NCBI GenBank assembly: GCA_017403825.1 | Contig: JAFRDO010000010.1 | Location: 20,401 to 84,400, forward strand | Source of the DNA: Kiritimatiellia bacterium | Lineage (GTDB): Bacteria > Verrucomicrobiota > Kiritimatiellia > RFP12 > UBA1067 | Direction of reading: 5' to 3' | DNA: 64,000 nt | Part shown: positions 1 through 64,000 of the stretch, piece by piece | How the letters are laid out: every line of letters begins with the position of its first letter | Position numbering within the stretch: position 1 is the stretch's first letter | Notes under the pieces: model-generated | What the model saw: the letters and a program-made list of their open reading frames with translations, nothing else | Database searches by the model: none | Told to the model about the DNA's origin: nothing | Translations under genes and position numbers: made by a program

Positions 1-1165
1 CCTTGTCGCAATACCGGTAGTCTGCCTCTCCGAGAAGTCGCTTTGGCCCATGCTCTTCGGACGCGTCCTCCAGGGAATGAGCGCCGGCTACATGAGCGTC
101 GTCATGCCGATGTACCTGACCGAGACGTTGCCGAGCGACATTCGCGGACGCGGCACAGGCGTCTTTCAGTTCTGCCTCGGCCTCGGGCTTGTCGCAGCGG
201 CCGCAACGGGATACCTCGTCGCCCGGCTCTACGGCGCGGCGGACGCGCCTGCCGACATCGTTTCAGACGCCGCCAAGTCCGCCGCGTGGAAGGTCAACTT
301 CTGGTGGACGATGGCTCCTGTCGCGGTGCTCTTCTTAGGAGCGCTTCGCCTGCCGGAAAGCCCGGTGTGGCAGAAGCGGCTGCAGGACGTGTCGAACAGG
401 ACGGACGTGACGAACGCGACGTTGCCGCGAGGATCGCTTTTCACTCGTCGCTATGTTTTGCCGTTTCTATTGGCAGTTGCGGTGCTCACGCTCAACAAGA
501 CTACGGGCATGAGCTCGATCACGAGCTATTCCGTGATGATCTTCCAGAAGGCCGGGTTCGCGGGAACGCTCGGCAACGTGGGCGACTTCGCCATAAAGCT
601 GACCAACCTCGTAGTGACACTCGTCGCGGCGTCGCTTGTGGACCGGCTGGGGCGCACATGGCTTCTCAAGGTCGGCACGGCCGGCATGACGCTGGGGCTT
701 GGCGCGATAGGCGGCGTCCTTCTGGCAATCGAGCGCTTCGGCGTCGAAGCCACCGGCGCAACGGGGCTTTTCTGCCTCGCGGCGTTCTTCGTGATGCAGG
801 TTTTCTATGCGCTCGGCCCCGGAATCTGCGTGTGGCTCGTCCTCTCCGAGCTGATGCCCTCGCGCATCCGCGCGAACGGCATGGCTATCGCGCTTTTCAT
901 GAACCAGTTCGTAGCGTGGGGTCTCGCCTCGTCGTTCCTTCCGTGGGTGAACGCCTGGGGCTGGGCGTCGATGTTCTTCTTCTTCGCCGCGAACGGCGTC
1001 CTCTACTTCATCGTCGCGCTCTTCATCCCGGAGACGAAAGGCAAGCCGCTCGACGAGCTTGAACATCTTTTTGACAGAAAGAAATGCGGGGACGGAAAGT
1101 TCGAGTTCGAAAAAGGAATGGCAGAAATCCATTCTCCAACTCCAACTCGGAACTCCAACAACTAG
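1..1165 (+). CDS. MFS sugar porter-family transporter, 3' portion (the 5' end lies upstream of the window)
   Basis: The frame is open from the window edge. The translation shows sugar-porter hallmarks (R-G-RG loop 'DIRGRGTG', 'PESP' periplasmic motif, C-terminal 'PETKGKPLDELE') and repeated hydrophobic TM stretches. The stop is TAG at 1163-1165. Confidence 0.8.
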   Translation, partial: LVAIPVVCLSEKSLWPMLFGRVLQGMSAGYMSVVMPMYLTETLPSDIRGRGTGVFQFCLGLGLVAAAATGYLVARLYGAADAPADIVSDAAKSAAWKVNFWWTMAPVAVLFLGALRLPESPVWQKRLQDVSNRTDVTNATLPRGSLFTRRYVLPFLLAVAVLTLNKTTGMSSITSYSVMIFQKAGFAGTLGNVGDFAIKLTNLVVTLVAASLVDRLGRTWLLKVGTAGMTLGLGAIGGVLLAIERFGVEATGATGLFCLAAFFVMQVFYALGPGICVWLVLSELMPSRIRANGMAIALFMNQFVAWGLASSFLPWVNAWGWASMFFFFAANGVLYFIVALFIPETKGKPLDELEHLFDRKKCGDGKFEFEKGMAEIHSPTPTRNSNN

Positions 1166-1178
1166 GAAACAACGAACC

Positions 1179-2207
1179 ATGATCACACAGACATCCATAA
1201 GCTACTACGGGCTCAACTACGTAGAACACGCCGAGGCCGACTTCAAGGAAATGAAGGCTCACGGCGTCAGCCAGGTCATACTGGCCGTCACAGAATTCGA
1301 CTTCGACTTCTGGCGGCCGAACATCCCCGCCATCGTCGCCAAGGCGCACGAGCTGGGTCTCCGCGTCCTTATCGACCCGTGGGGGAACGGCAAGTACTTC
1401 GGCGGCGAGCAGGTCTCGAAGTTCCTGCAGGACAACGTGGAAAACCGCCAGGTAAGCGCACTCACCGGTGAAAAGCTGCCCTACGCATGCTTCAACACGA
1501 ACAGCTACCGCGACTACTTCAAGAACTTCTGCACCACGCTCGCACGCGAGGCGAAGCCCGATGGCTTCTTCTGGGACGAACCGCACTACGCCTTCCCCAA
1601 GGGCATCGCCTCCATCACGGGCGGAGTGGCGGACGACTGGACGTGCTGGTGCCCCGTCTGCCGCAAGCGCTTCGAGGACTACTACGGCTACCCGATGCCG
1701 AAATACATGACGAACGACGTGAAGCAGTTCCGCTGGCGCGAGGCGCTCGTCGTCCTCTCCGAGACGTCGAAGGCGCTGAAGGAAATCGATCCAAAGCTGG
1801 AGATCACCTGCTGCGTGCACGCCACGCAGAACGGCTACTATGTCTCCGAGTACCGCGGCTACGACAACTGGGACATGGTCGGGGCCTGTCCCTACTTCGA
1901 CGTGTTCTCGACGACGATCATCAACTGGGCGCTTCCCGAGGACTTCTTTCTCGACATCACGCGCCGCACGGTCGCCATCGCCAAGAAGTACGGCAAGCAG
2001 TCCGAGCGCTGGTTCATGGGCTACTACAAGCAGCCGAAGGACTGGGCGCAGGTGGCGCGCTGGGTTGATCTCGCGGCCGCCGAGGGCGTAGACCGCATCG
2101 CCGCGTGGACCTACCGCGGCGGCTACGGCACCGTAGTCGGCGCACCCGACGCGCTGAAGCTCTGGGACACGATTGGCGAGAGCTACAGGCGGGTTTTGAA
2201 CAAATAA
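1179..2207 (+). CDS. TIM-barrel glycoside-hydrolase-like protein of unassigned family, with a 'FWDEPH...CPVC' signature
   Basis: An internal ATG at 1179 follows the transporter stop; the upstream part of ORF 1059.. overlaps the transporter. The sequence shows an alternating beta/alpha pattern, a 'WDEPH' acid-like motif and a CxxC that recurs in the GH20-like paralogs. The family assignment is uncertain. Confidence 0.5.
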   Translation: MITQTSISYYGLNYVEHAEADFKEMKAHGVSQVILAVTEFDFDFWRPNIPAIVAKAHELGLRVLIDPWGNGKYFGGEQVSKFLQDNVENRQVSALTGEKLPYACFNTNSYRDYFKNFCTTLAREAKPDGFFWDEPHYAFPKGIASITGGVADDWTCWCPVCRKRFEDYYGYPMPKYMTNDVKQFRWREALVVLSETSKALKEIDPKLEITCCVHATQNGYYVSEYRGYDNWDMVGACPYFDVFSTTIINWALPEDFFLDITRRTVAIAKKYGKQSERWFMGYYKQPKDWAQVARWVDLAAAEGVDRIAAWTYRGGYGTVVGAPDALKLWDTIGESYRRVLNK

Positions 2208-2333
2208 GACAAACAAGTAGAAAAGCAATGCTTAAGCGGCTACGGATACATCACCAAGGTGATCGACACAATCAGGGAAATCGCTGAAAAGTAGAAGTGC
2301 TTGTGATAAAGGAACGCACGGGAAGAGCCAGGG

Positions 2334-3896
2334 ATGCGAATAAATCATGTCGTTTGCATGGCGGTGGTCTTCGCTGCACCGATGTTGGCTTACGGCGGCA
2401 ATGCGGCGAATCCGGACGCGATTGAGCTTGTGCCGTTGCCGACGCCTGTGGAGTTCTCCTGCGACATGGACAGGCCCGTCGCATTCGACGCTTCGGCGTC
2501 CGTCACGGTGGCGTGCCCGGACGCGGGCTCCGTCGCGTGGCTCACGCGGCACTTCGCCGACTGGTACGGCGCGCAGGCACCGAAGGCGACGGGAGGGTTG
2601 CAGCTTGCTGCGACCGGTGCGGGCGCAATAAATTGCGCCCCTCCCGAGGGTGACGAGGCTTACGCGATTTCCGCCGATGCCTCGGGCGTCAGAATCGCGG
2701 CGCGGACGCTTGCGGGCGTCAGGTGGGCGGCGTACACGCTCCGACAGCTGGCAATTGCCAAGCGCGGCACATTCAAGACGGAGGGACGCATCCTTCCGAC
2801 GCTGAAAGTGGCAGACCGTCCGCACCTTGCCTTCCGCGCGGTGCACCTATGCTGGTTCCCGGAAGTGCGTCCCGTGCAAATGGAGCGTGCGATTCGCCTG
2901 GCCGCCCTCCTCAAGTTCAACCATGCAATCATCGAACCATGGGGCATGTACGCGAGCGAGAGGCATCCGTGGTGGCATTGGCCCAATCCAACGATGACCA
3001 AGGAGGAGGTGCGACGTCTGGCGGCGGTCGGAAGAGACCTCGGCATTACGCTCATACCGCAGATTAACGTCTATGGCCACGCCACATCCTCCCGCAGCTG
3101 CACGGTAAAGCACATGACGCTGGACATCCGGCCCGAGTATGAGCCGCTTTTCGAGCCAGGAGGCTGGAACTGGTGCCTTTCCAACCCAGAGACGCAGCGC
3201 GTGCTGCGCGAGCTGATCGCCGAAATGCACGACAACTTCGGGCGCCCGCCGTACTTCCACCTCGGCTGCGACGAAGCCCAGCCGCCGTCATGTCCAGAGT
3301 GCCGCAAGACGCCCTACGCCGAACTTGTATGCAGGCACATCGCCGACCTCGCCGACTTTGTGAAAGCTCGCGGTGCGCGCGCGATGATCTGGCACGACAT
3401 GCTTCTTGAACGCGGCGATCCGCGCTGGGAGGGCTACGTGCACCATGGCACGAAAGCGACAGCCACGCTCGCGGATACGCTTCCGAAGGACGTAATCATC
3501 TGCGACTGGCAGTACTCCTACGGCGACATGAAGGAGACTCGAAAGGACTGGCCGACGATGGCATACTTCAAGGGGAAGGGATTCCCTGTCGCCGGCTGCC
3601 CGTGGATGAACTACAACGCGATGAAGCCGATGGCCGACTACGTTGCCGAGATCGGCGGCTTCGGGTTTGTCGAGACCACGTGGCATCACTTGCGCGGAGA
3701 CGATTGGGTGAAGATGTACAAGTTCGCGTCCGCCGCCGCGTGGGGAACGGACGTCCCGAAACGTCCACCGATGTACGACACCGCTTTTGGCAATGCACTG
3801 CGCCTTGTCGGGCAGGACATGAAGGTGACGGACTACCTAGACACCGGTCACCTCAACTATCAGGTGCCGCCCGCCTGGTGGATCGACAACAACTGA
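2334..3896 (+). CDS. Secreted GH20-like beta-N-acetylhexosaminidase-family hydrolase (paralog A)
   Basis: It has an N-terminal signal peptide. The block 'KVADRPHLAFRAVHLCW...NHAIIEPWG...ITLIPQINVYGHA' resembles the GH20 catalytic TIM barrel, 'FHLGCDEA' resembles the GH20 HxGGDE motif, and 'CPEC' follows it. It is paralogous to 9785..11332. Confidence 0.6.
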   Translation: MRINHVVCMAVVFAAPMLAYGGNAANPDAIELVPLPTPVEFSCDMDRPVAFDASASVTVACPDAGSVAWLTRHFADWYGAQAPKATGGLQLAATGAGAINCAPPEGDEAYAISADASGVRIAARTLAGVRWAAYTLRQLAIAKRGTFKTEGRILPTLKVADRPHLAFRAVHLCWFPEVRPVQMERAIRLAALLKFNHAIIEPWGMYASERHPWWHWPNPTMTKEEVRRLAAVGRDLGITLIPQINVYGHATSSRSCTVKHMTLDIRPEYEPLFEPGGWNWCLSNPETQRVLRELIAEMHDNFGRPPYFHLGCDEAQPPSCPECRKTPYAELVCRHIADLADFVKARGARAMIWHDMLLERGDPRWEGYVHHGTKATATLADTLPKDVIICDWQYSYGDMKETRKDWPTMAYFKGKGFPVAGCPWMNYNAMKPMADYVAEIGGFGFVETTWHHLRGDDWVKMYKFASAAAWGTDVPKRPPMYDTAFGNALRLVGQDMKVTDYLDTGHLNYQVPPAWWIDNN

Positions 3897-4054
3897 CGGC
3901 AAGCCGATGTTGACCGCCATCGCTGCCTGACGAGAGGTCGTCTCCGATGCCATAAAAGAGAGCTTGTCAGAAACGGATGCCATAGCCTCCTTGCTTGATG
4001 TAAGGGCGAGATGGGCTCGCCATAAAATCCACAAGCAGAAAGTGAAGGTGCGCC

Positions 4055-4546
4055 ATGAACAACAACTTCGTGAAATTCGCATTCGTCGGGATGGCCTGCG
4101 CGGCATCCTGCATGACAACGTCCGCTGCGCCAAGAGGCGGCGGCCACGGGCGCCCTGCAGGGGTGGCCCAACAGGCGCGGTCCCCTCATGTCGCACGACC
4201 TGCAGCAGTCAGGCCAAGCGCGGCAGTGCGTACCGTTCCGGCACGTCATTTCAGTCAGCCTGCCGTCGCAAGGCATGGGTACGCCCGTCCGGAACCGCGC
4301 CACCACGCGCCGCCGCCGCCCCGTGCCGTCCGCCGGCATCTCCCTCGCAATGCGCACTATTGGGCGAGACCGGCCGTTCCGATGTGGCGCGTTGGCGCGC
4401 TCCGTGCGTGGGAATGGGTCGAGGCGGAATGGGTAATCTTCGTGAACGGCGTATGCTACTACGGCGACGGCTACTACTACGACGGCTACAACTACTATTA
4501 CAACGGCGCGTACCACACAACCCCGCCGATGTCGATATTCGTGTAG
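4055..4546 (+). CDS. Small secreted hypothetical protein with a Tyr/Gly-rich C-terminus (YYGDGYYYDGYNYYYNG)
   Basis: It has a signal-peptide-like N-terminus (MNNNFVKFAFVGMACAASC) and is followed by a clear intrinsic terminator hairpin. Its composition is unusual, so the coding status is moderately supported only. Confidence 0.4.
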   Translation: MNNNFVKFAFVGMACAASCMTTSAAPRGGGHGRPAGVAQQARSPHVARPAAVRPSAAVRTVPARHFSQPAVARHGYARPEPRHHAPPPPRAVRRHLPRNAHYWARPAVPMWRVGALRAWEWVEAEWVIFVNGVCYYGDGYYYDGYNYYYNGAYHTTPPMSIFV

Positions 4547-4575
4547 CAAAACGAGTACGGCCGAGGCATGCGAGC

Positions 4576-4611
4576 CCCCGTCGGAAACGACGGGGCTTTG
4601 CTTCAGCCTTT
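4576..4611 (+). terminator. Rho-independent terminator downstream of 4055..4546
   Basis: A perfect 8-bp stem CCCCGTCG / CGACGGGG with a GAAA loop (4576-4595) is followed by a T-rich tract (CTTTGCTTCAGCCTTTT). Confidence 0.5.
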
Positions 4612-4727
4612 TGAACGCCTGAAGGATCGGGAACTGCATGCGCCGGCATAATGCAAAATGAGCCGCACCGCTTGAACAATGGCATGCGAATGTTGTATAA
4701 TGAGCGCCACACGAAGGACTGGGAATA

Positions 4728-5552
4728 ATGAACAGACAACTGATAATCGGTGCGGCGGTCGCTTTTGCGGCGTCGCTCGCCTTTGCGAAGCCCGTCACGA
4801 TGATGAGCTACAACATACGCATCGGCTGCGGTCTTAACGGAGCGTTCAAGTTGGCGCCGGGCGACCTCGGCCATCTGCCGCAGGTTGCGAAGGTCATCCG
4901 CGACGTCAACCCGGATTGGGTGGCCATACAGGAAATAGACAGCAAGACCAAGCGCGTCGGGTTCGTTGACCAGACCGCCGAACTGGCCAAGCTCTGCGGC
5001 ATGAAAGGCACTTTCGTGCGCAAGACGCTCAACACGAAGATGAACAAGTTCCGCGTGCAAAACGCCGCTACGGCCGAGGAACTTGACGGAGCTGGCGAGT
5101 ATGGCTTGGCAATCCTCTCGAAAGAGAAGCCCATCAAGGTCTCGAAGGTGCTGGTGCCTGGCTACTGCCATACACGGTGCATCGAGTTCGTGGAGTTCAA
5201 GGACTACGTGGTCGCCTGCACGCACTTTCCGCTGAAAGAGGAGCATTGTCTCGTGGCCGCCAAGGTTGCGTTGGCGAACATTGCCGACTACCGCAAGCCG
5301 GTGTTCCTGGCGGGCGACTTCAACGTTGGCCCCGAATCCAAGACGATGGCAGAGCTGAAAACGGGCATGACGATCCTCAACGATCCGGCGGTCTTCACGT
5401 TCCCGTCATCCGGGCCGCAGTGTACCATCGACTTCATCATGGTCGATACGCCTCATGCCGGGCGCGTTGCCGTAACAGAGCGGCGCGTGATCGCCGATGC
5501 GGAGGCGACGGACCACTGTGCCGTAGTAGTGAAGGCCGACTTGAACCTTTAA
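4728..5552 (+). CDS. Secreted endonuclease/exonuclease/phosphatase (EEP) family protein
   Basis: A signal peptide is followed by the N-terminal EEP motif 'MSYNIRIG' and conserved 'DWVAIQEID' and 'DHCAV' blocks typical of EEP-fold enzymes. Confidence 0.8.
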   Translation: MNRQLIIGAAVAFAASLAFAKPVTMMSYNIRIGCGLNGAFKLAPGDLGHLPQVAKVIRDVNPDWVAIQEIDSKTKRVGFVDQTAELAKLCGMKGTFVRKTLNTKMNKFRVQNAATAEELDGAGEYGLAILSKEKPIKVSKVLVPGYCHTRCIEFVEFKDYVVACTHFPLKEEHCLVAAKVALANIADYRKPVFLAGDFNVGPESKTMAELKTGMTILNDPAVFTFPSSGPQCTIDFIMVDTPHAGRVAVTERRVIADAEATDHCAVVVKADLNL

Positions 5553-5587
5553 GCGCTCGCACTCAGGTAAAACAAGGGAGAATCATC

Positions 5588-6340
5588 ATGCTGAACGACT
5601 ACGGATACATCGACAAGGCGATAGCCAATATCAAGGAAGTCGCCGATAAGCAGGAGGCCAACATCAAGGCCGCAGCGACCCTGATGGCTGATGCGATCGC
5701 CGCCGACAAGCTCATCAACGTCTATGCGGGCGGCGGACACACCACGCTCGCGATGGGAGAGATGTTCTTCCGCGCCGGCGGCCTCGCCAACATCAACCCA
5801 ATGATGGAAACCGCGCTTTCAGTCTTCAACCAGGCGCTCAAGTACCTTGAGCTGGAACGTACCGTAAACTTCGGCGCATCAATAGTGAAGTACTACGGTC
5901 CGAAGGAAGGCGACGTCGTTCTCTTCTTCCACAACATCGGCATCAATCCGGCGACGATCGACGCCGCCGAGGAGTGCAAGAAGCGCGGCTGCAAGATCAT
6001 CGCCGTCGCCTCGTCGTACTGGCAGAACGAAATGCCGAAGGACCACTTCATCCGCCACCCGAACGGCAAGAACCTCTTCGACTATGCGGACGTCTGCATC
6101 GACGACTACAACCCAGTCGGCGATGCGGTGGTGAACGTTCCCGGCATGACGACGCCCATCGGCCCCGTCTCGAACGTAGTTGACTTCACCATCGCCCACC
6201 TTCTCGAGATCGAGACATGCCGCCAGTGCGTCGAGCGCGGCATCGTGCCACCGGTCTGGAACTCGGCCAACGCCCCCGGCGGCGACGAGAAGAACGCAGC
6301 CTACCTCGCGAAGTACAAGCCGCTCGTGAAGTGTCTGTAA
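5588..6340 (+). CDS. SIS-domain protein (UPF0309-like sugar-phosphate isomerase/binding fold)
   Basis: The ATG at 5588 has an AAGGGAG RBS; the longer track ORF 5177.. overlaps the EEP gene. The 'VYAGGGHTTLAMGE' and 'AVASS' patterns fit a SIS fold. It is paralogous to 39191..39892. Confidence 0.65.
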   Translation: MLNDYGYIDKAIANIKEVADKQEANIKAAATLMADAIAADKLINVYAGGGHTTLAMGEMFFRAGGLANINPMMETALSVFNQALKYLELERTVNFGASIVKYYGPKEGDVVLFFHNIGINPATIDAAEECKKRGCKIIAVASSYWQNEMPKDHFIRHPNGKNLFDYADVCIDDYNPVGDAVVNVPGMTTPIGPVSNVVDFTIAHLLEIETCRQCVERGIVPPVWNSANAPGGDEKNAAYLAKYKPLVKCL

Positions 6341-6376
6341 CCGCTCATCAAGTGTCTGTAAACAGGAGAACGAAAA

Positions 6377-8818
6377 ATGAACATCAAGAGCATAGTGGTT
6401 GCGGCTTCGCTGATGGCGCTTTGCGCTTCTGCTTCCGACGTATCCTACCCTTACGCCTCGGGCGATACGTCGCTTGGCGATGGTGCCGTGGTCCTTACCT
6501 ACGAGGAAGGAACGACCGACGTCAAGACGCTGACGGCGACTCCGACAGATGGCGGCACGGTCTCGATCACGGGCGACGCGATGACGTTTGCCGACGACGC
6601 GGCGATCACGCTGTCCACCTCCGGAACGGTCTCCTTCGCCAGCATGGTGACGACGCTTGGCAAACTCTCCCTTTCCCGCAGCGATGGAGCGTATGTCGTC
6701 TGGACGGGAAAGGCGCTCACGCCATCTACAACGGCCTCAGGTGTTGAAGTGTTTGCGGGACTTAACCGTGATACTGATCTTGAGCATTCGTCCATCGTTT
6801 TTGTCGGTGGTGCCGACGGCCCTTGCCCTGGGCGTTTTCACTACGTGAGCGGCCCAAGTAGTGGCATCTATACGCTGAATAATGTCAGACCGGACTATAC
6901 CTATTCCATTCGTCCTCAATTGAGTGGAAATTCACCCATTACGGGCGTCCGCTGTATAACAGGTTCACGTTCGCAACAGTTCGTGGAATATCCAGACGGT
7001 TCGCTATGGAACAGCAAAGGCGCGGAACATTACTGCGGAGAGAGCCAGGCAGTGCCAGGTGGCACGCGGATTGGAAACACATCTGACCTCAAGCTTACAA
7101 AGATAATCGTCCGAAAAAAAGGAATGTCGGAAAAGGTTTGGGTGCGTTTTGACGGCGGTGTGGCGCTGGGCGGCGAAACGTCCGTAGGCGCTGGCGTCGA
7201 GGCTGTGATAGGGGCGTCCGAGGGCGATGGTGCGGTAACGCTTGCCTGTCCGATCACAGGGAATGGCGATGTCCGCATCGCCACGTCTACAGCGACAACG
7301 GCTTTTGCCGGTACGTCGTATTTCGAGCCGTTCATCAACACGTCATGGCAGATTCTTGCTACAAATCGTTCGCTTTCGGCTCTTACGAGCCTTTCCGCAC
7401 ACATGTTGGGCGGAAGCCACAATTATGTTGCGTATGCTGACGTTGGCGGCACGCCAACCGATGCCTATTACATCAAGTACAACCCAGATTCCAACACCGC
7501 CACCTGCCAGTTCCAGTATTGGACAGGAAGTGGGCTCAAATTTGTTAAAGCCCAGCTTCGGCAGAATGGAGTAAATGTAGAGATCAAGGGCGTTGCCGCA
7601 GGATATTACACCAACAGTCAGTACAACTACAACAACAATGAGCCCCATGATTTTGACAATGATTCCAACAACGCTAATTTTGCAACGTCTGCGACGGCAT
7701 CAGGATATGGTATCCATTATATCACAGCCACGTTTGCTGGGGCGACGGGTATGGGTGTCGCGAGGCTTGAAAGTACGATGAACGCTATGTTCGGTAGCAT
7801 ATTGACCTTTGATGGAAGCAATGGCCCATTGCATGTAACCGTCACCAACCAGAACGCTTTCCCCATCTGCGGCGTGGTGAACGTCGGCACGAATGCAGAC
7901 GTGGCGTTGCGGGTAAAAGGATTGGGTCTTACATCGGGCGTTTCAGGAGGCACAAGCAAGATTGTCGTCCAGCGAGGCGGCATTTTGAGCCGTGGTGGCG
8001 GAGCGAATGGCCAGATTGGAACCTATCAGGATTTTGTCCTTGACGGTGGAACGTATGAAAGCATCGACTATAATGTTTATCAGAGCTACATCACTTTGAT
8101 GAATGGGGCTCACATGATAGGTGCTTCACCTCCGAGGACGGTGTACAGCTATTCCCCGCAATATTGGAGGGTGAGAGGCACAAGCCCTTCATTTATCGAC
8201 AATGGGATTAACATTTATGGCTCAGGTACTGCAAGCGGTGGAGAGTCAAAAAGATTCAGGATTGACGTTGCGGATGTCACAGGCGATGATGATGTTGATT
8301 GCACAGTTTCAAAGATATTTCATAACGATGGCAATCAGCAGCGTTTTTCGTATTTCAGGTTCGAGAAGTTGGGCGCAGGCACCATGCTTCTTGCAGGCTC
8401 TGGTTTGGCAGTGAAGCTGGAAACGTTTGTCAGCGGCGGTACGTTCCTTCTTGGGGCGAGCGGGATTGCGACAAACGAGTTTGTGCTGTGCGGCGGTAAC
8501 CTTGCGGTGGCGGCGAACGTCACCAACAACATTGGTGCGCTCACGGTGAGCAACGCCTGCACGATTGCGGTCGGCACGGGCGGGTCGCTCTCGTTCGCGT
8601 CGTTCACGGCGGATGAAGGACTTCAGCCGAAAGCAATCACGATCGATGCGCCGTTGGAAGGCAATGTCATCAAGTTCGACACTACTCTTACGGACGAGGA
8701 GCGCAACTTATTCCGCTGGAAGGATAGCGCGGCGCCGACGGGCGCAAGGCGCGTCGATCAGGACGCGAACGGCTACCTGCATCCGCACTCCGGTGGAATG
8801 TTGATCTTTATAAAGTAG
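6377..8818 (+). CDS. Large secreted protein with autotransporter-associated beta-strand (PATR-like) repeats, paralog 1
   Basis: An AGGAGA RBS precedes the signal peptide MNIKSIVVAASLMALCASA. The body is Gly/Thr-rich beta-helix-like sequence with 'GAGTxxL.G' repeats. The N-terminal ~100 aa and the C-terminal ~60 aa are shared with 16466..18499. Confidence 0.6.
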   Translation: MNIKSIVVAASLMALCASASDVSYPYASGDTSLGDGAVVLTYEEGTTDVKTLTATPTDGGTVSITGDAMTFADDAAITLSTSGTVSFASMVTTLGKLSLSRSDGAYVVWTGKALTPSTTASGVEVFAGLNRDTDLEHSSIVFVGGADGPCPGRFHYVSGPSSGIYTLNNVRPDYTYSIRPQLSGNSPITGVRCITGSRSQQFVEYPDGSLWNSKGAEHYCGESQAVPGGTRIGNTSDLKLTKIIVRKKGMSEKVWVRFDGGVALGGETSVGAGVEAVIGASEGDGAVTLACPITGNGDVRIATSTATTAFAGTSYFEPFINTSWQILATNRSLSALTSLSAHMLGGSHNYVAYADVGGTPTDAYYIKYNPDSNTATCQFQYWTGSGLKFVKAQLRQNGVNVEIKGVAAGYYTNSQYNYNNNEPHDFDNDSNNANFATSATASGYGIHYITATFAGATGMGVARLESTMNAMFGSILTFDGSNGPLHVTVTNQNAFPICGVVNVGTNADVALRVKGLGLTSGVSGGTSKIVVQRGGILSRGGGANGQIGTYQDFVLDGGTYESIDYNVYQSYITLMNGAHMIGASPPRTVYSYSPQYWRVRGTSPSFIDNGINIYGSGTASGGESKRFRIDVADVTGDDDVDCTVSKIFHNDGNQQRFSYFRFEKLGAGTMLLAGSGLAVKLETFVSGGTFLLGASGIATNEFVLCGGNLAVAANVTNNIGALTVSNACTIAVGTGGSLSFASFTADEGLQPKAITIDAPLEGNVIKFDTTLTDEERNLFRWKDSAAPTGARRVDQDANGYLHPHSGGMLIFIK

Positions 8819-8860
8819 CTGCGCATGGCACGAGCGGTTTAACGCCTTGAGATATAGACT

Positions 8861-9754
8861 ATGAACGCAAAAATCATCCTTGCGGCTGGCGCCATGCTTG
8901 CCGCGGCTGCCGCCGTCGCGGCGCAGCATCCCGCCCCGCCGATCCCGCCGAACTGGGAGCCGATCCTCACGCGCCCCGGCGCACTCGCGAAAGGGAGCGG
9001 ACACCTTCAAGGCATGTGCGTCACGTCCAACGCGATCTACGGAACGCTCCACGACGGCATCTACAAGTTCGACTGGTATGGACGGATGATCATGCACGTC
9101 CGTGCGGACAAGCACACTGGCGACATCTGCTTCTGGAACGGCAAGCTTTACACGGCAGTCTGCGGAAAGCAGGAGACGCCAGGATTCCGCGGACGTATCG
9201 ACGTGTGGGACGAGAACCTCAAACGCGTCGGCTCCATGGAGTTCAAGCGTTCCGCCGACGGCATCACGTGTCTGGACGGCGTTCTGTATGTGGGGCTGGG
9301 GCCGGCGCGCAATCCGGAAAAGCCATTTCGCGGCAACTACTTCGGCAAGTTCGACGCCGAGACGCTTGAGCCGCTCTGCGAGCCATTTCTCGTGGATCAC
9401 GGCTATGACGTGACTGCCGGTGTGCAGAACATGGCGACGGACGGAGAGAAGCTGTACATCAACTTCTATACGCCTGAGGAGGAGTATCCGTGCTTCTTCG
9501 TGTTCGACAAGGACTTCAAGGTGCTTCAGTCTCATGTGTTCGGCTGGCGGCATGGAGTGGATCTCGTGGGCGGGGGCGAGCCAGGGGAGGTGCGCCTCAT
9601 CTACGCGCTTACGATAAACTGCTGGTCCAAGGCGAGCATGCTGCAGCTTGATCCGGCGCCGTCCCAGACACTTTTCCGATATGCGGAATTGAAAGACGGG
9701 AAGATTCGTGACATTACACGCTACATCAAGTTTCGCAACGAGATGAAGAGGTAG
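8861..9754 (+). CDS. Secreted protein of the uncharacterised 'HxQGMC' domain family (copy 1)
   Basis: It carries a signal peptide. The conserved blocks [56 protein letters not shown] and GVQNMATDGEK are shared with 55129..56052, 56197..57072 and an internal segment of 23246..28318. Confidence 0.6.
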   Translation: MNAKIILAAGAMLAAAAAVAAQHPAPPIPPNWEPILTRPGALAKGSGHLQGMCVTSNAIYGTLHDGIYKFDWYGRMIMHVRADKHTGDICFWNGKLYTAVCGKQETPGFRGRIDVWDENLKRVGSMEFKRSADGITCLDGVLYVGLGPARNPEKPFRGNYFGKFDAETLEPLCEPFLVDHGYDVTAGVQNMATDGEKLYINFYTPEEEYPCFFVFDKDFKVLQSHVFGWRHGVDLVGGGEPGEVRLIYALTINCWSKASMLQLDPAPSQTLFRYAELKDGKIRDITRYIKFRNEMKR

Positions 9755-9784
9755 CGGAGCGCACAAAAAAGGAGATCAGACAAG

Positions 9785-11332
9785 ATGAAACGGATGCTTG
9801 CGGCCTTCGGGCTTTGTGCGGTTGTTCTGAACGGGTCGGCTGCGGAGAACTTTGCCTTCGCGCCGTATGTGGAGCCGAATCCAGTGACGATGTCGGTCGA
9901 TTCCAATACGCTGGTGCGGCTCGACAGGAGCCAGACAGTGACGATTGCATGCGCGGACGGCCTGGAGCAGGCGGTGGAATGGGCTGAGGCGCGTTTCAGT
10001 GAATGGTTCCGTCTCACGAAGACGGGGTGGCTATTTCCATCTGTCAATGCGCCGCGCGTAGCGGCGGCGACGTTCGCTGGCGAACCGGTCGCGGGTGGCG
10101 ACGAGGCTTACGAGCTGGCGGCGCGTCCCGACGGGGTGTCGGTGCGGGCCAACACGCTTCAAGGCGTGCGCTATGCGCTCTACACGCTTCGTCAGACGAT
10201 TCTCGCCATGCCGCGTGACGTGCGCAAGGTCGAATGGTATGCGATGCCGGCACTGAAGGTGAAGGATGCACCGGCAATGAAGTTCAGGGGCATTCACCTT
10301 GGCTGGTACGTCAACCGCACCACGCCCGCAGAGATTGAGAAGAGGCTCCGTCTCGCTGCTTACCTCAAGTACAACTATGCGGTGATCGAACCTTGGGGCA
10401 CATTCCGTTCTGAGCGGCATCCGTGGTGGGGCTGGAAGGAGGGAACGATGACGCCCGACGTCACGCGGAGGCTCGTTAAGCTCGGCAAGGAGCTGGGCAT
10501 CACGCTCATTCCCCAGATCCCGGCCTTTGGCCACGCCTCGATGGGCATCACCTCCCCCGGACGCCACGCCATCTTGGACGCGCACGGGGAATATGCGCCG
10601 CTCTTCGAGTCGCTGAACGGCTGGAACTGGTGCATCTCCAATCCCGAGACGCTCAAGGTGCAGTTCGAGATCATCGACGAGCTGATGGAACTGTTCGACA
10701 ACCCGCCTTACTTCCACATCGGATGCGACGAGCCGGCAAAGCCGAACTGCCCGCGCTGCCTTGCCGCCGATTACCGTGCGCTGACGATCAAGCACATCAC
10801 GGCGCTCCATGACGGGCTGAAGGCGCGCGGTACAACGCCGATGCTCTGGCACGACATGTTCTTAAAGAAGCATGACCCGAAATGGCCGGGTTCCGTCGCC
10901 AACGGCACGGACGAATCGATCACGATCCTGGACGAACTGCCGCATGACATGGTGATCTGCGACTGGGTCTACGGACTGAAGTGCCCGGAGGGGAACTACG
11001 CGTCGCTCAAGTATTTCAAGGACAAGGGGTTTGAGGTCGTATCCTGTCCCTGCCACAAGGTCGACAACACGATGGTGCAGAGAGAATCAGTCCTCAAGCT
11101 CGGGCTGAAGGGAATGCTCGTAACCACATGGAGCTACGGGCAGGGCAAGGAGAAAGGCAAGGTGTTCGCCGATACGTTCGCTGGCGGCGCTGCGGCGGCG
11201 TGGGGATCGACCTATGAGGAAAGCCCGCTCTGGAAGTGGCATTATGATCTTGACCTGATCCGCAACCTGCGTGACGTGGTGCACGACATGAGTCTTGACG
11301 ATCACAATGCCACTGGCACATACATGGACTGA
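9785..11332 (+). CDS. Secreted GH20-like beta-N-acetylhexosaminidase-family hydrolase (paralog B)
   Basis: An AAGGAG RBS precedes a signal peptide. The gene is collinear with 2334..3896, sharing 'NYAVIEPWG', 'ITLIPQIPAFGHA', 'FHIGCDEPAKPNCPRC' and 'MLWHDM'. Confidence 0.6.
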   Translation: MKRMLAAFGLCAVVLNGSAAENFAFAPYVEPNPVTMSVDSNTLVRLDRSQTVTIACADGLEQAVEWAEARFSEWFRLTKTGWLFPSVNAPRVAAATFAGEPVAGGDEAYELAARPDGVSVRANTLQGVRYALYTLRQTILAMPRDVRKVEWYAMPALKVKDAPAMKFRGIHLGWYVNRTTPAEIEKRLRLAAYLKYNYAVIEPWGTFRSERHPWWGWKEGTMTPDVTRRLVKLGKELGITLIPQIPAFGHASMGITSPGRHAILDAHGEYAPLFESLNGWNWCISNPETLKVQFEIIDELMELFDNPPYFHIGCDEPAKPNCPRCLAADYRALTIKHITALHDGLKARGTTPMLWHDMFLKKHDPKWPGSVANGTDESITILDELPHDMVICDWVYGLKCPEGNYASLKYFKDKGFEVVSCPCHKVDNTMVQRESVLKLGLKGMLVTTWSYGQGKEKGKVFADTFAGGAAAAWGSTYEESPLWKWHYDLDLIRNLRDVVHDMSLDDHNATGTYMD

Positions 11333-12545
11333 CGTGTCAAAACCCCTGCTCATATCTGCAGTCGCCATGTCGTTGCCCTGCCTGGCGATCGGCGGGCATC
11401 TGACGTTTGACGAGCCTGCCCCCGGACGCGATTCGGGGCGCATATACTATTATGTCCCCGACGGGCTTGACCTTTCCCGCCCTGCGCCGCTGCTGGTGTT
11501 CCTTCACGGCGGCGGCATCGCGTCCACCGATTCCACGCCCGGCAGCTACTTCAGCGAAGAGCGGCGCGCCCTGATGCCGGATGTCACGAATGCACCGTTC
11601 ATCGTGGCGGCGCCGTCCGCACCGGTCACCGGCGACAGTTCCCGCTGGAACCATGCCGGGACATCTAAGCTCATCGATGCCACGATCGCCGCCGCCAGCC
11701 GGAAGTTCCGCATTGACCAAGACCGCATTTTCCTAGGCGGACATTCGATGGGTTGCTACGGGGCGTGCCATCTCGGGCAGATACTTGCCGACAGGTTCGC
11801 CGGCGTGTGGCTGAGTTCAGGCGCATGGTGGGAGGCGGACTTCCGGGCGTTCTGGGGAACGCCGGTCTATATTCAGCATGGCGCGCTTGACTGCTCGCCG
11901 CGTCCCGGCTATTCCGGCACGCACAAGAGACCTCGCCGCCACCACTGGTGCGGAGTGAGCTTTGCCAGGTGCGCACATGACCTGATGACCCGTCATGGCG
12001 TGGAGCATGTCTACGACGAACACTCGGAAGGCCATTCGCTCGCGTTCCCTGCGGCTAAGGCGGCCATGCGGCGGTTCTTTGCCTGGGCGAAAGACAAGCG
12101 ACGCAATCCATACGCGAAGAAGGTGGCTTTGGTCACGCCATGCGGCACGAAGCATCCTGATCTTGAGCAGGCCTCGAAGTCGCGTTGGCTAGAACTTGCG
12201 GAAAGGTCTGCCGGCGAGATCGAAGTCGATGGCATCGAGCTGTACGGGCCGCCAATCGCCAAGACGGATGACGATCTCACGCGTCAGACCTATTCGCCTG
12301 TCAGACGGCGGTGGAACGACGGCGCGCGCATCATCGCCGAGAATCTCGGCGGAAACCACTTCAAGGTCGAGACCGAGAATGTGAAGCAATTCCTCATCTA
12401 CCTCTCCCCGCAGATGGGCGATCTCTCCAGGCCGTTCACGGTTGATCTTGGTACGGACGGAATCCGCACGATAGTCGCAGAGCCGATTTCTCCCAATGGC
12501 GACTATTCCGCTCGTCTTTCGGTCGTGGTGAAGGAAGGTTCATGA
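11295..12545 (+). CDS. Alpha/beta-fold esterase (GHSMG nucleophile elbow)
   Basis: It has 'LLVFLHGGG' and the 'GGHSMGCYGA' GxSxG motif. The true start may be the internal ATG at 11367, which avoids overlap with the upstream gene. Confidence 0.6.
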   Translation: MTITMPLAHTWTDVSKPLLISAVAMSLPCLAIGGHLTFDEPAPGRDSGRIYYYVPDGLDLSRPAPLLVFLHGGGIASTDSTPGSYFSEERRALMPDVTNAPFIVAAPSAPVTGDSSRWNHAGTSKLIDATIAAASRKFRIDQDRIFLGGHSMGCYGACHLGQILADRFAGVWLSSGAWWEADFRAFWGTPVYIQHGALDCSPRPGYSGTHKRPRRHHWCGVSFARCAHDLMTRHGVEHVYDEHSEGHSLAFPAAKAAMRRFFAWAKDKRRNPYAKKVALVTPCGTKHPDLEQASKSRWLELAERSAGEIEVDGIELYGPPIAKTDDDLTRQTYSPVRRRWNDGARIIAENLGGNHFKVETENVKQFLIYLSPQMGDLSRPFTVDLGTDGIRTIVAEPISPNGDYSARLSVVVKEGS

Positions 12546-13645
12546 ACTCCGGCAGGCTGCGATCGCTCGATGCCCTGCGGGGGTTTGACATGATCTGGAT
12601 TCTCGGTCTGGAGCAGGTCATGCGCGGCTTCTGCAAACTGTTCCCTGGCGGATCGGACTGGTGGTTCGAGCACCAGTTCCATCATGTGGAATGGGAGGGG
12701 CTGGCGTTCTACGACACTATCTTTCCACTGTTCGTGTTCATTGCCGGCGTGAGCTTTCCGTTCTCCTACGCGAAGCAGGTGGAGCGCGGGGATTCGCCTC
12801 TGCGCATCCATGCGCGGATATTCCGCCGCGCGTCGGCCCTGATTCTGCTCGGCATGGTGTATAACGGAATCCTCGCCTTCAACTTCACGGACTTCCGCTA
12901 TGCGAGCGTGTTGGGCAAGATCGGCATCGCCTGGATGGTGGCCGCGCTGTGGTATGTCCATTTCGGGGTTAACGCCAGGCTTGCGATATGCGGCGCAACG
13001 CTCGTGGGCTACTGGGCGCTTCTGCAGCTGACTGCGCCTGACGCACCGGCTGGCTTTGGGCCGTTCACGCCAGAGGGGTGCTTCCCTGGCTATCTTGACA
13101 GGTTGGGCTTCACGCCCGGCCAGTTCTACATCCCCGGACTGCTGGAACCGTCCGGAATACCCGTATCGCTCTTCGGTTCGGCCACTGCCATGATGGGCAT
13201 GTTCGCGGGCGACCTTCTGCGCTCGGGACGCGACTCTCTCACGGCTGAGCGCAAGGTTCTGTATCTTGCGCTTTCCGGGCTGGCGGTGGGGCTTGCCGGA
13301 TGGGGCGTCTCGTTCAGCTGTCCGATCATAAAGAAGCTCTGGACGCCAAGCTTCATGCTTGTGGTAGGCGGATATTCGTTCATGATTCTGGCGCTGTTCT
13401 ACTGGATCATTGACGTGCTGCATCATGACCGCTGGTGCTTTTTCCTGCAGGTTGTCGGAGTGAACTCGATAACGATCTACATGCTTAGGCGCATTGTAGG
13501 CTACCGGCAGATTTCGCAGTTCCTGTTTGGCGGCGTGGCGTCATGGTTCCCGAGCCCGGAGCTTGTCGAGTCCGCGGGAATCGTGCTGCTATGCTGGTTG
13601 ACTTGCTGGTTTCTTGACCGGCATCGGGTATATCTGAAAGTATAA
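12542..13645 (+). CDS. Polytopic membrane protein of the HGSNAT-like acyltransferase family (heparan-alpha-glucosaminide N-acetyltransferase-like, DUF1624/DUF5009 type)
   Basis: The ATGA start overlaps the preceding stop. The N-terminus 'RLRSLDALRGFDMIWILG' is characteristic of this family, and multiple TM helices are present. Confidence 0.55.
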   Translation: MNSGRLRSLDALRGFDMIWILGLEQVMRGFCKLFPGGSDWWFEHQFHHVEWEGLAFYDTIFPLFVFIAGVSFPFSYAKQVERGDSPLRIHARIFRRASALILLGMVYNGILAFNFTDFRYASVLGKIGIAWMVAALWYVHFGVNARLAICGATLVGYWALLQLTAPDAPAGFGPFTPEGCFPGYLDRLGFTPGQFYIPGLLEPSGIPVSLFGSATAMMGMFAGDLLRSGRDSLTAERKVLYLALSGLAVGLAGWGVSFSCPIIKKLWTPSFMLVVGGYSFMILALFYWIIDVLHHDRWCFFLQVVGVNSITIYMLRRIVGYRQISQFLFGGVASWFPSPELVESAGIVLLCWLTCWFLDRHRVYLKV

Positions 13646-13658
13646 GAAAGGTAACGAC

Positions 13659-14657
13659 ATGCGTTGCACAAAAATGATTTTCTCTTTGGCTTCCTTCGCG
13701 GCGGTTTGCCTTGTCGCAGCTGGGGATTCGGGCGTGGGACCGGCGTTCAAGTTGTTTCAGGTGCCCGGAATGCCCGCGCCGGTCTACTATTTCGCGCCTC
13801 ACCGCATTGAGGACGGAAGCAGATGCGAGACGGCCGCCATCCTGATTCACGGCTGGGGCGGAGGATTAAGGCTTACCGGAGACGTGGAACCGTTCGCGGC
13901 GGCGCTCGCCAAGGCCGTCGGCCCGTCGAATACGGCTCCGTATGTCGTATCACCGCTTTTCCCGCGAAGGAGAATCCTTGTCAAGAATGGCATAAAGGAT
14001 GACGGGAGGGCCGTATGGAACGATTCCTGGGGACGGGACTTATCCAAGCATGGCAAGCCAGACGACGATTGGCGCGGCGGAGGCGATGCCGCGGGCGTGA
14101 AGCTCAGTTCGTTCGATGTGGTAGATGCGATTCTTCTGGCCCTTGGCGACAAGGAACGGTATCCCGCCCTTAAACGCGTGATCGTTACCGGGTTCTCCGC
14201 CGGCGGACAGTTCGTTGGCAGGTATGTCGCCGTCGGCAAGGGGTTCGTGCGCGATGGCGTGGAGGTGCGATATGCCGCAATGGCCCCATCGACCGAGTTG
14301 CGGCTTGATGACGATGTGATATGGCACTATGGCATTATGGGGCGTCCGCGCTATTCGGCGCAAATGACGCGCGACCAGATGCTGAACAACCTTTCCCGCC
14401 GCCGCGTGTGGCGTGCATGCGGAACGGAAGACGTACTCGGCAAGGCCCTTGATGTCTGTCCGGAAGCAATGAGACAGGGGGAGAACCGCTATGCGCGTTT
14501 CCGCAATCTCGAGAAGTATCTGAAGCAATTCCCGGAGTGGTCGAAGCAGGTTTCGTTCCATGCCATCGAAGGCATCGGACACGAATCCAAAGTGGCCCAT
14601 ACCGAGAAGGTCTTCATCGACTACGCCCTTGGAAACGATGCGGTGGACAGACAATAA
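13659..14657 (+). CDS. Secreted alpha/beta hydrolase (GFSAGG serine motif)
   Basis: It has a signal peptide, a 'HGWGGG' oxyanion-like block and a 'TGFSAGGQ' GxSxG motif. Confidence 0.6.
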   Translation: MRCTKMIFSLASFAAVCLVAAGDSGVGPAFKLFQVPGMPAPVYYFAPHRIEDGSRCETAAILIHGWGGGLRLTGDVEPFAAALAKAVGPSNTAPYVVSPLFPRRRILVKNGIKDDGRAVWNDSWGRDLSKHGKPDDDWRGGGDAAGVKLSSFDVVDAILLALGDKERYPALKRVIVTGFSAGGQFVGRYVAVGKGFVRDGVEVRYAAMAPSTELRLDDDVIWHYGIMGRPRYSAQMTRDQMLNNLSRRRVWRACGTEDVLGKALDVCPEAMRQGENRYARFRNLEKYLKQFPEWSKQVSFHAIEGIGHESKVAHTEKVFIDYALGNDAVDRQ

Positions 14658-14697
14658 CTGACGCCGAGTCCGCCATGACGCAGGCCTTGCGCAGGCC

Positions 14698-15918
14698 TCA
14701 CGACTCCCCTTTCGTCCGTCTGCCGCGTTGCGCACAACGGTTCTTCCTCCGCCAGGCTTCTGGAGGCATCCCCTTTTCTTCGGAGAACGAGCGCGAGAAG
14801 TATTCCTGAGAAGCAAACCCGCATTTCTCGGCGATGCGCATGACGGGCAGTTCGCTCTTGAGCAGAAGCTGGCACGCCGCTTCAAGGCGCGAGGCGGCGA
14901 TCGTCTGCTGAACCGTCCGATTCAACACCTTGCGGAAGGCTGCGTCCACGGCTGTGTGGGAGCGGTTCAAGTATGCATAGACCTCAAACGCGGACAAGCG
15001 GTCCGCCACATGGTTCTTTATGAAGATGAGAGCATCGGACAGCCACGGCGGATCGATGGGATAGACGTTAGTGGACGCCCGTTCGACGATGCCCTTGGGA
15101 TCGACCTGCCTCACGATCTGCCTTTTGGCGACTGCGGGGTTGTTGATGACCTCCATTAGCGTGCGAATGGCCTCGCGGCCGATCTCGACGGTGTCCGGAT
15201 CAATGCTGGAGATGGTCGGCTTGGAGAATCCGCACACGATCACGTCGTTGTCCAGTCCGAGGATCGCCACCTCGTGCGGAACGTCAATCCCGCAGTCAAG
15301 ACACACGTGGAGCAGCTGCCATGCCCGCAGGTCGTTCGGGCAGAAGACGGCGATCGGCTTCGGCAGCTTCTTCACCCAGCGGGTCAGGGCCTTTGCGTCA
15401 GGCGCGCGGTTCAGGCGCTCGTTGATGAGCACCGACGAATCGAAGTCGTACCGCACCTGCACCGGCGGCTCGTAGCAGTGGCATCTGTGGCCTTCTGCGG
15501 ACAACGCACGGCAGAACGCCTGTCTGCTGTAGTCTGAAAACCTGCCGCCCGAGAATCCACAGAAACCGAAGGTGGAAAACCTCCTATCGATGAAATGCCC
15601 TGCAGCCAGGCTCCCAAGCTTGGCATGATTTGTCTTTACGACGGCAAAACCCGGTCTAGGCTTTTCGTAATAGACGTCAACCACCGGCTTCCCGCTCGCG
15701 GCAAGACGCTTTGCGATAGTGTCGTTCATCACGCGGGCGATGAAGCCGTCGAACTTCGAGAGAACGGACGGTTCCTTAAGGGACTTTGGATCGACGAAGA
15801 ACGGCGCAAGCCTTTCATGCTCCTGCGCATAGGCGGTGATGCCGGCGCACAGGTCGCGCCCAAAGGCACGCGTCAGCTCGACAAGAACCCCGATCTTTGT
15901 CTCTGAAACCGGCTTCAT
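14698..15918 (-). CDS. AraC/XylR-type transcriptional regulator with a periplasmic-binding-protein-like sugar-sensor domain and a C-terminal AraC HTH
   Basis: An N-terminal LacI/PBP-like fold ('IGVLVE...', 'DGFIA') is followed by the C-terminal AraC signature ('LSDALIFIKNHVADRLSAFEV...SQEYFSRSF'). The start is ATG at 15916-15918. Confidence 0.8.
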   Translation of the reverse strand: MKPVSETKIGVLVELTRAFGRDLCAGITAYAQEHERLAPFFVDPKSLKEPSVLSKFDGFIARVMNDTIAKRLAASGKPVVDVYYEKPRPGFAVVKTNHAKLGSLAAGHFIDRRFSTFGFCGFSGGRFSDYSRQAFCRALSAEGHRCHCYEPPVQVRYDFDSSVLINERLNRAPDAKALTRWVKKLPKPIAVFCPNDLRAWQLLHVCLDCGIDVPHEVAILGLDNDVIVCGFSKPTISSIDPDTVEIGREAIRTLMEVINNPAVAKRQIVRQVDPKGIVERASTNVYPIDPPWLSDALIFIKNHVADRLSAFEVYAYLNRSHTAVDAAFRKVLNRTVQQTIAASRLEAACQLLLKSELPVMRIAEKCGFASQEYFSRSFSEEKGMPPEAWRRKNRCAQRGRRTKGES

Positions 15919-15949
15919 GCCGGTTAGTATATCACAGGATCGGCTTGCC

Positions 15950-16014
15950 TTGCAATAATTACAACCTATGTTGCAAAGTTTACATTTTGCAACGACGACG
16001 CGGTTTGATATACT
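15950..16014 (+). promoter_or_regulatory. Putative sigma70-type promoter and TTGCAA direct-repeat operator array upstream of the ASRT-like gene
   Basis: Three TTGCAA hexamers lie at 15950, 15971 and 15987. The last can serve as a -35 element, with a 16-nt spacer to TATACT at 16009-16014. The ATG is at 16056. Confidence 0.35.
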
Positions 16015-16055
16015 GCCTGTGTATCGCGGACAAGCCAGACACGGAGGGTGAAACT

Positions 16056-16415
16056 ATGGAGATAGGAAAGAAAACATGGGTCTTTTCGGACGGCGACCTG
16101 CCGCCACCAGGAGACACCGAGCCTTTCGGGCACGAGGCCCTTATGGTCGTGAACAACGGCGAGAGAGAGGCCACCATCAAGGTGACAATCCTATTCGACG
16201 ACAAGGACCCCAAGGAAGGCATCACGTTGCACGTGCCGCCGCGCCGCGTGAACTGCTTCCGCATGGACATGCCGCTCGGCGACGAGAAGTTCCAGCTCGG
16301 GCCCGGCCAGACCGCAACGATTCTCGAATCGGACATTCCGATCGTGGCCGTGTACGGGCGGCTCGACCGCCGTAAGGACATAGCCTACTATCCTGTCCAG
16401 GGCTACTCCTGCTAA
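16056..16415 (+). CDS. Sensory-rhodopsin-transducer-like (ASRT family) small soluble protein
   Basis: A GGAGGGTG RBS precedes the ATG at 16056. The 119-aa product is collinear with my recollection of ASRT/TM1070-type proteins ('W....G.LPPPG..EP...HE...V.N.GE.EA...VTI.FDDK.P..G..L.VP.RR' and 'S.IPIV...RLD'). The annotated track ORF starts earlier at 15897, but that N-terminus lacks an RBS. Confidence 0.55.
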   Translation: MEIGKKTWVFSDGDLPPPGDTEPFGHEALMVVNNGEREATIKVTILFDDKDPKEGITLHVPPRRVNCFRMDMPLGDEKFQLGPGQTATILESDIPIVAVYGRLDRRKDIAYYPVQGYSC

Positions 16416-16465
16416 CCACCCGCTACACGCTAACCACTATCCACTAATCACAACCGGTAAAACTC

Positions 16466-18499
16466 ATGAACATCAAAAGCATACTGATCGCGACCTCGCT
16501 GATGGCGCTTGGCGCTTCGGCGGCCGATGTGTCCTACCCCTACACACCAGGCAACACCAACCCCGGCGCGGGCGTGACAATCGCCTTCGACGGCGACAAC
16601 AACATCACGTCGATTTCGGCGACGCCGACGGACGGCGGCTCGATTACCCTAACCGGCGGCGCTCCGACATTCGCAGCCGGCGCAACGATTACAGTGAATG
16701 CCCCGGGTTCGCTCGTGTTCACCGGACCGGCGACGGCGAATGGTGCGCTCGCCATAAACCGTGGTGACGACGCATACCTTGCCTGGTCGTCCGACACGGC
16801 CTTGAACGGCACTCTTACGGAGAGTCCGTGCTTTACCGGCCTATCCAGCACCGATCGCGATGAAGGAAGAATCGAGTTTTTCAGGCTTGTCTCGACAGGC
16901 CCTACAGACGACAATAACGTTTTCGGCCAACAGGGGCATTGGAATCTGATTACCTATACAGGATCCGGAATCTTTCAGTTCAACAAGGTATCGGCCGCTT
17001 ATGCGTTCACTGCCCGCGTTCAGCTCGGCCCTAAAACGTCCGGCGAGAACAATCTGTACGCTCGTTGCCTCAACGCCATCCGCTCGCCACGTTTCGGCCT
17101 TTACCCCGATGAAGAGGCTGGATGGGCGACGCTCAACATGTATAATGCGTGGAGCGGGAAAGCCCATCATACCGAACGCGGGCGGTATAACATCACAGAT
17201 TCTTACGGCACGGGTCTGGGTTCGACGGAGAACCTTGGCTTCCGGAAGATAATCATACGCCGCACAACCGTTCCCAACGGCCCGGTGTCTGTTCGTTTCA
17301 ATGGTGGCGCAACGCTTGGCTCAGAAACCACGATTGGCGCGGGGCTTGAGGCGGTGTTTGTGGCGACGGCCACCGATGCCGTTTCGCTTGGAAGTGCAAT
17401 TTCCGGCGATGGAGACCTCAGAATCGAGACGGCGTCGTCCGACGCGACTACGACGCTTGACTGTGATATGTCGGGCCTTGTCGGCGGAAAATTCACCATC
17501 GAGGGAAAAGACAACGCTATCCACACGGTCATGCGGACTGCAGACACGAAGTTTCCATCTGGTGGCGAAGTGCATATCAACACCAACGCCATCCTCACCC
17601 TCTATGGCAACACGGTAAGCACAAGTTATGCCTGGAAGCAGTCGCTGTTCGTGCATCGCGGTGGAACGCTGAAGACTATAGACAAGACCTGGCAAATCAG
17701 GCCCAAGCAGCAGATTATGCTCGATGGCGGTACATTCAACGTCCGCAACGGAGTGTTCTACCTCAACTACCTGGTTCTTTCAAATGCAACCATGAACGGC
17801 ACATCATCGCCGCGCTCGGTTTACAATGAATCGTCCGGGCAGTACTGGCGGGTGATAGGCACCGAGCCTTCGTATCTGACAAGTACGTATGGTGTTAACG
17901 TTTATGGGGCCTCCAGCAAGAGTTCCGCCGTCCCGTTCAGATTAGATGTCGGGGATGTGGCGGATGGAGTCGATTGCTTCATGAGTCGCATTACTTGTGA
18001 CACGGGCGGTACGAACGTTCCGTGGTTCTGGTTCGAAAAATATGGAGCGGGCACACTTAAGATTTCCGAGAATTCGAAGGGCGTGCGCATGGAGTCGAGG
18101 ATTTACAACGGAACTCTGCTATTGGCAGGAAACAGTATCATGACGAACGAGGTGCAACTGTTGGGCGGTAATTTCGCGATAGATGCAGGAAAGTCCAACG
18201 CCCTCGGAAACCTCACGGCGACCACCAATGCAACGCTCACGGTTGGGGCGGGTGGTTCTCTGTCGTTCGCGTCATTCACGCCGGGTGCGGGTCTGGCAGA
18301 GAAATCAATTGTCATTGACGCGCCGATGGAAGGGAATCTCGTTAGAATTGGCACGAACGGCAACGGTCTTGCGGCAGAGCATTGCAAATACTTCCGCTGG
18401 AAGGACGCTACGGACGCGACAAAACTCTGGCGCGTGGAGCAGGATGCTGACGGATATCTACATCCATCGATAAAGGGCGTAGTGATACTCGTTTATTGA
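16466..18499 (+). CDS. Large secreted PATR-repeat protein, paralog 2
   Basis: It has the signal peptide MNIKSILIATSLMALGASA. Its N- and C-terminal modules are shared with 6377..8818, including the terminal 'FRWKD...D.DGYLHP' followed by a hydrophobic strand. Confidence 0.6.
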   Translation: MNIKSILIATSLMALGASAADVSYPYTPGNTNPGAGVTIAFDGDNNITSISATPTDGGSITLTGGAPTFAAGATITVNAPGSLVFTGPATANGALAINRGDDAYLAWSSDTALNGTLTESPCFTGLSSTDRDEGRIEFFRLVSTGPTDDNNVFGQQGHWNLITYTGSGIFQFNKVSAAYAFTARVQLGPKTSGENNLYARCLNAIRSPRFGLYPDEEAGWATLNMYNAWSGKAHHTERGRYNITDSYGTGLGSTENLGFRKIIIRRTTVPNGPVSVRFNGGATLGSETTIGAGLEAVFVATATDAVSLGSAISGDGDLRIETASSDATTTLDCDMSGLVGGKFTIEGKDNAIHTVMRTADTKFPSGGEVHINTNAILTLYGNTVSTSYAWKQSLFVHRGGTLKTIDKTWQIRPKQQIMLDGGTFNVRNGVFYLNYLVLSNATMNGTSSPRSVYNESSGQYWRVIGTEPSYLTSTYGVNVYGASSKSSAVPFRLDVGDVADGVDCFMSRITCDTGGTNVPWFWFEKYGAGTLKISENSKGVRMESRIYNGTLLLAGNSIMTNEVQLLGGNFAIDAGKSNALGNLTATTNATLTVGAGGSLSFASFTPGAGLAEKSIVIDAPMEGNLVRIGTNGNGLAAEHCKYFRWKDATDATKLWRVEQDADGYLHPSIKGVVILVY

Positions 18500-18533
18500 T
18501 CGATGTACAGCCCGCGACAATGTTGAACAGGCG

Positions 18534-20051
18534 ATGAAAATACTTGTAGGAGCGTTTCAGTGCGAATCGAACACGTTCTCTGCCGCAAAGGCGGGGAAGG
18601 AAAACTTCTACATCCTGCACGGCGAAGAGGCGAAGCAGAAGCTTTTCGCGTCCCATCTCTTTGAGGAAGCAGGGTTTGAAGTCGTGCCGCTCGTCTATGC
18701 CGTAAGCCTGCCGTCCGGCATGGTGACGCGAGAGTGTTTCGACGAGGTGCTGGCCGACTTCCGCGCCGAAGCCGCAAAGCATCCAGACGCCGACGGCGTG
18801 TACCTCTATCTGCACGGCGCGATGTACGTGGAGGGACTTGGAAGCGGCGAGGAGTGGACGGTGAAGGAACTTCGCAAGACCGTCGGCGATGCGATTCCCA
18901 TCACGCTCGCGCTCGACTTCCACGGCAACCTGTCGGACGGGCTCGTGCCGCTCGTGCAGGGTATCGCCGGCTACCGCACCGCTCCGCACACCGACTACGA
19001 CGACACCGAGCGCCGCGCCGCCGAAGCGCTGATGCGGATTCTCAACCCGGAACCCGAAACCCTCAACCCGGAACCCATCCGTCCCCACTTCTTCCGCATC
19101 CGCGTGCAGTTCGCCGACGCCGCGCAGACGTCAATCGAGCCGTACGTCTCGGTGCTGCGGATGATCCGCGAGCTGGACGCCGACCCGCGCGTCGTGACGG
19201 CGTCCGTCTTCAACGGCCAACCGTGGGTAGATGCACCGTTCATGTCGGCGTCGATCGTCGTCTATTCGGCGTCCGGCCACGACGAGATCCACGCCAAGGC
19301 CAAGGCCGTCGCGGACTACTTTGACGCGCATAAGACCGACCTCACCTTCGGCGTGCCTGCGGTCGCGCCGGAAGACGTGGCGGAAGCCGTCCGCACGATG
19401 GCAAAGCCCGTCTTCGTGAGCGACTCCGGCGACAATACCACGGCAGGCGCGGCAGGCGAAAGCGACTGCCTCGTAAACGTCTTTCGCGGAACGGGACTTA
19501 AGACGCTTTTCACTTCGCTGTACGACCAGGACGCCGTGGCGAAATACGCCGGTAGCGCCGTGGGGCGCGGCAGGATTCTCGGCTTTGTCGGCGAAGATGC
19601 CGGAGAAGGCATTGTCGTGCGGGAAGGCAACGTTGACATCGTCTATTCGACCGTCCGCACCTCCTTCACGATGAAGGAACACTTCGTGGCGATGGGGCTG
19701 AATCCGGCGGACTATGACGTGGTGGTAGTGAAGCAGGGCTACCTCTGGCCCGGCGCGGCATCGCTCGCCGCCTCGCAAGTCTTCTGCATGACCCCCGGCA
19801 CTGCAACCAACGACTTCTCGACTTTGCCTTTCAAGCATCTTGAAGGCGACTACTACTACGTAAAACCAACCACAACCCCCAATCCTCCTTCGCTGAAGCT
19901 ACGGAGGATAAACCCCCAACCCCTAATCCCTAACCCCCAACAACCATGTCCTACTACAACAAAGAAGAGTCCAACAAGCGCATTGCCGCCGTTCAGGCAA
20001 TCCTTGAAAAGAAGAACCTTGACGCCGCGCTCGTCTATTTCGACGAGCTGA
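18534..20051 (+). CDS. M81 family metallopeptidase (MlrC / microcystinase C-like, DUF1485+DUF1446)
   Basis: The N-terminus 'ILVGAFQCESNTFS' matches the MlrC 'hETNtF' signature, and the length fits. The last ~40 codons are Pro-rich and overlap the next gene, so the true 3' end is uncertain. Confidence 0.7.
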   Translation: MKILVGAFQCESNTFSAAKAGKENFYILHGEEAKQKLFASHLFEEAGFEVVPLVYAVSLPSGMVTRECFDEVLADFRAEAAKHPDADGVYLYLHGAMYVEGLGSGEEWTVKELRKTVGDAIPITLALDFHGNLSDGLVPLVQGIAGYRTAPHTDYDDTERRAAEALMRILNPEPETLNPEPIRPHFFRIRVQFADAAQTSIEPYVSVLRMIRELDADPRVVTASVFNGQPWVDAPFMSASIVVYSASGHDEIHAKAKAVADYFDAHKTDLTFGVPAVAPEDVAEAVRTMAKPVFVSDSGDNTTAGAAGESDCLVNVFRGTGLKTLFTSLYDQDAVAKYAGSAVGRGRILGFVGEDAGEGIVVREGNVDIVYSTVRTSFTMKEHFVAMGLNPADYDVVVVKQGYLWPGAASLAASQVFCMTPGTATNDFSTLPFKHLEGDYYYVKPTTTPNPPSLKLRRINPQPLIPNPQQPCPTTTKKSPTSALPPFRQSLKRRTLTPRSSISTS

Positions 20052-21118
20052 ACGTCGCAAACGGATGGTACCTCACCGGCTGGTGCGGGCAGTTCGAGAA
20101 AGGCTCGGTGTTCGTGCCGCGCAAAGGCGAGCCGTGGCTTCTCGGCGGACCGGAGTCGGAGCCGTTCGCGTTGCAGTCTTCGGCCGTTACGAAGATTCGC
20201 TGCTTCCCGGTGTTCATGGTGCCTGAGGAGGAGTACCCCAACGCGCACATCATCGGCTTTGCCGACCTCTACAAGGAGATGTCGGAGATGGGGCTGCCCT
20301 TGAAGCGCATCGGCGTCGTCGGCACGAACACGATTCCGCACCAGGTCTACCTCGATTTCCAGGCCGGCTTTGCGGGCGTGGAGCTCGTGGACATCACGGG
20401 CGACTACGAAGCCATGCGCGCCTACAAGAGCGACTGGGAGCGCGAGAACATGCTGAAGGCCGTCGGGCTCTGCGACCTCGCATACGATGCGATGAAGGCG
20501 AAGATCGTTCCAGGAGCGTTCGAGTATGAGGTCGCCGCCGCCGGAGAAGCGGTGTGCCGCGCGAATGGCGCGACGAACTTCGCGTACTCCACGATCGTCG
20601 GCTCCGGCGAGCGCGCCAACGCCGTCGTCCCGACGGCTACGAACCGCCAGATGCAGCCGGGCGAACTGGTCATGATAGGCATCGCGCCGCGCTTCAACGG
20701 CTACGCCGGAACGTTCGGCGACACGCTTCCCGTGAGCGGCGAGTACACCGCCGACCAGAAGGAGTGCATGAAGCATCTCCGCGAAGTGATGCACCTTACG
20801 AAGGCCATGCTGAAGCCGGGAGTGAGCGGCAAGGAGATCGACGTGCCGGGACGCGAATACTACAAGAAGCACGACCTCTTCAAGTACCTCGTCTGCCCGT
20901 TCGCGCACACGATCGGACTCATGGAGGCGGAACTTCCGTTCTACGGGCCGAACTCCGAGGACGTCCTCGCCCCCGGCATGACGGTGATGGTCGACGTGAG
21001 CTTCTTCGGGCACCCGAAGTTCAACGGCGCGCGCATCGAGACGGGCTACATCATCACCGACACCGGCTGCAAGCCGATGTCGCCGAAGATGGACGCTTAC
21101 TTCGCGCAGTCCCTGTAA
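19946..21118 (+). CDS. M24 family metallopeptidase (Xaa-Pro aminopeptidase / creatinase-like)
   Basis: A creatinase-like N-domain is followed by a pita-bread fold with metal-ligand-like blocks ('VMIGIAPRFNGYAG', 'HTIGLMEAE', 'VMVDVSF'). Confidence 0.8.
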   Translation: MSYYNKEESNKRIAAVQAILEKKNLDAALVYFDELNVANGWYLTGWCGQFEKGSVFVPRKGEPWLLGGPESEPFALQSSAVTKIRCFPVFMVPEEEYPNAHIIGFADLYKEMSEMGLPLKRIGVVGTNTIPHQVYLDFQAGFAGVELVDITGDYEAMRAYKSDWERENMLKAVGLCDLAYDAMKAKIVPGAFEYEVAAAGEAVCRANGATNFAYSTIVGSGERANAVVPTATNRQMQPGELVMIGIAPRFNGYAGTFGDTLPVSGEYTADQKECMKHLREVMHLTKAMLKPGVSGKEIDVPGREYYKKHDLFKYLVCPFAHTIGLMEAELPFYGPNSEDVLAPGMTVMVDVSFFGHPKFNGARIETGYIITDTGCKPMSPKMDAYFAQSL

Positions 21119-22803
21119 CGATCGACCTCGACGCTGAAGACAAGTTCGTGCGACTGGCCTGGGGCTAGCTCAAGCGCGCCTTCCTTCGTCCGGCAGCTCG
21201 GCCCCAGGCCGATGAAACGCTCGGTGTCGCCGGCGTCAAGGTTGCGGTTGTGCGGCTCGACATTCCCCGGCGACCACACGACGACGCCGGTGTTGCCGCT
21301 GGCGTGCATGCGCAGTTCACGCCCCGCCCCCGCATCGACAAGGGCGAAAGCGTCGCTGCGACGGGGGAACGCGGCGTCCATGCCGCCGACCGCCGCAAAG
21401 TCGTTCTCCTTCACTCCGCGCAGCGTCACCGCGCCATAGCGACTTACCGCAAAGTACGGCTGGATGCCCTCGGAAAACGAAAACGGACGGTCCCCCGTGT
21501 TCTTCGTGCGCATCGTCATTTCAAGGCGGCTTGTCATGCGCAAGGTCAGCTCAAGGTCGGCGGCATACGGGAAATCCGGATCCTCGCCGGCGGCAAGCGA
21601 GAGCCCCAACGTGACGGACGACCCTCCGGCCTCATTGGGATCGCGATGCCGCACGGCAAGTCTGCGGTTGCGGGCTAAGCCGTGGATTGAGCTGGCCTTG
21701 TCCCCCTTCTTGCCGAACCACGGCCAGCAAACCGATATCCCGCCATGAGACCAGTCGCCGTCGGCAGATTCGGTCCGCCGGGGCATGAAGAGCAGTTCCT
21801 CTCCGGCAGGAGTCTTCCACGAGAGAATGCGTCCGCCTTGAAGATCGATGACTGCACGCCCGCCAGGGCCGACGACATCAACCGTGCGGGACGGCGCTGT
21901 CGGCGACATTTTGACATCTCCGCAAAAGCCCATCTGCACGAGCCAGTCCCAGAGGAGCGGACGCCACGCGAGGAATTTTCCCATAATCGCGCCTTTGGAC
22001 TTGAAGTCATGGTCGCGCTTCGCGAACACGTGAAGGTCGCACGGAACGTGCATCGCGTGCAGCCGTGAATAGACCTTTACGCTCCCCATGGGCGAGATTA
22101 CATCGGCATCGCCGTGCATGAAGAACACGGGACATGTCGCAGAGTCAAACTTGAACTCGGGGAGTATGACATCCTCGGCGAGGTCGCCGCCATGGGTGTT
22201 CGCGCTGTTCACGCCGTCGGACAGCACATACGCCGGATACGCAGGCGCCGCAAAGGCGATATTGCAGGGCAGAGAGTCGATTTCATCGATAGGCTCGTAG
22301 GTGCCGGTCTGCGAGGAAAGCGCCATCAGAAGCGCAAGGTGTCCGGCGGCGGAATAGCCGAAGAAGCCGATCTTGTCCGGGCTGACACCGTGCGCCGCCG
22401 CGCCGTGGCGCACGAGCCGGACGGCCCTTTGCGCATCCTGCCATGCCGTGACGTGCTTCGCGACCTTCTTCGGGCGCGGCGTCCTGTGGTGCAGGCGCAC
22501 GACCGTCATCCCCTTCTCAAGCAGCCAGTCGCGGAATCCCCCTCCCATCGACCCATTCGGCACCCAGTTGCAGATGCCGTATCCTCCGCCGCACGTCACG
22601 ATCATCACGGCGTCGGTGGTCTTGTTGGAAGGCACGAACCACTCGATGAACGGCTCGTTGTACTGATTCTCCTCAAGGGACGGCACCTTGCCCTCCGGCC
22701 AGAGAGCTATGCGCTCGCCCTCCGGATCTCCCGCTAAAGGGTCCGTAGCAGCCATTGCACCCGCCGCGAACGACGCGACGACACAGGCCGAAACAAAACT
22801 CAT
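21097..22803 (-). CDS. Secreted bifunctional-looking protein: N-terminal alpha/beta-hydrolase esterase (GYSAAGH) fused to a C-terminal hexose-6-phosphate mutarotase / aldose-1-epimerase-like domain
   Basis: The start was chosen at the ATG at 22803, which has an AGAAGGG RBS and a clean signal peptide (MSFVSACVVASFAAGAMA); the ORF extends to 22833. The esterase GxSxG and an 'HGDAD' block are followed by a YeaD-like 'CWPWFG...HGLARN' motif. Confidence 0.65.
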   Translation of the reverse strand: MSFVSACVVASFAAGAMAATDPLAGDPEGERIALWPEGKVPSLEENQYNEPFIEWFVPSNKTTDAVMIVTCGGGYGICNWVPNGSMGGGFRDWLLEKGMTVVRLHHRTPRPKKVAKHVTAWQDAQRAVRLVRHGAAAHGVSPDKIGFFGYSAAGHLALLMALSSQTGTYEPIDEIDSLPCNIAFAAPAYPAYVLSDGVNSANTHGGDLAEDVILPEFKFDSATCPVFFMHGDADVISPMGSVKVYSRLHAMHVPCDLHVFAKRDHDFKSKGAIMGKFLAWRPLLWDWLVQMGFCGDVKMSPTAPSRTVDVVGPGGRAVIDLQGGRILSWKTPAGEELLFMPRRTESADGDWSHGGISVCWPWFGKKGDKASSIHGLARNRRLAVRHRDPNEAGGSSVTLGLSLAAGEDPDFPYAADLELTLRMTSRLEMTMRTKNTGDRPFSFSEGIQPYFAVSRYGAVTLRGVKENDFAAVGGMDAAFPRRSDAFALVDAGAGRELRMHASGNTGVVVWSPGNVEPHNRNLDAGDTERFIGLGPSCRTKEGALELAPGQSHELVFSVEVDRYRDCAK

Positions 22804-23245
22804 GCATGCCCTTCTTTCGATCATCATTGCCAACCCTTTCTTCTAGTTGTTGTCTACGGAGATTATAACACACTTCGCCGCATCATCGCGCAAAGAGAAT
22901 ATCATTCAAGAAACGAGACTATAGCGACTAACGGGACTTCCAAGACAATCGGGACTTCCGAGACTTGCCCGCCGAAGCCTTGGCGAAAGCGGGTCCCGTT
23001 TGTCCTGGCCGTCCCGAATGTCCCGAAAAGCTCGCATTTCTTGTCATGCGCATATTGTACCATTTTTCAGACGATTTACGGGCGCAACGAGCACATCTAC
23101 TCTTTTAGGCGTCACCGTGCAATGATTTTATTTGCATTTGCAAAATTTACAGTATGAGAGGCGGGTGATATTTGGTATCATATAACCATAAGAATGGACA
23201 TGCACTTATGAAAAACACGATGCAATCGGAAGGAGTCGGATTCCT

Positions 23246-26200
23246 GTGAAGAAACTGGCGGTAATGATGGCTGCGCTTGGCGCGCTAGCGGCGATTGCCG
23301 ACGGCGGTGGCGCCGCTGCAAAGGACAATGTGGAGCTGCTGCCTTCAGCCTTCGACGGCAAGACGCCTGTCGTCGTCGAGACCGATGCGTTCAGGCTCGT
23401 CATCAATCCAGATGCGACGGCGCAGTCGCTTGTCATCAAGGCGACAGGCGAGGAATGCCTGGCGTCCAAGGCGGGGCTGCCAGTGTTCGCATCCGTCCAG
23501 AAGCGTCCGTTCAACAACGAGACGCGCCTGGTGCAGATGGCCAAGCGCACGATGTACCCCGCCAACCGCATCAGGCGCGACGGCGACATCTTGCGCATCG
23601 GGTTCGACACCGCGCCCTACGAGGTGGAGGTACGCGTCCGGGAGCGGGCAGGCTACGCCGCGTTCGAGCTCGTGCGGCTGATCTCCAACACCGTGCAGGA
23701 GAAGCAGTACGGAGGACTGGAGCCGTGGCAGATGGACGTGCCGCCAGTCGAGGAGTTCAGGCTCCTCCAGCTGCCGGTCATCGAGCGCAAGAACTTCGGC
23801 GACTGGCTGAACGTGGAGTGGGACGACCGTGCGGCGGTGGCAGTGGTCGGTGCGACGCCCTACATGGACGTGGATCACGAGAAGCGCGGCGACTGGCGGC
23901 TGCTGCGTGCGGACGCGCTCTCCGGCATCGGCCACGGCATCACGAACGGCGTTGCGGCAATCGCCGCCGGAGCCAGCAAGGATGAGCTCCTCGCGCAGAT
24001 CGAGGCGATGGAGAACGACTATGACCTGCCGCGCGGTGTCGCAAGCCGCCGCAATCCCCTTCTCAACGCCTCCATCTACTGGACGAGCGACATCTCCGTA
24101 CACAACGTCGACGAGCATGTCGCCAACATGAAGAAGGGCGGCTTCCGCATGGCGCTCCTCTACTATTCCGGCATGTTCCTGAACGGACACGCCTACACGA
24201 ACTACGGTGACTACGATCTCAATCCCGAACGTTTCCCAAACGGCTACGACGACCTCAAGGTCGTTCTGGCGAAGATCAAGGCCGCCGGCGTCACGCCCGG
24301 CTTCCACACGCTCCAAACCTTCATCGGCTTCAAAAGCCGCTACGTGACGCCGGAAGCCGATCCGCGACTCAACGTGAAGCGGTATTTTGCACTGGAACGG
24401 CCCTTGCCTGGCGATGGCGCAACTTGCGACGTATATGTGGCGCAGAACCCGGTCGATGCGCCGATGCACCCGAAGTGCCGCGTACTCAAGTTCGGCACGG
24501 AGCTGATGCATTACGAAAGCTACACCACAACGCCTCCTTACAGGTTCACCGGCGTGGAACGCGGCTACTTAGGCACGACCGTCAAGTCGCACGGGCGCGG
24601 CGACGGCGGCGGCATCCTTGACGTGTGCGAATGCACGGCTACAAGCTGCTGCATCGACCAGAACACGTCCCTTCAGGACGAGATCGCCGAGAAGATCGCG
24701 AAGGTCTACGACTGCGGCATGGAGTTCCTCTACTTCGACGGCTCCGAGGACGTGAACGTGCCCTGCAACGTGAACATCTCCCTTTCGCAGTGGAAGGTTG
24801 CCAAACATTGCGGGAAGATGCCGCTTTTCACAGAAGGCTGCGCGAAGACGCACTTCGGCTGGCATCTCCAGAGCGGAGCGAACGCCTTTGACGTGTTCCC
24901 ACCGGAGGTGTTCAAGGAGAAAATCATCGAATATCCGTACAAGGCGGCGCAGCGTCTGGCGAAGGATTTTACTCGTGTCGATTTCGGGTGGTGGGGAATC
25001 CGCGCCAAGGGTCCGAAAAGCGTAGGCACGCAACCTGACATGTGGGAATACGGCACGTCCAAGGCGGCAGCGTTCGACTGTCCGGCGACGATGCAGATGA
25101 ACCTTCACCGCATCCATGCGAACGGACGCATGGACGATCTCTTCGAGACCGTACGACGCTGGGAGGACGTGCGTGCGCGGAAGTGGCTCACGCCGGAGCA
25201 GAAGGAAATGCTGAAGGATCCGAAGCGCGAGTTCCACCTCTACCTGAATGATAAGGGCCAATATGAACTGGTAGAATGGAATCAGCTTGACGTGGCCGGC
25301 GGCAAGTGGACGGACGTGCGGGCCTTCATTTTCGAGCGCAACGGACGACGCGTCGTCGCCTACTGGCATGTTCACGACCGCGCACGCCTCGTCTTCGCCG
25401 AGCCGCTGGACGGCACGGAGTTCCTCGATGCCTCCGGCGTGAAGTATTTCGAGACATCGCTTCCGGCCGAGACCGTCCGCGCCGCCTTCGCCTCCGCCGC
25501 GGTTCATGGAATTCCCACTGACCGACGCATCGAGATATACGGCTTTTTTGATGACAATGACGGACACATCCAGGGGATGTGCACCGACGGAGAATTCATC
25601 TACCTCACCCAACAGAGCTGGATATACAAAGTCGACCGCCAAGGCAAGCTGGTGCGCAAGATAAAGACGCCAAAGCACACCGGCGACGTCTGCTTTCACG
25701 ACGGGCGGATATACGCTTCGAGCATCCACTACTACGGCGAGTATCGCGGGCATGGCATCATAAGGGTTTATGACACCGACCTGAATCTCCTGAAGGAGAA
25801 GATGCTTGAGAAGTGCGGCCTTGACGGCATCACGTGGCTCGACGGCTACCTCTACGTCGGCGGCGGAGCGCACAAGCCGACCATCCCGCACAAGCCGGGA
25901 GAGGCGCCGGAAACGAAGACTCCTCACTTCGACAACAATCTGTTCAAGGTCGATCCGAACACGCTTGAAATCGTCGAGCGCTATGTGCTGAACCACGGCA
26001 CGAAGACATGCTATGGGATTCAGAACGCGACGACGGACGGAAAACTCCTCTACTTCTGCTACTACGTGCCCGGACGTAACATCCCCAACTGCATCGTCTA
26101 TGACAAGAACATGCACGTCGTGCGGACCCTGACGTTCGAGGCTGGCAAGGGCTCAGATTTCGGACAGGGCTTTGACTTCGTCGGCGCCGTCCCGGGCGGG

Positions 26201-28318
26201 AACAGATTCCTCCGCGTTACGACACAAAACGCATGGGTGAGGAACCGCAGGCCAGAGGATGTGTTCACCGCCATCGTGGAGACTGTTGAAATCAGAGATT
26301 CGGACGTGCCGCCGCGGCACGTCCCGAAGCGCATCATGGGCCGCGACTACTGGCCTGCCCTTTACAGGTACCGCGACTGGCTGCCAGACGCCAAATACGA
26401 CAACAGCGCCTTTGAGGTGCGGTTCGACAACCCCGACATCTTCAAGCTGCCCGCGTTCCGCGACGCGGTTCCCGTCTACTGGGCACGCAACGATCCGCCG
26501 CCAATTGATGGCGCAAGCGGCACGTGGCGGCGTTTTGCAGATAACTTCACGGCCACCGAACGTGATCGCGAGATCATCACCTCAAACCCCCTTCCTGACC
26601 GTCCGTTCCTTTTCGCGGCAACGGCCAAGCGTCAGTTCTGGACATGGGGCGCGGAATGCGACCTCGACTACGCCGACTTCGCCGACTGGCGGACGCGGCA
26701 TCCTAACGCCCTCTACAGCGGCACGATCCTCGAATGGGACAACGACCTGATGCTTGCCTACCGCCGCATGGCAAGCATGACAAACACGGCGCGCCGGGCG
26801 GAGGTCGAAGCGCTGATCGGAAAGAGCCCCCCGAAGACGCGCGAGGAGCGGATGGACGTGATGCGACGGCACTATGCCGACCGCCACAAGGCGGCTTACG
26901 GCGACAAGATGGCAGTACACGCCTCTCACGTGTTCAGCCAGCACTTCGGCGGCGACTGCGGCGCGGACATGCTTGTCGTCGAAACGACCAACTCGTCCGG
27001 CAGCCCGACCAGCGACTCCGAATACCGCTGGAACCTCGCCCCGATGTTCGTCCGCGGCGCAGCGCGTCAGTTCGACCGTCCGTGGGAATGGTACTGGGCC
27101 GCCTACATGAACGGCTTTCGCACGAACGGTGAATGGCACAATGACGCCGCCTGCAGATATCCCATAGGCCCATCCGCCAAGAATGGGTCCGGAGCAATCA
27201 ACCGTCCGGAATACGGCGTCTCCGGCAACCTGATGCGCCGTCTCTACTACTTCTCATACCTGAACGGCGCGAACATCACGCAGCCCGAGGAATGGTCCGC
27301 CTACTTCCTCACCTGGGACGATGCCGCGGGCAAGACCGTGCTTACCTGTCGCGGACGCGACTACGCGGCCTACCACGATTTCACCGTGAGGAATCCAGGA
27401 CGCGGCACGCCCTATACTCCTATCGCCATCTGCATTCCCCTTTCGCGCGGTTATACGGCCTTCGGAGGCTGGCCGTGGGCGGAAAAAGGTTATGGCTACA
27501 CGCGGAGCGACTTGATGTCAGATGCTGTGTTATTCTCGCTCGTCCCAGGCTTCGAGCGGGCAAAGGCGATGAAGGCTGGCGTCGAGACGAATCTTCACAA
27601 CTCGCGCTTCGCCCAGATGTACGACGTGATTTGTCCCGACGCGCCAAGCCAGTCGGCAGAGACGGCACTTGACGTGATGAAGAGCTACAAGGCCTTGATC
27701 ATAGCCGGCGAGTTCGCCGATCCCAAGGTCGCCCAATGTCTCGCCGAATACGAGAAGAGCGGCGGACGGGTAATTATGTTGTCGGATGACATTCTCCAAG
27801 ATCGGTCTGTTTTAACCACAGATTACACCAAAGACACGGAAAGACATAATGGAGGAAACAGCAATTCCGTGTGTTCCATGTCTTCCGTGGTAACACGGCA
27901 AATGAAAGCGGGGAAAGTGAGTTTCCCCAAGATCGAGTCGATTCTTGAAAACCTTCAGAAGGACTATTTCCCATTCAAGGTCGAAGGCGACTGCCTGTAC
28001 GGCGCAAACCGCACGGAGGGCGGATGGTGGCTGTGGGTGTTCAACAACAAGGGTATCACAAAGTTCACCGACGCACCGCATACCATTGACCATTCGTTCG
28101 ATGCCGACATTACGGTGTCATGCGCGAAAGACAGCATCACAACAGCAAAGGAACTGCTGGCGGAGAAGCCAGTGCCAATCGTGGAAGGCAAATTCAAGTA
28201 TCGCATAGCAGCAGGCGACCTCGCCGTATTCGAGGTGAACACCGCTACGCAAAACCGAATGTTCAGCGCAAAGGAACATGACCGCGAAGCCTACATTGTG
28301 CAGGTCAGACGGTTTTGA
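23246..28318 (+). CDS. Giant secreted multidomain protein (1690 aa): N-terminal module, uncharacterised TIM-barrel-like catalytic-type domain, embedded HxQGMC domain, and a large C-terminal uncharacterised region
   Basis: A GTG start follows a GGAAGGAG RBS and leads into a signal peptide. The frame is open and uninterrupted for 5 kb. An internal segment around 25525-26150 is homologous to the stand-alone HxQGMC proteins. A segment around 24100-25000 is homologous to the central domain of 28396..33825. Confidence 0.7.
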   Translation: MKKLAVMMAALGALAAIADGGGAAAKDNVELLPSAFDGKTPVVVETDAFRLVINPDATAQSLVIKATGEECLASKAGLPVFASVQKRPFNNETRLVQMAKRTMYPANRIRRDGDILRIGFDTAPYEVEVRVRERAGYAAFELVRLISNTVQEKQYGGLEPWQMDVPPVEEFRLLQLPVIERKNFGDWLNVEWDDRAAVAVVGATPYMDVDHEKRGDWRLLRADALSGIGHGITNGVAAIAAGASKDELLAQIEAMENDYDLPRGVASRRNPLLNASIYWTSDISVHNVDEHVANMKKGGFRMALLYYSGMFLNGHAYTNYGDYDLNPERFPNGYDDLKVVLAKIKAAGVTPGFHTLQTFIGFKSRYVTPEADPRLNVKRYFALERPLPGDGATCDVYVAQNPVDAPMHPKCRVLKFGTELMHYESYTTTPPYRFTGVERGYLGTTVKSHGRGDGGGILDVCECTATSCCIDQNTSLQDEIAEKIAKVYDCGMEFLYFDGSEDVNVPCNVNISLSQWKVAKHCGKMPLFTEGCAKTHFGWHLQSGANAFDVFPPEVFKEKIIEYPYKAAQRLAKDFTRVDFGWWGIRAKGPKSVGTQPDMWEYGTSKAAAFDCPATMQMNLHRIHANGRMDDLFETVRRWEDVRARKWLTPEQKEMLKDPKREFHLYLNDKGQYELVEWNQLDVAGGKWTDVRAFIFERNGRRVVAYWHVHDRARLVFAEPLDGTEFLDASGVKYFETSLPAETVRAAFASAAVHGIPTDRRIEIYGFFDDNDGHIQGMCTDGEFIYLTQQSWIYKVDRQGKLVRKIKTPKHTGDVCFHDGRIYASSIHYYGEYRGHGIIRVYDTDLNLLKEKMLEKCGLDGITWLDGYLYVGGGAHKPTIPHKPGEAPETKTPHFDNNLFKVDPNTLEIVERYVLNHGTKTCYGIQNATTDGKLLYFCYYVPGRNIPNCIVYDKNMHVVRTLTFEAGKGSDFGQGFDFVGAVPGGNRFLRVTTQNAWVRNRRPEDVFTAIVETVEIRDSDVPPRHVPKRIMGRDYWPALYRYRDWLPDAKYDNSAFEVRFDNPDIFKLPAFRDAVPVYWARNDPPPIDGASGTWRRFADNFTATERDREIITSNPLPDRPFLFAATAKRQFWTWGAECDLDYADFADWRTRHPNALYSGTILEWDNDLMLAYRRMASMTNTARRAEVEALIGKSPPKTREERMDVMRRHYADRHKAAYGDKMAVHASHVFSQHFGGDCGADMLVVETTNSSGSPTSDSEYRWNLAPMFVRGAARQFDRPWEWYWAAYMNGFRTNGEWHNDAACRYPIGPSAKNGSGAINRPEYGVSGNLMRRLYYFSYLNGANITQPEEWSAYFLTWDDAAGKTVLTCRGRDYAAYHDFTVRNPGRGTPYTPIAICIPLSRGYTAFGGWPWAEKGYGYTRSDLMSDAVLFSLVPGFERAKAMKAGVETNLHNSRFAQMYDVICPDAPSQSAETALDVMKSYKALIIAGEFADPKVAQCLAEYEKSGGRVIMLSDDILQDRSVLTTDYTKDTERHNGGNSNSVCSMSSVVTRQMKAGKVSFPKIESILENLQKDYFPFKVEGDCLYGANRTEGGWWLWVFNNKGITKFTDAPHTIDHSFDADITVSCAKDSITTAKELLAEKPVPIVEGKFKYRIAAGDLAVFEVNTATQNRMFSAKEHDREAYIVQVRRF

Positions 28319-28395
28319 TATACTTCGGCATAGATAATAACGATTGGACTTGTAAATTGAGAAGTGACGAACGAGGATTAACTCTTCGCCTTGCG

Positions 28396-31300
28396 ATGAG
28401 TCTTGCCTTGGCGGCTGGCCTCGTCAGCGGAGCGGAGGAGCTGCGCTTGCCAGGTGAAGACGGAACGCATGTGGCGGCCTCGTGCGCACCCTTTCCAGAC
28501 GCCCTGAGCGCGTTCGTCTGGCGCAACTGGCCGGTGGTGTCCGTCGCGCGCATGGCAAAGGCCGTCGGAGCGGAACCGTCCGCGCTGGAGGCGATAGCCC
28601 GTGAGATGTCGCTTCCCGTACCCCAGCCGCCAGTTTCGCCCCTCTGGCGACGCAAAGGCTACATCACGGTCGTCAAGCGCAATTGGCATCTCCTTCCGTA
28701 CGACCAGCTGCTGACGATGACGGACATGACGCGCAAGGAACTCGCCTACTCCCTCGTCGAGGACGACTTCCTGTTCAGCAAGCTCGGCAACACAAAGCCG
28801 CTCTGCGCACCGGTCGTCTGCACAGAGGAGACGGCGGCGAAAGGCCGTGCGCAGCGCCGCTGGATCGCAAAAACGCTGAAGGAAGAGGGAGTCGTGCCGA
28901 TGGCGCCGGAGGAACCGCGCTTCCGTTTCATCGAAGAGCTGTCGGCCATGCCGTCGCACGACGCACACCCGCCCGCCGCGCAGTCCTCGTTCGACCTGCG
29001 GCTCATCTTCTCGTACTTTGCGGACTACGGCGATCCTCTCGGCGACGATGCGGTCGGTTCGTATCCGGATGGGCTTCTCGCGCGTCTCGCCGACAGCGGC
29101 GTGAACGCCGTCTGGCTGCATACCGTGCTGTCGACGCTCGCCAAGGATCCGCTCTACCCAGAGTTTGGCGACGGCTCGGAGAGGCGCATCGCCAACCTGC
29201 GCACGCTCGTCGCACGGGCGGCGCGCCACGGCATCAAGGTGTATCTCTACGTGAACGAGCCGCGCGCGCAGGACGACGCCTTTTTCGAGAAACCTGGCCG
29301 TCTGGAGATGCGTGGCGCCAGGCGACAGTCGGGCGGAAGCGGCTACGCACGCTGCACGTCGCATCCAGAAACGCGCCGCTGGCTGCGCGACTCGCTGCGG
29401 CAGGTATTTTCGCAGGTACCGGGCCTGGGCGGCGTATTCACGATCACGATGAGTGAGAACCTCACCAACTGCGCCTCGCGGTGGAAACGCGAGACATGCC
29501 CGCGCTGCAAGGATCGAAGGGTCGGAGACATCGTGGCCGAGGTGAACCGCACCATCTGGGAGGGCGTGAAGGCTGGCGATCCGAATGCAGAGGTCATCGC
29601 ATGGGACTGGGCGTGGCCGAAGGACGAGCGCACGTCCATCGTCGCACAGCTGCCGGCCGGGTCGTGCCGAATCATGTCCGTAAGCGAGATAGGCATGCCT
29701 TTCGTGCGCGGCGGCGTCACGTCCGAAATCAACGAGTACTCCCTTTCGACGCCGGGACCGAGCGACCGTGCGAAGGCTATCTGGGCGGCGGCGAGCGCAC
29801 ACGGGATGAAGACGGCAGCGAAGGTGCAGGCCGCGCTCACCTGGGAAATGAGCGCCGTGCCATATCTGCCGGTCATGGATATCGTCTCCGAACACGCGCA
29901 CAACCTGATCGATAACGGCGTTGACGGCGTGATGCTCTCCTGGTCGCTAGGCTCCGCGCCGACGCCAAACCTTGCCGTCTACACAGACTGCCGCCGAGGC
30001 GAGGAGCCCGGCGCAGTGCTCGACCGCCTCGCGGAACGGCTCTACGGACGTACAGGAGTCGCAGCGGCACGGGCCGCGTGGACCGCCTATTCCGACGGCT
30101 TCCGGGAATACCCGTTCAACATATCGTCCGTCTACTGCGGAAACCACACGCTCGGACCTGCCAACCACCTTTATGCGGAGCCGTCCGGCTGGACGGCCTC
30201 GATGGTGGGCTATCCTTTCGACGACCTGAAACGGTGGCGGGCGATTTTCCCCGAAGACGTTTGGCTAACGCAGATGGCGAAGGTACGCGATGGGTTCAAG
30301 AAGGGAAATGCGGCGTTCGAGGGCCTCGTCGCGTCACTGACCGGCGAGCGGCGGACGGCAGCAGAACGCGAGCTTGGACTCTTCCGCGCGATCGAAAACC
30401 ATTTCTGCGCCGTTGTCGACCAGGGGATGTTCGTGATGGCGCGCGAAAAAGGCAACAAGGCCGAGATGATCGCCTGCGCCCGCCGCGAACTTGAAACGGC
30501 ACGGAAGCATCTCGACCTAGTGCGCGCCGACAGCCGCATAGGATACGAATGCTCCAACCACTACTTCTACATTCCGCAAGACATCATCGAGAAGATGCTG
30601 AACTGCCGAGATGCCATTGCCAGGCTTACCGGAAACACAGGTACGGACACGCCAATCGCGGCGACGTGGTCTACGGACGACTTCGACCTTTCGCTCGCAA
30701 CCAACGGTTGCCTTGTATCCCTGAAGGAAAAGGAGACAGGGCGCGAACTCCTGCGCTGGAAGGGAAAGTTCGCCTCTGTCGTGGCCCAGGACGGCCGGGA
30801 GACGAAGGTCTCTTCTGTAAGCCGCGACGACGACGGACGGTTACACCTCTCCTTCGACGGCATGGACGGCGAGGCGGTGATGTCCGTCCGCGCCACGCAT
30901 TGGGGACTCGTCTTCACTGCGGAACGCCTGACCGTGCCGGACGCAAAAGAGTTCAAGTTCCTTATCGTCTATCCCGTCTGCCGGACGTACAACGGCTCGA
31001 TGATGAACGCCATGAGCGACGACGAATCGGCCGTCGTGCTGCGCACCTACGAGCTCGCGGCGGACATGCGCAACCGCGGCAACACAGTGCTGGAGGCCGT
31101 GGCGGAGGTCGCGGCGCATCCGCCGGCCCTGCCGTCGCGCGCCGCGCTAGTCGCCGCGCCACGTCGGCAAGTCCTCTTACGGATGAAGGAACTGACGCGC
31201 GATGCCGGAATCCTGTCGTCGCCCTGCGGCGGCGCATGGAGCCTGGAGGCTCCGGAGAACCGCGAGTCATACATCATCGGCAGCGTATCGCGGGAGTCCG

Positions 31301-33825
31301 CCGAGGACTGGATCGCTCTCGCCGAACGCGGCGGCTTCCGGACGGTCAGCTTCTACGACTGGTGGAAGACGCTCGGACACTACGACGCCGAGCCTAAGAA
31401 GTTCCCGCGCGGCGATGACGACATATGCGAGACGATTGCCATGCTCCATGCGGCCGGTCTCAAGGCCGGGATGCACACGCTGACTGCGGGTATCGACTTC
31501 CAAGACGCCTGGACGCGCCCCGTCTGCCATGCTGACCTGCTCGTAACCCACGCCTACACGCTCGCCAGGCCGTTCTCTGACGGCGACACGGAGATGGTCG
31601 TGAACGAGGCGCCGGGTCCGCGCCACCATCTCGTGACTTCATTCCTCTCGAACGGCAACATCCTGCGCGTCGGAGGGGAACTTTTCACTTACGCCGGGAT
31701 TCGCGGCGACGCCGCGCCGTATGCGTTCACGGGCGTGAAGCGCGGGGCCTATGGCACGACAAGGGGCAGCAACATTCCCGCCGGTACGCGCGTGGAGTAT
31801 CTCTTCCAGCACTTCTACTCGTTCTTCCCGGAGCCGTCGTCGCCGTTCATGGACACTATGGCCGCGCACCTCGCCGCGCGCTACCGGCAGCTCGGCTTCG
31901 ACTTCGTATACCACGATGGCGCGGAGCCGATGAGTCGCTACAACGTGGATCTGACGCGGCGGAAGTTCGCCGCCGCAATCGACCAGTCAGAACGTCCGCT
32001 GCAGGTGGAGGCAAGCGTCGGCGGCGCGCACAGCTGGTGGTTCCATTCGCGTCTCGGCGCCTGGGATCATCCGCGCTGGGCGCTCAAGAGCTTCCACGAC
32101 CGCCACCTCGCGTACTGCCGCGACCAGGTCGTCAAGGCAGAAATGCTTGCGCCTCAGGTCGGCTGGTGGTCGGTGATGAAAGCTGACGGTTCGGTGCGCG
32201 GAAGCTTCACGGACGAGTCGGAATACTTCGCCTCTCGGAACGCTGGCGAGGACTTCGCGATGTCGCTGACCGGGGTGAACGTGTCCAAGGGGCCGCTTGC
32301 GTTCTCGGTGGAGCGGCAGACCACGATAATCGGACGCTACGAACGTTTCCGCCTCGCCCGGGCGTTCACTGCCGAGGCGATGGAGCGGATGCGTCAGCCG
32401 GGCGCGGAGTTCAGGCTCGCACAGGGCGCGGACGGAATCTGGACGCTGACACCCGCCGCCGTTGCAACGCACCGGGCGACGGCAGACTTCCGCCTCTGGT
32501 CGTTTGATGCACCCCAAGCCGGAAAAAGCGCACTGCGAGTCGAGGCGCTGTACAAAGCGGGCGATGAGGGCGAAACGCTTATCGGACCGCTCGATGCGGC
32601 CAACCTCAAGACGTCTGCGGCGGAGAAGGTGTCGGTTGCGGTAACGACGGCGCACGACACGGAAATGGGCGACGTGCTCGTTTTACGGGCGGAGAACCAT
32701 GGTGATGCACGGCGCGGCGCATGGGGCGGCGCTGGGCTCGCCTACGGCCATCCCTACCGCAACGTTACTGGCGGACGGCAGGACATGGGGAAGGCGTTCG
32801 GTTTCTGGGTTAAGGGCGACGGTTCGGGTGCCGTGCTCGACTTCCGAATCACGTCGCCGCGCATACATAACGCCGGGCAGTCCGATCACTTCGTGACACT
32901 GGACTTCACAGGCTGGCGGCGTGTGAACGTGCTGTTGCGCGAACGCGACGCCGCGCGTCATGCTTCGCTCGCCTGGCCGGGGCAACGCACCGGGCACAGC
33001 ATACTGTACATGACCTACAGAGACCTTGTGACCCCGGAGCGTATAGAGAAGATCGAATTCTTCCTGAACGAGATTCCAATCAACAGCGTTGCAGAGGCCG
33101 TAATCGCGCCCGTCCGGGCTATGTCGACCGCGAAAGGACGCGTGGACGCGGCAACTGTCGTCGTGAACGGCATCCGCCATGCTGTGCCATTCGCCTTGGA
33201 GTCCGGGGAGTACGCGGAACTGGAAAAGGACGTGTGGACGCGCTATTCGGAGGCTGGAGAGCCGATGGAGGAATCTGCGGGTGCGGAACCGGTTGCACTC
33301 GCTGCCGGAGCAAACGAATGCCGGTTCGAAGCAGCGGACGCAGGGGCCCGGACGGAAGTGACCCTTGTCGCACTCGGACGCCCGTTCTCCGCGCTGAAGC
33401 CGCTTGACTCTTTGCCGGCTGCAGATCGAAAGACCCTCGACTACGAGGCACTCGATCCCATCGTGTATTGTCCGGCGAAAGGATTGGCGCGTCCGTTCGG
33501 GATCGCGGCGAGGCCCGGCGAAACGGCACGACTCGAGGTAGAAATCCTAGGACCGGTGAAGACACCGGCGCTGGAGTTCCGTGTGCGCGGCGCGGAGACG
33601 AAAGTATGCTCGTTCATAACGGATCTGGAAGCGAACGAAAAACTCATCTGCCGCAATGGCAAGGAGTGGAAGGTTGTAAAGGACTTCAAGACGGTACGCG
33701 TCGGCACGTTGGAAAAACCGATTCCAGAAGTATCGGGATTCGTCGGCGTGCGCGTGCGGAGTGCCAATCCGTCGTCGGCACACGCACGCGTAAACCTCGT
33801 GAAGCGCTATGACAGAGGCAATTGA
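28396..33825 (+). CDS. Giant secreted multidomain protein (~1810 aa): N-terminal TIM-barrel hydrolase-like domain ('YVNEP', CPRC) plus a central domain homologous to the giant protein 23246..28318
   Basis: The start was chosen at the ATG at 28396, giving MSLALAAGLVSG. A TTG at 28357 would give a more canonical signal peptide, and the annotated ORF begins at 28315. The frame is open for 5.4 kb. The shared block 'PY.FTGV.RG.YGTT ... F.YHDGAEP' matches the upstream giant protein. Confidence 0.7.
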   Translation: MSLALAAGLVSGAEELRLPGEDGTHVAASCAPFPDALSAFVWRNWPVVSVARMAKAVGAEPSALEAIAREMSLPVPQPPVSPLWRRKGYITVVKRNWHLLPYDQLLTMTDMTRKELAYSLVEDDFLFSKLGNTKPLCAPVVCTEETAAKGRAQRRWIAKTLKEEGVVPMAPEEPRFRFIEELSAMPSHDAHPPAAQSSFDLRLIFSYFADYGDPLGDDAVGSYPDGLLARLADSGVNAVWLHTVLSTLAKDPLYPEFGDGSERRIANLRTLVARAARHGIKVYLYVNEPRAQDDAFFEKPGRLEMRGARRQSGGSGYARCTSHPETRRWLRDSLRQVFSQVPGLGGVFTITMSENLTNCASRWKRETCPRCKDRRVGDIVAEVNRTIWEGVKAGDPNAEVIAWDWAWPKDERTSIVAQLPAGSCRIMSVSEIGMPFVRGGVTSEINEYSLSTPGPSDRAKAIWAAASAHGMKTAAKVQAALTWEMSAVPYLPVMDIVSEHAHNLIDNGVDGVMLSWSLGSAPTPNLAVYTDCRRGEEPGAVLDRLAERLYGRTGVAAARAAWTAYSDGFREYPFNISSVYCGNHTLGPANHLYAEPSGWTASMVGYPFDDLKRWRAIFPEDVWLTQMAKVRDGFKKGNAAFEGLVASLTGERRTAAERELGLFRAIENHFCAVVDQGMFVMAREKGNKAEMIACARRELETARKHLDLVRADSRIGYECSNHYFYIPQDIIEKMLNCRDAIARLTGNTGTDTPIAATWSTDDFDLSLATNGCLVSLKEKETGRELLRWKGKFASVVAQDGRETKVSSVSRDDDGRLHLSFDGMDGEAVMSVRATHWGLVFTAERLTVPDAKEFKFLIVYPVCRTYNGSMMNAMSDDESAVVLRTYELAADMRNRGNTVLEAVAEVAAHPPALPSRAALVAAPRRQVLLRMKELTRDAGILSSPCGGAWSLEAPENRESYIIGSVSRESAEDWIALAERGGFRTVSFYDWWKTLGHYDAEPKKFPRGDDDICETIAMLHAAGLKAGMHTLTAGIDFQDAWTRPVCHADLLVTHAYTLARPFSDGDTEMVVNEAPGPRHHLVTSFLSNGNILRVGGELFTYAGIRGDAAPYAFTGVKRGAYGTTRGSNIPAGTRVEYLFQHFYSFFPEPSSPFMDTMAAHLAARYRQLGFDFVYHDGAEPMSRYNVDLTRRKFAAAIDQSERPLQVEASVGGAHSWWFHSRLGAWDHPRWALKSFHDRHLAYCRDQVVKAEMLAPQVGWWSVMKADGSVRGSFTDESEYFASRNAGEDFAMSLTGVNVSKGPLAFSVERQTTIIGRYERFRLARAFTAEAMERMRQPGAEFRLAQGADGIWTLTPAAVATHRATADFRLWSFDAPQAGKSALRVEALYKAGDEGETLIGPLDAANLKTSAAEKVSVAVTTAHDTEMGDVLVLRAENHGDARRGAWGGAGLAYGHPYRNVTGGRQDMGKAFGFWVKGDGSGAVLDFRITSPRIHNAGQSDHFVTLDFTGWRRVNVLLRERDAARHASLAWPGQRTGHSILYMTYRDLVTPERIEKIEFFLNEIPINSVAEAVIAPVRAMSTAKGRVDAATVVVNGIRHAVPFALESGEYAELEKDVWTRYSEAGEPMEESAGAEPVALAAGANECRFEAADAGARTEVTLVALGRPFSALKPLDSLPAADRKTLDYEALDPIVYCPAKGLARPFGIAARPGETARLEVEILGPVKTPALEFRVRGAETKVCSFITDLEANEKLICRNGKEWKVVKDFKTVRVGTLEKPIPEVSGFVGVRVRSANPSSAHARVNLVKRYDRGN

Positions 33826-33869
33826 CTAGTTCTCCAGCTCAATATAACTCGCATAAAAGGAACATATCA

Positions 33870-36800
33870 ATGACAAAGTTGAAGATTTCAATAATTTGCT
33901 TGCTTTTTGCGATTTGGGGACAGTCCCCACAAGTTTGGGGACAGTCCCCGGCTGAGACCACGGCAGCGGTTTGGGGACAGTCCCCAACGGCGGTGGCGCA
34001 GGCGGAGTTTGAGAAGTATTACTTGGCGGTGACGGGCAAGGCCGCGCCGCAGGATGCCGTGACATTCGCCATTGACCCCGCCATGTCAAAGACCGGCAAG
34101 GACGCATATTCAATCGTGTCCTGCGGCAAAGGCGTGAAAATCACGGGCTCGAACGTGCGGAGCGTTCTCTATGGCGTGTACGACCTTCTGGAAAAGCGGG
34201 CTGGGTGCCATTGGTTCTGGGATGGCGACATCGTGCCGAAACGCGAGACTATCAACCTCTCTGGCCTGGACATCCATGAGGAGGCGCACTTTGAGTACCG
34301 GGGGCTCCGCTACTTCGCGCATCGGGGCCTTACGCGCTTTCAGGCCGAGCACTGGGGATTCGAGGACTGGAAGAAAGAAATCGACTGGATGCTCAAGCGG
34401 CGGCTGAACGTGTTCATGCTTCGCATCGGGCAAGATGACCTTTTCCAACGGACCTTTCCGGACATCTGTGGCTATCCCGATCCGTCCAAGGACCTTCCCG
34501 GTGCTGGGGAAGGCTACGACAACCGCACGCTATTCTGGAGCCTCCAATACCGAGGCGAACTGCGTCGGCGCATCCAAGCGTATGCGTTCGAGCGGGGGCT
34601 GATGGCGCCGGAAGACTTCGGCACGATGACGCACTGGTATTCGCGCACGCCTGAGGATTTCCTGGAGACGATGAATCCGCCGTTCCTGCCGCAGTCGACA
34701 AGCGGCTATGCGGAGCGGAACGGACTTGTCTGGGACGTTCGCGAAGATAAATGGGCGGACGAATACTGGAAGCTCACGAAGACTGCCGTGGATGCGTACG
34801 GGAAAGGCGCTCCGCAACGGCTTCTGCACACGATTGGCCTTGGCGAGCGCCGCTGCTACACTAACCGTCAGGACAACTTCAATCTCAAGGTCGAAGTCCT
34901 GGACAAGTTCCTAGCCCGCGCGCACCGCGACTATCCGGACGCCAAGGTTCTGCTCGCCGGCTGGGACTTCTACTTCACTTGGTTTCCCGAAGAAGTGCGT
35001 GCGCTCGTTGGACGGCTAGACCCTAAACGCGACATCATCTGGGACTACGAGGGCGATGCCACGCGCGACTGGCGCAAGGAGATGCAAGGACTCAACAACA
35101 ACTTCACCAAGTGGGGAGTCGTCGGGAAGTTCCCCTACACCTATTCCATCTTCCTTGCCTACGAATCGGCCCTTGACACGCGCGCGAACTATCCGCTAAT
35201 CGAGGAGCGGCAGAAGATAGTCCAGAACGACCCGGCTTGCGTCGGCTACGTCTTCTGGCCCGAGGCAAGCCATACCGATACGTTGTGCCTCAGGTACTTC
35301 ACTGCAAACGCATGGGCCAACGAGGCGGTGCCGCACGGAAAGGTTCTGGACGAATTCTGCGCAAGCCGCTACGGCGCCCTTGCCGGGCAGATGAAGGCAA
35401 TTTGGGAAAAGGCGTTGCCAGCATCGATGCTGCGCGACTGGGACGCGAACTACGGGAGGCTGATCACTGGAAGCGGCGAAAGCCTTCCGCCGTGCGACGA
35501 GAAGACACTGGCGGCGTGGAAGCAACCGGTCGAAGTCGCCAGGACAGTATTCGGGGAACTTGCCGACATTCCGTGGGCGGATGACTTTCTCCGGCGCGAC
35601 ACCATTGACATCGCCCGCATGGTGCTTGACCGCGTCATTACGTTGCGAACGTTCGAGTTGAGCCGGGACGTCGCCGCGTGGCGAGACGGTATGGACGCAC
35701 AGGCCAATTCCCTCCCTGAGAGGGCGAAGAGCCTCGCCGCGCTCTGCGACAAGATGGCCGATCTTTTGGAACTGCACACCGACTATTCGCTCTGGGAATC
35801 GTATCTTCGCCTTGATGCGGTGGAGAAAGTGCGCAATCCCGACTTCCCGAAGACGCTCCTCGACAACGCCTCCTGCAGCTACTGCCGCAGCCACCAGTAC
35901 GAACTGGCGCGGCACTGGTATGCGCCGCGCATGGAGAAGATGGCGTTGCGCCTAGCGGACGCCATTGCCTCCGGAGACCGCAACGTCAAGCTGTTTGACG
36001 ATCGCAACGCGGAGCGCCGCGCGCTCCTGGCCCGTCCGCTGGAGTCGCTCAAGCCAGTGCAGCCGCGCACGTGGGACCGCTATCGCGAGACCCTGCGCAC
36101 AATCGGCACGCAAGTTTCCGCTCCCGACGCGCTCCATGCGCGAACGACGCGCCTGCACGAGGGCATCCCATCCGTCGAGGTGTCGCCTAAGAACGGACGC
36201 ATCTGGGTGACATGGTACGGAAGCCCTACTGGCGGCGAAGACTCAAACAACTATGCCGTCCTGGCCACGAGCGCTGACGGCGGCGACACGTGGAAAGAGG
36301 TCGCCGTTGCGGATCCGGACGGCGACGGGCCTGTCCGCGCGTTCGATCCTGAGATATGGATTTCGCCTGACGGGAAACTCCGCTGGTTCTGGACGGAACG
36401 CGTTGCGCCGCTTGCGGCAGAAGCGAAGAACCGCAATGCCGGCTGCCTTGCCTCCCCCACGAACGATGTCCTGATGATGGCGGTCTTCAACAATGCCGAA
36501 GACGAACCCGATCCAAAACATCTGCCGGTCTCAAGGAAGATAGCGAGAGGCATAATGATGACCAAGCCGATCGTCTCACCGGACGGCGATTGGCTGTTCC
36601 CGATCGCCAACTGGTTCGAGGCTCCTTCTGGCAACGTCTGGGCCTCGTCCGATCGCGGCGGCACTTTGCGACTTGTCGGAGGCGTGACGCTGCCGAAAAA
36701 CGAACGCCTGTTTGACGAACACAACATCTATTTCACGAAAAGCGGAAAGCTTGCCTGCTGGTCGCGCACCAGGACAGGATGGATGCATGCATTTTCGACG

Positions 36801-37187
36801 GACGGCGGACGGACTTGGGGCGTGGCGGGATGTCCGAGCGGAACGAAACACACCTCTTCGCGGTTCGTCATCAAGCGGCTCTCGAGCGGCAATCTTCTCT
36901 TGATCAAGCATGGGAAAATGGACGAAGACATCGGCCGCGCCATGCTGACGGCCTACGTCTCGCTAGATGACGGCAAGACATGGAAAGGAGGGCTGCTGCT
37001 CGATGCGCGGAAAAGAACATCGTATCCAGATGCCGTCCAGACGCCTGATGGCGTCATACATGCCGTTCATGACTTCGACCGCATGGGCAAGCGCCACATT
37101 CTCTATTCCACTTTCACTGAGGCGGACATTCTCGCCGGACATGACGTTTCCGGCAAGTGCAGGCTTTCCAGGCCTGCCAACGAATAG
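33870..37187 (+). CDS. GH89 alpha-N-acetylglucosaminidase (NAGLU family) fused to a C-terminal BNR-repeat sialidase-like beta-propeller
   Basis: The block 'EHWGFEDWKKEIDWMLKRRLNVFMLRIGQDDLFQRTF' parallels the NAGLU '[35 protein letters not shown]' core, and the TIM barrel and C-terminal helical domain are collinear. Three BNR motifs (SADGGDTW, STDGGRTW, SLDDGKTW) lie in the last ~330 aa. The start is the ATG at 33870, which has an AAAGGA RBS. Confidence 0.75.
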   Translation: MTKLKISIICLLFAIWGQSPQVWGQSPAETTAAVWGQSPTAVAQAEFEKYYLAVTGKAAPQDAVTFAIDPAMSKTGKDAYSIVSCGKGVKITGSNVRSVLYGVYDLLEKRAGCHWFWDGDIVPKRETINLSGLDIHEEAHFEYRGLRYFAHRGLTRFQAEHWGFEDWKKEIDWMLKRRLNVFMLRIGQDDLFQRTFPDICGYPDPSKDLPGAGEGYDNRTLFWSLQYRGELRRRIQAYAFERGLMAPEDFGTMTHWYSRTPEDFLETMNPPFLPQSTSGYAERNGLVWDVREDKWADEYWKLTKTAVDAYGKGAPQRLLHTIGLGERRCYTNRQDNFNLKVEVLDKFLARAHRDYPDAKVLLAGWDFYFTWFPEEVRALVGRLDPKRDIIWDYEGDATRDWRKEMQGLNNNFTKWGVVGKFPYTYSIFLAYESALDTRANYPLIEERQKIVQNDPACVGYVFWPEASHTDTLCLRYFTANAWANEAVPHGKVLDEFCASRYGALAGQMKAIWEKALPASMLRDWDANYGRLITGSGESLPPCDEKTLAAWKQPVEVARTVFGELADIPWADDFLRRDTIDIARMVLDRVITLRTFELSRDVAAWRDGMDAQANSLPERAKSLAALCDKMADLLELHTDYSLWESYLRLDAVEKVRNPDFPKTLLDNASCSYCRSHQYELARHWYAPRMEKMALRLADAIASGDRNVKLFDDRNAERRALLARPLESLKPVQPRTWDRYRETLRTIGTQVSAPDALHARTTRLHEGIPSVEVSPKNGRIWVTWYGSPTGGEDSNNYAVLATSADGGDTWKEVAVADPDGDGPVRAFDPEIWISPDGKLRWFWTERVAPLAAEAKNRNAGCLASPTNDVLMMAVFNNAEDEPDPKHLPVSRKIARGIMMTKPIVSPDGDWLFPIANWFEAPSGNVWASSDRGGTLRLVGGVTLPKNERLFDEHNIYFTKSGKLACWSRTRTGWMHAFSTDGGRTWGVAGCPSGTKHTSSRFVIKRLSSGNLLLIKHGKMDEDIGRAMLTAYVSLDDGKTWKGGLLLDARKRTSYPDAVQTPDGVIHAVHDFDRMGKRHILYSTFTEADILAGHDVSGKCRLSRPANE
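33913..33997 (+). repeat. Three copies of the perfect 13-bp palindrome GGGGACAGTCCCC (flanked by TTT / TTTG) within the first 45 codons of the GH89 gene, encoding WGQSP x3
   Basis: This is directly visible at 33915-33927, 33936-33948 and 33983-33995. Each copy is self-complementary around a central A. Confidence 0.7.
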
Positions 37188-37301
37188 CGCTTAGGCGGAT
37201 GTTGGCGGAAAGATAACATTTATTTGGCTGTTTGGGTATTCCATTTCATGCCGCAATATTCTATAATTCCCCTGTCTGTTCAAATGGAGGACTGAGGATA
37301 C

Positions 37302-38054
37302 ATGAACCTGAAGAAAATGAACAAGGGACTCGACTTCCTGCGGGAGAAGTACGGAGCTAAAAAAGGAGAGATCGCGATCAGGGGCGGGCACTGCTTCGTC
37401 GGAACGACTCCCCTTCTGCCCGGGCGCATGGAGAGGAAGATCGTGGAACTGAAGAAGATGACGGAGAACGGGACGCTCGAGGGCGTCTCCACTCTACGCT
37501 TCGCGAGCTTCGCGTCAAGAGGATCGGACGTCGAGGCGATGCTCGCCAAGGAGCTTGACCTTGCGGCGTATCTCGGCGCGTCGGACATCGTGCGCGTGAT
37601 GGCCGTTGCCAGCGGAAGCGCAATCAACGTGCTCGCAAAGCTCGCGAACGACGTGAACGTCTCGGTGGAGATCGGCGCCGGACTGCCGAAGGGAGAAATC
37701 GGTTACGACCGCCATGAGATCATCGCGAAGCGCGGCGTCGCCTGCGACCAGACTGTCGATACACACACGAAACACGAGTCCATCCGCTGCTGGGGCGCAA
37801 AAGGCATGGCGGAATACACAGATGTCGATACCGAGCTCTTCGGGCTGACATACGAGGAAACGTGGAACGTCCGCGCCGCGTTCGCGCTGCTGCAGGGGCG
37901 GGCGGACGCCAAGGTCTGGAAGGCGGCGTGGGCGAAGGCGACGAAGGCCGCCGCGCTCGCGTTCGCGGCGGACAGGGCGAAGGCCGCGAAGGCCATCGCC
38001 GACAAGAAGGGAATCGACACGAACCAGTCAATCAAAGTCGCTGAGGTGAGATAA
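37302..38054 (+). CDS. Hypothetical protein with a possible degenerate Rossmann-like N-terminus, cotranscribed with the oxidoreductase
   Basis: TATAAT lies at 37262-37267 and a GGAGGA RBS precedes the ATG. There is no recognisable family. The Ala/Lys-rich C-terminal tail is low-complexity. Confidence 0.45.
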   Translation: MNLKKMNKGLDFLREKYGAKKGEIAIRGGHCFVGTTPLLPGRMERKIVELKKMTENGTLEGVSTLRFASFASRGSDVEAMLAKELDLAAYLGASDIVRVMAVASGSAINVLAKLANDVNVSVEIGAGLPKGEIGYDRHEIIAKRGVACDQTVDTHTKHESIRCWGAKGMAEYTDVDTELFGLTYEETWNVRAAFALLQGRADAKVWKAAWAKATKAAALAFAADRAKAAKAIADKKGIDTNQSIKVAEVR

Positions 38055-38059
38055 TTGCC

Positions 38060-39139
38060 ATGAAACCAGTGAAGATCGCAATGATGGGCATGACCCACGG
38101 GCATACCCGCAAATACTACCAGACCCTTCTCGACAACCAGAAGCTCGACTGGGTCGCCTCTTGCGCACAAGACGCGGACGCGAAGAAGACCTACGAACTC
38201 TACAAGACCGGCGTTCCCTGCTATCTCGACCCGGAGGAGATGTACAAGAAGCATCCCGACATCGAGGCGGTCGTCATCGCGTCCGCGAACGACCGGCACT
38301 TCGAGCAAATGAAGTGGTGCGCTGAGAAAGGCATCCACATCCTCTCCATGAAGATCCCGACCTTCGACATGAAGGAATACGACGAGATGATCGCCATGTG
38401 CGACAAGGCGGGAATCGTCTGTCAGGTCGAGCTGGAGATGCACTACAACTCCGTCGTGCGGCGGCTGAAGAAGCTGATTGCCGACGGCGCGATCGGCAAG
38501 ATCAAGGCCGTGCAGGCGACGAACATCACGCTCTCGCCAGTGTGGGCGTTTCCGTGGCAGGGCGACCCGAAGGCGAGTTTCGGAAGCGTCGTGCCGCTCA
38601 AGAAGGCCGACCCGCGCTTCCGCGGCGGCGCGCTCTGCGATCACCCGCACATCTTCGACCTGATCCGCCACCTGACCGGCAGCTCCTTCGACTACATCTA
38701 CGCCGAGGTCGCCCCGAACCTGCGCGACGGGCTGAAGGTCGAAGACATGCTCATGGCAGTCGGCAAGATGAAGGACGGCACGGCGTTCCTCTTCGACCCG
38801 TCATGGTCGCGCCTAGAAGAGAAAATCAAGGTGCCTGGCCCCGGCTGGGAGCGGTTCCCGAAACGCATGGAGGTGAACGTAACGATCACCGGCGACAAGG
38901 GAATGATCTCGTGCGACTGCTTCGGGCCGAACGTCTATCACAACGGAGCGCCGAACGACCGCTACACCGTGCAGTACACATACTTCGACGAATGGGTGGG
39001 GCTAATCGACGAGTTCGTCGGCTGTATCCGCAACAAGAAGACGCCGCTCATCAACCTCAAGTGGCACAAGGAGACGATACAGGCGATGCTCGGCTGCTAC
39101 GAATCGATACAGTCCGGCAAGATCGCCAAGGTAGGCTGA
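38060..39139 (+). CDS. Gfo/Idh/MocA-family oxidoreductase-like protein (atypical dinucleotide-binding motif 'IAMMGMTHGH')
   Basis: A GAGGTGA RBS precedes the start. The N-terminal beta-alpha-beta pattern and the C-terminal alpha/beta domain are collinear with Gfo/Idh/MocA proteins. The canonical GxGxxG is replaced. Confidence 0.65.
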   Translation: MKPVKIAMMGMTHGHTRKYYQTLLDNQKLDWVASCAQDADAKKTYELYKTGVPCYLDPEEMYKKHPDIEAVVIASANDRHFEQMKWCAEKGIHILSMKIPTFDMKEYDEMIAMCDKAGIVCQVELEMHYNSVVRRLKKLIADGAIGKIKAVQATNITLSPVWAFPWQGDPKASFGSVVPLKKADPRFRGGALCDHPHIFDLIRHLTGSSFDYIYAEVAPNLRDGLKVEDMLMAVGKMKDGTAFLFDPSWSRLEEKIKVPGPGWERFPKRMEVNVTITGDKGMISCDCFGPNVYHNGAPNDRYTVQYTYFDEWVGLIDEFVGCIRNKKTPLINLKWHKETIQAMLGCYESIQSGKIAKVG

Positions 39140-39190
39140 CCGGGAAAGAGGCTGCATTTGCATGCCGTTCATGAGCCGAAGGAACACGGA

Positions 39191-39892
39191 ATGAGCGAGT
39201 ATCTGGAAAGCATAACTGCCCTGCTGAAGCGGATCGAAAGCGAGGAAGCCACTGCGCTCGACTGCGCGTCCGACGCCGTGGCGGATGTCATCTGCCGAGA
39301 TGCGCTGGTCCACGTCTTTGGCTGCGGGCACTCCCACCTTGCCGCGCTCGATGCGTTCTACCGCGCCGGGGGGCTCGCCTGCGTGTCGCCCGTCCTGGAC
39401 GAGGACCTCATGCTGCACGACGGCGCAGCAAAATCGAGCCGCATGGAGAAGATGCCGGGAATCGCCGCCGAGGTCTTCCGCCGCCACGGAGTGAAGCCTG
39501 GCGATCTCTTCGTAGTCATATCCGCAAGCGGCAAGAACGCTGCGCCCGTCGAGATGCTGCGCACTGCCAAGGCGGCTGGAGTGAAGACGACGGCCATCGC
39601 CTCGTCCGCCTACAGGCCGCATGGCGGCGTACTTCTGGACGAAGCCGACATCGCCATTGACTGCAAGGTGCCGCACGGCGACGCCGTAATCGAGGTAGGC
39701 GAGGCGACGATGGGCGGACTTTCCACATACGCTTCGCTATTCATCCTCAACACGGTGCTCATCGATGGCGCGAAGAAGGCGCTCGCTCGCGGCGTCACAC
39801 CGCCAGTCTACACGAGCGGAAACGTCGAGGGCGGCACGGCACGAAACGTCGCGCTTGAAGAGCGATACTTCGGAAGAATCAAGCACCTGTGA
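39191..39892 (+). CDS. SIS-domain protein (UPF0309-like), paralog of 5588..6340
   Basis: The start was chosen at the ATG at 39191 with an AAGGAA RBS; the ORF extends to 39158. The 'VFGCGHSHLAALD' and 'VVISASGKN' SIS motifs are present. Confidence 0.65.
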   Translation: MSEYLESITALLKRIESEEATALDCASDAVADVICRDALVHVFGCGHSHLAALDAFYRAGGLACVSPVLDEDLMLHDGAAKSSRMEKMPGIAAEVFRRHGVKPGDLFVVISASGKNAAPVEMLRTAKAAGVKTTAIASSAYRPHGGVLLDEADIAIDCKVPHGDAVIEVGEATMGGLSTYASLFILNTVLIDGAKKALARGVTPPVYTSGNVEGGTARNVALEERYFGRIKHL

Positions 39893-40758
39893 CCGGCAGG
39901 AAGGCGAGAATCGCGGTCATCGGCCTTGTGGGCAAGTCGATGTTCTTTGAAGTCCCGCGTTTCCACATGGGCGGCGAGACAGTTCACGCCAACGGATTCC
40001 ACGAGGAGTGGGGCGGCAAGGGCTTCAACCAGGCTGTCGCGGCGTCACGCCAAGGGGCGGAAGTCGCGTTTCTAGGCGCGACGAGCATGTCGGACTCGAA
40101 GCCACTGACGGACTTCTGCAATAAAGAGGGACTGCACGCGACGATTGCGGCAAAACCAGAACCGACCGCATGCGCTGCAATCATGACTGACGGCACTGGC
40201 GAGACGCGCGTCACGGTCTATCCCGGCGCACGGCTCGAAGCGGCTGACGTCAGCGAGTTCGCGGCGGCAATTGCGGCGGCTGACTTTCTGCTTCTCAACA
40301 ACGAAGTTCCTGACGCGGTGAATCTCCGTGCCTCCGAGATAGCCGAAGCACACGGCGTGAAGATAATATTCAATCCCGCGCCTGCGCATCAGATTCCGGC
40401 AGAAGTCAGACGACGAGTCTCGCTTTTCACCCCAAACGAATTCGAAGAAACCGAGATGGGCGAAGCCAGTTGCGACGTCGTGACGACACTGGGCGCCAAA
40501 GGCTGCCGGATCCGCTCGACCGGCGAAGTCGTCCACGCGCCGCCGGCGGACGCCGTGGATTCCACAGGCGCAGGCGATACGTTCACCGGTGTCTTGGCGG
40601 TGCGCCTTGCCGAGGGCGAAAGCTTGCGCGACGCCTGTGCGGCGGCAAACGAAGCGGCGTCGCTGGAAACGACAGTACGCTATGTGCTATCAGCCATACC
40701 GAAAAGAGCGGCCTATTCCCACTCTATCGTCGCAGGCGGCTTGGAGGAGATGTCGTAG
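39889..40758 (+). CDS. PfkB-family carbohydrate kinase (ribokinase-like)
   Basis: The GTG start overlaps the preceding stop (GTGA). 'GGKGFNQAVAASRQGA' is the ribokinase GG motif and 'DSTGAGDTFTG' is the anion-hole/catalytic motif. Confidence 0.8.
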   Translation: MTGRKARIAVIGLVGKSMFFEVPRFHMGGETVHANGFHEEWGGKGFNQAVAASRQGAEVAFLGATSMSDSKPLTDFCNKEGLHATIAAKPEPTACAAIMTDGTGETRVTVYPGARLEAADVSEFAAAIAAADFLLLNNEVPDAVNLRASEIAEAHGVKIIFNPAPAHQIPAEVRRRVSLFTPNEFEETEMGEASCDVVTTLGAKGCRIRSTGEVVHAPPADAVDSTGAGDTFTGVLAVRLAEGESLRDACAAANEAASLETTVRYVLSAIPKRAAYSHSIVAGGLEEMS

Positions 40759-42269
40759 ACAACGCGGTTGATGCCGCGAACCTCGTTTATGATCCTGTTC
40801 GATATGGTCGCAAGCGTATCGTACGGCAGCCGCGTCCAGTCCGCCGTCATCGCGTCGATGGAGTTGACGCACCTGATTGCGCAGGTGTATTCGTAAGTGC
40901 GCTGGTCGCCCATCACGCCGACGGAACGGCACGGCAGCAGTACGGCGAACGCCTGCCAGATCTTTCCGTAGTCGGGCAGCTTGCGCACTTCCTGCTGAAC
41001 CCGCAAGTCGGCTTCCTGCAGAAGACGCACCTTTTCCGCGTTGACCTCGCCCAGCACTCTCACTCCAAGCCCAGGCCCGGGGAACGGCTGCCGGCTGAGA
41101 AGCGACTCGTCCATTCCCAGAATGCGGCCGACAGCGCGCACCTCGTCCTTGAAGAGGTCGCGCAGCGGCTCGACGAGCGAGAACTTGAGGTCCGGCGGAA
41201 GGCCGCCGACGTTGTGATGGCTCTTTATCGTCTGCGAAGGCCCGTTTACGGAGCTTGAGCTCTCTATGACGTCGGGGTATATCGTGCCCTGCGCAAGGAA
41301 CCGGCAGTTCTGGAACTTGCGTGCCTCTTCGGCAAACACCGTGACGAATTCGCGGCCGATTATCTTGCGCTTCGTCTCAGGATCTTCCGCGCCGCAAAGC
41401 GCCTTGTAGAACCGTTGCGCCGCATGCGCCACATGCAGGTCAAGCCCGAGTTTCCCAGCGAACATGGCCTCCACCTCAGCAGCCTCGCCGTGGCGAAGAA
41501 GCCCGTTGTCCACGAAGATGCAGTGAAGCCGCTTCCCGATGGCCTTGTTGAGCAGCACGGCTACAACTGACGAATCCACTCCGCCGGAAAGCCCGAGAAT
41601 GACATGCTCGTCGCCGATCTCAGCCCGAAGCTTCGCGACCGAATCCTCTATCCACGTTCCCATATCCCAATCCGCCCGACACCCGCAGATGGCGAAAACG
41701 AAGTTGGAGATGATTTTCTCTCCGAACTGGGTGTGGGCGACTTCGGGGTGGAACTGAAGCGCGTAGAATCGGCGGGACTCGTCGCACGCCGCAGCATACG
41801 GACAGTTCTCGCTCGAGGCGGCGGGCTTGAACCCGGCAGGCAGTTCCGCCACCCTGTCGCCGTGGCTCATCCACACGACAAACTTCTCCGGCAGGCCGGC
41901 AAACATCCCGCTCGCACAATCGGCCTTTAGCTCGGCCTTGCCGTACTCCCGCACCGTCCCGGCAACGACCTTACCGCCGAGCGTCTGTGCCATGAGCTGC
42001 ATTCCATAGCAAATCCCGAGTACCGGCACTCCGAGCTCGAATATCTCTCGGTCTATGGACGGCGCCCCGTCCGCAAAGACGCTGTTGGGGCCGCCGGAAA
42101 GGATTATGCCCTTGGGCATGTCGGCGCGAAGGCTTTCCGCCGTCGTGCCGAACGGCAGTATTTCCGAATAGACGTGATGCTCCCTGATGCGGCGGGCGAT
42201 GAGGTGCGTATACTGCGAGCCGTAGTCGAGTATGACTATGCGCTGACGGGCCGATTCTGTGTTCTTCAT
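40713..42269 (-). CDS. guaA: GMP synthase (glutamine-hydrolysing)
   Basis: It has a class I GATase domain ('ILDYGSQYTHLIARRIRE', catalytic 'GICYGMQLM'), an ATP-PPase 'SGGVDSSV' P-loop and the canonical C-terminus '...PPATIEWE'. Confidence 0.95.
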   Translation of the reverse strand: MKNTESARQRIVILDYGSQYTHLIARRIREHHVYSEILPFGTTAESLRADMPKGIILSGGPNSVFADGAPSIDREIFELGVPVLGICYGMQLMAQTLGGKVVAGTVREYGKAELKADCASGMFAGLPEKFVVWMSHGDRVAELPAGFKPAASSENCPYAAACDESRRFYALQFHPEVAHTQFGEKIISNFVFAICGCRADWDMGTWIEDSVAKLRAEIGDEHVILGLSGGVDSSVVAVLLNKAIGKRLHCIFVDNGLLRHGEAAEVEAMFAGKLGLDLHVAHAAQRFYKALCGAEDPETKRKIIGREFVTVFAEEARKFQNCRFLAQGTIYPDVIESSSSVNGPSQTIKSHHNVGGLPPDLKFSLVEPLRDLFKDEVRAVGRILGMDESLLSRQPFPGPGLGVRVLGEVNAEKVRLLQEADLRVQQEVRKLPDYGKIWQAFAVLLPCRSVGVMGDQRTYEYTCAIRCVNSIDAMTADWTRLPYDTLATISNRIINEVRGINRVVYDISSKPPATIEWE

Positions 42270-42272
42270 ATC

Positions 42273-45200
42273 TTATCTCCGATTAGAGACCGGCAGTACC
42301 TTTGAGAACCGCGGACGGACATTCGCCCAGTCTGCGACAAGACGCTTCGCCTTCGGCGAGCCGGTGCGTGAAACGTGCTCTTCGAGAAGCGCAAGTATCT
42401 CGCCGTCCGCCCCCGCTTCCACGGGGAAGATGTCGACGGAATCGAGGTTGCAGTTCAGGTCGAGCGTCGCCGTTTCATCGTATACGTAGGCGACGCCGCC
42501 TGTCATGCCGGCTGCGAAGTTCACGCCGACCGGCCCGAGAATGACGGCTACGCCTCCGGTCATGTATTCGCAACCGTGGTCGCCTATGCCCTCGACGACA
42601 AGCGTGGCGCCGGAGTTGCGGATGCCGAAACGCTCGCCTGCGAGTCCGTTGATGAAGATCGCGCCGGATGTCGCGCCGTAGGCTATGACGTTGCCGGCGA
42701 TTGCGTTGTCTTCCGGACGGAAGGCCGAGGCGTCCGAATTGTCAGGCGTTTCCGGCGGACGTATCGTTATCACGCCGCCTGAAAGAGACTTTCCAACGTA
42801 GTCGTTCGCCTCTCCACGCAGGTTGAATGTCACTCCGCTGGCAAGGAACGCGCCGAACGACTGTCCGGCGACGCCAGTGAAGCCTACGGTTATCGGATTG
42901 CCGTACGCAGCATGGTCGACAAGCCTTGCTTTCGCGATATGGCCCGAAAGCGCCGCGCCGACGGAGCGGTCGCAGTTTGATATGCGGCGTTCGAGAACAG
43001 TTTCGCCGTCCGCCTTGAGATGCGGCAGCAACTCGCGCATATCGTAGTTTTGCGAGCTGTTGGACTTCTCAGGAACATCCGGATTCTCAGGAAGGTCCGG
43101 CGCTGCTGTCATCGCCGAGAAGTCGAACCGCGAGCCTTCCTTGGTCTTCAGCAGGTCTGCCCGTCCGCGAGCCTCCGCAAGGGACTTCAGCCCTAGCGAC
43201 GCCAGGATCTCGCGCACCTCTTCGGCAAGGAAGCGGAAGTAACGCTGAAGGTGCTCCGGCTTTCCGGCGAACTTCGCCCGAAGCTCCCCCTTCTGCGTGG
43301 CTATTCCCACGGGACAGCAGTTGAGGTTGCAGTTGCGGCACTGTACGCACCCGAGCGAAACGAGCATGGAAGTTCCGAACGCGAACTCGTCCGCGCCGAG
43401 CATCGCGGCAATGACGATGTCGCGTCCTGTGCGGAGCTGTCCGTCCACCTGAAGCTTCACGCGATGGCGCAGGTTGTTCTTGACGAGCGTCTGGTGCGCC
43501 TCGGCTAGCCCCGGCTCCCACGGAATCCCTGCGTGCTTCATGGAAGAGAGCGGCGCCGCGCCGGTTCCGCCGTCAAAGCCTGAGACTACCACCACGTCGG
43601 CATGCGCCTTTGCGACGCCGGCCGCAATGGTGCCGACGCCGGCTTCCGAAACGAGCTTCACGGAGACGCGCGCCGCGGGGTTGGTGCACTTGAGGTCGTA
43701 AATAAGCTGCGCCAGGTCCTCTATGGAATAGATGTCGTGATGCGGCGGAGGCGAGATGAGCGTCATGCCCGGCTTTGCGTGGCGGAGTCGGGCGACGAAC
43801 TCATCGACCTTGTGCGCCGGAAGCTGTCCGCCCTCGCCCGGCTTGGCGCCCTGCGCAAGCTTGATCTGCAGGTCCTTGGCGGAGCAGACGTACTCGACTG
43901 TCACGCCGAAGCGGCCGGACGCGACCTGCTTGATGGCGCTGTTCTTGTCGGTGCAGAAGCGCTCCGGGTTCTCGCCGCCTTCGCCCGAGTTGGACATCGT
44001 GCCGAGTCCGTTGAGGGCCAGCGCGATCGTCTCGTGCGCCTCTGGCGAAAGCGAGCCGAGCGACATGGCCCCGCCGACGAAGTGCTTCACGATGGAATCG
44101 ACCGGCTCGACTTCGGAGAGACCTGTGGATTCTCCGGACTTGAATTCAAGTTGCGACCTCAGCGTCACTCTGCTTGAGTTGTCGATGTCGTCGGTGTAGC
44201 GCTTGAAGCGGGCGTAGTCGTCATGCCGCACCGCCTCTCGAAAATCCACCACGCGCTGAGGCGTCCAGATATGCTCCTCGCCGCCGATGCGGTAGCGGTA
44301 CTCGCCGCCGACATCAACCTTCGCGCTCCTTGCGGCATTTGCTACCAAGGCATTCTCGATGTCTTCCAGCTCCAGGCCGCCGACAGGCGAGACGACACCG
44401 CCGAAGTAGTCGCGCATGAGCTTCGGACCGAGCCCGACCGCCTCGAAGATTCGTGCGGAGCGGTAGGAACGCAAGGTCGAAATGCCCATCTTGGACATAA
44501 CCCGCATTATGCCCTTGCAAACGGCCGTGACGTAGTTCGCTGCCGCGGTAGTGCTGTCGGCCTTTACAAGGTCCGACACCGTCTCAAGCGCAAGCCAGGG
44601 ATTCACCGCCGTAGCGCCGAAGCCCAGCAGCACCGCAAAATGATGAACTTCGCGTACCTCTCCCGATTCGACTACGATGCCAACCGACGGACGCATGCCC
44701 GCCTCCACAAGCACCCTGTTGACCGCCGCGACGGCGAGCAAGGACGGAATCTCGCACTTCTCACTTGCAATGTCCTTGCAGCGGTCAGAAAGAATGATTA
44801 TCTTCGCTCCCTCCCTGACCGCCTTTAGCGCGTCGGCGGCAAGGGCGTTGAGCGAGGCTTTCAGTCCGCGCCCTGCATCGGGCAGCAGCCCGGAAGCCGG
44901 CTCGAAGAACAGCGGCAGCGTCTTCGCCGGGAACTCCGGAATGTTCCTCATCCGTTTCAGCTCGTCGTCCGTCAGCACCGGACGGGTCATCTTCACGAGC
45001 CGCGCGTGTTCCGGCGTCTCCGCGAGAATGTTCCCCTGGTTGCCGATGTACGTCATGATCGACATCACGAGCTCTTCGCGGATCGGATCTATCGGAGGGT
45101 TCGTCACCTGCGCGAATAGCTGGTGGAAGCAGCCGAAAAGATGGCAGGCGTTATGGAGCCGCGACTTATCCGAACGCGCCGCAAGGCACGCAAGCGCCGC

Positions 45201-46727
45201 ATCGTTGCCCATTGCGCCGACGGGTTCGCTTCCAGTCTCTGCCATCGGACGAAGTATAAGCTCGATGTCCTCCAGCGTGTAGCCGAAGCGTCGCTGGTCG
45301 CGCAGGAGCGCGTCGCGTCCGCTTTCGCCGTCGGGAAGCTTCGACGGCACGATTTCGGTGAAAAGCCCGGTGACTGGAATGTGGTTCTCCTTCACCCAGC
45401 GGCGATAGGGGCGACGGCGGGCGTAGAACGTCTTGATCTCCGCATCCTCCATGAGACGGTGGTTCGCAAGGTCAAGCCAGATGAGCGAACCGGGCTTGAG
45501 GCGTCCGTGACGGGCAACTGCTTCCTGCGGTATGTCAAGCACGCCAGTTTCGGAGGCAAGCACGAACAACCCGTCCTTGGCAAGCGTCCAGCGTATGGGA
45601 CGCAAGCCGTTGCGGTCCAACGCCGCACCGAGGCTCACACCGTCAGTGAACGCGATCGCAGCCGGGCCGTCCCACGGCTCCATAAGCGCGGAGTGGTATT
45701 CGTAGAACGCACGGACATCGTTGCCCATGTGGTACTTCGCGCCCCATGCCTGCGGAACAAGCATCATCATCGCGTGCGGCGCATCGCGTCCGGCGGCAAC
45801 AAGCAGCTCGAACATGTTGTCGAGCGAAGCCGAATCGCTCTGCCCCTGATGGACCACGGGCAGGAGCTTCTTCAGCTCGTCGCCGAAGAGCAGCGAAGCG
45901 AGCGAGGCTTCACGCGCGGCCAAGGCGTTCAGGTTGCCCTTAAGCGCGTTGATCTCGCCGTTGTGCGCGATGGCGCGGAACGGGTGCGCGAGTTCCCACG
46001 ACGGGAACGTGTTCGTGGAGTAGCGCTGATGCACGATTGCAAACGGCGAGACGAAATCCAGATCAGAAAGATCGGGGTAGAACTTCTCGATCTGTGTTGC
46101 CAGAAGAAGCCCCTTGTAGACGATCGTGCGCGACGAGCACGAGCATACGTAGGTTTTCTCCGTCGCCTTCTCGACCTGCCGTCGAATGACATAGAGCCGA
46201 CGCTCGAACGCTGAATTATTTCTGCTCCCTGCGTCCTTTGCGGCTATGAAAATCTGCCTGATTTGCGGCATGACTTTTCTCGCATCACGACCAATCGCAC
46301 TTGGATCAGTCGGAACATCGCGCCAAGCCAGCACTTCGCACCCCTCGGCGCAAATTTCCGATTCTATCTTCTTCTCTTCGCCCTCTCCGCCGAAGATCAT
46401 GGCAACGCCGAACAATTCACCGTCTGAGACCTTCACACCCTTTGCGGACAAGACCTTCCGGAAGAACCCATGCGGAATCTTAAGCAACAGCCCTGCGCCG
46501 TCGCCAGTATTGGGGTCATTGCCCGTCGCGCCGCGGTGCATGAGCCGCTTGAGTATCGTCAAGCCGGATACGACGATTTCGTGGCTAGCCTCCCCCGAGA
46601 GGTTCGCCGCCATTCCCACTCCGCACGCATCGTGCTCGTATTCGCTCCTGTACAAGCCCTGACCGGTCGGACTATCCGTGTCGTTTGTTCGTTGCATATG
46701 GAAAAGTATTAGCACACCCCGTGCCAT
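42273..46727 (-). CDS. gltB: Glutamate synthase large subunit (Fd/NADPH-GOGAT alpha chain)
   Basis: It has the N-terminal Ntn amidotransferase 'HDACGVG', and the central, FMN-binding and C-terminal GXGXG domains are collinear. The mature start may be the internal Met at 46697. Confidence 0.95.
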   Translation of the reverse strand: MARGVLILFHMQRTNDTDSPTGQGLYRSEYEHDACGVGMAANLSGEASHEIVVSGLTILKRLMHRGATGNDPNTGDGAGLLLKIPHGFFRKVLSAKGVKVSDGELFGVAMIFGGEGEEKKIESEICAEGCEVLAWRDVPTDPSAIGRDARKVMPQIRQIFIAAKDAGSRNNSAFERRLYVIRRQVEKATEKTYVCSCSSRTIVYKGLLLATQIEKFYPDLSDLDFVSPFAIVHQRYSTNTFPSWELAHPFRAIAHNGEINALKGNLNALAAREASLASLLFGDELKKLLPVVHQGQSDSASLDNMFELLVAAGRDAPHAMMMLVPQAWGAKYHMGNDVRAFYEYHSALMEPWDGPAAIAFTDGVSLGAALDRNGLRPIRWTLAKDGLFVLASETGVLDIPQEAVARHGRLKPGSLIWLDLANHRLMEDAEIKTFYARRRPYRRWVKENHIPVTGLFTEIVPSKLPDGESGRDALLRDQRRFGYTLEDIELILRPMAETGSEPVGAMGNDAALACLAARSDKSRLHNACHLFGCFHQLFAQVTNPPIDPIREELVMSIMTYIGNQGNILAETPEHARLVKMTRPVLTDDELKRMRNIPEFPAKTLPLFFEPASGLLPDAGRGLKASLNALAADALKAVREGAKIIILSDRCKDIASEKCEIPSLLAVAAVNRVLVEAGMRPSVGIVVESGEVREVHHFAVLLGFGATAVNPWLALETVSDLVKADSTTAAANYVTAVCKGIMRVMSKMGISTLRSYRSARIFEAVGLGPKLMRDYFGGVVSPVGGLELEDIENALVANAARSAKVDVGGEYRYRIGGEEHIWTPQRVVDFREAVRHDDYARFKRYTDDIDNSSRVTLRSQLEFKSGESTGLSEVEPVDSIVKHFVGGAMSLGSLSPEAHETIALALNGLGTMSNSGEGGENPERFCTDKNSAIKQVASGRFGVTVEYVCSAKDLQIKLAQGAKPGEGGQLPAHKVDEFVARLRHAKPGMTLISPPPHHDIYSIEDLAQLIYDLKCTNPAARVSVKLVSEAGVGTIAAGVAKAHADVVVVSGFDGGTGAAPLSSMKHAGIPWEPGLAEAHQTLVKNNLRHRVKLQVDGQLRTGRDIVIAAMLGADEFAFGTSMLVSLGCVQCRNCNLNCCPVGIATQKGELRAKFAGKPEHLQRYFRFLAEEVREILASLGLKSLAEARGRADLLKTKEGSRFDFSAMTAAPDLPENPDVPEKSNSSQNYDMRELLPHLKADGETVLERRISNCDRSVGAALSGHIAKARLVDHAAYGNPITVGFTGVAGQSFGAFLASGVTFNLRGEANDYVGKSLSGGVITIRPPETPDNSDASAFRPEDNAIAGNVIAYGATSGAIFINGLAGERFGIRNSGATLVVEGIGDHGCEYMTGGVAVILGPVGVNFAAGMTGGVAYVYDETATLDLNCNLDSVDIFPVEAGADGEILALLEEHVSRTGSPKAKRLVADWANVRPRFSKVLPVSNRR

Positions 46728-46758
46728 AACAGAGGAGACGGCAAAACTGCCAGCAGCT

Positions 46759-46881
46759 TTACATAGAATGTAAAACCGACTTACATGCCATTACATCATG
46801 TCGCAAGCATTGAATTGACGGGCTGGCAATACAAGCGGGGAGTGCGTAACGGGCATGGGCAAAGTCTTACATTGCGTGTAA
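46759..46881. promoter_or_regulatory. Two copies of the palindrome TTACA-N5-TGTAA (46759-46773, 46867-46881) in the divergent gltB / glnN intergenic region; the first overlaps a TGTAA-N7-TTACA arrangement (46769-46785)
   Basis: This is a direct sequence observation. A third copy lies upstream of carA at 52254-52268. Confidence 0.4.
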
Positions 46882-46991
46882 TCTCATGGCCAATTTCAAA
46901 TGTCAGGCGGCTTTGGCACGCTATGTGCTAGCATATTCACGTGGACGGCAGATGCGATAACCGCGTCCCTCCCTGAAAGGAAAACGAAAAA

Positions 46992-49112
46992 ATGACAGAA
47001 GAAACAAAGGCGGCAACCGACTTCGGCGCCGACGTGTTCGGCGAAGAGGCGATAAGGACATACCTCAGCAAGGATACGGCAAAGAAGCTCCAGGCGACGA
47101 TACGCGAGGGCAAGCCTCTCGACCCCTCCATCGCCGGCGAAGTCGCGCATGGAATCCGCCACTGGGCGATGGACCGCGGCGCCACCCACTACACGCACTG
47201 GTTCCTTCCGATGACCGGCGCCACCGCCGAGAAGCACGACTCCTTCCTTGAGCTCAAGGACGGCGAACCGATCATGCAGTTCAGCGGCAAGAACCTCATC
47301 ATGGGCGAGCCGGACGCCTCGTCGTTCCCGTCGGGCGGCATTCGTTCCACGTTCGAGGCGCGCGGCTACACGGCATGGGACCCGACATCGCCTGCGTTCA
47401 TCAAGCGCCACTCCAACGGTGCGACCCTGTGCATTCCCACCGCGTTCTGCGCCTACACCGGCGAATCTCTCGACAAGAAGACACCCCTTCTCAGGTCCAT
47501 GCAGGCGCTCGACAAGTCGCTCAAGCGCCTGATGAAGCTGTTCGGGCGCGGCGAAGCGCACACAGGCTGCACCCTCGGCGCGGAGCAGGAATACTTCCTC
47601 ATCGACAAGGAGTTCTGGAAGAAGCGTCCGGACCTCGTGCTGACGGGCCGCACGTTGTTCGGTGCGCCGTCCGCAAAGGGCCAGCAGCTTGAGGACCACT
47701 ACTTCGGCACGATCCCCGACCGCATACTGTCCTTCATGAACGACGTCGAGCGCGAGCTGTGGAAGCTTGGAATCCCGGCAAAGACGCGCCACAACGAGGT
47801 TGCGCCGGCCCAGTTCGAGCTCGCCCCCCAGTTCGAGGAGCTGAACCTCGCCAGCGACCACAACATGCTGGTGATGGACGCCCTCAGGAACGTCGCGGAG
47901 AAGCACGGACTCAAGTGCCTCCTCCACGAGAAGCCCTATGCAGGCGTGAACGGGTCAGGCAAGCACAACAACTGGTCGGTCGCCTATGGCGGGCGGAACC
48001 TTCTCGATCCCGGGAGCGACCCGCACGAGAACGCCGTCTTCTTGACGATGCTCTGCGCAGTCATAGAGGCCGTGGACAAGCACGCAGACCTCCTGCGGGC
48101 GTCCGTCGCCAGCGCCGGCAACGACCACCGTCTCGGCGCGAACGAGGCCCCACCCGCCGTTATCTCCATCTACGTGGGCGACCAGCTCGCGGAAGTGCTT
48201 GAGCGCATAGAGAACCCGAAGAGCGCCAAGCACGAGGCGAAGGGAACGCTCAAGATCGGCGTTGACACGCTCCCGGCGATTCCGAAGGATGCGACAGACC
48301 GCAACCGCACGTCGCCCTTCGCCTTCACCGGCAACAAGTTCGAGTTCCGTGCGCCGGGATCGAGCGTCTGCTGCTCCGGTCCGATGACCGTCCTGAACAC
48401 GATAGTCGCAGAGGCCGTAGACCGCATTTCCGGCGAGCTTGAAAAGGCCCTCGCCAAGGCAGGCTGCCCCAAGCCCGCGGCATACAAGCCCGGCGAGCAC
48501 ACCGCAGCGTTCCACGCGGCGCTCCAGAAGATTCTGCAGGCGTCCCTCAAGGAGCACAAGCGGGTCGTGTTCAACGGCAACGGATACGAGGCCGAATGGC
48601 CGAAGGAAGCGGCGAAGCGCGGGCTCCCCAACGCGCCCGACACGCCGACCGCTCTCGCCGCCCTCGCCGACAAGAAGAACGCCGCGCTTTTCGAGAAGTA
48701 CGGCGTGATGACGAAGCGCGAACTGCAGAGCCGCCACGAAATCTTCCTGGAGGAATACGCGAAGAAGATCCGCATCGAAGGCGCGTGCGCATGCGACATC
48801 GCCCGGACGATGATCCTTCCGGCGGTCCGCAGCGACTACCTCGAAGTGCTGAGGACGTACAACGAGACCGGCGAGAGCGACATGAAGTTCGCGCTCAACA
48901 TGCTGCACGAGCAGGTGTACGCGCTTGGCAACGGGCTGGTAGCCCTCGAAGACGCCATCTCGCGCCTGTCGGACGCGGTGGCGAACGGGGACGCAAGCGA
49001 GACTGTCGCGAGGATGTCCGAGCTCAGGAAGATTTCCGACGGGCTCGAACAGGTCGTGTCCGATTCGCGCTGGCCGCTTCCGAAGTACCGCGACATGCTG
49101 TTCCTGTACTGA
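46992..49112 (+). CDS. glnN: Glutamine synthetase type III
   Basis: The ~700-aa length and collinear GSIII blocks ('HYTHWFLPMTG', 'NGSGKHNNWS', 'DRNRTSPFAFTGNKFEFR') support the call. Confidence 0.9.
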   Translation: MTEETKAATDFGADVFGEEAIRTYLSKDTAKKLQATIREGKPLDPSIAGEVAHGIRHWAMDRGATHYTHWFLPMTGATAEKHDSFLELKDGEPIMQFSGKNLIMGEPDASSFPSGGIRSTFEARGYTAWDPTSPAFIKRHSNGATLCIPTAFCAYTGESLDKKTPLLRSMQALDKSLKRLMKLFGRGEAHTGCTLGAEQEYFLIDKEFWKKRPDLVLTGRTLFGAPSAKGQQLEDHYFGTIPDRILSFMNDVERELWKLGIPAKTRHNEVAPAQFELAPQFEELNLASDHNMLVMDALRNVAEKHGLKCLLHEKPYAGVNGSGKHNNWSVAYGGRNLLDPGSDPHENAVFLTMLCAVIEAVDKHADLLRASVASAGNDHRLGANEAPPAVISIYVGDQLAEVLERIENPKSAKHEAKGTLKIGVDTLPAIPKDATDRNRTSPFAFTGNKFEFRAPGSSVCCSGPMTVLNTIVAEAVDRISGELEKALAKAGCPKPAAYKPGEHTAAFHAALQKILQASLKEHKRVVFNGNGYEAEWPKEAAKRGLPNAPDTPTALAALADKKNAALFEKYGVMTKRELQSRHEIFLEEYAKKIRIEGACACDIARTMILPAVRSDYLEVLRTYNETGESDMKFALNMLHEQVYALGNGLVALEDAISRLSDAVANGDASETVARMSELRKISDGLEQVVSDSRWPLPKYRDMLFLY

Positions 49113-49152
49113 TGGCTGACGGCTTCGCCTGCCGCAGCGGTTCCGCACGACC

Positions 49153-50511
49153 ATGCAACGGATACACGACATATACAGGCCGAAGGACGAACGCAAGGGC
49201 GACTTCAAGGAAGTCGAGCTCGTCCTTTCGGACAGCGAGCTGAAGGAGCAGGTCTCGCGCTGCATGAACTGCGGACAGCCGTTTTGCCACGCATACGGCT
49301 GTCCGCTAGGCAACCTCGTGCCGGACCAGAACCGCGCCGTGGCGCAGGGCGACTGGCGGAGGGCATACGACCTTCTCTCGGCAAACTCCGACTTCCCCGA
49401 ATTCACGTCGCGCATCTGTCCTGCGCTCTGCGAAGCGTCGTGCGTTCACGGCCTCGACGAAGAGGCCGTGATGATCCGCCAGTCCGAGAAGCGCATAATA
49501 GAAACGGCTTTCGGCAACGGCTGGGTCGTGCCGCAACCGCCGGAGAGGGAGAACGGCAAGTCCGCCGCGATAATCGGAGCCGGTCCTGCCGGGCTCTCCG
49601 CCGCCGTCACCCTGAGGCGCAAGGGCTGGCGCGTCACGGTTTACGAAAGACGCAACGACATCGGCGGGCTTCTCCGCTACGGCATTCCCTGCTTCAAGCT
49701 CGACAAGGCGCTCATCGACCGTCGCCGCAAGATACTGGAAGCGGAAGGCATACGCTTCGTGACCGGCATAGAGGTAGGCAAGGACATCTCCGCGGAATGG
49801 CTCGCAAAGCAAAACGACGCCGTCGTCGTCGCCATCGGCACGCCCGCCGCCCGCGACTTGAAAATACCAGGACGCGAACTTGCGGGCGTACATCTTGCCC
49901 TTGAGCTTCTCGAAGGACAGAACAGGTTCCTGACAGGCGAAATCGCCGCGCCGCCGATCGACGCCAACGGCAAGAACGTGCTTGTGATCGGAGGCGGCGA
50001 CACTGGCAGCGACTGCGTAGGCACAGCAATACGCCACGGCGCCGCAAGCGTCACGCAGATAGAGATAATGCCGAAGCCGCCGGAGGAGCGCGACGCCTCG
50101 ACGCCATGGCCGCTCTGGCCGTATATGCTCCGTACCAGCTCAAGCCACAAGGAAGGTTGCGAAAGACGCTGGAATCTCAACTCACTGCGTTTTGTCGGGG
50201 AAGGACATGTCGCCGGAGTTGAAGTAGAAACCGTCAAATGGGAGATTTCGCCCGAAGGCCGCCCGTTGAAATTCAGCTCTGTTCCGAACACGAAGGAAGT
50301 CATCAAGGCGGATCTCGTGTTTCTCGCTATGGGCTTCACCGGCGTTCCTAAGGACAATCCGATAGTTGCGCAGCTCGGCCTAGCGCAGACGCCGCGCACC
50401 GCGCTCGTGTCCGCCCCGGAGCGCGGCATCTGCTGCGTCGGCGACTGCGCGTCCGGCGCGTCGCTTGTAGTCCGCGCCCTAGCCAGCGGCAAGGCCTTGC
50501 CGATCTGCTGA
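49153..50511 (+). CDS. gltD: Glutamate synthase small (beta) subunit, NAD(P)H-dependent
   Basis: It has the 'RCMNCGQPFCH' Fe-S cluster motif and two dinucleotide-binding motifs ('IIGAGPAGLSAA', 'VIGGGDTGSDC'). Confidence 0.9.
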   Translation: MQRIHDIYRPKDERKGDFKEVELVLSDSELKEQVSRCMNCGQPFCHAYGCPLGNLVPDQNRAVAQGDWRRAYDLLSANSDFPEFTSRICPALCEASCVHGLDEEAVMIRQSEKRIIETAFGNGWVVPQPPERENGKSAAIIGAGPAGLSAAVTLRRKGWRVTVYERRNDIGGLLRYGIPCFKLDKALIDRRRKILEAEGIRFVTGIEVGKDISAEWLAKQNDAVVVAIGTPAARDLKIPGRELAGVHLALELLEGQNRFLTGEIAAPPIDANGKNVLVIGGGDTGSDCVGTAIRHGAASVTQIEIMPKPPEERDASTPWPLWPYMLRTSSSHKEGCERRWNLNSLRFVGEGHVAGVEVETVKWEISPEGRPLKFSSVPNTKEVIKADLVFLAMGFTGVPKDNPIVAQLGLAQTPRTALVSAPERGICCVGDCASGASLVVRALASGKALPIC

Positions 50512-50515
50512 AATC

Positions 50516-52219
50516 ATGTCTGACGACCTAAAGCACGAATGCGCCGTAGCGATGGTGGTCTTGCAAAAGCCACTTCCCTCCGGCGAGCGTTCGCGCCCAG
50601 ACGATGTCTCCGCCGCAAGCGACATTGGCGGCACGAAACTGTCGCTTCTTCTGGAGAAGCAGCACAACCGCGGACAGGACGGCGCGGGCGCGGCAATCCT
50701 CGCCGCCGATCCCGAGCCGGGCGAGACGCCTTACTGGATCGGCAAGTCCGCGTCAGCCACGCCGCTTGCCGACGTTCTGGGCATGATTGCCAAGCGGGGA
50801 CGGAACAATGCTGACGAACGCATCTTCCTCGGCCATCTCCGTTACGCAACGTTCGGCAGGAACGACGCCGCCTTCTGCCACCCGTTCGTCCATGAGGCGA
50901 GCGAGCTTAGCCATACCCTCATTCTCGCAGGCAACTTCAACCTCACGAACGCCGCAGAGCTTTTCGAAGACTACAGGCGGCACGGGTCCTTTCCGACGAG
51001 CAAGTCCGACGGTTACCTCATTACCGAACTCGTCGCCCATGAGATCGAGCGCGGCAACACGCTCGCCGAAGCGCTCTCGAAGGTGCTTGCAGGCGCAGAC
51101 GGCGCCTGGACGCTCTGTGGAATGACTGGCGACGGGTGGGCGTTCGCGACGCGCGACCCTCACGGAATAAGGCCCGGCTACTGCTACATCGACGAAAACG
51201 TGGTCGTCGTCGCAAGCGAACGTCCGGCCATACAGGCGGCCTTCGACGTTCCGCCAGAAGCCGTGAAGGAACTGCCGCCGGGCGAAGCGCTCGTCGTTTC
51301 TCCCGCAGGCGAAGTCCAGCAGACAAGACTGGATTTGGGCATCGACCCCGCCCCACGCCCTTGCTCCTTCGAACGCATCTACTTCTCGCGCGCCAACGAC
51401 GCCGACATCCACCGCGAACGCAGGGCCCTTGGCGCCGCGCTCCTGCCGCAGATACTGGAAGCCGCCGCCGCGCCGCTGGAAGACGTCTTTTTCAGCTACA
51501 TTCCCAACTCGGCGCGAATCGCGTTCCACGGGCTGCTGGAAGAACTGTTCGAGAGGGTTTCGGCTTCTTCAAACCATGCAATTCCTCGCTTCGGCGAAAT
51601 CGCCGTCAAGGACGCAAAGTTCCGAACCTTCATTGCAGATGCAGCCGCGCGTCGCGAGTTCTACAAGCACGTATACGACGTTACATACGGGCTGGTCCGC
51701 CCCGACAAGGACACGCTGGTCGTCCTTGACGACTCAATCGTCCGCGGCAACACGATGAAGAACGCAATCCTGCCGATGCTTGACCGGCTCGGCCCAAAGC
51801 GCATCGTCATCGCCTCTTCCGCGCCGCCAATCCGCTACCCGGACTGCTATGGCATTGACATGTCGACGCTTCGCGAACTTGTCGCGTTCCGTGCGCTCGT
51901 CAACCTGCTTGGAAAGAACGCGGAAGTCGAAGAACTGCGGCAAGCCGCTTCGTTCCCAGGGAATCCCCTCGAGGCCCTCTACGCCCGTTTCACCGACGCG
52001 GAACACACCGCCGAGATCGCAAGGCTCCTCACGCCGCCCGGCATGAAGGCCGAAGTCGCCGTCGTGTACCAGACCGTCGAGTCGCTGCGGAAATGCCTGG
52101 CCCCTTCTACTATCGGCGACTGGTACTTCACCGGCAACTATCCGACGCCCGGCGGCTACAGGGTTCTCCACAAGGCACTTGCCAACTACCTGGAACACAG
52201 GGCAGAACGGTCTTACTAG
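50516..52219 (+). CDS. purF: Amidophosphoribosyltransferase-like class II glutamine amidotransferase (long form)
   Basis: A short propeptide precedes the catalytic Cys ('KHECAVAMV'). The PRTase motif 'VVLDDSIVRGNT' and 'SSAPPIRYPDCYGIDM' match PurF. It is longer than classical PurF, like Bacteroidetes-type enzymes. Confidence 0.75.
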   Translation: MSDDLKHECAVAMVVLQKPLPSGERSRPDDVSAASDIGGTKLSLLLEKQHNRGQDGAGAAILAADPEPGETPYWIGKSASATPLADVLGMIAKRGRNNADERIFLGHLRYATFGRNDAAFCHPFVHEASELSHTLILAGNFNLTNAAELFEDYRRHGSFPTSKSDGYLITELVAHEIERGNTLAEALSKVLAGADGAWTLCGMTGDGWAFATRDPHGIRPGYCYIDENVVVVASERPAIQAAFDVPPEAVKELPPGEALVVSPAGEVQQTRLDLGIDPAPRPCSFERIYFSRANDADIHRERRALGAALLPQILEAAAAPLEDVFFSYIPNSARIAFHGLLEELFERVSASSNHAIPRFGEIAVKDAKFRTFIADAAARREFYKHVYDVTYGLVRPDKDTLVVLDDSIVRGNTMKNAILPMLDRLGPKRIVIASSAPPIRYPDCYGIDMSTLRELVAFRALVNLLGKNAEVEELRQAASFPGNPLEALYARFTDAEHTAEIARLLTPPGMKAEVAVVYQTVESLRKCLAPSTIGDWYFTGNYPTPGGYRVLHKALANYLEHRAERSY

Positions 52220-52253
52220 AATCTCGCAATATGTAATCGGTCCGCAAACCGTT

Positions 52254-52268
52254 TTACATCAGATGTAA
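52254..52268. promoter_or_regulatory. TTACA-N5-TGTAA palindrome upstream of carA (third copy of the motif)
   Basis: The site TTACATCAGATGTAA lies about 60 nt upstream of the carA ATG. Confidence 0.4.
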
Positions 52269-52328
52269 GAAGAAACGCTCTGACAGGCGGAATCCGGCTT
52301 GGCACAGAATGTGCTAAATTAATTTTGT

Positions 52329-53504
52329 ATGGACTATCTTGAGAAGTGGAAACGCGAGCGCGAACGCAAGGCGTTCCTTGCGCTTGACGACGGTTCAGTA
52401 TTCCATGGAGTGGCATTCGGCGCAGAGAAGGAGGCGTTTGGCGAAGTCGTCTTCAACACCGGCATGAGCGGTTATCAGGAAATACTGACCGATCCCTCCT
52501 ACGCCGGGCAGTTCGTCACCCTTACCACTGCCGAAGTCGGCAACTACGGAATCAATGGCGCGGACACGGAAAGCCGCGCTCTTTTCTTATCGGGGCTAGT
52601 GATAGGCGACTTGACCGCGCCAAGCAACTGGAGAAGCGAGAAGAGCCTTGACGACTACCTCAAGGAGAACGGCATACCTGGCATCTACGGCGTCGATACC
52701 CGTGCGCTTGCCCTGCACATAAGAGAGCACGGCAACAGAAAAGCCCGCCTTGTCCTCGGTGATGGTTCGAACGGTTCTATCGATGCCGAGAGCTTGGAAA
52801 GACAGGCCGTCGCCAAGGCCTGCGAATGGGAAGGCCTCGACGGACAGGACTACGCGGCAAAGGTGACGTGCGAAGAAGCCTACGAATTTGGCGCGACACA
52901 AGAAACTGGAGACTCTGGGCGCAAAAAGCCACATATCGTCTGCTATGACTTCGGTGTGAAGACCAACATATTGCGCTCACTCGCGGCATGGGCGCGCGTG
53001 ACGGTCGTGCCGGCGAAGACTACTGCCGAAGACGTTATGGCAATGCGGCCTGACGGAGTTTTTCTATCCAACGGCCCTGCCGACCCCGCGGCCGTCACCT
53101 ACGCCATAGAGAACATTAGAAAGTTATTGGGTTTGGAGTGGAGGAGTGCACCCACTCATCCACTTCCCATAATGGGAATCTGCCTTGGGCATCAGCTTCT
53201 CGCCCTTGCCTGCGGCGCGAAGACGGCGCGGCTCAAGTTCGGGCACCACGGCTGCAACCATCCGGTGAAGAACCTCTTGACGGGCAAGGTCGAAATCACG
53301 AGCCAAAACCACAACTTCGCCGTCGTCGCTGACTCGCTGCCTAACTGCCTTGAGGTGACGCACGTCAACCTCAACGACGGAACGATCGAGGGAATCCGCC
53401 ACAAGACGCTCCCCGCGTTCTCGGTGCAGTACCATCCGGAGGCGTGTCCGGGCCCGCACGACAGCGCCTACCTCTTCGGGGAATTCAGGAAGATGATCCC
53501 ATGA
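52329..53504 (+). CDS. carA: Carbamoyl-phosphate synthase small (glutaminase) subunit
   Basis: The CarA N-domain ('[11 protein letters not shown]...NTGMSGYQE') is followed by the GATase domain with the catalytic 'GICLGHQLL'. No carB follows it. Confidence 0.9.
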
Positions 53505-55132
53505 AAAAGCAAGTCAAATACGTCTTCATCACCGGCGGCGTGGTAAGTTCCCTCGGCAAGGGCGTGACAAGCGCGTCGCTCGCACTGCTCCTGAAGAGCC
53601 GCGGGTACAAGGTGTTCATGCAGAAGCTCGACCCTTACCTCAACGTCGACCCCGGTACGATGTCGCCATACCAGCACGGCGAGGTGTTCGTGACGGACGA
53701 CGGAGCGGAGACGGACCTTGACCTCGGCCACTACGAGCGCTTCGCAGACGTGACCTGTACCAAGGCTAGCAATTATACGTCTGGACGAATCTACTCCGCC
53801 GTCCTCGCCCGCGAACGCGCCGGCGGATACCTCGGCGGAACGGTTCAGGTCGTGCCGCACGTCACGGACGAGATCAAGGCGGCGATCCGTTCGGCCGGCG
53901 AGCACGACTGCGACATCGTGCTTTGCGAAATAGGCGGCGTCTCCGGCGACATCGAGTCGCTGCCGTTCCTTGAGGCGGCGCGGCAGTTCCGCTTCGAGGA
54001 GGGAAGCGAAAACACGTGCTTCATGCACCTCACGCTCGTGCCATACCTCAAGGCCGCGGGCGAGCTGAAGACGAAGCCGTCGCAACATTCCGTCGGAATG
54101 CTCCGCAACATCGGCATAATCCCCGACATTCTCGTCTGCCGCACGGAGATGCCGATACCCGAGGAACACATGCAGAAGCTCGCCATGTTCTGCAACGTCC
54201 GCAGGGAATGCGTCATCGAGGAAAAGGATGTGGCGGACTCGGTCTACGCCGTGCCGAGGGAATTGCGCAAGCAGGGGCTGGACGAACAGGTGCTGCGCCA
54301 GCTGCACCTTGACATCTGGCCCATAAAGCATACGGTGTGGGACACGCTCGTCAGGAAGACGACGCAACCGAAGAAACGCTGCAAGATCGCGCTCGTCGGC
54401 AAGTACATCGCCATACGCGACGCCTACAAGTCAATTCATGAAGCGTTGCAGCACGCTGGCATGGCAAAGGACTGCAAGGTGGAGGTCGTGCCGGTCGAGG
54501 CGGAGGAAATCGCGTCCGCAAAGAACGCAACGGCCGCAAAGATGCTGGGCGGCGTGGACGGCATACTCGTGCCCGGCGGCTTTGGGTCGCGCGGCGTGGA
54601 GGGGAAGATCGCGGCTATACGGTACGCCCGCGAGCACCGGATCCCCTTTCTCGGCATCTGCCTGGGAATGCAGTGCGCGGTCATTGAGTATGCGCGGGAT
54701 GTCCTCGGCTGGGCGGACGCCAACTCGACGGAGTTCGACGAGGAGACGTCGCATCCCGTCATCGACCTCATGGAGGAGCAGCGCGGCATAACGCAGAAAG
54801 GCGGCACCATGCGCCTCGGCGCGTATCCATGCGCATTGAAGAAGAACTCTCTCGCCGCCAGGCTGTACAAGGCGAAATCCATCTCCGAGCGACACCGCCA
54901 CCGTTACGAACTGGCGAACGAGGGCGAGGCGAGGGCTGCGCTCGTCGAGGCCGGACTGCAGGTTTCAGGCGTTTCACCCGATGGCAAGCTGGTCGAAGTC
55001 GTGGAACTGCCGAAGCACCCGTACTTCATCGCATGCCAGTTCCACCCGGAGTTCAAGTCACGCCCGACCGCACCCCATCCGCTCTTCCTCGGCCTCGTCG
55101 CCGCAGCGCTGAAGAAGAAGTCAAGCCGTTAG
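53501..55132 (+). CDS. pyrG: CTP synthase
   Basis: The ATGA start overlaps the carA stop. '[16 protein letters not shown]' is the canonical PyrG N-terminus, and the C-terminal GATase has 'GICLGMQ'. Confidence 0.95.
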
Positions 55133-56052
55133 CGCTCGATTTCCTTGCTGTATCCCGCGCCATGCTCCGTGAAGTCGAAGACCTGGCCGTCCTTTAGCTC
55201 TACGAACTGAATGATTCCGTAGATGGGAAGCTTCTCTTTCTTGCACAACCTGCCTATCCAGTTGGGAGTGAAGCACCAAGCGAAGCGCACAGCGCCGTCC
55301 TTGCCGCCGGGCACGACGTCGATTCCGTGGTTCCACCCGAACCTGTGCTTGGCGACGACTTTGAAGGTGTCCTTGTCGTGCACGACCACGTTCGGCGTCC
55401 TGGCGGCTTCATCATGGGTGTAGTGGCTGGAGTAGATGTACTTGCCGTCCGTCGTCATGTTCTGGGAACCGCAGTCCGAATCATCACCGTGATCCACAAA
55501 GAACGGCTCGCCTATCTGCTCGAGCGTCTCGGTCTTGAACTTGCAGTACCAGCACTTGCGTCCGCTCTTCTTCACCGGGTCGTACTTGCCGGTGGCGCCC
55601 ATTGCGAGGTAGATTACCCCATCCAGGCACGTGATGCCGTCAACGCCGGCATCCAGCGACTTGACCCTCTGGGTCTTGAGAAGCTCCAGCGTGTCGGCGT
55701 CGTACATGTAGATGGCGCCGCACCACTTTTCGCCCTTCTCCTTGGGCTTGCGCCATACGCCGGTGTAGAGCTTGCCGTTCCAGATGCAGATGTCTCCGCC
55801 ATGGGGATCCGTCGGCGTGCGATTGAGGAGCCGCCCGTACCAGTCCGTCTTCACGATCTGGTCGTGGAACGAGAAGTATATGGCGTTCGAGCTGACGCAC
55901 ATGCCCTGAACGTGCCCGCACCATTTCTTTGTCTGGCCGTACTGTTCCTGAATGGCGCCCGGCTCGGTGACGATGGTCGTCCAGTTCGGCACCTTCCACG
56001 CGAACGCCGTTCCGGCAAGCAGTCCGCAGCACAGCAAAACAATTTTCTTCAT
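55129..56052 (-). CDS. Secreted HxQGMC-domain family protein (copy 2)
   Basis: The start was chosen at the ATG at 56052 ([18 protein letters not shown]) with an AAGAAGGGA RBS. The conserved blocks [36 protein letters not shown] and [12 protein letters not shown] are present. Confidence 0.6.
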
Positions 56053-56196
56053 GATTCTGATCCCTTCTTTTTCCCTGATTGAGGAACTCCGATGGTTGGC
56101 AAATGTGGCTCCGCTGCGCCTGTGCTTAGCCCCAGAGAACCGCATCCCAGTTAACATTGAAAAGGATGAGACGTACCAGGCCATACAAGTAGGACC

Positions 56197-57072
56197 TTAC
56201 CGGTCGAGGGGCTTGCGGAAGATGCAGTGGCGGGAGATGTCGCGTATCTTGCCGTCCTTCAGCTCGGCGAACTGGACAAGCCCCTGGACCGGAACCGCGC
56301 ACTTGGTGCTGGAGCCTATCCAGTTGATCGTGGTGCAGTAGATGAACCGCACCGCGCCGTCCTTGCCGCCGGGCACGACGTCAACGCCCTGCCGCCAGCC
56401 GAAAAGATGTGCGCCCTTCACGTTCATGTCCTTGTCGAACATGATGAAGCACGGAGTGTCGGCCGTCTCGTCGGGACAGTAGTAGTTGGCGTAGATGAAC
56501 TTGCCGTCGGTCGTCATGTTCTGGACGCCAGCGCTGCAGTCGAAGCCGTGGTCGAGACGGAACGGCTCGCAAAGCGGCTTCAGCGTCTCGGCGTCAAACT
56601 TGCCGTACCAGTTGCCGCGATACGGCTGCTCCTTGGTGCCAGCCGGTCCCAGCCCCACGTACAGCACGCCGTCTAGGCATGTGATGCCGTCGGCCGGCCG
56701 CGCAAACGTCTGCTCCTTTATGAAGTTCAGGTCCTCGTCGAACATCTGGATGCGACCGCGCACCCCGTCTGTGTTGGAATGGCACACTGCCGTGTAGAGC
56801 CGACCATTCCAAAGACAGATGTCGCCGGTATGGCGCATGACCTCCACGCGCTTTACGAGGCGCCCAAGCCAGTCCGTCTTGACGATCTGCGTATGGTAGG
56901 CGAAGTAAAGGGCGTTGGAGTTGGCGCACATGCCCTGAACGTGTCCGCACCATGTCTTGCCAACGAACTCCTTCACCGCTCCGACTTCGGTAAGGCGCGG
57001 ATCCCAGCTAGGCACCTCCCAGGCGAACGCCGCTCCTGCCGCAAGCGTTGCGATGACAACCAGTCTCTTCAT
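56197..57072 (-). CDS. Secreted HxQGMC-domain family protein (copy 3, tandem to copy 2)
   Basis: The ATG at 57072 has a GGAAAGGGA RBS and a signal peptide. It is the closest paralog of 8861..9754; many blocks are identical ([46 protein letters not shown]). Confidence 0.6.
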   Translation of the reverse strand: MKRLVVIATLAAGAAFAWEVPSWDPRLTEVGAVKEFVGKTWCGHVQGMCANSNALYFAYHTQIVKTDWLGRLVKRVEVMRHTGDICLWNGRLYTAVCHSNTDGVRGRIQMFDEDLNFIKEQTFARPADGITCLDGVLYVGLGPAGTKEQPYRGNWYGKFDAETLKPLCEPFRLDHGFDCSAGVQNMTTDGKFIYANYYCPDETADTPCFIMFDKDMNVKGAHLFGWRQGVDVVPGGKDGAVRFIYCTTINWIGSSTKCAVPVQGLVQFAELKDGKIRDISRHCIFRKPLDR

Positions 57073-57084
57073 GTCGTCCCTTTC

Positions 57085-58074
57085 CTATTCGCCATCAGGC
57101 CCTTCGGCCTTGTCCGCTTTCTGATCGTCCTTGCCAGGATCGGCAGGGCGGAACTCCCAGTCAGGGTAGAGGGTCTTCAGCGTTTCGCGGTAGTAGTCGG
57201 CGTCAATCACGCGGTCATCCTTGAGCGCCTGGACATACAGGGACTCGAGCGACCCGACAATCGCCGCGCGGACGTCCGACGCCTCCTTTGCGAACGCCTC
57301 GTTCACCAGACGCTGCTCGCGCGCGAGCTTGCGGGACTCACGGGGAATCGAGCGGTCGGTTTCAGGATCATATACAACCTTCACCTGCTTCTTGACGTTG
57401 CCGTCCGCATCGATGATCGTGTCTTCCTGTCCGCCGGCCCAAGAGAGGTCAGCCACTGTCTTTTCCGGCTTAAGAGCGCGTTCGCGTTCCTCAAGGTCGG
57501 TCTTCCATTCGGCGAGGTCACGAGCCAGCGTCTCAAAGTCGATCTTATGGAGTTCCAGCAGCTTTGCCTCCGCTATAACCTTGTCGGCCTTAAGCTTTTC
57601 AGCTGCGAGCTTCGCCTCCTCGGCTTCCGCCTTGGAAGCCTCTGCCATGGCATTCTCGCGGGCGGTTTCCTGTTCCGCCTTGGCGGCCTCGGCCTTTGCC
57701 TTCGCTTCGTCCCGTGCCGCCTTGGCGGCCTCGGCCTTCGCGCGCTCCGCCTTTGCGTTCGCCTCGGCTGCGGCCCTCTTTTCGGCTGCGGCCTGGGCCT
57801 CAAGCTCCGCCGTGCCACGCGCGGTCTTCTCCGCCTCCAGCGCATCGGCCTTTGCCTTCGCGTTGGCTTCCGCTGCACGGCGCTTTTCGGTCTCGGCAGC
57901 GGCAGCCTTCTCCGCCGCGCGAGCTTTCGCGGAAGCAGCATCGGCGCGCGCCGCCTCCGCATCGGCCTGCGCACGCTCGGCCTTTGCGCGGTTCACATAC
58001 ACGACAGCCGCACCAACCGACGCCGCAATGACGGCGAGGCAGACTGCTATGATTGAAATTGTCTTGGCATTCAT
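57085..58074 (-). CDS. Membrane-anchored Ala/Glu/Lys-rich coiled-coil protein (TolA-like)
   Basis: The ATG at 58074 gives an N-terminal TM helix (MNAKTISIIAVCLAVIAASVGAAVV). This is followed by ~150 aa of AEAKAKAEA-type low-complexity helix and a C-terminal globular part. Confidence 0.5.
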   Translation of the reverse strand: MNAKTISIIAVCLAVIAASVGAAVVYVNRAKAERAQADAEAARADAASAKARAAEKAAAAETEKRRAAEANAKAKADALEAEKTARGTAELEAQAAAEKRAAAEANAKAERAKAEAAKAARDEAKAKAEAAKAEQETARENAMAEASKAEAEEAKLAAEKLKADKVIAEAKLLELHKIDFETLARDLAEWKTDLEERERALKPEKTVADLSWAGGQEDTIIDADGNVKKQVKVVYDPETDRSIPRESRKLAREQRLVNEAFAKEASDVRAAIVGSLESLYVQALKDDRVIDADYYRETLKTLYPDWEFRPADPGKDDQKADKAEGPDGE

Positions 58075-58102
58075 CGGAGAACTCCTTTGGACGAGGGAGC
58101 GT

Positions 58103-58263
58103 GATGACGTGAGAGACATGTGGGACGCGAGAGACGCGAGGCAGAGATGGCGTGAGTGACAAGGGGGACGCGAGAGACGCGAGGGCTCTCGCCTCTCATG
58201 TCTCTCACGTCCCTCATGTCATTAGCCATCTCGTCTCTCACGTCTCTCACGCCCCTCTCGTCA
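58103..58263. repeat. Composite repeat element: an inverted arm (58103-58183) plus a direct arm (58184-58263) built from degenerate 9-mers (CTCTCAYGT / ACGTGAGAG); the direct arm is identical to 59054-59133
   Basis: An 80-bp identity (GGCTCTCGCCTCTCATGTCTCTCACGTCCCTCATGTCATTAGCCATCTCGTCTCTCACGTCTCTCACGCCCCTCTCGTCA) is found at both loci. An exact 15-bp inverted repeat GACGTGAGAGACATG / CATGTCTCTCACGTC is present. Confidence 0.8.
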
Positions 58264-59121
58264 CCCGGCTCGAACGAACGGCCGCGTTCCGTTGCAATGC
58301 GGATAGTCGCAACAGCTCCAGAATGGTTTCCCGGCGTTTCGGCCTTTGCGCGCGACCATCTTTCGCATTGGTCCTCCACAATCGGGGCACTCCGGCGCGG
58401 CAACGGCGTCCTTCGCATCGCGCGCCGCCAGCCGAACCCGCGAAAGTCGCTCGGTGAAGCCGCCCTCTTCGGTGAAGGCGTCGCCTATCGCAAGCATCTG
58501 CTTGTGCAGAAGTCCACAGGCCCGGTCGATCACAATCAGCAAGGAGTTCGCCGCAACAATTGGGTCTTCGGCTTCAAGATGCGGCGCAAAGCGATTGCGC
58601 ATCTCCAAGATGTATTCGCCGTAGTCATGGCGGGACAAAGGCCCACCGTAGGGGTCAATGACGAGTGACGAGAGAGAGGAGTGACGCGGATCAGACGGCG
58701 ACCACGGTGCAACACCAGCGTCGACAAGGAACGCCTCGTAGTCGCCGGCAAGTTCTTCAAGCGAAGCCTTGGCCACATCATAGAGACGAAGCTCGGTCTC
58801 CTTCGAGGTCCCGGACCTGGAAGAGCCTTCAACGATATTCTGCCGCGCCGACCGCGCTGCGCCGACCATCTGCCCTGTAGTCTTGCCTAGCGCGTCGTTC
58901 TTGTAGTCGTAGTTGCGACGGCAGAAGAGCGTCGTGGCATGGTAAATGAGACACACATATCCGAAAGTCAGCGTCTTGCGATAGCCACCATACGCGCCAA
59001 TGATGCGCGACGATGTGGACGATTGGCGGACGGAGAAGGCGCGAGCGGCGTGATGGCTCTCGCCTCTCATGTCTCTCACGTCCCTCATGTCATTAGCCAT
59101 CTCGTCTCTCACGTCTCTCAC
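58261..59121 (-). CDS. Four-helix-bundle protein (23S rRNA intervening-sequence protein family, TIGR02436-like) fused to a C-terminal topoisomerase-type C4 zinc ribbon
   Basis: The core 'YKNDALGKTTGQMVGAARSARQNIVEGSSR...SLEEL' matches the 4HB family signature (QLRRAA.SI..NIAEG). The C-terminal 'CPDCGGPM...GKPFWSCCDYPHCNGT' matches the zf-C4_Topoisom pattern. The start lies inside the repeat, with a GTG at 59121 and ATGs at 59100, 59088 and 59070. Confidence 0.55.
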   Translation of the reverse strand: MRDVRDEMANDMRDVRDMRGESHHAARAFSVRQSSTSSRIIGAYGGYRKTLTFGYVCLIYHATTLFCRRNYDYKNDALGKTTGQMVGAARSARQNIVEGSSRSGTSKETELRLYDVAKASLEELAGDYEAFLVDAGVAPWSPSDPRHSSLSSLVIDPYGGPLSRHDYGEYILEMRNRFAPHLEAEDPIVAANSLLIVIDRACGLLHKQMLAIGDAFTEEGGFTERLSRVRLAARDAKDAVAAPECPDCGGPMRKMVARKGRNAGKPFWSCCDYPHCNGTRPFVRAG

Positions 59122-59133
59122 GCCCCTCTCGTC
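59054..59133. repeat. Second identical copy of the 80-bp repeat arm, abutting the secretin stop codon and containing the start codons of the 4HB gene
   Basis: This is a direct observation. It is identical to 58184-58263. Confidence 0.8.
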
Positions 59134-62100
59134 ATTCTATGGGCTTCGCAGCTTCTGGCTTCGCCTCAGCCGCAGGCTTTACCTCGGCAACAGGCTCTGG
59201 CTTGACCTCCGCCACAGGCTCGGGCTTCACTTCGGCGACCGGCTCCGGCTTCACTTCTGCAACAGGCTCAGACTTTGCCTCAGCATCCTGTTTCTCGGCC
59301 TTGGCCTTAGCCTTCTCCGCCTTCTCGGCATCGAGCTTTGTGCGCTCGTTGTCGCTGTGCGTAAGCTCCTCGTTCGCCTTGATCTCCTTTTCGGCCGCAG
59401 CAAGCTTCTTAGCCCTAACATCTTCGGCGAGCTTCTTGAGCTCCTCCTGACTTTCCTTGTCGAGCATCTTCTCCTCAAGCTCCTTCTGCTTCTCCTCCTC
59501 CAGCTCCTCCTTGTGCATCTTGAGCCAGAGGTCGCGCTCCTCCTTCGAGAGCGACTGCAGCTTCTTGGCGCGCTCCACCTTCTCCGTCTCGATGGCGATC
59601 TTAGTCTTGCGCTCCTCGTCCTGCTTCTTCCACTCGTCCTTAAGGCGCCTGAGCTGTTCACGCTTGCTGACAGGATCGGCCAGCTTCGACGCGGACCACC
59701 CATGGTCATCCCACGGCCTCGGGTCGGACAGCGTCTTCTTGCGGCGAATCGCCTCAGCCTGCGCCGCATCAGCCTCATCCAGCACATAAGGCGTTAAAAA
59801 GATTAGAAGTTCCTTTCTGGTCTCGGTTTTTGAGACGCTGCCAAAAAGCCAGCCTATCCATGGGAGATCCTTCAAATATGGAATGCCTTTCTCGGATTCG
59901 GCCTCAGCAGTCTCGGTCATTCCGGCGAAAACAACCGTCTGGCCATCTTCAAGCAGCACATCCGCCGTCATCTTACGCTCAACGGCAATATCCACATACA
60001 TCGTGTCATATGTCTCTCCAAATGGAACCAACATCGTCTGGCCATTATACTTTACTTGCGAATACTCCTCCTCGACTGTCAGCATGACCGTGCCATTCGG
60101 GTTGATCTTGGGAGTAATCTTCAGCTTGATGCCGATATCTTTTGCACTGTAGTTTGGCGTAGGCTTGCCGCTGTTGCCATAACTGCCCGACTGCGCGGAC
60201 CAACCGGTGATGAACTGCCTGTTCTCGGTCGCATCAATCGTCGCCTCCTTGTTGTCAACCGTCATGACAACAGGCGAGGCAATGTATTTTGAATGATCGT
60301 CCGTCTTCGACGCCTGAAGAATCGCCGAAAGACCCAATTTATCTGAATCAAAAACAAATGTAAGCGTTTTGCCGAACAAGTTTGACGTGACGCCCGATGC
60401 GATGTTGTAGGCCTGCGAACCACCGGACTCGCCACCGCCGAGCGCCGTCGCCATGCCGCCAGTATAGTAGTTCATTGCACCGGTACGGGCCACTTCCGCC
60501 GCCGTTCCGGCGAACGTGCTCACCGAATCAGTGACGGTCCTGACCCAAGTGACTTCTTTCCCATCTTCCGTAGTCGTAAACCTAGATGTCGACGAAGTCG
60601 CGGGATACGTACTTGGCACCAAGTCGGAAAGAACAGATGTTGACGAACTGTAGGCAGAGCCGTCCTTTGTCAGAGAGATTTCCCGCTGTTTGTGAAACAG
60701 CTCACGTCCCTGTTCATCCTTCGCGACGCCGTACACCTTCTCCCGCCCCTTCTGCACCCAGTCCAAGCCAGTCTCGATACCGTCGCCGAGACCGACCTCG
60801 ATGATGACCGTCTCGATAAGCACCTGAGAGAGCTTGATGTCCATCGACTCGATGATCTGCTCCAGCGTCGGCACGAGCTCCCTTTGCGTCATGACGACCA
60901 GGCCGTTGATGCGCTTGTCGTGGAGGACGGTGGTGTTCTCCTTGTTGAGTTCGCCGGCCTTGACGTCGCCGGTGCGCTGGTTGGCCGACTTCTTCGCGGC
61001 GGGCGTGCCGCCTGTAGGCGTGTTGCGCGTAAGGTTGCCGCCGCTGCCCTGCTTGGCGTTCTGGTTCTGGTTCGCCTTGCTGGACCCCTTCGACGACGGC
61101 GCGTTGCCGATGAGGTCGTTGATCATGTCGGAGACGTCCTCGGCAAGGGCGTACTTGAGGCGGTACACCTTTACTACGGTGTCGGGCGTGGTCTCCACGT
61201 CAAGCTGCTCGATGACCTTGTCGAAGAAGTCCATGTTAGATTTCATCGTCACGATGATGAGCTTGTTCGACCGCTCGTCGGCGAGGATCAGCACCTTGCC
61301 GCGTATCATGCCGCGGTCCGCGTCGGAGACGTTCATCACGAGCGACTGGTTGTTGGCCGCCGCTGCGGGCTGGTTGCCAGTCTGGCCGGGACGGCGCAGA
61401 GTGCTGCCAAGAAGCGGCGGACGCGGAGCGTCGTGCTGCTGCTGAGCCTGGTTCTGGTTCACGGTCTTGCCGTTCTTCTCCTGTTCCTTCTGCGATTCCT
61501 GCACGATCGCCTCGAGCGCCGTCTTGATGTCCTGCGCGGAGGCGTTCTTCACCTGGCGCACGAACACGTTCTCAAGTACGGGCGTCGCCACGTCGACCGC
61601 TCTCGCGATCTCGAGCATGCGGTTGATGTTCTGCTCGGTATCGGTGACGAGAATCGAGTTCGTGCGCTCGAACACGAGCAGGATGCCGTTGTTCGACCTC
61701 AGGCCCTCAAGCACCTTCTGCGCCTCGTCGGTGGCGATGTTCTTGAACGGAATCATCATCGACACGGTGCGGCTAGTCTCGCCGAGCTTCGCCTCCGGAT
61801 CCATGATGAGCGGAATGCCCTCCTTGCGCACGTCTTTGCGGGGCAGCGCGCGGACGAAGCTCTCGCCGTATGGCTCGATGTGGACTCCGTTCATCTCGAG
61901 GATCGTCTCTATGGCCTCGATGTACTCCTCGTCGGTGAGCTTCTGCCCGGGGCGCGTCTTCAGCGTGATCGTCGCGCTCGGGCAGGCGGGGTCCTTGAGG
62001 ACGGTCTTGCCGACGCGCTCTCCGTACGCCTGCAGCACGATGTCGACGGGCGCGGCGTCCCAGTTCAGCGCCGACGGATCGGCGTCCTCGGCCTCCGTCT

Positions 62101-62368
62101 CGGAGGAGTCGGGAGCGGTCGGTGCCGTGGAGCGCGACGAACGCGACGAGCGAGACTCGGACGACCTGTTGTTGCGGCCGTTGCGGTTGCGGTTCAAAAA
62201 CGACTGCGCCGAAGCCGATTCGGCGACGACGGCGGCAAGCGCAAGCGCCGCGACGATGACGAGAGTGACGCGTGTGACGCGAGAGACGAGAGAACCAATG
62301 CCCCCCGTGTCACTCGCGTCCCTCTTGCCGCCAAGTCTCTCGTCACATAAGTCTCTCGTGTCTCTCAT
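59132..62368 (-). CDS. Secretin of the type II secretion / type IV pilus family (GspD/PilQ-like) with a long C-terminal Lys/Glu-rich extension
   Basis: The canonical secretin C-domain is present ('VLLEDGQTVVFAGM...KGIPYLKDLPWIGWLFGSVSKTETRKELLIFLTPYVL'), preceded by N0/N-domain-like repeats. The ATG at 62368 has a GGAAGGGAAAGAGG RBS. The 35-aa N-region before the hydrophobic core is encoded by a repeat copy. Confidence 0.85.
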   Translation of the reverse strand: MRDTRDLCDERLGGKRDASDTGGIGSLVSRVTRVTLVIVAALALAAVVAESASAQSFLNRNRNGRNNRSSESRSSRSSRSTAPTAPDSSETEAEDADPSALNWDAAPVDIVLQAYGERVGKTVLKDPACPSATITLKTRPGQKLTDEEYIEAIETILEMNGVHIEPYGESFVRALPRKDVRKEGIPLIMDPEAKLGETSRTVSMMIPFKNIATDEAQKVLEGLRSNNGILLVFERTNSILVTDTEQNINRMLEIARAVDVATPVLENVFVRQVKNASAQDIKTALEAIVQESQKEQEKNGKTVNQNQAQQQHDAPRPPLLGSTLRRPGQTGNQPAAAANNQSLVMNVSDADRGMIRGKVLILADERSNKLIIVTMKSNMDFFDKVIEQLDVETTPDTVVKVYRLKYALAEDVSDMINDLIGNAPSSKGSSKANQNQNAKQGSGGNLTRNTPTGGTPAAKKSANQRTGDVKAGELNKENTTVLHDKRINGLVVMTQRELVPTLEQIIESMDIKLSQVLIETVIIEVGLGDGIETGLDWVQKGREKVYGVAKDEQGRELFHKQREISLTKDGSAYSSSTSVLSDLVPSTYPATSSTSRFTTTEDGKEVTWVRTVTDSVSTFAGTAAEVARTGAMNYYTGGMATALGGGESGGSQAYNIASGVTSNLFGKTLTFVFDSDKLGLSAILQASKTDDHSKYIASPVVMTVDNKEATIDATENRQFITGWSAQSGSYGNSGKPTPNYSAKDIGIKLKITPKINPNGTVMLTVEEEYSQVKYNGQTMLVPFGETYDTMYVDIAVERKMTADVLLEDGQTVVFAGMTETAEAESEKGIPYLKDLPWIGWLFGSVSKTETRKELLIFLTPYVLDEADAAQAEAIRRKKTLSDPRPWDDHGWSASKLADPVSKREQLRRLKDEWKKQDEERKTKIAIETEKVERAKKLQSLSKEERDLWLKMHKEELEEEKQKELEEKMLDKESQEELKKLAEDVRAKKLAAAEKEIKANEELTHSDNERTKLDAEKAEKAKAKAEKQDAEAKSEPVAEVKPEPVAEVKPEPVAEVKPEPVAEVKPAAEAKPEAAKPIE
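59177..59272 (-). repeat. Four tandem 24-bp repeats encoding (KPEPVAEV)x4 at the secretin C-terminus
   Basis: Units of the form GGCTTCACTTCGGCGACCGGCTCC are visible on the plus strand at 59177-59272. Confidence 0.6.
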
Positions 62369-62372
62369 GTCC
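62262..62372. repeat. Third, diverged copy of the 9-mer-based inverted-arm repeat, overlapping the 5' end of the secretin gene
   Basis: 'GACGAGAGTGACGCGTGTGACGCGAGAGACGAGAG' and 'GTCTCTCGTCACATAAGTCTCTCGTGTCTCTCATG' mirror the two arm orientations seen at 58103-58263. Confidence 0.6.
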
Positions 62373-62384
62373 TCTTTCCCTTCC

Positions 62385-62927
62385 CTAGTTCTCCCTCATG
62401 TAGGCGCAATTGAGCGTGAAATCGATGTTAAGATAACCCTGCTTGCGGCTGGGCTTGGCCCTGAGCTGAGTAATGCTGAACATGCCGTCGTCGGTGTTCT
62501 CCAGCTCGTACATGAACTTGACAAGAGCCTCAAGCGAACCCTCGCTGCCAGTCACCTTCACCGGCAGCTCCTTCACGTCGTCGGCATCGATCTCCGCTTC
62601 GGCCTGGTGCTGCCCGAGCAGTATCAGGTTGCGCTGCGCGATCTCCTCCATCTTGCGCAGCCACGCGGTATCCGTCGACTTGCCGACGTCGAACGTCGGC
62701 ATCTGGGCCTTTTCGGCCTCGTACGCCTCCTCCCACTTCGACTTCTCGCCTATGAGCTTGCGCTCGCGGACGCACGTCTTTGCAGCCTCCTCGTACTTGC
62801 GCTGCGCCATCTTCCACGCGCGTTCGGAATACATGAACCAGACTCCGACAGCCGCCGCATACAGCACTACGACAATCCCGACGGCGAGAACCGCTTTCTC
62901 CTTCAGGCCCATCGCACTCATTGCCAC
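62385..62927 (-). CDS. PilO / GspM-like bitopic inner-membrane secretion-system component
   Basis: A single N-terminal TM helix is followed by a ~150-aa periplasmic coiled-coil/ferredoxin-like region. Its position is between the PilM/N-like gene and the secretin. Confidence 0.45.
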   Translation of the reverse strand: MAMSAMGLKEKAVLAVGIVVVLYAAAVGVWFMYSERAWKMAQRKYEEAAKTCVRERKLIGEKSKWEEAYEAEKAQMPTFDVGKSTDTAWLRKMEEIAQRNLILLGQHQAEAEIDADDVKELPVKVTGSEGSLEALVKFMYELENTDDGMFSITQLRAKPSRKQGYLNIDFTLNCAYMREN

Positions 62928-63985
62928 CCCTCCTCCGGGAAATCCAGCTCCAGCGTAAAGCGGAACCTTCCGCCGCGCGAAGAGCCGACGGACCCCATAC
63001 GGACCGCGCTGAACACGCGCTCGGCGTCGTCGCCCTCGCCGAACGCCATGTCCTCCAGCTTGTCCTTCAGCTCGTAGATGTATGACGACTGGCCGGCGTC
63101 GCCTTTCACGATTATGCCCTTGTCGCGCCGATAGTCCCAGTCAGACAGCGTGACGTCCTCCGGCAGGCGGTCGGAAACGGCCTTCAGGAGCTCGAGCGCG
63201 CTGTGGTCGCGGTCGGAGTACTTGCGCACTAGGTTCACCTTGTCGACCATCTTCTTTACCTCGGCGAACTTCGCGTGATGACGCTTCGTGTCGGTCTTCT
63301 GCCCGTCGGTCATGAAGCCGTACACGACCGGCACTCCGAAGAGGACGCCCATCACCAGCACCCATATGCCGACCGCGACGGCAAGGAACCGCGTAAGCTT
63401 CGACTTGAAGCGCGTCTCGGCGAGAACCTCGGCCCAGCTCGCCGGCAAGGCGTTCAGCGACTCGGCTTCCTCGCTGCGCTCTGCGACGCCGACAAGGCCG
63501 GCGTCGGCGCCTACGGTCAGCTCGCGGACAGGCGCAAAATCGGAAAGCGAAGAGAAGTCGGGCAGAGCCGGCGATTCCGTTTTTTCCGGAGATTCCGGAC
63601 TTTCCGGTTTCTCCGGCGCCTCGGATTTCACGACCACGATTTCGGCGAGCGGATTCGCACCACCGAAGTCTTCGGCCTCCAGAAGCGAAAGCATCAGCTC
63701 GCGCTTCAATTCGGCTCCGTCGGTAGTGGCGCGTATCGCGGTCGGCAGGTCGCCGTCCAGCACGAATATAGAAATGCAGTCGGGCGACGGGAAGAGAACC
63801 GCCCGTCGCGCCGAGCCTTCGCCAGTGCCGAGCGCGTTCCACACGCCGCGCAACTGCCCGAGCGCAAGGGAATCGACGCGGGTCACATTGAGCTTCGCCG
63901 CGTCAAGCGCGTCGGCGATGTCGTCCGCCGCGCTCTCAGGCAGGGCGGCGGCGATGACAGACGCGCCGTCATCGGCTTCGCGCAC
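62918..63985 (-). CDS. PilM-PilN-like fusion or GspL-like secretion-system protein; the N-terminus probably extends beyond the window
   Basis: A cytoplasmic actin-like C-subdomain pattern is followed by a TM helix (LAVAVGIWVLVMGVLFGVPVVYGF) and a PilN-like periplasmic domain. Confidence 0.4.
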   Translation of the reverse strand: MREADDGASVIAAALPESAADDIADALDAAKLNVTRVDSLALGQLRGVWNALGTGEGSARRAVLFPSPDCISIFVLDGDLPTAIRATTDGAELKRELMLSLLEAEDFGGANPLAEIVVVKSEAPEKPESPESPEKTESPALPDFSSLSDFAPVRELTVGADAGLVGVAERSEEAESLNALPASWAEVLAETRFKSKLTRFLAVAVGIWVLVMGVLFGVPVVYGFMTDGQKTDTKRHHAKFAEVKKMVDKVNLVRKYSDRDHSALELLKAVSDRLPEDVTLSDWDYRRDKGIIVKGDAGQSSYIYELKDKLEDMAFGEGDDAERVFSAVRMGSVGSSRGGRFRFTLELDFPEEGWQ

Positions 63986-64000
63986 CGTCTCGCAGCCGAC

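Follow-up and report, generated by a model that had tools for sequence, protein, structure and literature searches.

A 119-residue protein of the ASRT family, encoded in a Kiritimatiellia genome within the 64,000-nucleotide stretch of DNA analysed here (the window), is part of a predicted sugar-regulated breakdown operon and belongs to a subfamily that is almost always encoded beside a gene for an M24-like protein. This linkage is a lead to the function of the ASRT family, whose structures have been solved since 2003–2007 and for which we know of an accepted function in one cyanobacterium only; the sole general proposal of which we are aware is an intracellular sugar sensor with unknown protein partners. 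A concrete candidate partner can now be named, an M24-like protein set apart by its degenerate metal site, and since several carriers of the pair are cultured (Faecalicatena, Diplocloster, Christensenella and Caproiciproducens), the question of ASRT function is directly testable. With about even confidence, we propose that the operon and a divergently transcribed regulator gene form one unit, that a sugar would induce its activation by the XylR-type regulator, and that the ASRT protein may serve as a ligand-binding partner of the M24-like protein.

The ASRT-family protein and its operon

The unit consists of the following genes, with the divergent regulator upstream of the ASRT gene and three genes downstream of it:

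14698..15918, minus strand: XylR-type transcription regulator, 406 aa (Pfam and 4FE4 match)
16056..16415, plus strand: ASRT-family protein of the "HEALM" subtype, 119 aa, first gene of the operon
16466..18499, plus strand: secreted protein P677, 677 aa, unknown family, with a paralogue at 6377..8818
18534..20051, plus strand: M81 (MlrC-like) peptidase-family protein (DUF1485, 3.8e-64; MlrC_C, 9e-21)
19946..21118, plus strand: M24-family "pita-bread" protein, 390 aa (Creatinase_N, 9e-10; Peptidase_M24, 9e-34)

The ASRT ORF runs from an ATG at 16056 to a TAA stop at 16413-16415 (119 codons), with a GGAGG at 16043-16047, 8 nt 5′ of the ATG. It scores 71.4 bits against Pfam PF07100 (ASRT; cut-off 25, E=8e-20), residues 3-108 aligning with profile positions 1-108 of 119, and its sequence matches PDB entries 2II7 (5e-13) and 1NC7 (1e-7). 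An AF2 model (pLDDT 88) superposes on both TM1070 (1NC7, TM-score 0.81) and Anabaena ASRT (2II7, TM-score 0.75); the top 19 Foldseek matches are exclusively chains of 1NC7 and 2II7-2IIA (TM-score 0.65-0.82), later matches falling to E ~1e-2. The predicted fold is the eight-stranded beta-sandwich of 1NC7 and 2II7. The profile score, the PDB matches and the modelled fold thereby uphold the original prediction, which had placed the ORF in the ASRT/TM1070 family and had named the PF07100 profile and a TM1070 comparison as checks: the ORF is a genuine member of the PF07100/ASRAH superfamily.

The protein has 225 close homologues. The conserved tryptophan that opens strand 1 corresponds to W8 and the asparagine that closes strand 2 to N33, the latter being the sole invariant column of the family-wide alignment. 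The SHEshChhN signature, which contains the ligand-contacting His and Cys, reads GHEALMVVN here, so that His, Glu and Asn are kept and Cys is not. Its place is taken by Met in 36/36 members of the subfamily, and by Met, Leu, Ile or Val in many other family members too; judged from these alignments, the substitution marks a subtype and leaves family membership standing. A sugar pocket was predicted from TM1070 by De Souza et al. 2009 (PMC2739507), and the pocket of the window protein may differ from it because the predicted ligand-contact Cys is Met. No rhodopsin domain turned up in the ORFs scanned from 50 to 40758 or among the genes called in related loci; the ASRT ORF here is not a rhodopsin transducer, and no rhodopsin is co-transcribed with it.

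Anabaena ASRT binds and loops DNA through contacts assigned to its C-terminal R109, Q110 and N113 (PMC8660804), and the aligned segment of the window protein is an invariant basic motif, RLDRRK. That the protein likewise binds DNA and regulates transcription directly nevertheless seems extremely improbable. The affinity reported for Anabaena ASRT is weak (~10 µM) and barely sequence-specific, random sequence having been looped better than the promoter fragment (PMC8660804); with a pI of 4.95 and a net charge near -5 per monomer, the window protein is acidic; the operon already has a regulator of its own and a conserved operator; and the RLD motif is also kept in subfamilies of purely enzymatic contexts.

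The protein encoded next in the operon, P677, starts with a signal-like sequence and has no Pfam or NCBIfam family match. The original prediction had called it a PATR protein, a label that found no profile support: the PATR repeat (PF12951/TIGR02601) went unmatched in Pfam (E<=0.01), and NCBIfam (E<=0.1) gave nothing relevant. One stretch, GAGTLKIS...NGTLLLAGN, resembles a repeat on visual inspection only. P677 is 38-41% identical to the product of 6377..8818 in the window and has no homologue in any related locus; this distribution points to a lineage-specific insertion between the ASRT and peptidase-like genes. The M81 gene that follows is present in 45/79 ASRT loci, and its last ~59 aa are unconserved and overlap the M24 gene. 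Elsewhere in the window lie two GH20 genes and genes for a NagX-like and a GH89/BNR protein, which bear out the carbohydrate context proposed at the outset; related loci encode GH20b-like proteins as well as CE4 and PIG-L deacetylases.

The regulator, its putative operator and two probably regulated promoters

The divergent gene had been taken for an AraC/XylR-type regulator, and both its Pfam domains (Peripla_BP_3, 6.5e-30, residues 107-283; HTH_18, 2.6e-18, residues 316-392; HTH_AraC, 4e-8) and an end-to-end alignment with E. coli XylR (4FE4; residues 8-393 versus 7-387, E=3e-27) agree with that assignment. The predicted architecture is XylR-type, a LacI/GalR-type sugar-binding domain followed by a C-terminal AraC double helix-turn-helix. 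Such a regulator stands beside ASRT only in Kiritimatiellia (4/79 genome loci, plus L007-L009); elsewhere the regulator is LacI. The elements assigned in and beyond the intergenic region are as follows:

15926..15934, minus strand: extended -10 TGATATACT of the regulator promoter (promoter scan)
15950..15963, plus strand: operator half-site 1, TTGCAATAATTACA, its TTGCAA invariant in alignments A1 and A3
15971..15984, plus strand: operator half-site 2, TTGCAAAGTTTACA, 21 bp past half-site 1 and ending 2 bp before the -35
15987..15992, plus strand: -35 hexamer TTGCAA of the ASRT operon promoter (scan TTGCAA-16-TATACT)
16006..16014, plus strand: extended -10 TGATATACT of the ASRT operon promoter, TGnTAnnnT positionally kept in relatives
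23117..23151, plus strand: second two-repeat operator copy, GTGCAATGATTTTATTTGCATTTGCAAAATTTACA, 5′ of giant secreted-protein genes (23246..37187)
23173..23181, plus strand: extended -10 TGGTATCAT of a second, probably regulated promoter, starting 21 nt past the operator

The intergenic region carries TTGCAA at 15950, 15971 and 15987, exactly where the original prediction had put it. The promoter scan supports the further claim that the third hexamer acts as a -35, with TATACT (16009-16014) 16 nt beyond it and preceded by the TG of an extended -10. On the minus strand, the scan returned TTGCAA(15955)-18-TATACT(15926), again with TG before the -10; the first TTGCAA is palindromic and therefore doubles, within half-site 1, as the -35 of the regulator promoter. 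From the inferred transcription start, the regulator mRNA is probably leaderless, because the -10 ends 7 nt from the ATG (15918); AGTATATCA and a 7-8 nt spacing to CAT are kept in five lineages.

Comparison between species defined the operator as two 14-bp direct repeats with the consensus TTGCAAAnnnTnCA and a 21-bp period. Within them, GCAA...T.CA is kept across all lineages at this fixed period, the alignments covering the window, L007/L011, L022-24, L025 and L026. A loose form of the pattern gave a single match 50-120 bp 5′ of ASRT in 16/16 Kiritimatiellia loci and 5 stray matches in 74 other loci. At the position of the third TTGCAA (15987), relatives have TTGATT or TTGAAA, and on this comparison the third hexamer is a -35 only and lies outside the conserved operator. 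The original proposal of a direct-repeat operator beside a sigma70 promoter thus survives in its general form, while its three-hexamer make-up is rejected in favour of the two conserved 14-bp repeats. The resulting 35-bp unit (15950-15984), a putative regulator-binding site 2 bp from the -35, has the layout of a XylR-type operator.

The hexamer cluster could instead be a by-product of two back-to-back promoters that both use TTGCAA as their -35 box, with one further copy present by chance, since the first and the third hexamer each provide the -35 of one of the two divergent extended -10 promoters. TTGCAA occurs 12 times in the whole window, matching the expected number. Three copies within 43 bp arose in 0/1000 Markov simulations of the window; training the simulations on the intergenic region instead gave a probability of 8e-5. 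Taken alone, the clustering is only suggestive, because some hexamer occurs at least three times in 6.6% of simulated intergenic regions of this kind, and the real evidence is conservation across species. There, the middle copy with its 3′ extension GCAAAnnnTnCA is kept 21 bp from the first in every lineage, the third copy is unconserved, and both repeats persist in L001-L006 and L026, which have no divergent regulator promoter. The two-repeat unit also recurs at 23117, where there is no divergent promoter either, and we regard the by-product explanation as very unlikely and favour the two-repeat operator.

A search of the window with the operator pattern returned 4 matches against 0.24 expected; two of the four lie within coding sequence and look like chance. 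At the 23117 copy, the distance from operator to -10 equals that at the ASRT promoter, and the -35 is weak (ATGAGA). In the proposed mechanism, the XylR-type activator would bind the two repeats, abutting the -35 of the extended -10 promoter, and with a sugar-derived inducer bound would turn on the ASRT–P677–M81–M24 operon. The giant secreted proteins for glycan degradation, encoded at 23.2-37.2 kb, would come under the second operator. Because half-site 1 overlaps the -35 of its promoter, the regulator probably also holds its own production in check, and an operator so placed would allow for repression of the divergent promoter too; activation of the operon, rather than its repression, is what we infer. 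Xylose genes are absent from the regulated units, the surroundings being devoted to GlcNAc/GlcN-type glycan degradation, and xylose is an unlikely inducer. For a Kiritimatiellia glycan-degradation region, this defines a putative operator of the XylR type and, with it, at least two probably regulated promoters; to our knowledge, regulation in this phylum is almost unstudied.

Linkage to an M24-like protein and the proposed role of ASRT

In 77/79 loci from several phyla, ASRT has an M24 homologue no more than 10 kb away, and in 57 of those 77 the M24 gene ends 12-294 nt (mostly <60 nt) 5′ of ASRT; in the window, the two genes are non-adjacent, at a distance of 3.5 kb. The pair is found in Kiritimatiellia, Clostridia, Spirochaetota, Chloroflexota, Acidobacteria and others. 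Scanned in reverse from M24, ASRT lies within 4 kb in 38/50 loci with both flanks covered and is missing from that range in 12/50, and one locus with a 90% identical ASRT (L021) has no M24 nearby. A second, distant ASRT subfamily (ASRT ~34% identical, M24 27-32% identical with the same H/D/E ligand pattern) is paired with M24 in 3/5 loci and lacks it in 2/5, and the Cys-type subfamily that includes TM1070 and Anabaena ASRT showed no pairing in the three loci examined; the association of subtype with M24 rests on these 79 + 5 + 3 loci. No M24–ASRT fusion was found among the best 150 representatives, and mirror-tree comparison of ASRT and M24 distances gave r = 0.51-0.77, not above other operon gene pairs. 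For an ASRT–M24 link, or for PF07100/DUF1362 outside Anabaena, our literature search returned nothing beyond De Souza et al. 2009, which does not mention an M24 or peptidase partner in its text and one supplementary file (PMC2739507).

The M24-like protein itself is unusual. At the prolidase ligand positions, D209 is replaced by Gly, D220 by Thr or Val, and E313 by Asp, with H284 and E327 kept; the corresponding residues in the window are G245, T256, H321, D350 and E365. The canonical Asp, Asp, His, Glu, Glu metal ligand set is therefore absent from the window protein, and the altered set recurs in 74/75 orthologues and in the second clade.

Other genes often found near ASRT encode M81, a LacI regulator and a monosaccharide ABC transporter. 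The original prediction had joined ASRT and the adjacent regulator in a sugar-responsive signalling or transducer module, and ASRT acting by protein contacts as a metabolite-sensing transducer or co-regulator of a XylR/LacI-type regulator or ABC transporter would fit several observations: the gene adjoins that of the regulator and leads the regulated operon, LacI is encoded in 43/79 loci and a CUT2 ATPase in 47/79, a natural LacI–ASRT fusion exists (P0203), and regulation via protein–protein contacts was proposed for the family by De Souza et al. 2009 (PMC2739507). The presence of regulators and transporters is, however, not specific, because both accompany any sugar operon. The regulator varies by phylum (XylR-type in 4/79, LacI in 43/79, the former only with Kiritimatiellia ASRT) and M24 is constant (77/79); L001-L006 keep the operator without an adjacent regulator, and the ASRT domain of P0203 lacks the conserved His-Glu. 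The transducer module consequently gives way to M24 as the constant partner, and we consider it distinctly unlikely.

An enzymatic role for ASRT itself, as a sugar mutarotase, epimerase or pyranase-type enzyme working a step beside those of M24 and M81, would account for the many polar residues that are invariant in the subfamily (D12, D14, E22, H26, E27, R64, C67, R69, D71, Q85, S92, R102, D104, R105, R106, Y111 and Y112), of which H26-E27 are almost invariant across the whole family. Context points the same way in two Cys-type members: a Petroclostridium homologue lies between rhamnulokinase and rhamnose isomerase, a frequent place for a mutarotase, and TM1070 has isomerase, aldolase and kinase genes in its neighbourhood (PMC2739507). 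Yet 14/79 loci encode both ASRT and a RhaM-like mutarotase, we know of no catalytic activity reported for the family, and the natural fusions to LacI and acetyltransferase suit a binding module better. An ASRT enzyme is in our judgement unlikely; the role of a small-molecule-binding partner of the M24-like hydrolase is the most likely one.

As such a partner, ASRT, a predicted cytoplasmic beta-sandwich, would most likely have a small molecule of the sugar type as its ligand and work with an M24-like hydrolase lacking both Asp ligands of the two-metal centre. A sugar-type ligand is suggested by the CUT2 monosaccharide ABC transporter and LacI genes in about half of the loci and by natural fusions that join ASRT to LacI or to a sugar O-acetyltransferase; tandem ASRT repeats occur as well. 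The two proteins would act on an imported, monosaccharide-sized compound, probably N-acylated or an amino-sugar/amino-acid conjugate. An N-acyl or amino-sugar theme runs through the GH20, NagX-like and GH89 proteins of the window and the deacetylases of related loci, three of which encode N-acetyl-sugar deacetylases (L181, L184 and L189). Hydroxyproline- or opine-type imino acids are hinted at by a D-Hyp dehydrogenase/opine-oxidase-like set with a DHDPS-family gene (L079) and by a glycyl-radical enzyme with its activase (L001-6), and rhamnose-type catabolism appears in L098. These hints do not converge on a single substrate compound; nor could a transported sugar be named from the binding proteins of the neighbouring ABC systems, which give generic, ribose-binding-protein-like matches only.

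A bolder version of the partnership, which we hold to be possible but rather doubtful, would make the HEALM-type ASRT an obligate subunit of an unrecognised two-component hydrolase, with the beta-sandwich contributing a sugar pocket and M24 the His/Asp/Glu chemistry for C–N cleavage in a glyco-amino compound. The substrate might then be an amino or imino acid in glycosylated form, or else a conjugate of the N-acyl or amino-sugar type. If true, this would be the first biochemical function for the rhodopsin-independent majority of the ASRT family, and the structurally studied Anabaena ASRT and TM1070 would be atypical.

Comparison with known systems

The window ASRT resembles Anabaena ASRT (2II7) and TM1070 (1NC7) in being a single-domain protein of ~120 aa with a predicted eight-stranded beta-sandwich (TM-score 0.75-0.82 for the model), and it shares with them the Trp of strand 1, the His-Glu...Asn of strand 2 and a C-terminal RLD motif, at only ~30% identity to the solved proteins. 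De Souza et al. 2009 (PMC2739507) described ASRAH members of rhodopsin-less bacteria as stand-alone cytoplasmic proteins encoded in sugar-related loci, and the window protein fits that description. Unlike Anabaena ASRT, the window protein has no rhodopsin gene nearby; it departs from the SHEshChhN signature at the predicted ligand-contact Cys (HEALM); and its conserved neighbour, unlike in the three Cys-type loci, is M24-like, often accompanied by M81.

The regulator shares the two-domain architecture of E. coli XylR (4FE4/4FE7) and can be aligned with it over its full length, with distant sequence similarity only (99 bits). The sites of E. coli XylR span ~37 bp and consist of two direct repeats adjoining the -35, and sugar is required for binding (PMC3561964); the predicted operator of the window likewise covers ~35 bp, with two direct repeats directly 5′ of the -35, and both systems have two operators for two transcription units. 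The half-sites differ (TTGCAAAnnnTnCA here versus gaAa-a-a-AAT), as does the separation of the operators (7.2 kb versus 360 bp for IA/IF in E. coli), and the regulator gene of the window, unlike that of E. coli XylR, is divergent, with half-site 1 as its own predicted -35.

The M24-like protein combines Creatinase_N and pita-bread domains in ~390 aa, as do the M24B prolidases and aminopeptidase P (Pyrococcus furiosus 1PV9) and creatinase. Equivalents of His284, Glu327 and Arg325 of prolidase are kept. Unlike prolidase, it has both Asp ligands replaced (by Gly and by Thr/Val), Glu313 changed to Asp, and the substrate-binding H280 and H291 replaced as well; these differences extend to 74/75 orthologues and to the second clade, at no more than 27-32% identity. 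It presumably shares with creatinase the lack of a full five-ligand set, and it is set apart from prolidase by being encoded beside an ASRT protein.

ASRT-family membership and the M24 partner

The 119-aa ORF at 16056..16415 (plus strand), preceded by GGAGG 8 nt 5′ of its start, had been placed by the original prediction in the ASRT/TM1070 family, and every coordinate of that prediction was exact on re-reading the window sequence. Against Pfam PF07100 (ASRT; cutoff 25 bits) the protein scores 71 bits, and it also matches the solved proteins Anabaena ASRT (5e-13) and TM1070 (1e-7). The best 19 PDB neighbours of an AlphaFold model built from 36 homologues (pLDDT 88) are all chains of 1NC7 or 2II7-2IIA, with TM-scores of at most 0.82; the structure search returned nothing comparable beyond these chains. 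Profile, solved-protein matches and predicted-fold neighbours together establish ASRT-family membership, so both the Pfam search and the TM1070 comparison that the prediction proposed bore it out. Kiritimatiellia are the closest relatives.

De Souza et al. described a strand-2 signature, SHEshChhN (PMC2739507), which reads GHEALMVVN in the window protein. His, Glu and Asn are retained, and Met replaces Cys, a predicted ligand contact, in 36 of 36 close homologues. An ASRT alignment retrieved 79 genome loci, distributed over Kiritimatiellia, several clostridial families, Spirochaetota, Limnocylindria and one alphaproteobacterium; genes homologous to those of the window were counted up to 10 kb from each ASRT.

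Window-gene homologues up to 10 kb from ASRT (loci of 79)
M24 protein, 59-91% identical to that of the window: 77
CUT2 ABC ATPase: 47
M81 protein: 45
CUT2 ABC permease: 45
LacI regulator: 43
GH20b-like protein: 15
RhaM-like protein: 14
XylR-type regulator: 4

Independent clustering of all neighbouring ORFs reproduced this ranking. At 57 of the 79 loci M24 comes first and ends 12-294 nt (mostly <60 nt) from ASRT. Related Kiritimatiellia loci are ordered ASRT-M24-M81. A Faecalicatena locus combines a CUT2 ABC system, M81, GH20b-like, RhaM-like, M24, ASRT and an MFS transporter, and a Diplocloster locus two LacI genes, ASRT, a CUT2 ABC system and M24. A reverse metagenome scan from an M24 alignment found ASRT within 4 kb at 38 of the 50 loci with both flanks covered. 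A full-text literature search found no ASRT-M24 link in other papers, and the text and one supplementary file of PMC2739507 mention no M24, creatinase or peptidase partner. No rhodopsin gene lies near the window ASRT. The proposal of a signalling or transducer module is unsupported: the XylR-type regulator occurs at 4 loci versus 77 for M24.

Exceptions to the pairing are L021, two of five loci of a second subfamily and 12 of the 50 M24-seeded loci. L021, from a rumen Kiritimatiellae genome, encodes a 90% identical ASRT (10001-10357) preceded by a GH95-like gene and followed by triosephosphate isomerase. M24, M81 and regulator genes are all missing up to 10 kb away, and this ASRT may be an extra copy or have been relocated. 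Two contigs labelled Clostridium sp. CAG:138 (L022) and Limosilactobacillus gorillae (L023) carry a Kiritimatiellia-type locus, with a 90% identical ASRT, an XylR-type regulator and the window's operator type, and are probably mis-binned in their metagenome-assembled genomes.

The M24 partner, which contains Creatinase_N and Peptidase_M24 domains, was compared with Pyrococcus prolidase at the positions of its five metal ligands. Gly stands in for D209 in 74 of 75 orthologues, Thr or Val for D220 and Asp for E313; H284 and E327 are retained, and other residues take the places of the substrate-binding histidines H280 and H291. Judged by these residues, the partner departs from a standard metallopeptidase. 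The family assignment stands, and the Met-for-Cys change and the conserved M24-like partner with its degenerate metal site define an ASRT subtype.

Function of the ASRT-M24 pair

A profile search of 1.8 billion representatives retrieved 616 ASRT relatives. One subfamily (representative P0133; 1322 proteins from Omnitrophota, Armatimonadota, Lentisphaerae, Acidobacteria and Kiritimatiellae) shares ~34% identity with the window ASRT and has the HEALM motif. In three of five loci an M24 gene lies directly upstream (gaps of 2-28 nt), its product 27-32% identical to the window M24 with an identical ligand-replacement pattern; these loci repeatedly encode CE4 and PIG-L deacetylases. The Cys-type subfamily (664 proteins, Chloroflexota and Bacillota) resembles Anabaena ASRT and TM1070, and none of its three loci examined contains M24. 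On this small sample (79 + 5 + 3 loci), Met or Cys at the predicted ligand-contact position tracks the presence of M24. One of the three Cys-type loci is a rhamnose operon (LacI-rhamnulokinase-ASRT-RhaA-aldolase), a neighbourhood of the kind described in 2009 (PMC2739507).

Fusions were also retrieved (P0203, P0121 of 325 aa, P0147, P0165), each one cluster representative in which gene-calling artefacts are possible. P0203 (447 aa) joins a LacI helix-turn-helix and binding domain to ASRT, a maltose/galactoside-type O-acetyltransferase is fused to ASRT in the closest subfamily, and tandem double ASRT proteins also occur. No M24-ASRT fusion is found among the best 150 representatives.

The best-supported reading, from sequence and gene context, is that the ASRT-like protein would be a cytoplasmic small-molecule-binding β-sandwich acting with the M24-like hydrolase, the two jointly catabolizing an imported, monosaccharide-sized compound. 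The joint role is favoured by how strong, phylogenetically broad and tightly spaced the gene pairing is, by its return in a distant subfamily and by the surrounding sugar-type transporters and regulators; the natural fusions to a sugar O-acetyltransferase and a LacI regulator favour an accessory binding module. The ASRT-M24 distance correlation is no higher than that of other operon gene pairs. Next in support comes a small enzyme such as a mutarotase, followed by a co-regulator of a transcription factor or transporter. Last is a regulator that binds DNA, a role claimed for Anabaena ASRT on the basis of weak and poorly specific binding (PMC8660804); it fits badly with an acidic protein (pI 4.95) whose operon already has a dedicated regulator. 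For the ASRT-M24 pair, the hexosaminidase-like and deacetylase neighbours and the GlcNAc/GlcN context of the window point to an N-acylated or amino-sugar conjugate as substrate; other ASRT loci hint at imino-acid or rhamnose-type chemistry. Nothing established is overturned, and a long-unexplained family becomes experimentally tractable.

Some ASRT/M24 loci border genes of imino-acid chemistry. The alphaproteobacterial locus (L079, 4072-10149) encodes DAO, 2Fe-2S, Pyr_redox_2 and sarcosine-oxidase-A3-like subunits with a DHDPS-family gene, a set resembling D-hydroxyproline dehydrogenase or opine oxidase plus pyrroline-carboxylate deaminase. Kiritimatiellia ASRT/M24 loci L001-L006 (1419-4591) have a PFL-like glycyl-radical enzyme and its activase two genes upstream. 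On a Petroclostridium-type contig (L187, 4238-8841), a rhamnose/propanediol operon has a Cys-type ASRT flanked by rhamnulokinase and rhamnose isomerase, a slot often taken by the mutarotase RhaM; the placement may offer a clue to what the TM1070-like subtype does.

Other genes of the window

Two GH20 proteins, a NagX-like acetyltransferase, esterases, a GH89/BNR protein and SIS and PfkB proteins suggest breakdown of glycans that contain GlcNAc or GlcN. The NagX-like transmembrane glucosamine N-acetyltransferase (DUF5009 family; 12542..13645, beyond the regulator gene) scores 252 bits in NCBIfam, under the equivalog cutoff. A 332-aa ORF of unknown family separates it from the regulator gene, and the two are adjacent in L009 (392-1492), a related locus; the NagX-like gene supports the GlcN/GlcNAc theme.

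ASRT had been said to precede a large secreted PATR protein. The 677-aa product of 16466..18499 does have a signal-like N-terminus; the PATR label is unsupported, as neither Pfam nor NCBIfam gives a family match. It is 38-41% identical to a secreted 813-aa paralogue (6377..8818), itself without a Pfam or NCBIfam family save a sub-threshold NarE match. Related loci have no counterpart, and its insertion into the ASRT operon is seen in the window genome only. Downstream, the M81/MlrC-like ORF runs ~59 codons past the end of all homologues (19872-20051); this nonconserved, low-complexity, Pro/Ser/Thr-rich tail overlaps the conserved M24 start (19946) by 106 nt. Loss of a stop codon, a frameshift or misassembly close to the 3′ end of the M81 gene could explain it. 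Convergent with M24, and overlapping its end by 22 nt, 21097..22833 (minus strand) encodes an esterase (BD-FAE/α/β hydrolase) fused to an aldose 1-epimerase domain.

Regulator, promoters and operators

The divergent gene 14698..15918 had been called an AraC/PBP-type regulator, and its product indeed combines a LacI/GalR-type binding domain with an AraC double helix-turn-helix and can be aligned to E. coli XylR along its full length.

Promoters, second operator and downstream genes
TTGCAA(15955)-18-TATACT(15926), minus strand: regulator promoter, TG before the -10 (consensus scan)
15916-15936, minus strand: region with the regulator extended -10, TGATATACT, ending 7 nt before the ATG
TTGCAA-16-TATACT, plus strand: ASRT promoter, TG before the -10 (independent consensus scan)
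23117..23151: second two-repeat operator (window search), followed after 21 nt by a TGGTATCAT extended -10
23246..28318: giant gene 1, 1690 aa
28315..33825: giant gene 2, 1836 aa, weak CBM11 match
33822..37187: giant gene 3, 1121 aa, NAGLU (GH89) and BNR domains

TTGCAA occurs at 15950, 15971 and 15987, and TATACT (16009-16014), preceded by TG, follows the third copy by 16 nt. The window holds 12 copies, a chance number. Three within 43 bp arose in none of 1000 Markov simulations of the window and with a probability of 8e-5 when the simulations were trained on the intergenic sequence, yet 6.6% of simulated regions contain some hexamer at least three times; the cluster alone is thus suggestive, not decisive.

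Conservation is more informative about anatomy. The intergenic region was aligned with its counterparts in five other lineages having a divergent XylR-type gene and in L026, a locus without an adjacent regulator. Four features are conserved: AGTATATCA, 7-8 nt from the regulator start codon; TTGCAA at the window's first hexamer; GCAA...T.CA exactly 21 bp past it; and a TTGnnn -35 with a TGnTAnnnT extended -10. The half-site consensus (n = 8) is TTGCAAAnnnTnCA. The predicted triple TTGCAA operator therefore holds in kind, as conserved direct repeats 21 bp apart, with two repeats instead of three: the third copy is TTGATT or TTGAAA in relatives and so is simply the -35, as had been proposed. In each of the 16 Kiritimatiellia loci with the operon and enough upstream sequence, a loose two-repeat pattern matches exactly once, 50-120 bp ahead of ASRT; the 74 other loci give just five scattered matches.

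The minus-strand promoter match and the palindromic first TTGCAA indicate that this hexamer doubles as the regulator's own -35. On the opposite strand, the TGATATACT 9-mer also forms the ASRT promoter's -10 (16006-16014). The spacing from regulator -10 to ATG is conserved in five lineages, and at only 7 nt suggests a leaderless mRNA. Autorepression of the regulator promoter through half-site 1 (15950-15963) is probable.

The operator to -10 geometry at 23117..23151 matches that of the ASRT promoter, with a poor -35 (ATGAGA); the giant genes (23246..37187) are probably in one regulon with the ASRT operon. E. coli XylR sites span ~37 bp, with two direct repeats beside the -35, and binding requires the sugar (PMC3561964). 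The operator design here is the same, and on this likeness the XylR-type regulator would activate at least two promoters in a sugar-dependent manner.

Follow-up and report, generated by a model that had tools for sequence, protein, structure and literature searches.

What is the domain shared by two giant tandem genes that lie directly upstream of a GH89-like gene in a Kiritimatiellia genome, how far does it extend, and what might it do? The initial annotation of the stretch of DNA analyzed here (64,000 nucleotides, referred to as the window) described it as a catalytic-type domain that could not be assigned to a known carbohydrate-active enzyme family. In order to answer these questions, the two proteins were compared with each other, with sequence and structure databases, and with related loci in other genomes.

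Two giant open reading frames in a catabolic gene block

ORF A (positions 23246 to 28318; this and all other genes and domains described below are on the forward strand) encodes 1,690 amino acids and consists, in order, of a signal-peptide-like N terminus, the shared module, a Kelch-like insert, and a domain designated A_C. ORF B (28396 to 33825) encodes 1,809 amino acids and consists of what looks like a divergent GH20-like domain (designated B_N), the shared module, and a beta-sandwich/CBM11-like C terminus. An alternative start for ORF B, the upstream TTG at 28315, would give a protein of 1,836 amino acids. Both frames were open throughout, and the exact ORF A protein was also encoded by two independent metagenome contigs in ENA, flanked by the same genes; there, ORF B was called as 1,809 amino acids. 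The tandem of proteins of 1,690 and about 1,810 amino acids that had been annotated is therefore genuine. A full-length ortholog of ORF A (P0316) was 93% identical.

ORF C (33822 to 37187; 1,121 amino acids) overlaps the stop of ORF B by 4 nt. It has the NAGLU N-terminal and TIM-barrel domains of GH89, followed by a C-terminal BNR/sialidase-like propeller that matched Pfam BNR_2. The NAGLU match (E = 6.7e-10; 38.9 bits versus a cut-off of 25.5) covered the barrel model in part, and the NAGLU_N match was just below its cut-off (E = 2.6e-6; 27.6 bits versus 28.3). Genes for a 250-amino-acid protein of unknown function, a GFO/IDH/MocA oxidoreductase, a SIS_2 isomerase-like protein, and a PfkB sugar kinase follow (37302 to 40758). 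All genes from ORF A through the PfkB kinase (23246 to 40758) are co-directional, with gaps of -4 to 115 nt, and the Pfam matches of ORF C together with this spacing confirmed the proposal that a GH89 gene and a co-directional catabolic block lie directly downstream of the pair. A promoter and terminator scan of the region was uninformative beyond a promoter-like site before ORF A (23154 to 23181), which was identified by consensus match only.

The shared module is homologous in both proteins and comprises three domains

Residues 26 to 676 of ORF A aligned with residues 738 to 1352 of ORF B at 24% identity (BLASTP E = 2e-33). When the ORF B module was used as the query against a database of 5.8 billion sequences, A-type proteins were retrieved at E = 1e-30, and the similarity is therefore due to homology and not to composition, the artefact that had been named as a possible refutation. 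The three motif pairs on which the shared domain was originally recognized are all inside the BLASTP alignment, where they had been placed. The view of the domain as homologous and catalytic in type could be retained, but not its length of about 290 amino acids, as the actual unit is about 650 to 730 amino acids long and has three domains.

Copy A of the module (23303 to 25510; ORF A residues ∼20 to 755) consists of an N-terminal beta-sandwich, a (beta/alpha)8 barrel, and a C-terminal beta-sandwich. Copy B is located at 30607 to 32595 (ORF B residues ∼738 to 1400), with the BLASTP-aligned part (738 to 1352) ending at 32451; its profile match runs to about residue 1665, taking in a C-terminal extension that is typical of B-type proteins. 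The A and B types are paralogous subfamilies, and at 24% identity they probably differ in specificity.

The predicted fold resembles that of alpha-glycosidases

The AF2 model of the module (pLDDT 88.3, pTM 0.86) has a beta-sandwich, then a (beta/alpha)8 TIM barrel, then a second beta-sandwich, which is the architecture of clan GH-D, GH101, and GH129. The barrel of copy A is predicted from the secondary structure of the model to span 24074 to 25222 (ORF A residues 277 to 659). A beta-rich insertion after barrel strand 3 (24374 to 24655; residues 377 to 470) contains the first of the annotated motif pairs, which is also the most conserved motif of the family, 'GxELxxY...PYxFTGVxRGxxGT', and includes E419 and R439. 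The best 50 Foldseek matches were all GH36, GH129, GH101, or GH31 structures, aligned over nearly their full length with E values of 4e-17 to 2e-12, and these four families all ranked above every GH13 entry. Thus, the domain regarded as unassignable indeed matches no Pfam or NCBIfam family, but its fold can be placed with the GH36/GH31/GH129/GH101-like alpha-glycosidase architecture, and it is therefore better described as a new, distantly related family within a known superfamily.

The resemblance to GH36 enzymes (AgaA, 4fnp/4fnr; LaMel36A, 2xn0; FpGalNase, 8x1b/9awt) includes the same order of three domains, a similar size (∼700 to 750 amino acids), an Asp directly after strand 4, and a weak but repeated profile similarity on barrel strands 1 to 3, including 'GDY..n..FPNG...l...ih..G.k.G'. 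The profile matches to GH36 chains (2xn0, E = 0.002; 8x1b/9awt, E = 0.007) were sub-threshold overall (E = 0.002 to 0.02) and covered only ∼50 to 90 residues. In contrast, identity to GH36 enzymes was 8 to 11%, there was no Melibiase/GH36 Pfam match, and the motif-bearing insertion of ∼95 amino acids after strand 3 sets the module apart. The module also lacks 'DDGW', the GH36 sugar-binding motif after barrel strand 2; in the 2xn0 HMMER alignment, 'vlDDGWf' faces the family consensus 'ilfyyw'. In clan GH-D, strands 4 and 6 carry the catalytic pair, the members of which (D478/D548) are 70 residues apart in AgaA, whereas the invariant Asp pair of the module is 51 residues apart, with the second Asp after strand 5. 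No true GH36 gene was found in the 1.27 Mb of loci that were retrieved.

GH31 enzymes (Escherichia coli/Klebsiella YicI alpha-xylosidase and alpha-glucosidase, 8t7z) were 12% identical to the module, with an hhalign probability of 4 to 9% and no Glyco_hydro_31 Pfam match. E. coli YicI fell on barrel strands 1 to 3, the only part in which the hhalign alignment is credible, and a global alignment forced over the remainder carried no meaning. The catalytic motifs of YicI, 'KTD416FGE' and 'WGGD482', had no confident alignment to the module. Structures of GH129 (NagBb, 5wzn; ZgGH129, 5opq) and GH101 (2zxq, 5a55) were matched by Foldseek over their full length (E = 7e-15 to 2e-13) at 8 to 10% identity. 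NagBb is an alpha-N-acetylgalactosaminidase and GH101 enzymes are endo-alpha-N-acetylgalactosaminidases; enzymes of both families cleave mucin-type or algal glycans as retaining alpha-glycosidases, and their nucleophile is an Asp that follows strand 4. The module differs from GH13/clan GH-H in that it does not have the typical domain B/C arrangement, and none of the four conserved regions of GH13 was detected in it.

Invariant residues suggest a catalytic site

R439, D498, D549, G581, and W582 were invariant in 310 of 310 family sequences, and E419 was present in 309. A lack of conserved acidic residues, which the initial annotation had named as a sign of an artefact, thus does not apply, as D498 and D549 are conserved throughout. 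Strand 4 of the model comprises model residues 475 to 478, and the next residue, Asp 479, is D498, which matches the position of the strand-4 Asp in clan GH-D. D498 (codon 24737 to 24739, in 'LYFDGSE') is therefore placed by the model as a candidate nucleophile, with D1174 as its equivalent in copy B (31915 to 31917, in 'VYHDGAE'). D549 (24890 to 24892, in 'ANAFD') is in the loop after strand 5 and is a candidate acid/base; its equivalent in copy B is D1224 (32065 to 32067, in 'LGAWD').

Other candidates for the acid/base are E530 at the end of strand 5 (279 of 310 sequences) and, after strand 6, D598 (295 of 310) and E601 (304 of 310). The acid/base is an Asp after strand 6 in GH27/31/36 and a Glu ∼30 to 45 residues past the nucleophile in GH101/129. 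In GH101 this Glu follows the nucleophile by 32 residues (D764 and E796 mutants); the module residue at this spacing, E530, is only 90% conserved, with 16 of the 310 sequences having Gln in its place, in contrast to the invariant D549.

If it works like its structural neighbors, the module would act on an alpha-linked sugar and cleave it with retention, through double displacement. In each copy, the invariant Asp after strand 4 would serve as the nucleophile and the second invariant Asp as the general acid/base, and the beta-insertion after strand 3 may bring R439 and E419 into the substrate pocket. Several observations run counter to this reading: D549 follows strand 5, not strand 6 as in GH27/31/36, the module has neither a family HMM match nor 'DDGW', and its identity to solved enzymes does not exceed 13%.

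The module represents a large family without a name

The module family comprised 3,711 clusters (50% identity) at E ≤ 1e-3 and 1,325 at E ≤ 1e-30. The A-type alignment A2, which was used to find the GTDB relatives and loci, yielded 217 relatives in GTDB species genomes of Kiritimatiellae, Lentisphaeraceae, Clostridia, and Bacteroidales. Family members are mostly free-standing proteins of 750 to 1070 amino acids from gut and rumen Kiritimatiellae, Lentisphaerae, Clostridia, and Bacteroidales, and Kiritimatiellae genomes have several module paralogs each.

The family was judged to be unnamed against Pfam, NCBIfam, and PDB sequences. In Pfam (2025 copy), no family matched ORF A at E ≤ 0.1, nothing was found for the module region of ORF B or of 35 family members, and the Melibiase, Glyco_hydro_31, Glyco_hydro_36 N/C, Glyco_hydro_101, and GH129 models had no significant match to the module. 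Neither ORF had a match in NCBIfam release 20 (June 2026), and the earlier failure to assign a known family is consistent with these Pfam and NCBIfam sequence models. The whole ORFs had no match among PDB sequences (2026 copy); solved enzymes spanned 7 to 13% identity to the module, the closest PDB chain being at 13%. All of the source names of about 170 homologs were 'hypothetical protein', and full-text searching of the literature found no description of the family. Because Pfam, NCBIfam, and the PDB contain no representative of the family, it is presumably missed by standard CAZyme profiling of metagenomes. If active, it would extend the known set of glycan-degrading enzymes in gut and rumen bacteria by a large family that currently goes unseen.

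Domain shuffling around the module

The Kelch-like insert, A_C, and the GH20-like barrel are shuffled between relatives of ORFs A and B. The 'HxQGMC' domain annotated in ORF A does exist, and comparison of its profile with the PDB identified it as an inserted Kelch-like beta-propeller (25508 to 26290; residues 755 to 1015, with 'HIQGMC', 'HTGDVC', and 'DGITWLDG'). The closest relatives (L003, P0317-P0320, and P0013) lack this insertion, and there are three free-standing paralogs within the window. A profile of the four Kelch-like paralogs of the window matched the designed Kelch propeller 7on6 (E = 1.7e-11) in three repeated stretches and the Kelch domains of Keap1/KLHL proteins at E of about 0.03 to 0.07, and Kelch blades were recognizable by sequence profile in residues 755 to 1015 of ORF A. 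Pfam Kelch models did not match the domain.

A_C (26273 to 28315; residues 1010 to 1690, ∼650 amino acids) had no Pfam match, no significant match in a profile comparison with the PDB, and no match by hhalign to 81 neighboring ORFs. An AF2 model of A_C built from a shallow alignment was unusable (pLDDT 42.8). A_C is fused to an A-type module in P0316-P0320, and in P0321-P0326 its fusion partner is a GH123 catalytic domain. A concatenated query (ORF A residues 755 to 1690 plus ORF B residues 17 to 745) retrieved 13 homologs, all of which matched the ORF A part; it found no match to B_N, despite a B_N that is 81% identical in L001, and its sensitivity was probably lowered by the concatenation.

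B_N (28444 to 30630; residues 17 to 745) contains 'YVNEP' (residue 285), 'MSEN' (S353-E354), and 'CPRC' (residue 368), and looks like a divergent GH20-like barrel. Its profile (A5) matched the Pfam-confirmed GH20 ORF of L066 in the stretch from strand 3 to strand 4 (hhalign probability 93.7%, E = 1.8e-7) and the two GH20 genes of the window at E = 1.3e-4 and 5.8e-3. The motifs 'C..HP' and 'CPRCKD' are common to B_N and these three GH20 proteins. The Pfam Glyco_hydro_20 model had no match to ORF B, the B_N profile had no significant match in the PDB, and no similarity was found between B_N and the GH89 domain of ORF C. In the relative L001, B_N is fused behind a GH89 domain. The N-terminal 'YVNEP/CPRC' barrel of the initial annotation is thus retained as GH20-like by hhalign; 'YVNEP' as the 'NEP' of a clan GH-A barrel was rejected because relatives of B_N do not conserve the NE and because the stretch aligns to the GH20 strand-3 region. 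The Asp of the GH20 catalytic D-E pair positions the acetamido group of the substrate. In B_N, 'MSE' (S353-E354; consensus 'SE' among its relatives) faces the GH20 'HDE', so the D-E pair is replaced and the acetamido-positioning Asp appears to be missing.

The C-terminal region of ORF B (32452 to 33822; residues 1353 to 1809) is conserved in B-type members, and homologous C termini were found in 182 family proteins. It includes a CBM_11-like stretch (32791 to 32940; residues 1466 to 1515; Pfam E = 1.8e-5, below the curated cut-off); CBM_11 matches were found in 8 of 35 family members.

Likely activity of the module and alternative explanations

The module is probably the catalytic unit of a large, unnamed GH-type family that is distant from GH27/31/36, GH101, and GH129 and that would act as a retaining alpha-glycosidase. 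Because neither its fold nor its likely mechanism is unusual, what would be gained is a new family, perhaps with a new specificity, and no new principle. Somewhat more speculatively, the module may found a new GH family with a specificity outside GH27/31/36/101/129, with A_C and the S-E GH20-like barrel as further unclassified catalytic domains. An alpha-linked amino sugar or another host-glycan capping residue is a possible target of such a specificity, and a single operon would then contain, in shuffled fusions, members of three enzyme families not yet described. It is unlikely that the module is an ordinary annotated CAZyme from an established CAZy family that has no Pfam model or solved structure. 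Pfam lacks entries for many of the recently created GH families, and in a family this large and this common in gut bacteria some member may already have been characterized; however, neither Pfam nor NCBIfam gave a match, no PDB chain exceeded 13% identity, the ∼170 homologs are without exception named as hypothetical, and no family description was found in the literature.

The chance that the same fold carries out non-hydrolytic chemistry, as a transglycosylase, a glycoside phosphorylase, or an alpha-glucan-lyase-like enzyme, is slim. Enzymes of these kinds occur within GH31, GH36, and GH13, and the structural neighbors of the module include a GH31 transglucosylase (5i23), an alpha-1,4-glucan lyase (2x2h), a raffinose-family transferase (7exf; GH36-type), and GH13 transferases. 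However, the best Foldseek matches were hydrolases, no sequence sign specific to lyase or phosphorylase chemistry was found, and the signal-peptide-like N termini and the catabolic block with exo-glycosidases argue for hydrolysis. It is very improbable that the module has lost catalysis and, as a glycosidase-like scaffold or carbohydrate-binding unit, only targets the GH20-like, A_C, and GH89 domains to their substrate. In favor of such a role, neither copy in the window occurs without fusion to other putative catalytic domains, and the typical GH36 substrate-binding motifs are missing, but most family members consist of the module alone, and two Asp and one Arg that are invariant in all 310 sequences at predicted barrel-pocket positions are typical of active enzymes and not of pseudo-enzymes.

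Genomic context and possible substrates

As a retaining alpha-glycosidase, the module would operate as part of exported multi-domain enzymes. ORFs A and B are expected to be co-transcribed with the GH89-BNR enzyme and the sugar-catabolic genes, and this arrangement, together with the fusions to glycan-processing domains, suggests that the two proteins help to dismantle a complex glycan, which might be host-derived and rich in HexNAc. Fusion partners and neighbors across loci were glycosidases, in line with a glycosidase role of the module, and included GH89, GH20-like, GH123 (via A_C), GH20, GH109, GH29, GH42, and SASA domains, of which GH89, GH20, and GH109 would fit mucin-type substrates.

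Pfam matches of 204 neighboring ORFs from 43 loci were to AraC-type regulators, DUF4838, FGE-sulfatase, GH29, GH42, GH3, GH32, GH20, SASA, and M24. Naming a substrate by guilt by association was rejected, as the neighbors of family members are heterogeneous. No consistent genomic partner of the module was found across the 43 loci, and neighborhood therefore gives little guidance to the substrate. The amino-sugar-containing glycans proposed in the initial annotation are accordingly a suggestion from context. The alternative fusions with GH89, GH20-like, and GH123 domains provide testable hints as to which linkages are processed together.

Two neighboring giant proteins share a three-domain module

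The genes designated ORF A (23246..28318, + strand, 1690 aa) and ORF B (28396..33825, + strand, 1809 aa, or 1836 aa from an upstream TTG at 28315) are uninterrupted, and residues 26-676 of A aligned with residues 738-1352 of B (24% identity, E=2e-33; BLASTP). The initial annotation had proposed a domain common to both proteins. Its three motif pairs all lie inside this alignment and the homology is clear, but the shared segment is ~650 aa long rather than ~290 aa. Two metagenome contigs in ENA, independent of each other, carry the identical A protein beside unchanged neighbors, with B called there as 1809 aa, and P0316, a database homolog, is an orthologue of A (93% identical over 1668 aa). 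The exact copies and the orthologue indicate that the A and B architectures are not assembly artifacts. The N terminus of A is a plausible signal peptide (MKKLAVMMAALGALAAIA); judged by sequence alone, a signal peptide is less evident in B.

An AlphaFold2 model of A 20-760, made from a 35-sequence alignment (pLDDT 88.3, pTM 0.86; model number + 19 = A number), comprises a beta-sandwich (model 23-223), a (beta/alpha)8 barrel (model ~258-640) with a beta insertion of seven to eight strands between strand 3 and helix 3 (model 358-451), and a C-terminal beta-sandwich (model 643-736). The top 50 Foldseek matches were GH36, GH129, GH101, or GH31 only (E 4e-17 to 2e-12), which places the predicted fold with the retaining alpha-glycosidases. 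Sequence profiles, which do not depend on the model, lead to the same group. The profile of the family matched the GH36 chains 2xn0, 8x1b, 9awt, and 3mi6, as well as 6lcj (E 0.002-0.14), all on barrel strands 1-3 ('...GDY..n..FPNG...l...ihaaG.k.G.h'), and E. coli GH31 YicI aligned to the same stretch with hhalign.

Conserved residues and probable activity

When 310 full-length module sequences were aligned to the family HMM, R439, D498, and D549 of A (R1116, D1174, and D1224 of B) and G581-W582 of A were present in all 310. Nearly as conserved (A numbering) were E419 (309/310), Y496 (308/310), W539 (307/310), E601 (304/310), H354 (303/310), D598 (295/310, with Glu in 13 more), and E530 (279/310, with Gln in 16). 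The domain had been described as catalytic in type, and the check for missing conserved acidic residues instead found D498 and D549 without exception. Conservation across the family is highest in the motif E419...Y423...P431..F434-T-G..R439-G...T444, the first of the motif pairs noticed earlier. This motif lies inside the insertion after strand 3, which would cap the pocket.

D498 is the residue immediately after barrel strand 4 (475-478 in the model). The nucleophile is found after strand 4 in GH13, GH27, GH31, GH36, GH101, and GH129 of the alpha-amylase/alpha-galactosidase superfamily. The invariance of D549, which lies in the loop following strand 5, makes it the favored candidate for the acid/base. 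Alternatives are E530 and D598/E601: E530 is +32 from D498, a GH101-like spacing (GH101 mutants D764N and E796Q offer a comparison), and D598/E601 are located after strand 6, where the acid/base of GH-D enzymes sits.

We infer that the module probably represents an unclassified GH-type family, distant kin of GH36, GH31, GH129, and GH101. The proposed enzyme is a retaining alpha-glycosidase in which D498 would serve as the nucleophile and D549 as the acid/base; A and B would hold paralogous copies that differ in specificity, each as part of an exported enzyme of several domains. The analysis demonstrates the homology, fold, invariant residues, family size, and fusion patterns, whereas the activity, stereochemistry, residue roles, and substrate are proposed. 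Scans of A against Pfam and NCBIfam gave zero matches; for B, Pfam yielded nothing beyond a sub-threshold CBM_11 stretch and NCBIfam none. PDB sequence searches with A and B had no matches, and the module region matched no Pfam family in 35 sampled family members. It is conceivable, but rather unlikely, that the module belongs to an existing CAZy family not represented in the libraries searched. Non-hydrolytic chemistry on the same fold seems improbable, and a non-catalytic scaffold seems very improbable indeed. Under the favored glycosidase assignment, neither the fold nor the probable mechanism is unusual. The novelty with respect to Pfam, NCBIfam, and the PDB lies in a large family without a model, structure, or characterized member that has a distinctive insertion and active-site signature. 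The family is a worthwhile target for a CAZyme specialist rather than a surprise.

Distribution of the module family

In database searches, the shared unit was usually a free-standing protein. A search for proteins resembling the A copy (A-type) gave 884 matches, nearly all of the best 120 being 700-810 aa; those of the best 120 that had a name were all 'hypothetical protein' from Kiritimatiellae MAGs. The corresponding B-type search gave 53 matches of ~930-1070 aa, in which the module is followed by a ~300-450 aa C-terminal extension; their sources were Kiritimatiellae, Verrucomicrobia, Pirellulales, Armatimonadetes, and Desantisbacteria. A joint A- and B-type profile retrieved 3,711 cluster representatives (50% identity) at E<=1e-3 and 1,325 at E<=1e-30. 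In GTDB species genomes, a scan for A-type relatives gave 217, spread over Kiritimatiellae, Lentisphaeraceae, many Clostridia, and Bacteroidales, almost throughout in gut, rumen, or digester MAGs. The closest (86% identity) was in Kiritimatiellae RGIG5820 from sheep ileum, a genome with at least three paralogues.

Additional domains

Two more dark domains accompany the module, the C-terminal domain of A and a GH20-like barrel with a Ser-Glu pair in B. The former (A 1010-1690; nt 26273-28315; ~650 aa) had no detected relative in Pfam or the PDB, and its AlphaFold2 model (pLDDT 42.8) gave no usable fold. Its fusion partner is either the A-type module or, in the metagenomic proteins P0321-P0326, a preceding catalytic domain of GH123 (PF13320, E=5e-15); loci L004 and L005 encode it close by. 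GH123 is of the beta-N-acetylgalactosaminidase type.

The N-terminal domain of B (residues 17-745) aligned with a Pfam-confirmed GH20 ORF of locus L066 (hhalign probability 93.7%, E=1.8e-7); its alignments with the two GH20 genes of the window were weaker. Its 'C...CPRCKD' motif (CPRC, 29497-29508), which may be a small metal-binding loop, is common to a subgroup of GH20 genes, including those at 2334-3896 and 9785-11332, and S353-E354 ('MSE', 29452-29457) lies opposite the GH20 catalytic 'HDE'. These features argue for a probable divergent GH20-like domain without the acetamido-positioning Asp. The motifs of the TIM barrel first annotated here by 'YVNEP' and CPRC are present, and its identity is revised to probably GH20-like. 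A clan GH-A barrel was rejected, since the domain aligns with GH20 and 'YVNEP' falls opposite the GH20 strand-3 segment. Residues 1353-1809 of B are a conserved extension of B-type proteins that includes the weak CBM_11-like stretch.

The 'HIQGMC...' region of A (residues 755-1015; 25508-26290, +) is an insertion: in its nearest relatives, locus L003 and P0317-P0320, P0013, and P0003, A ~760 is joined straight to ~1010-1020. It had been recognized as a separate module, and its identity is that of a Kelch-like propeller. The window also has three paralogues that stand alone and carry signal peptides (8861-9754, +; 55132-56184, -; 56200-57072, -; 33-37% identity), and a profile of the four window members matched designed Kelch propellers (7on6, E=1.7e-11) and Keap1 (~0.03); none of the four matched Pfam. 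Members (~290-350 aa) have invariant 'GH(V/I/L)QGMC', 'H(T/G)GD(I/V)C', 'DGIT(C/W)LDG', and 'QN..TDG', and the conserved Cys and His suggest a possible metal or disulfide site.

Domain shuffling and genomic context

The related contig L001 (81-83% identity to the window) has the same modules in another arrangement: an A-type module alone (732 aa), a 1496-aa fusion of the GH89 part of ORF C and the N-terminal domain of B (3413-7903; window counterparts 33822-36100 and 28444-30630), a 1228-aa unknown, and a B-type protein on its own. L002 likewise has an unfused B-type protein, beside a GH109-type gene. The giant proteins of the window are thus one among several ways of combining a shared repertoire of glycan-processing modules, which argues that the modules share one substrate class and do not require covalent linkage.

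A, B, and ORF C, which is GH89-like as initially annotated and has a C-terminal BNR propeller (33822-37187; Pfam), begin a + strand block (23246-40758; gaps of -4 to 115 nt) that continues with a 250-aa unknown, a GFO/IDH/MocA oxidoreductase, a SIS_2 protein, and a PfkB kinase. Upstream of A are the two GH20 genes, a further SIS_2 gene, an alpha/beta-hydrolase, an AraC/periplasmic-binding regulator, M81 and M24 peptidases, and an esterase (BD-FAE/Abhydrolase_3)-aldose 1-epimerase fusion (21097-22833, -). This unusual fusion gene, divergent from ORF A, adjoins A on the ENA contig too. The neighborhood fits breakdown of HexNAc-rich glycoconjugates, although this is only suggestive. Neighbors of family members in 43 other loci were heterogeneous, including AraC regulators, DUF4838, FGE-sulfatase, GH29, GH42, GH3, GH32, GH20, SASA, and M24. 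Five further ORFs in the cluster, all on the + strand, had no Pfam match (6377-8818, 16466-18499, 12542-13645, 13659-14657, and 37302-38054; 813, 677, 367, 332, and 250 aa), and the cluster is unusually rich in dark proteins.

The glycan cluster is followed by a nitrogen and nucleotide metabolism block (40713-55132) with GMP synthase, the large glutamate synthase subunit (1484 aa), type III glutamine synthetase, a GltD-like oxidoreductase, the carbamoyl-phosphate synthase small chain, and CTP synthase. A 1078-aa secretin of a type II/III secretion-like system (59132-62368, -; Pfam Secretin and three Secretin_N) might provide the giant glycosidases with a route of export.

Follow-up and report, generated by a model that had tools for sequence, protein, structure and literature searches.

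In-frame palindromic repeats in a Kiritimatiellia GH89 gene are probably a tolerated cluster of REP-type elements

The window, which is the whole 64-kb stretch of DNA analyzed here, carries at 33870 to 37187 an open reading frame (ORF) with Pfam domains NAGLU_N, NAGLU, and BNR_2, encoding a GH89 (alpha-N-acetylglucosaminidase-like) and BNR/sialidase-like protein. This gene and the features of the window described below all lie on the plus strand. The product is identical to NCBI protein MBQ3288069.1 (1,105 amino acids, from a Kiritimatiellae metagenome-assembled genome [MAG]), whose record also places the start at 33870. A Shine-Dalgarno-like AAGGA, read from the sequence at 33857 to 33861, 8 nt 5' of the ATG, supports this start and, with it, the coding nature of the repeats that follow. 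Only 44 nt separate the end of the preceding gene from the ATG, which suggests that the GH89 gene is cotranscribed with it. The translation opens with the n- and h-regions of a signal peptide (MTKLKISIICLLFAIW; 33870 to 33917), and homologs have a comparable short hydrophobic N terminus. According to the homolog N termini, the allele alignments (A1 and A2), and the codon table, residues 15 to 44 (33912 to 34001) form a variable linker that joins the hydrophobic core to the conserved AEFxKYY motif at which the enzyme begins. This linker contains three repeats and two fast-evolving spacers (33929 to 33933 and 33950 to 33969). With a signal peptide preceding the repeats, there can be no reasonable doubt that their position is coding. 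The annotated start codon should be left in place, and no regulatory device should be inferred from the array.

The core of each repeat is the 13-mer GGGGACAGTCCCC, present in three exact copies at 33916 to 33928, 33937 to 33949, and 33973 to 33985. It is an inverted repeat of 6+1+6 nt in which the central A is unpaired, so that its reverse complement differs at the center. A TTT directly 5' of every copy yields a 16-mer, TTTGGGGACAGTCCCC, at 33913 to 33928 (copy 1, read as (I)WGQSP), 33934 to 33949 (copy 2, 21 nt after copy 1), and 33970 to 33985 (copy 3, 36 nt after copy 2), and copy 3 extends to a longer palindrome, TTGGGGACAGTCCCCAA, at 33971 to 33987. The spacers between copies, 5 and 20 nt long, are unrelated in sequence, and Tandem Repeats Finder reported no tandem array at this position. 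An earlier sequence-only reading of the locus had placed the 13-mers at 33915 to 33927, 33936 to 33948, and 33983 to 33995; the three copies are real and do fall within the span of 33913 to 33997 that it gave, but these positions were off by 1, 1, and 10 nt. Its statement that WGQSP occurs three times just after the signal-peptide core agrees with the translation, where the hydrophobic stretch ISIICLLFAI precedes the three W-G-Q-S-P repeats. Within the 64-kb window, the 13-mer is the sole recurring 6+1+6 palindrome, and no further copies or relaxed variants were found outside the array. Matches with at most one mismatch number 6 over both strands, corresponding to the three copies, against 0.06 expected from shuffled sequences.

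The copies begin 46, 67, and 103 nt downstream of the first base of the ATG and together span 46 to 115 nt, not the 45 to 125 nt first given for the hairpins. A single copy is predicted to fold into a stem of 5 to 7 bp with a 3-nt loop (−7.9 to −9.6 kcal/mol). Copies 1 and 2 can also pair with each other in a composite hairpin (33914 to 33951, 44 to 81 nt after the start; −27.1 kcal/mol), and the minimum free energy of the repeat region is −64.4 kcal/mol, versus −47.4 kcal/mol in shuffles (z = −4.3).

As the sequence-only reading had proposed, we compared orthologous genes, and the array proved to be confined to the closest relatives. It is carried only by members of the same 90%-identity protein cluster and by one 98%-identical fragment, as three-copy or two-copy alleles. 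Among 120 homologs, the triple WGQSP was found only in P0001 (92% identity) and P0006 (98%). Three copies are present in the window, P0006, P0001, and P0128, and two in P0123 and P0127, which are 33 nt shorter and lack copy 2. About 110 other GH89 homologs have no array; in these, an ordinary signal peptide runs straight into xRAEFAKYY, with a linker of variable length. Across the alleles, the 16-mer is the same in all 14 copies, codons included, and the spacers show substitutions and one 3-nt indel. The sister clade (P0007 and P0131) retains a degenerate remnant at the equivalent position (TTTGGGGGCAAGCCGTTCC and TTTGGGAGCAAGTCGTCC). None of the 6 fourfold sites in the repeats varies, compared with 24% gene-wide, a difference that is not significant in what is a weak test (P of about 0.19). 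Neither a target-site duplication nor a DNA-level empty site was recovered at the GH89 locus. The insertion amounts to up to about 28 extra residues, and a HMMER search of the whole library (1.84 billion cluster representatives) with the WGQSP segment as query retrieved no family that shares it; all hits were unrelated proteins of low complexity or translated CRISPR arrays. Loop insertions in two other GH89 homologs (L124 and L126) were considered as multicopy families and discarded, as their hairpins are unrepeated within 22 kb.

Outside this gene, the 13-mer behaves as a dispersed repeat. Across 878 kb of sampled loci, a genome scan found at least 273 copies of the core when any center base is allowed and at least 263 when the center is A or T. 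Among the matches listed, at least two copies are present in 70 of the 120 loci and in 43 of the 77 sampled genomes, which represent at least nine phyla, and the exact core is present in five other Kiritimatiellae MAGs. Copies occur as singletons, as close pairs with preferred spacings, and in clusters. They are intergenic in most other genomes, where clusters of two to four copies lie between genes, as they do 5' of dnaB in L079. Between genomes, conservation of the flanks ends after about 3 nt, but the flanks form genome-specific longer hairpins. Among the matches listed, 23 of the 273 copies are the center of a perfect palindrome that reaches at least 7 bp further on each side. Paratractidigestivibacter has palindromic units of about 110 to 200 nt with the core near each end (e.g., L052, 4636 to 4781). 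The window locus shows no unit of this kind, nor could a target-site duplication be defined there under the definition of a MITE that we applied (15- to 30-bp terminal inverted repeats around 70 to 300 bp plus target-site duplications).

Copies within genes are found in a second Kiritimatiellia genome as well (L099), where a MurC-MurB ORF contains the core in frame at six places, read as GDSP, GQSP, and GTVP in three reading frames. These copies sit in loops and tails of an essential cytoplasmic enzyme, and further copies are present at a second locus of the same genome (L043). At orthologous sites, L099 has GGGGACAGTCCCC and L165 has GGGGACAGCCCCT. All six frames of the core are free of stops, with a Gly-x-x-Pro pattern. 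Together with the GH89 array, these copies are evidence that Kiritimatiellae tolerate many copies of the core in coding sequences.

The tetranucleotides GTAG, CTAC, CGTC, and GACG occur within 20 nt of 269 core copies at or below background and at no preferred offset, and none of the four adjoins the three window copies. Rfam searches of 18 motif-bearing loci found no family at the motif. BLAST searches of PLSDB plasmids and INPHARED phages with the three copies as query gave stray short matches only, one of which, in Ensifer, is a single chance copy. In a scan of viral contigs, a 17-mer had 10 matches and two composition-matched control palindromes had 1 and 5, all near chance; these counts suggest that the element is not phage borne, although the comparison with the controls is not decisive. 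Clustered families, some of which have 21-nt units, are likewise formed by a control palindrome, GGGAGCWGCTCCC, which also had matches in a metagenome collection, so part of the recurrence of the core across phyla could be convergence in a small sequence space. Two candidate occurrences were set aside. A 1.2-kb stretch between inverted copies in L009 is not an insertion sequence; its ORFs resemble rdgB and nagB by inspection. The copy in L022 is a chance match to the native ThiC motif LGTVPVY. Full-text literature searches with the DNA string and with WGQSP, GTVPK, and other peptides retrieved no relevant record, and searches on in-frame palindromic repeats or on palindromic repeats in Kiritimatiellae retrieved nothing about this motif.

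REPs are spread by a single-copy HUH/Y1 transposase, the RAYT, that acts on single-stranded DNA hairpins, and the resulting REP/RAYT layout, or "REPtron," reportedly also appears in the work of Nunvar (2010) and Ton-Hoang (2012). In five of the genomes carrying our core (L016, L018, L046, L058, and L062), from three phyla, a gene of the Pfam family Y1_Tnp has the core on both sides. The best NCBIfam match of these genes is NF047646, REP-associated tyrosine transposase, which they cover over the whole model with scores of 64 to 80 bits, at or just below the equivalog cutoff of 80. A profile of five RAYT-like sequences had Escherichia coli TnpArep (4ER8) as its best match in the PDB (E = 1e−7), above the IS200/IS605 TnpA structures; the profile was required, as one RAYT-like sequence alone gave no PDB match. 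In alignment A4 of these proteins, neither the leading His of HUH nor the Tyr of YxxxNP varies; L046 has Asn in place of the second His. When all ORFs near the motif were clustered against each other, the RAYT-like proteins, in one small cluster, were the only recurring family; ABC transporters, kinases, and aminotransferases were rejected as partners of the motif and are chance neighbors. Gene neighborhood ties the core to a clade of RAYT-like transposases in several phyla, which offers a system for asking how RAYTs recognize and spread hairpins outside the Proteobacteria. No RAYT-like ORF was found in the 64-kb window or in the sampled Kiritimatiellae loci; therefore, the link between RAYTs and the copies of the source lineage rests on analogy.

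We considered whether the array serves the gene in which it lies. The sequence-only reading had raised a device for translational pausing or attenuation. In the form considered here, a stable mRNA structure 44 to 115 nt into the coding region would slow early elongation or alter mRNA stability, letting the signal peptide engage the export machinery or tuning expression. Such a role would fit the strong folding of the region and of the hairpin of copies 1 and 2, the perfection of the copies in five alleles whose spacers drift, and a site right after the signal-peptide core, where a pause might be expected. Yet the hairpins, real as they are, show no tie to expression of the gene. No copy is followed by a T-run, no terminator-like site is present on the plus strand from 33500 to 34300, and the conservation of synonymous sites is not significant. 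About 110 GH89 homologs with ordinary signal peptides manage without this structure, the palindromes have decayed in the sister clade, and a two-copy allele exists. Moreover, since the core is also found in loops and tails of the cytoplasmic MurC-MurB and in intergenic DNA of many phyla, its presence needs no purpose specific to this locus, and we regard a selected mRNA device as improbable. The same reading had suggested an array of sites for a dimeric regulator; bound there, such a protein would serve the GH89 operon as a roadblock or as its repressor. Several copies of a symmetric 6+1+6 site whose center base is free are typical of dimer binding, and clusters of two to four copies recur in intergenic DNA of other genomes, such as the one near dnaB. 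Upstream of the gene, however, there is no sigma-70-like promoter on the plus strand, where the 44-nt gap points to cotranscription, and the 64 kb of the window, rich in genes for sugar utilization, hold no other copy. The center-to-center distances of 21 and 36 bp share no common helical phase, and in other genomes unrelated genes adjoin the motif, beside which only the RAYT-like family recurs. An operator array is thus very improbable.

Selection on the peptide, with WGQSP repeats as a Pro/Ser-rich linker or as a signal for processing, glycosylation, or sorting and with palindromy as an incidental feature, would account for an amino acid repeat that is kept in all alleles as the spacers change. 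Gly/Pro/Ser-rich linkers are common after signal peptides, and the synonymous sites alone cannot show constraint at the DNA level. Against this, orthologs beyond about 90% identity have no WGQSP repeats, no other protein among the 1.84 billion cluster representatives shares them with this segment, and codon choice does not differ among the 14 copies. Another gene translates the identical DNA core as GDSP, GTVP, and GQSP, elsewhere the core lies in noncoding DNA, and we find it quite improbable that the peptide is what has been selected. Finally, the array might be a coding minisatellite, born of a single slippage event and purely local, with no relation to REP/RAYT systems and with coincidental matches in other genomes. 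Such an origin fits a window with a single cluster, a 21-nt unit, and a polymorphism between two and three copies, along with the clustered families of the control palindrome and the confinement of the sampled copies to one gene in both L099 and L165. Copy number does vary as in a minisatellite, but the two spacers are unrelated, unlike in a simple tandem duplication, and Tandem Repeats Finder is silent here. The exact core in five other Kiritimatiellae MAGs, its position on both sides of RAYT-like genes in five genomes, and the second locus in the genome of L099 likewise speak against a purely local duplication, to which we give little credence.

Given these results, we consider it likely that the array is an in-frame cluster of REPs that has expanded and contracted locally and persists as a tolerated passenger in the linker. 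By analogy with the core-flanked genes of other phyla, at least one copy would have been inserted by a RAYT-like activity of the source lineage, a short G/C-clamped hairpin repeat landing in a coding region instead of intergenic DNA. The array may then have grown and shrunk as its direct repeats slipped or recombined unequally; the alleles differ by 33 nt (alignment A2), which is consistent with either. It would have persisted because a linker that is cleaved or flexible can take up a Gly/Pro/Ser-rich insertion without harm, and the stable mRNA hairpin would be a side effect rather than a selected control element. For the GH89 gene itself, the array is of little consequence, most likely a harmless linker insertion. 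The sequence-only reading had also listed a small repeat inserted in frame, and this proposal is the one supported by the narrow presence of the array, its variable copy number, the dispersal of the 13-mer elsewhere, and the RAYT-like genes that it flanks. Counting against an in-frame REP cluster, the 64-kb window holds just this one cluster, whereas a classical REP family is far denser. The perfect copies across alleles, as opposed to the decay in the sister clade, could also reflect selection at the GH89 locus.

The core shares several properties with REPs, REPINs, and their RAYTs (Bertels and Rainey 2011, PMC3116915; PMC5581495). It is a short G/C-rich hairpin repeat found as singletons, close pairs, and clusters, and its outer stem is genome specific and homogeneous within a genome. 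RAYTs are single-copy genes flanked by their own REPs (PMC5581495), and five genomes of three phyla show the exact core on both sides of a Y1/HUH gene, whereas the sampled Kiritimatiellae loci show no such gene. The 13-mer family is multicopy as a hairpin repeat, with three copies in the 64 kb of the source genome. In contrast to classical REPs, which are imperfect palindromes of 20 to 40 nt specific to a species or genus, the core is a perfect 13-nt palindrome in at least nine phyla, without a GTAG or CGTC tag at the foot of the hairpin; its small perfect form and its lack of a tag may mean that it is mobilized differently. The window copies also differ from extragenic REPs in that all of them lie inside the GH89 coding sequence, at low local density.

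Intragenic REPs are a documented minority (PMC3733652). In-frame REPs described by Di Nocera et al. (2013; PMC3733652) often come as dimers or groups, add 20 to 30 or more amino acids, are often N-terminal, and sometimes occupy several sites of a gene; they are found in housekeeping genes, were judged neutral in linkers and loops, and are most numerous in Opitutus terrae (Verrucomicrobia), a PVC relative. The GH89 array resembles them in its grouped in-frame units near the N terminus and in its host from the PVC superphylum; theirs carry GTAG or CGTC tags, and ours are untagged and come from a gut or rumen Kiritimatiellae MAG. The earlier remark that such repeats are unusual inside a signal peptide or proregion was therefore overstated, as in-frame REPs near the N termini of ORFs had already been cataloged (PMC3733652). 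Many of the cataloged N-terminal cases may be misannotated starts, unlike the GH89 case. While in-frame REPs are already known, notably from O. terrae, what is new here is the untagged core. It adds a REP family whose core is unusually small and perfect, and it shows selfish hairpin repeats shaping protein linkers and loops.

A more far-reaching possibility, which we hold to be unlikely though worth stating, is that GGGGACWGTCCCC serves as the hairpin recognized by a separate, untagged REP/RAYT lineage, which would have kept its 13-nt core unchanged in at least nine phyla and be currently active in gut and rumen Kiritimatiellae. Its copies would survive inside genes because all frames are stop free and encode Gly-x-x-Pro, and they would remodel loops, tails, and signal-peptide linkers, including those of the essential MurC-MurB, while evolving in concert with a genome-specific variant (as in L099 versus L165). 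If so, the GH89 array would be a product of the ongoing, enzyme-driven writing of short peptides into proteins.

Two other kinds of palindromic DNA are known from coding regions. The Rickettsia palindromic elements (RPE), reportedly described by Ogata et al. in 2000, are about 100 to 150 bp long, are confined to Rickettsia, and lie in frame at permissive surface sites of functional genes, including essential ones; to our knowledge, no dedicated transposase is associated with them. The GH89 array is likewise palindromic DNA in frame inside a protein-coding gene, but it differs from RPE in its host and in consisting of small arrays of a 13-nt core (16 to 21 nt with context; units of 13 to 21 nt). 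HIP1 (GCGATCGC), the highly iterated palindrome of cyanobacteria, is hyperabundant throughout the genome, and its spread is attributed to substitution, not insertion. Like our core, it is a short perfect palindrome found both within coding regions and between genes; unlike HIP1, the GH89 array is a clear insertion and is locally rare.

The best description of the array in the GH89-BNR gene is that of REP-type hairpin repeats clustered in frame, with a core that is associated in other genomes with genes resembling REP-associated tyrosine transposases (RAYTs; Y1/HUH). The 13-mer core, GGGGACAGTCCCC, occurs in three exact forward-strand copies (33916-33928, 33937-33949 and 33973-33985); the three perfect palindromes of the sequence-only reading are thus real, its coordinates being off by 1, 1 and 10 nt. 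Start-to-start distances are 21 and 36 nt, TTT directly precedes every copy (3/3), giving a 16-mer, and copies 1 and 3 have a 21-nt context in common, GCGrTTTGGGGACAGTCCCCA. The 13-mer has the form of an inverted repeat (6+1+6) whose central base is free, and 0.06 matches to it with at most one mismatch are expected by chance in the shuffled window. In the rest of the 64 kb, no relaxed form was found, whether GGGACAGTCCC at one mismatch, the 16-mer at three, or GGGNNCWGNNCCC; nor did any other 6+1+6 palindrome recur in the window, which holds one cluster of the core only.

The host ORF extends from an ATG at 33870 to 37187 on the forward strand, with AAGGA 8 nt before the start codon. Its product has the Pfam domains NAGLU_N, NAGLU, and BNR_2 and is identical, start codon included, to NCBI MBQ3288069.1 from a Kiritimatiellae MAG. 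Because the N terminus reads MTKLKISIICLLFAIWGQSPQVWGQSPAETTAAVWGQSPTAVAQAEFEKYY, the repeats lie downstream of the hydrophobic signal-peptide core, with one frame through all three; the three copies are coding. The neighborhood is a sugar-utilization cluster syntenic with the loci of homologues, and no promoter-like site was found upstream of the gene on the forward strand. Two very large forward-strand ORFs lie directly 5' of it, nearly without Pfam signal: one of 1836 aa (28315-33825), whose only Pfam match is a sub-threshold CBM_11, and, further upstream, one of 1690 aa (23246-28318) without a match.

Among the best 120 homologues, all from Kiritimatiellae-type metagenome bins, three WGQSP repeats occur only in P0001 (92% identity) and P0006 (98%). 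The comparison of orthologues that had been proposed for this peptide therefore confines the array to the closest relatives. In the remaining homologues, the conserved (P)RAEFAKYY is separated from a short signal peptide by a linker whose length varies; given this variation, the repeats occupy the sole N-terminal segment free to vary in the family. Two allele types are found in the 90% cluster of the window protein, one with three copies (the window, P0001, P0122, and P0128, plus P0006) and one with two (P0123 and P0127), which carries IWGQSPALWGQSPTAVAQ and is 33 nt shorter. According to an alignment of the alleles (A2), the two-copy form can be derived via deletions between short direct repeats, a route with which slippage would fit. 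The 16-mer is invariant in 14/14 copies over five alleles. In the spacers, several substitutions and one 3-nt indel are seen, and the nucleotide directly adjoining the core (position 3 of a Pro codon) varies as well. Across four alleles, 24.4% of four-fold sites are variable and 0/6 inside the cores (p ~0.19), so that this locus by itself cannot demonstrate constraint at the DNA level. Where copy 1 would stand, the sister clade (P0007 and P0131; 84% identity) carries what look like decayed copies, TTTGGGGGCAAGCCGTTCC and TTTGGGAGCAAGTCGTCC.

We scanned one genome per GTDB species with the 16-mer, which yielded at least 120 loci (878 kb in all) from 77 genomes. They contain at least 273 copies of the 13-mer with any center base and at least 263 with A or T; among the matches listed, 118 of these 263 are not preceded by TTT and hence were not selected by the search pattern. 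Two or more copies are present at 70 loci at least, and 43 of the 77 sampled genomes are multi-copy (both among the matches listed), belonging to Actinomycetota, Bacillota, Planctomycetota, Kiritimatiellae, Pseudomonadota, Acidobacteriota, Myxococcota, Omnitrophota, WOR-3, and Elusimicrobiota. Flanks are conserved across genomes only to ~3 nt on each side; within one genome, the core is often the tip of a longer genome-specific hairpin. In the matches listed, 23 copies are centered in perfect palindromes with at least 7 extra bp per side, the longest of 61 nt; the 13-mer is exactly central at L027 17-77 and L002 4782-4834 and in L021, L045, L046, L096, and L101. The outer arms are genome-specific, with compensating changes between related genomes (L021 versus L045). 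Many copies are intergenic, and some form terminator-like A-run/hairpin/T-run units. The single copy in L022 was rejected as a repeat: the match is a chance one, to LGTVPVY, a peptide native to ThiC.

A control palindrome pair, GGGAGCWGCTCCC, which shares GGG..CAG..CCC with the motif and is therefore incompletely independent of it, was found at 18 loci (L147-L164) in the metagenome collection. It forms REPIN-like doublets between A- and T-runs (several contigs of metagenome Ga0114945) and 21-nt tandem units (L147, L154, and L158); at L153 and L155, the matches seem rather to belong to a repetitive protein gene. Since GGGAGCWGCTCCC also clusters, clustered G/C-clamped 13-nt palindromes are not unique to GGGGACAGTCCCC. 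The recurrence of the core across phyla may be partly convergence, the space being only 4^6 arms, and singletons include chance matches. When viral contigs were compared with controls, counts were at chance level.

Clustering of the ORFs near the motif revealed one small family, with the Pfam domain Y1_Tnp (IS200-like transposase), that overlaps or abuts it at five loci. These genes are on the reverse strand in Eubacterium (L016, 3414-4277), Planctomycetota (L018, 3118-3753), Eggerthellaceae (L046, 5616-6515), and Lachnospiraceae (L058, 6228-7223) and on the forward strand at a further Lachnospiraceae locus (L062, 1870-2643), thus spanning Bacillota, Actinomycetota, and Planctomycetota. All five have GGGGACWGTCCCC hairpins on both sides, within ~100 nt. 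Their best NCBIfam model, matched at full length, is NF047646, "REP-associated tyrosine transposase" (64-80 bits versus a cutoff of 80), with the IS200 model far behind; likewise, the best solved structure for a five-sequence profile is E. coli TnpArep (4ER8, E = 1e-7), ahead of IS200/IS605 TnpA structures. The first His of HUH and the Tyr of YxxxNP are invariant; the second His is Asn in the L046 protein (HVN for HUH), which may be inactive. RAYT genes number about one per genome, and five in 878 kb, all flanked by the scan sequence, is far above chance. The five genes have the published layout of REPtrons, in which a single-copy RAYT is flanked by REPs that it is presumed to disseminate (PMC5581495; PMC3733652). 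In contrast to the two described REP super-families, which carry a GTAG or CGTC tag, the GGGGACAGTCCCC core has neither. No RAYT-like ORF was found in the window or in the Kiritimatiellae loci examined.

The core is multi-copy in five other Kiritimatiellae MAGs (L043 and L099 of one genome, L086, L093, L107, and L118). In L099, a MurC-MurB fusion gene identified with Pfam (3735-6362, reverse strand) has six sites with the core or a close variant of it; they translate as GDSP, GQSP, and GTVP and are partly arranged as 21-nt tandem units. The orthologous arrays of a 76% identical relative in another Kiritimatiellia genome (L165, 10001-12292, forward strand) consist of GGGGACAGCCCC(T/C) in 10 copies, versus GGGGAC(A/T)GTCCCC in 8 (any center base) in L099, and in both, every copy at the locus lies inside the MurC-MurB gene. 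Copies of one genome thus share a genome-specific variant; judging from the two genes, the variants at orthologous positions are a case of concerted evolution. Classical REPs likewise share genome-specific variants, evolving together with their RAYT. Lengths in the MurC-MurB family vary between 637 and 800 aa, with insertions located in the C-terminal tail and in a small number of permissive loops; another lineage has different short repeats at the same loops. The core is stop-free in 6/6 reading frames, encoding G(D/T/Q/L)(S/V/C)P, and all six are seen in ORFs. Catalogued in-frame REPs commonly come in groups and specify 20-30 or more residues, frequently near N termini or at several sites per gene. 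Within linkers and loops they were considered neutral, and the highest count is that of Opitutus terrae, a PVC relative (PMC3733652). Another 13-mer of the L099 gene, GGTGCCAGACTCC / GGAGTCTGGCACC, is non-palindromic and likewise in frame, with three in tandem per orientation (4130-4215 and 4555-4625), read as CQTP and ESGT.

Could the array instead act at the RNA, DNA, or peptide level? Folding energies are -7.9 to -9.6 kcal/mol for individual copies and -27.1 kcal/mol for a hairpin formed between copies 1 and 2 (33914-33951), and the whole leader reaches -64.4 kcal/mol versus -47.4 for shuffles (z = -4.3), a stability that follows from the palindromic repeats. A translational pausing or attenuation device is nevertheless unlikely, since the hairpin lies beyond the initiation footprint and the structure is missing from homologues and the sister clade. 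An array of operator sites for a dimeric regulator, as the palindromes might suggest, and a functional WGQSP peptide repeat are unlikely too. When the whole library was searched by HMMER with this segment, no protein family with WGQSP repeats was recovered. Of the ideas initially advanced, the one supported is a small repeat that inserted in frame. The linker that follows the signal peptide would tolerate such a REP cluster, with copy number shifting locally; neither an empty site nor a target-site duplication was recovered at the locus. The event is of a known kind, and the locus is of modest significance; somewhat greater is that of the repeat family, which is new in having a perfect, untagged 13-nt core in many phyla.

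Other repeats were observed in and around these genes. In many GH89 homologues (P0010, P0013, P0014, P0032, P0079, and P0084), the loop that follows DAYxIVS carries in-frame insertions that vary; their DNA consists of G/C-rich hairpins (such as GGGGCGGGCGTCCTCGCCCGCCCC, GGCGGGCAGCCCGCTGCCCGCC, and tandem 30-nt units) or GTTTCG/GAAAC-type repeats; the hairpins at L124 10200-10345 and L126 10255-10290 have no second copies within the 22 kb examined. In the window, 58100-58270 is an imperfect palindrome of ~170 nt made of GAGAGACG / CGTCTCTC and CATGTCTCTCACG units; a duplicate of its right half lies 870 nt further downstream (59057-59133). Repeats similar to these, CGTCTCTCG, encode the N-terminal extension PRHVSRLSFLVRLTS of the GH89 homologue P0078 (L126 10001-10060). 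In Bacilli (Bacillus and Neobacillus; L053, L072, L073, L074, L088, L091, L098, and L105), two inverted cores enclose a small GCGCTTTAGCGC-like hairpin (GGGGACAGTCCCCCGGCGCTTTAGCGCAACGGGGGACTGTCCCC), often with a T-run following, an arrangement that resembles a terminator. In a Burkholderiales MAG (L079 540-660), three cores lie beside two DnaA-box-like TTGTCCACA sequences, 5' of a dnaB gene with an intein (Pfam DnaB, DnaB_C, and LAGLIDADG_3), and TTGTCCACA likewise adjoins a core copy in Limnohabitans (L061).
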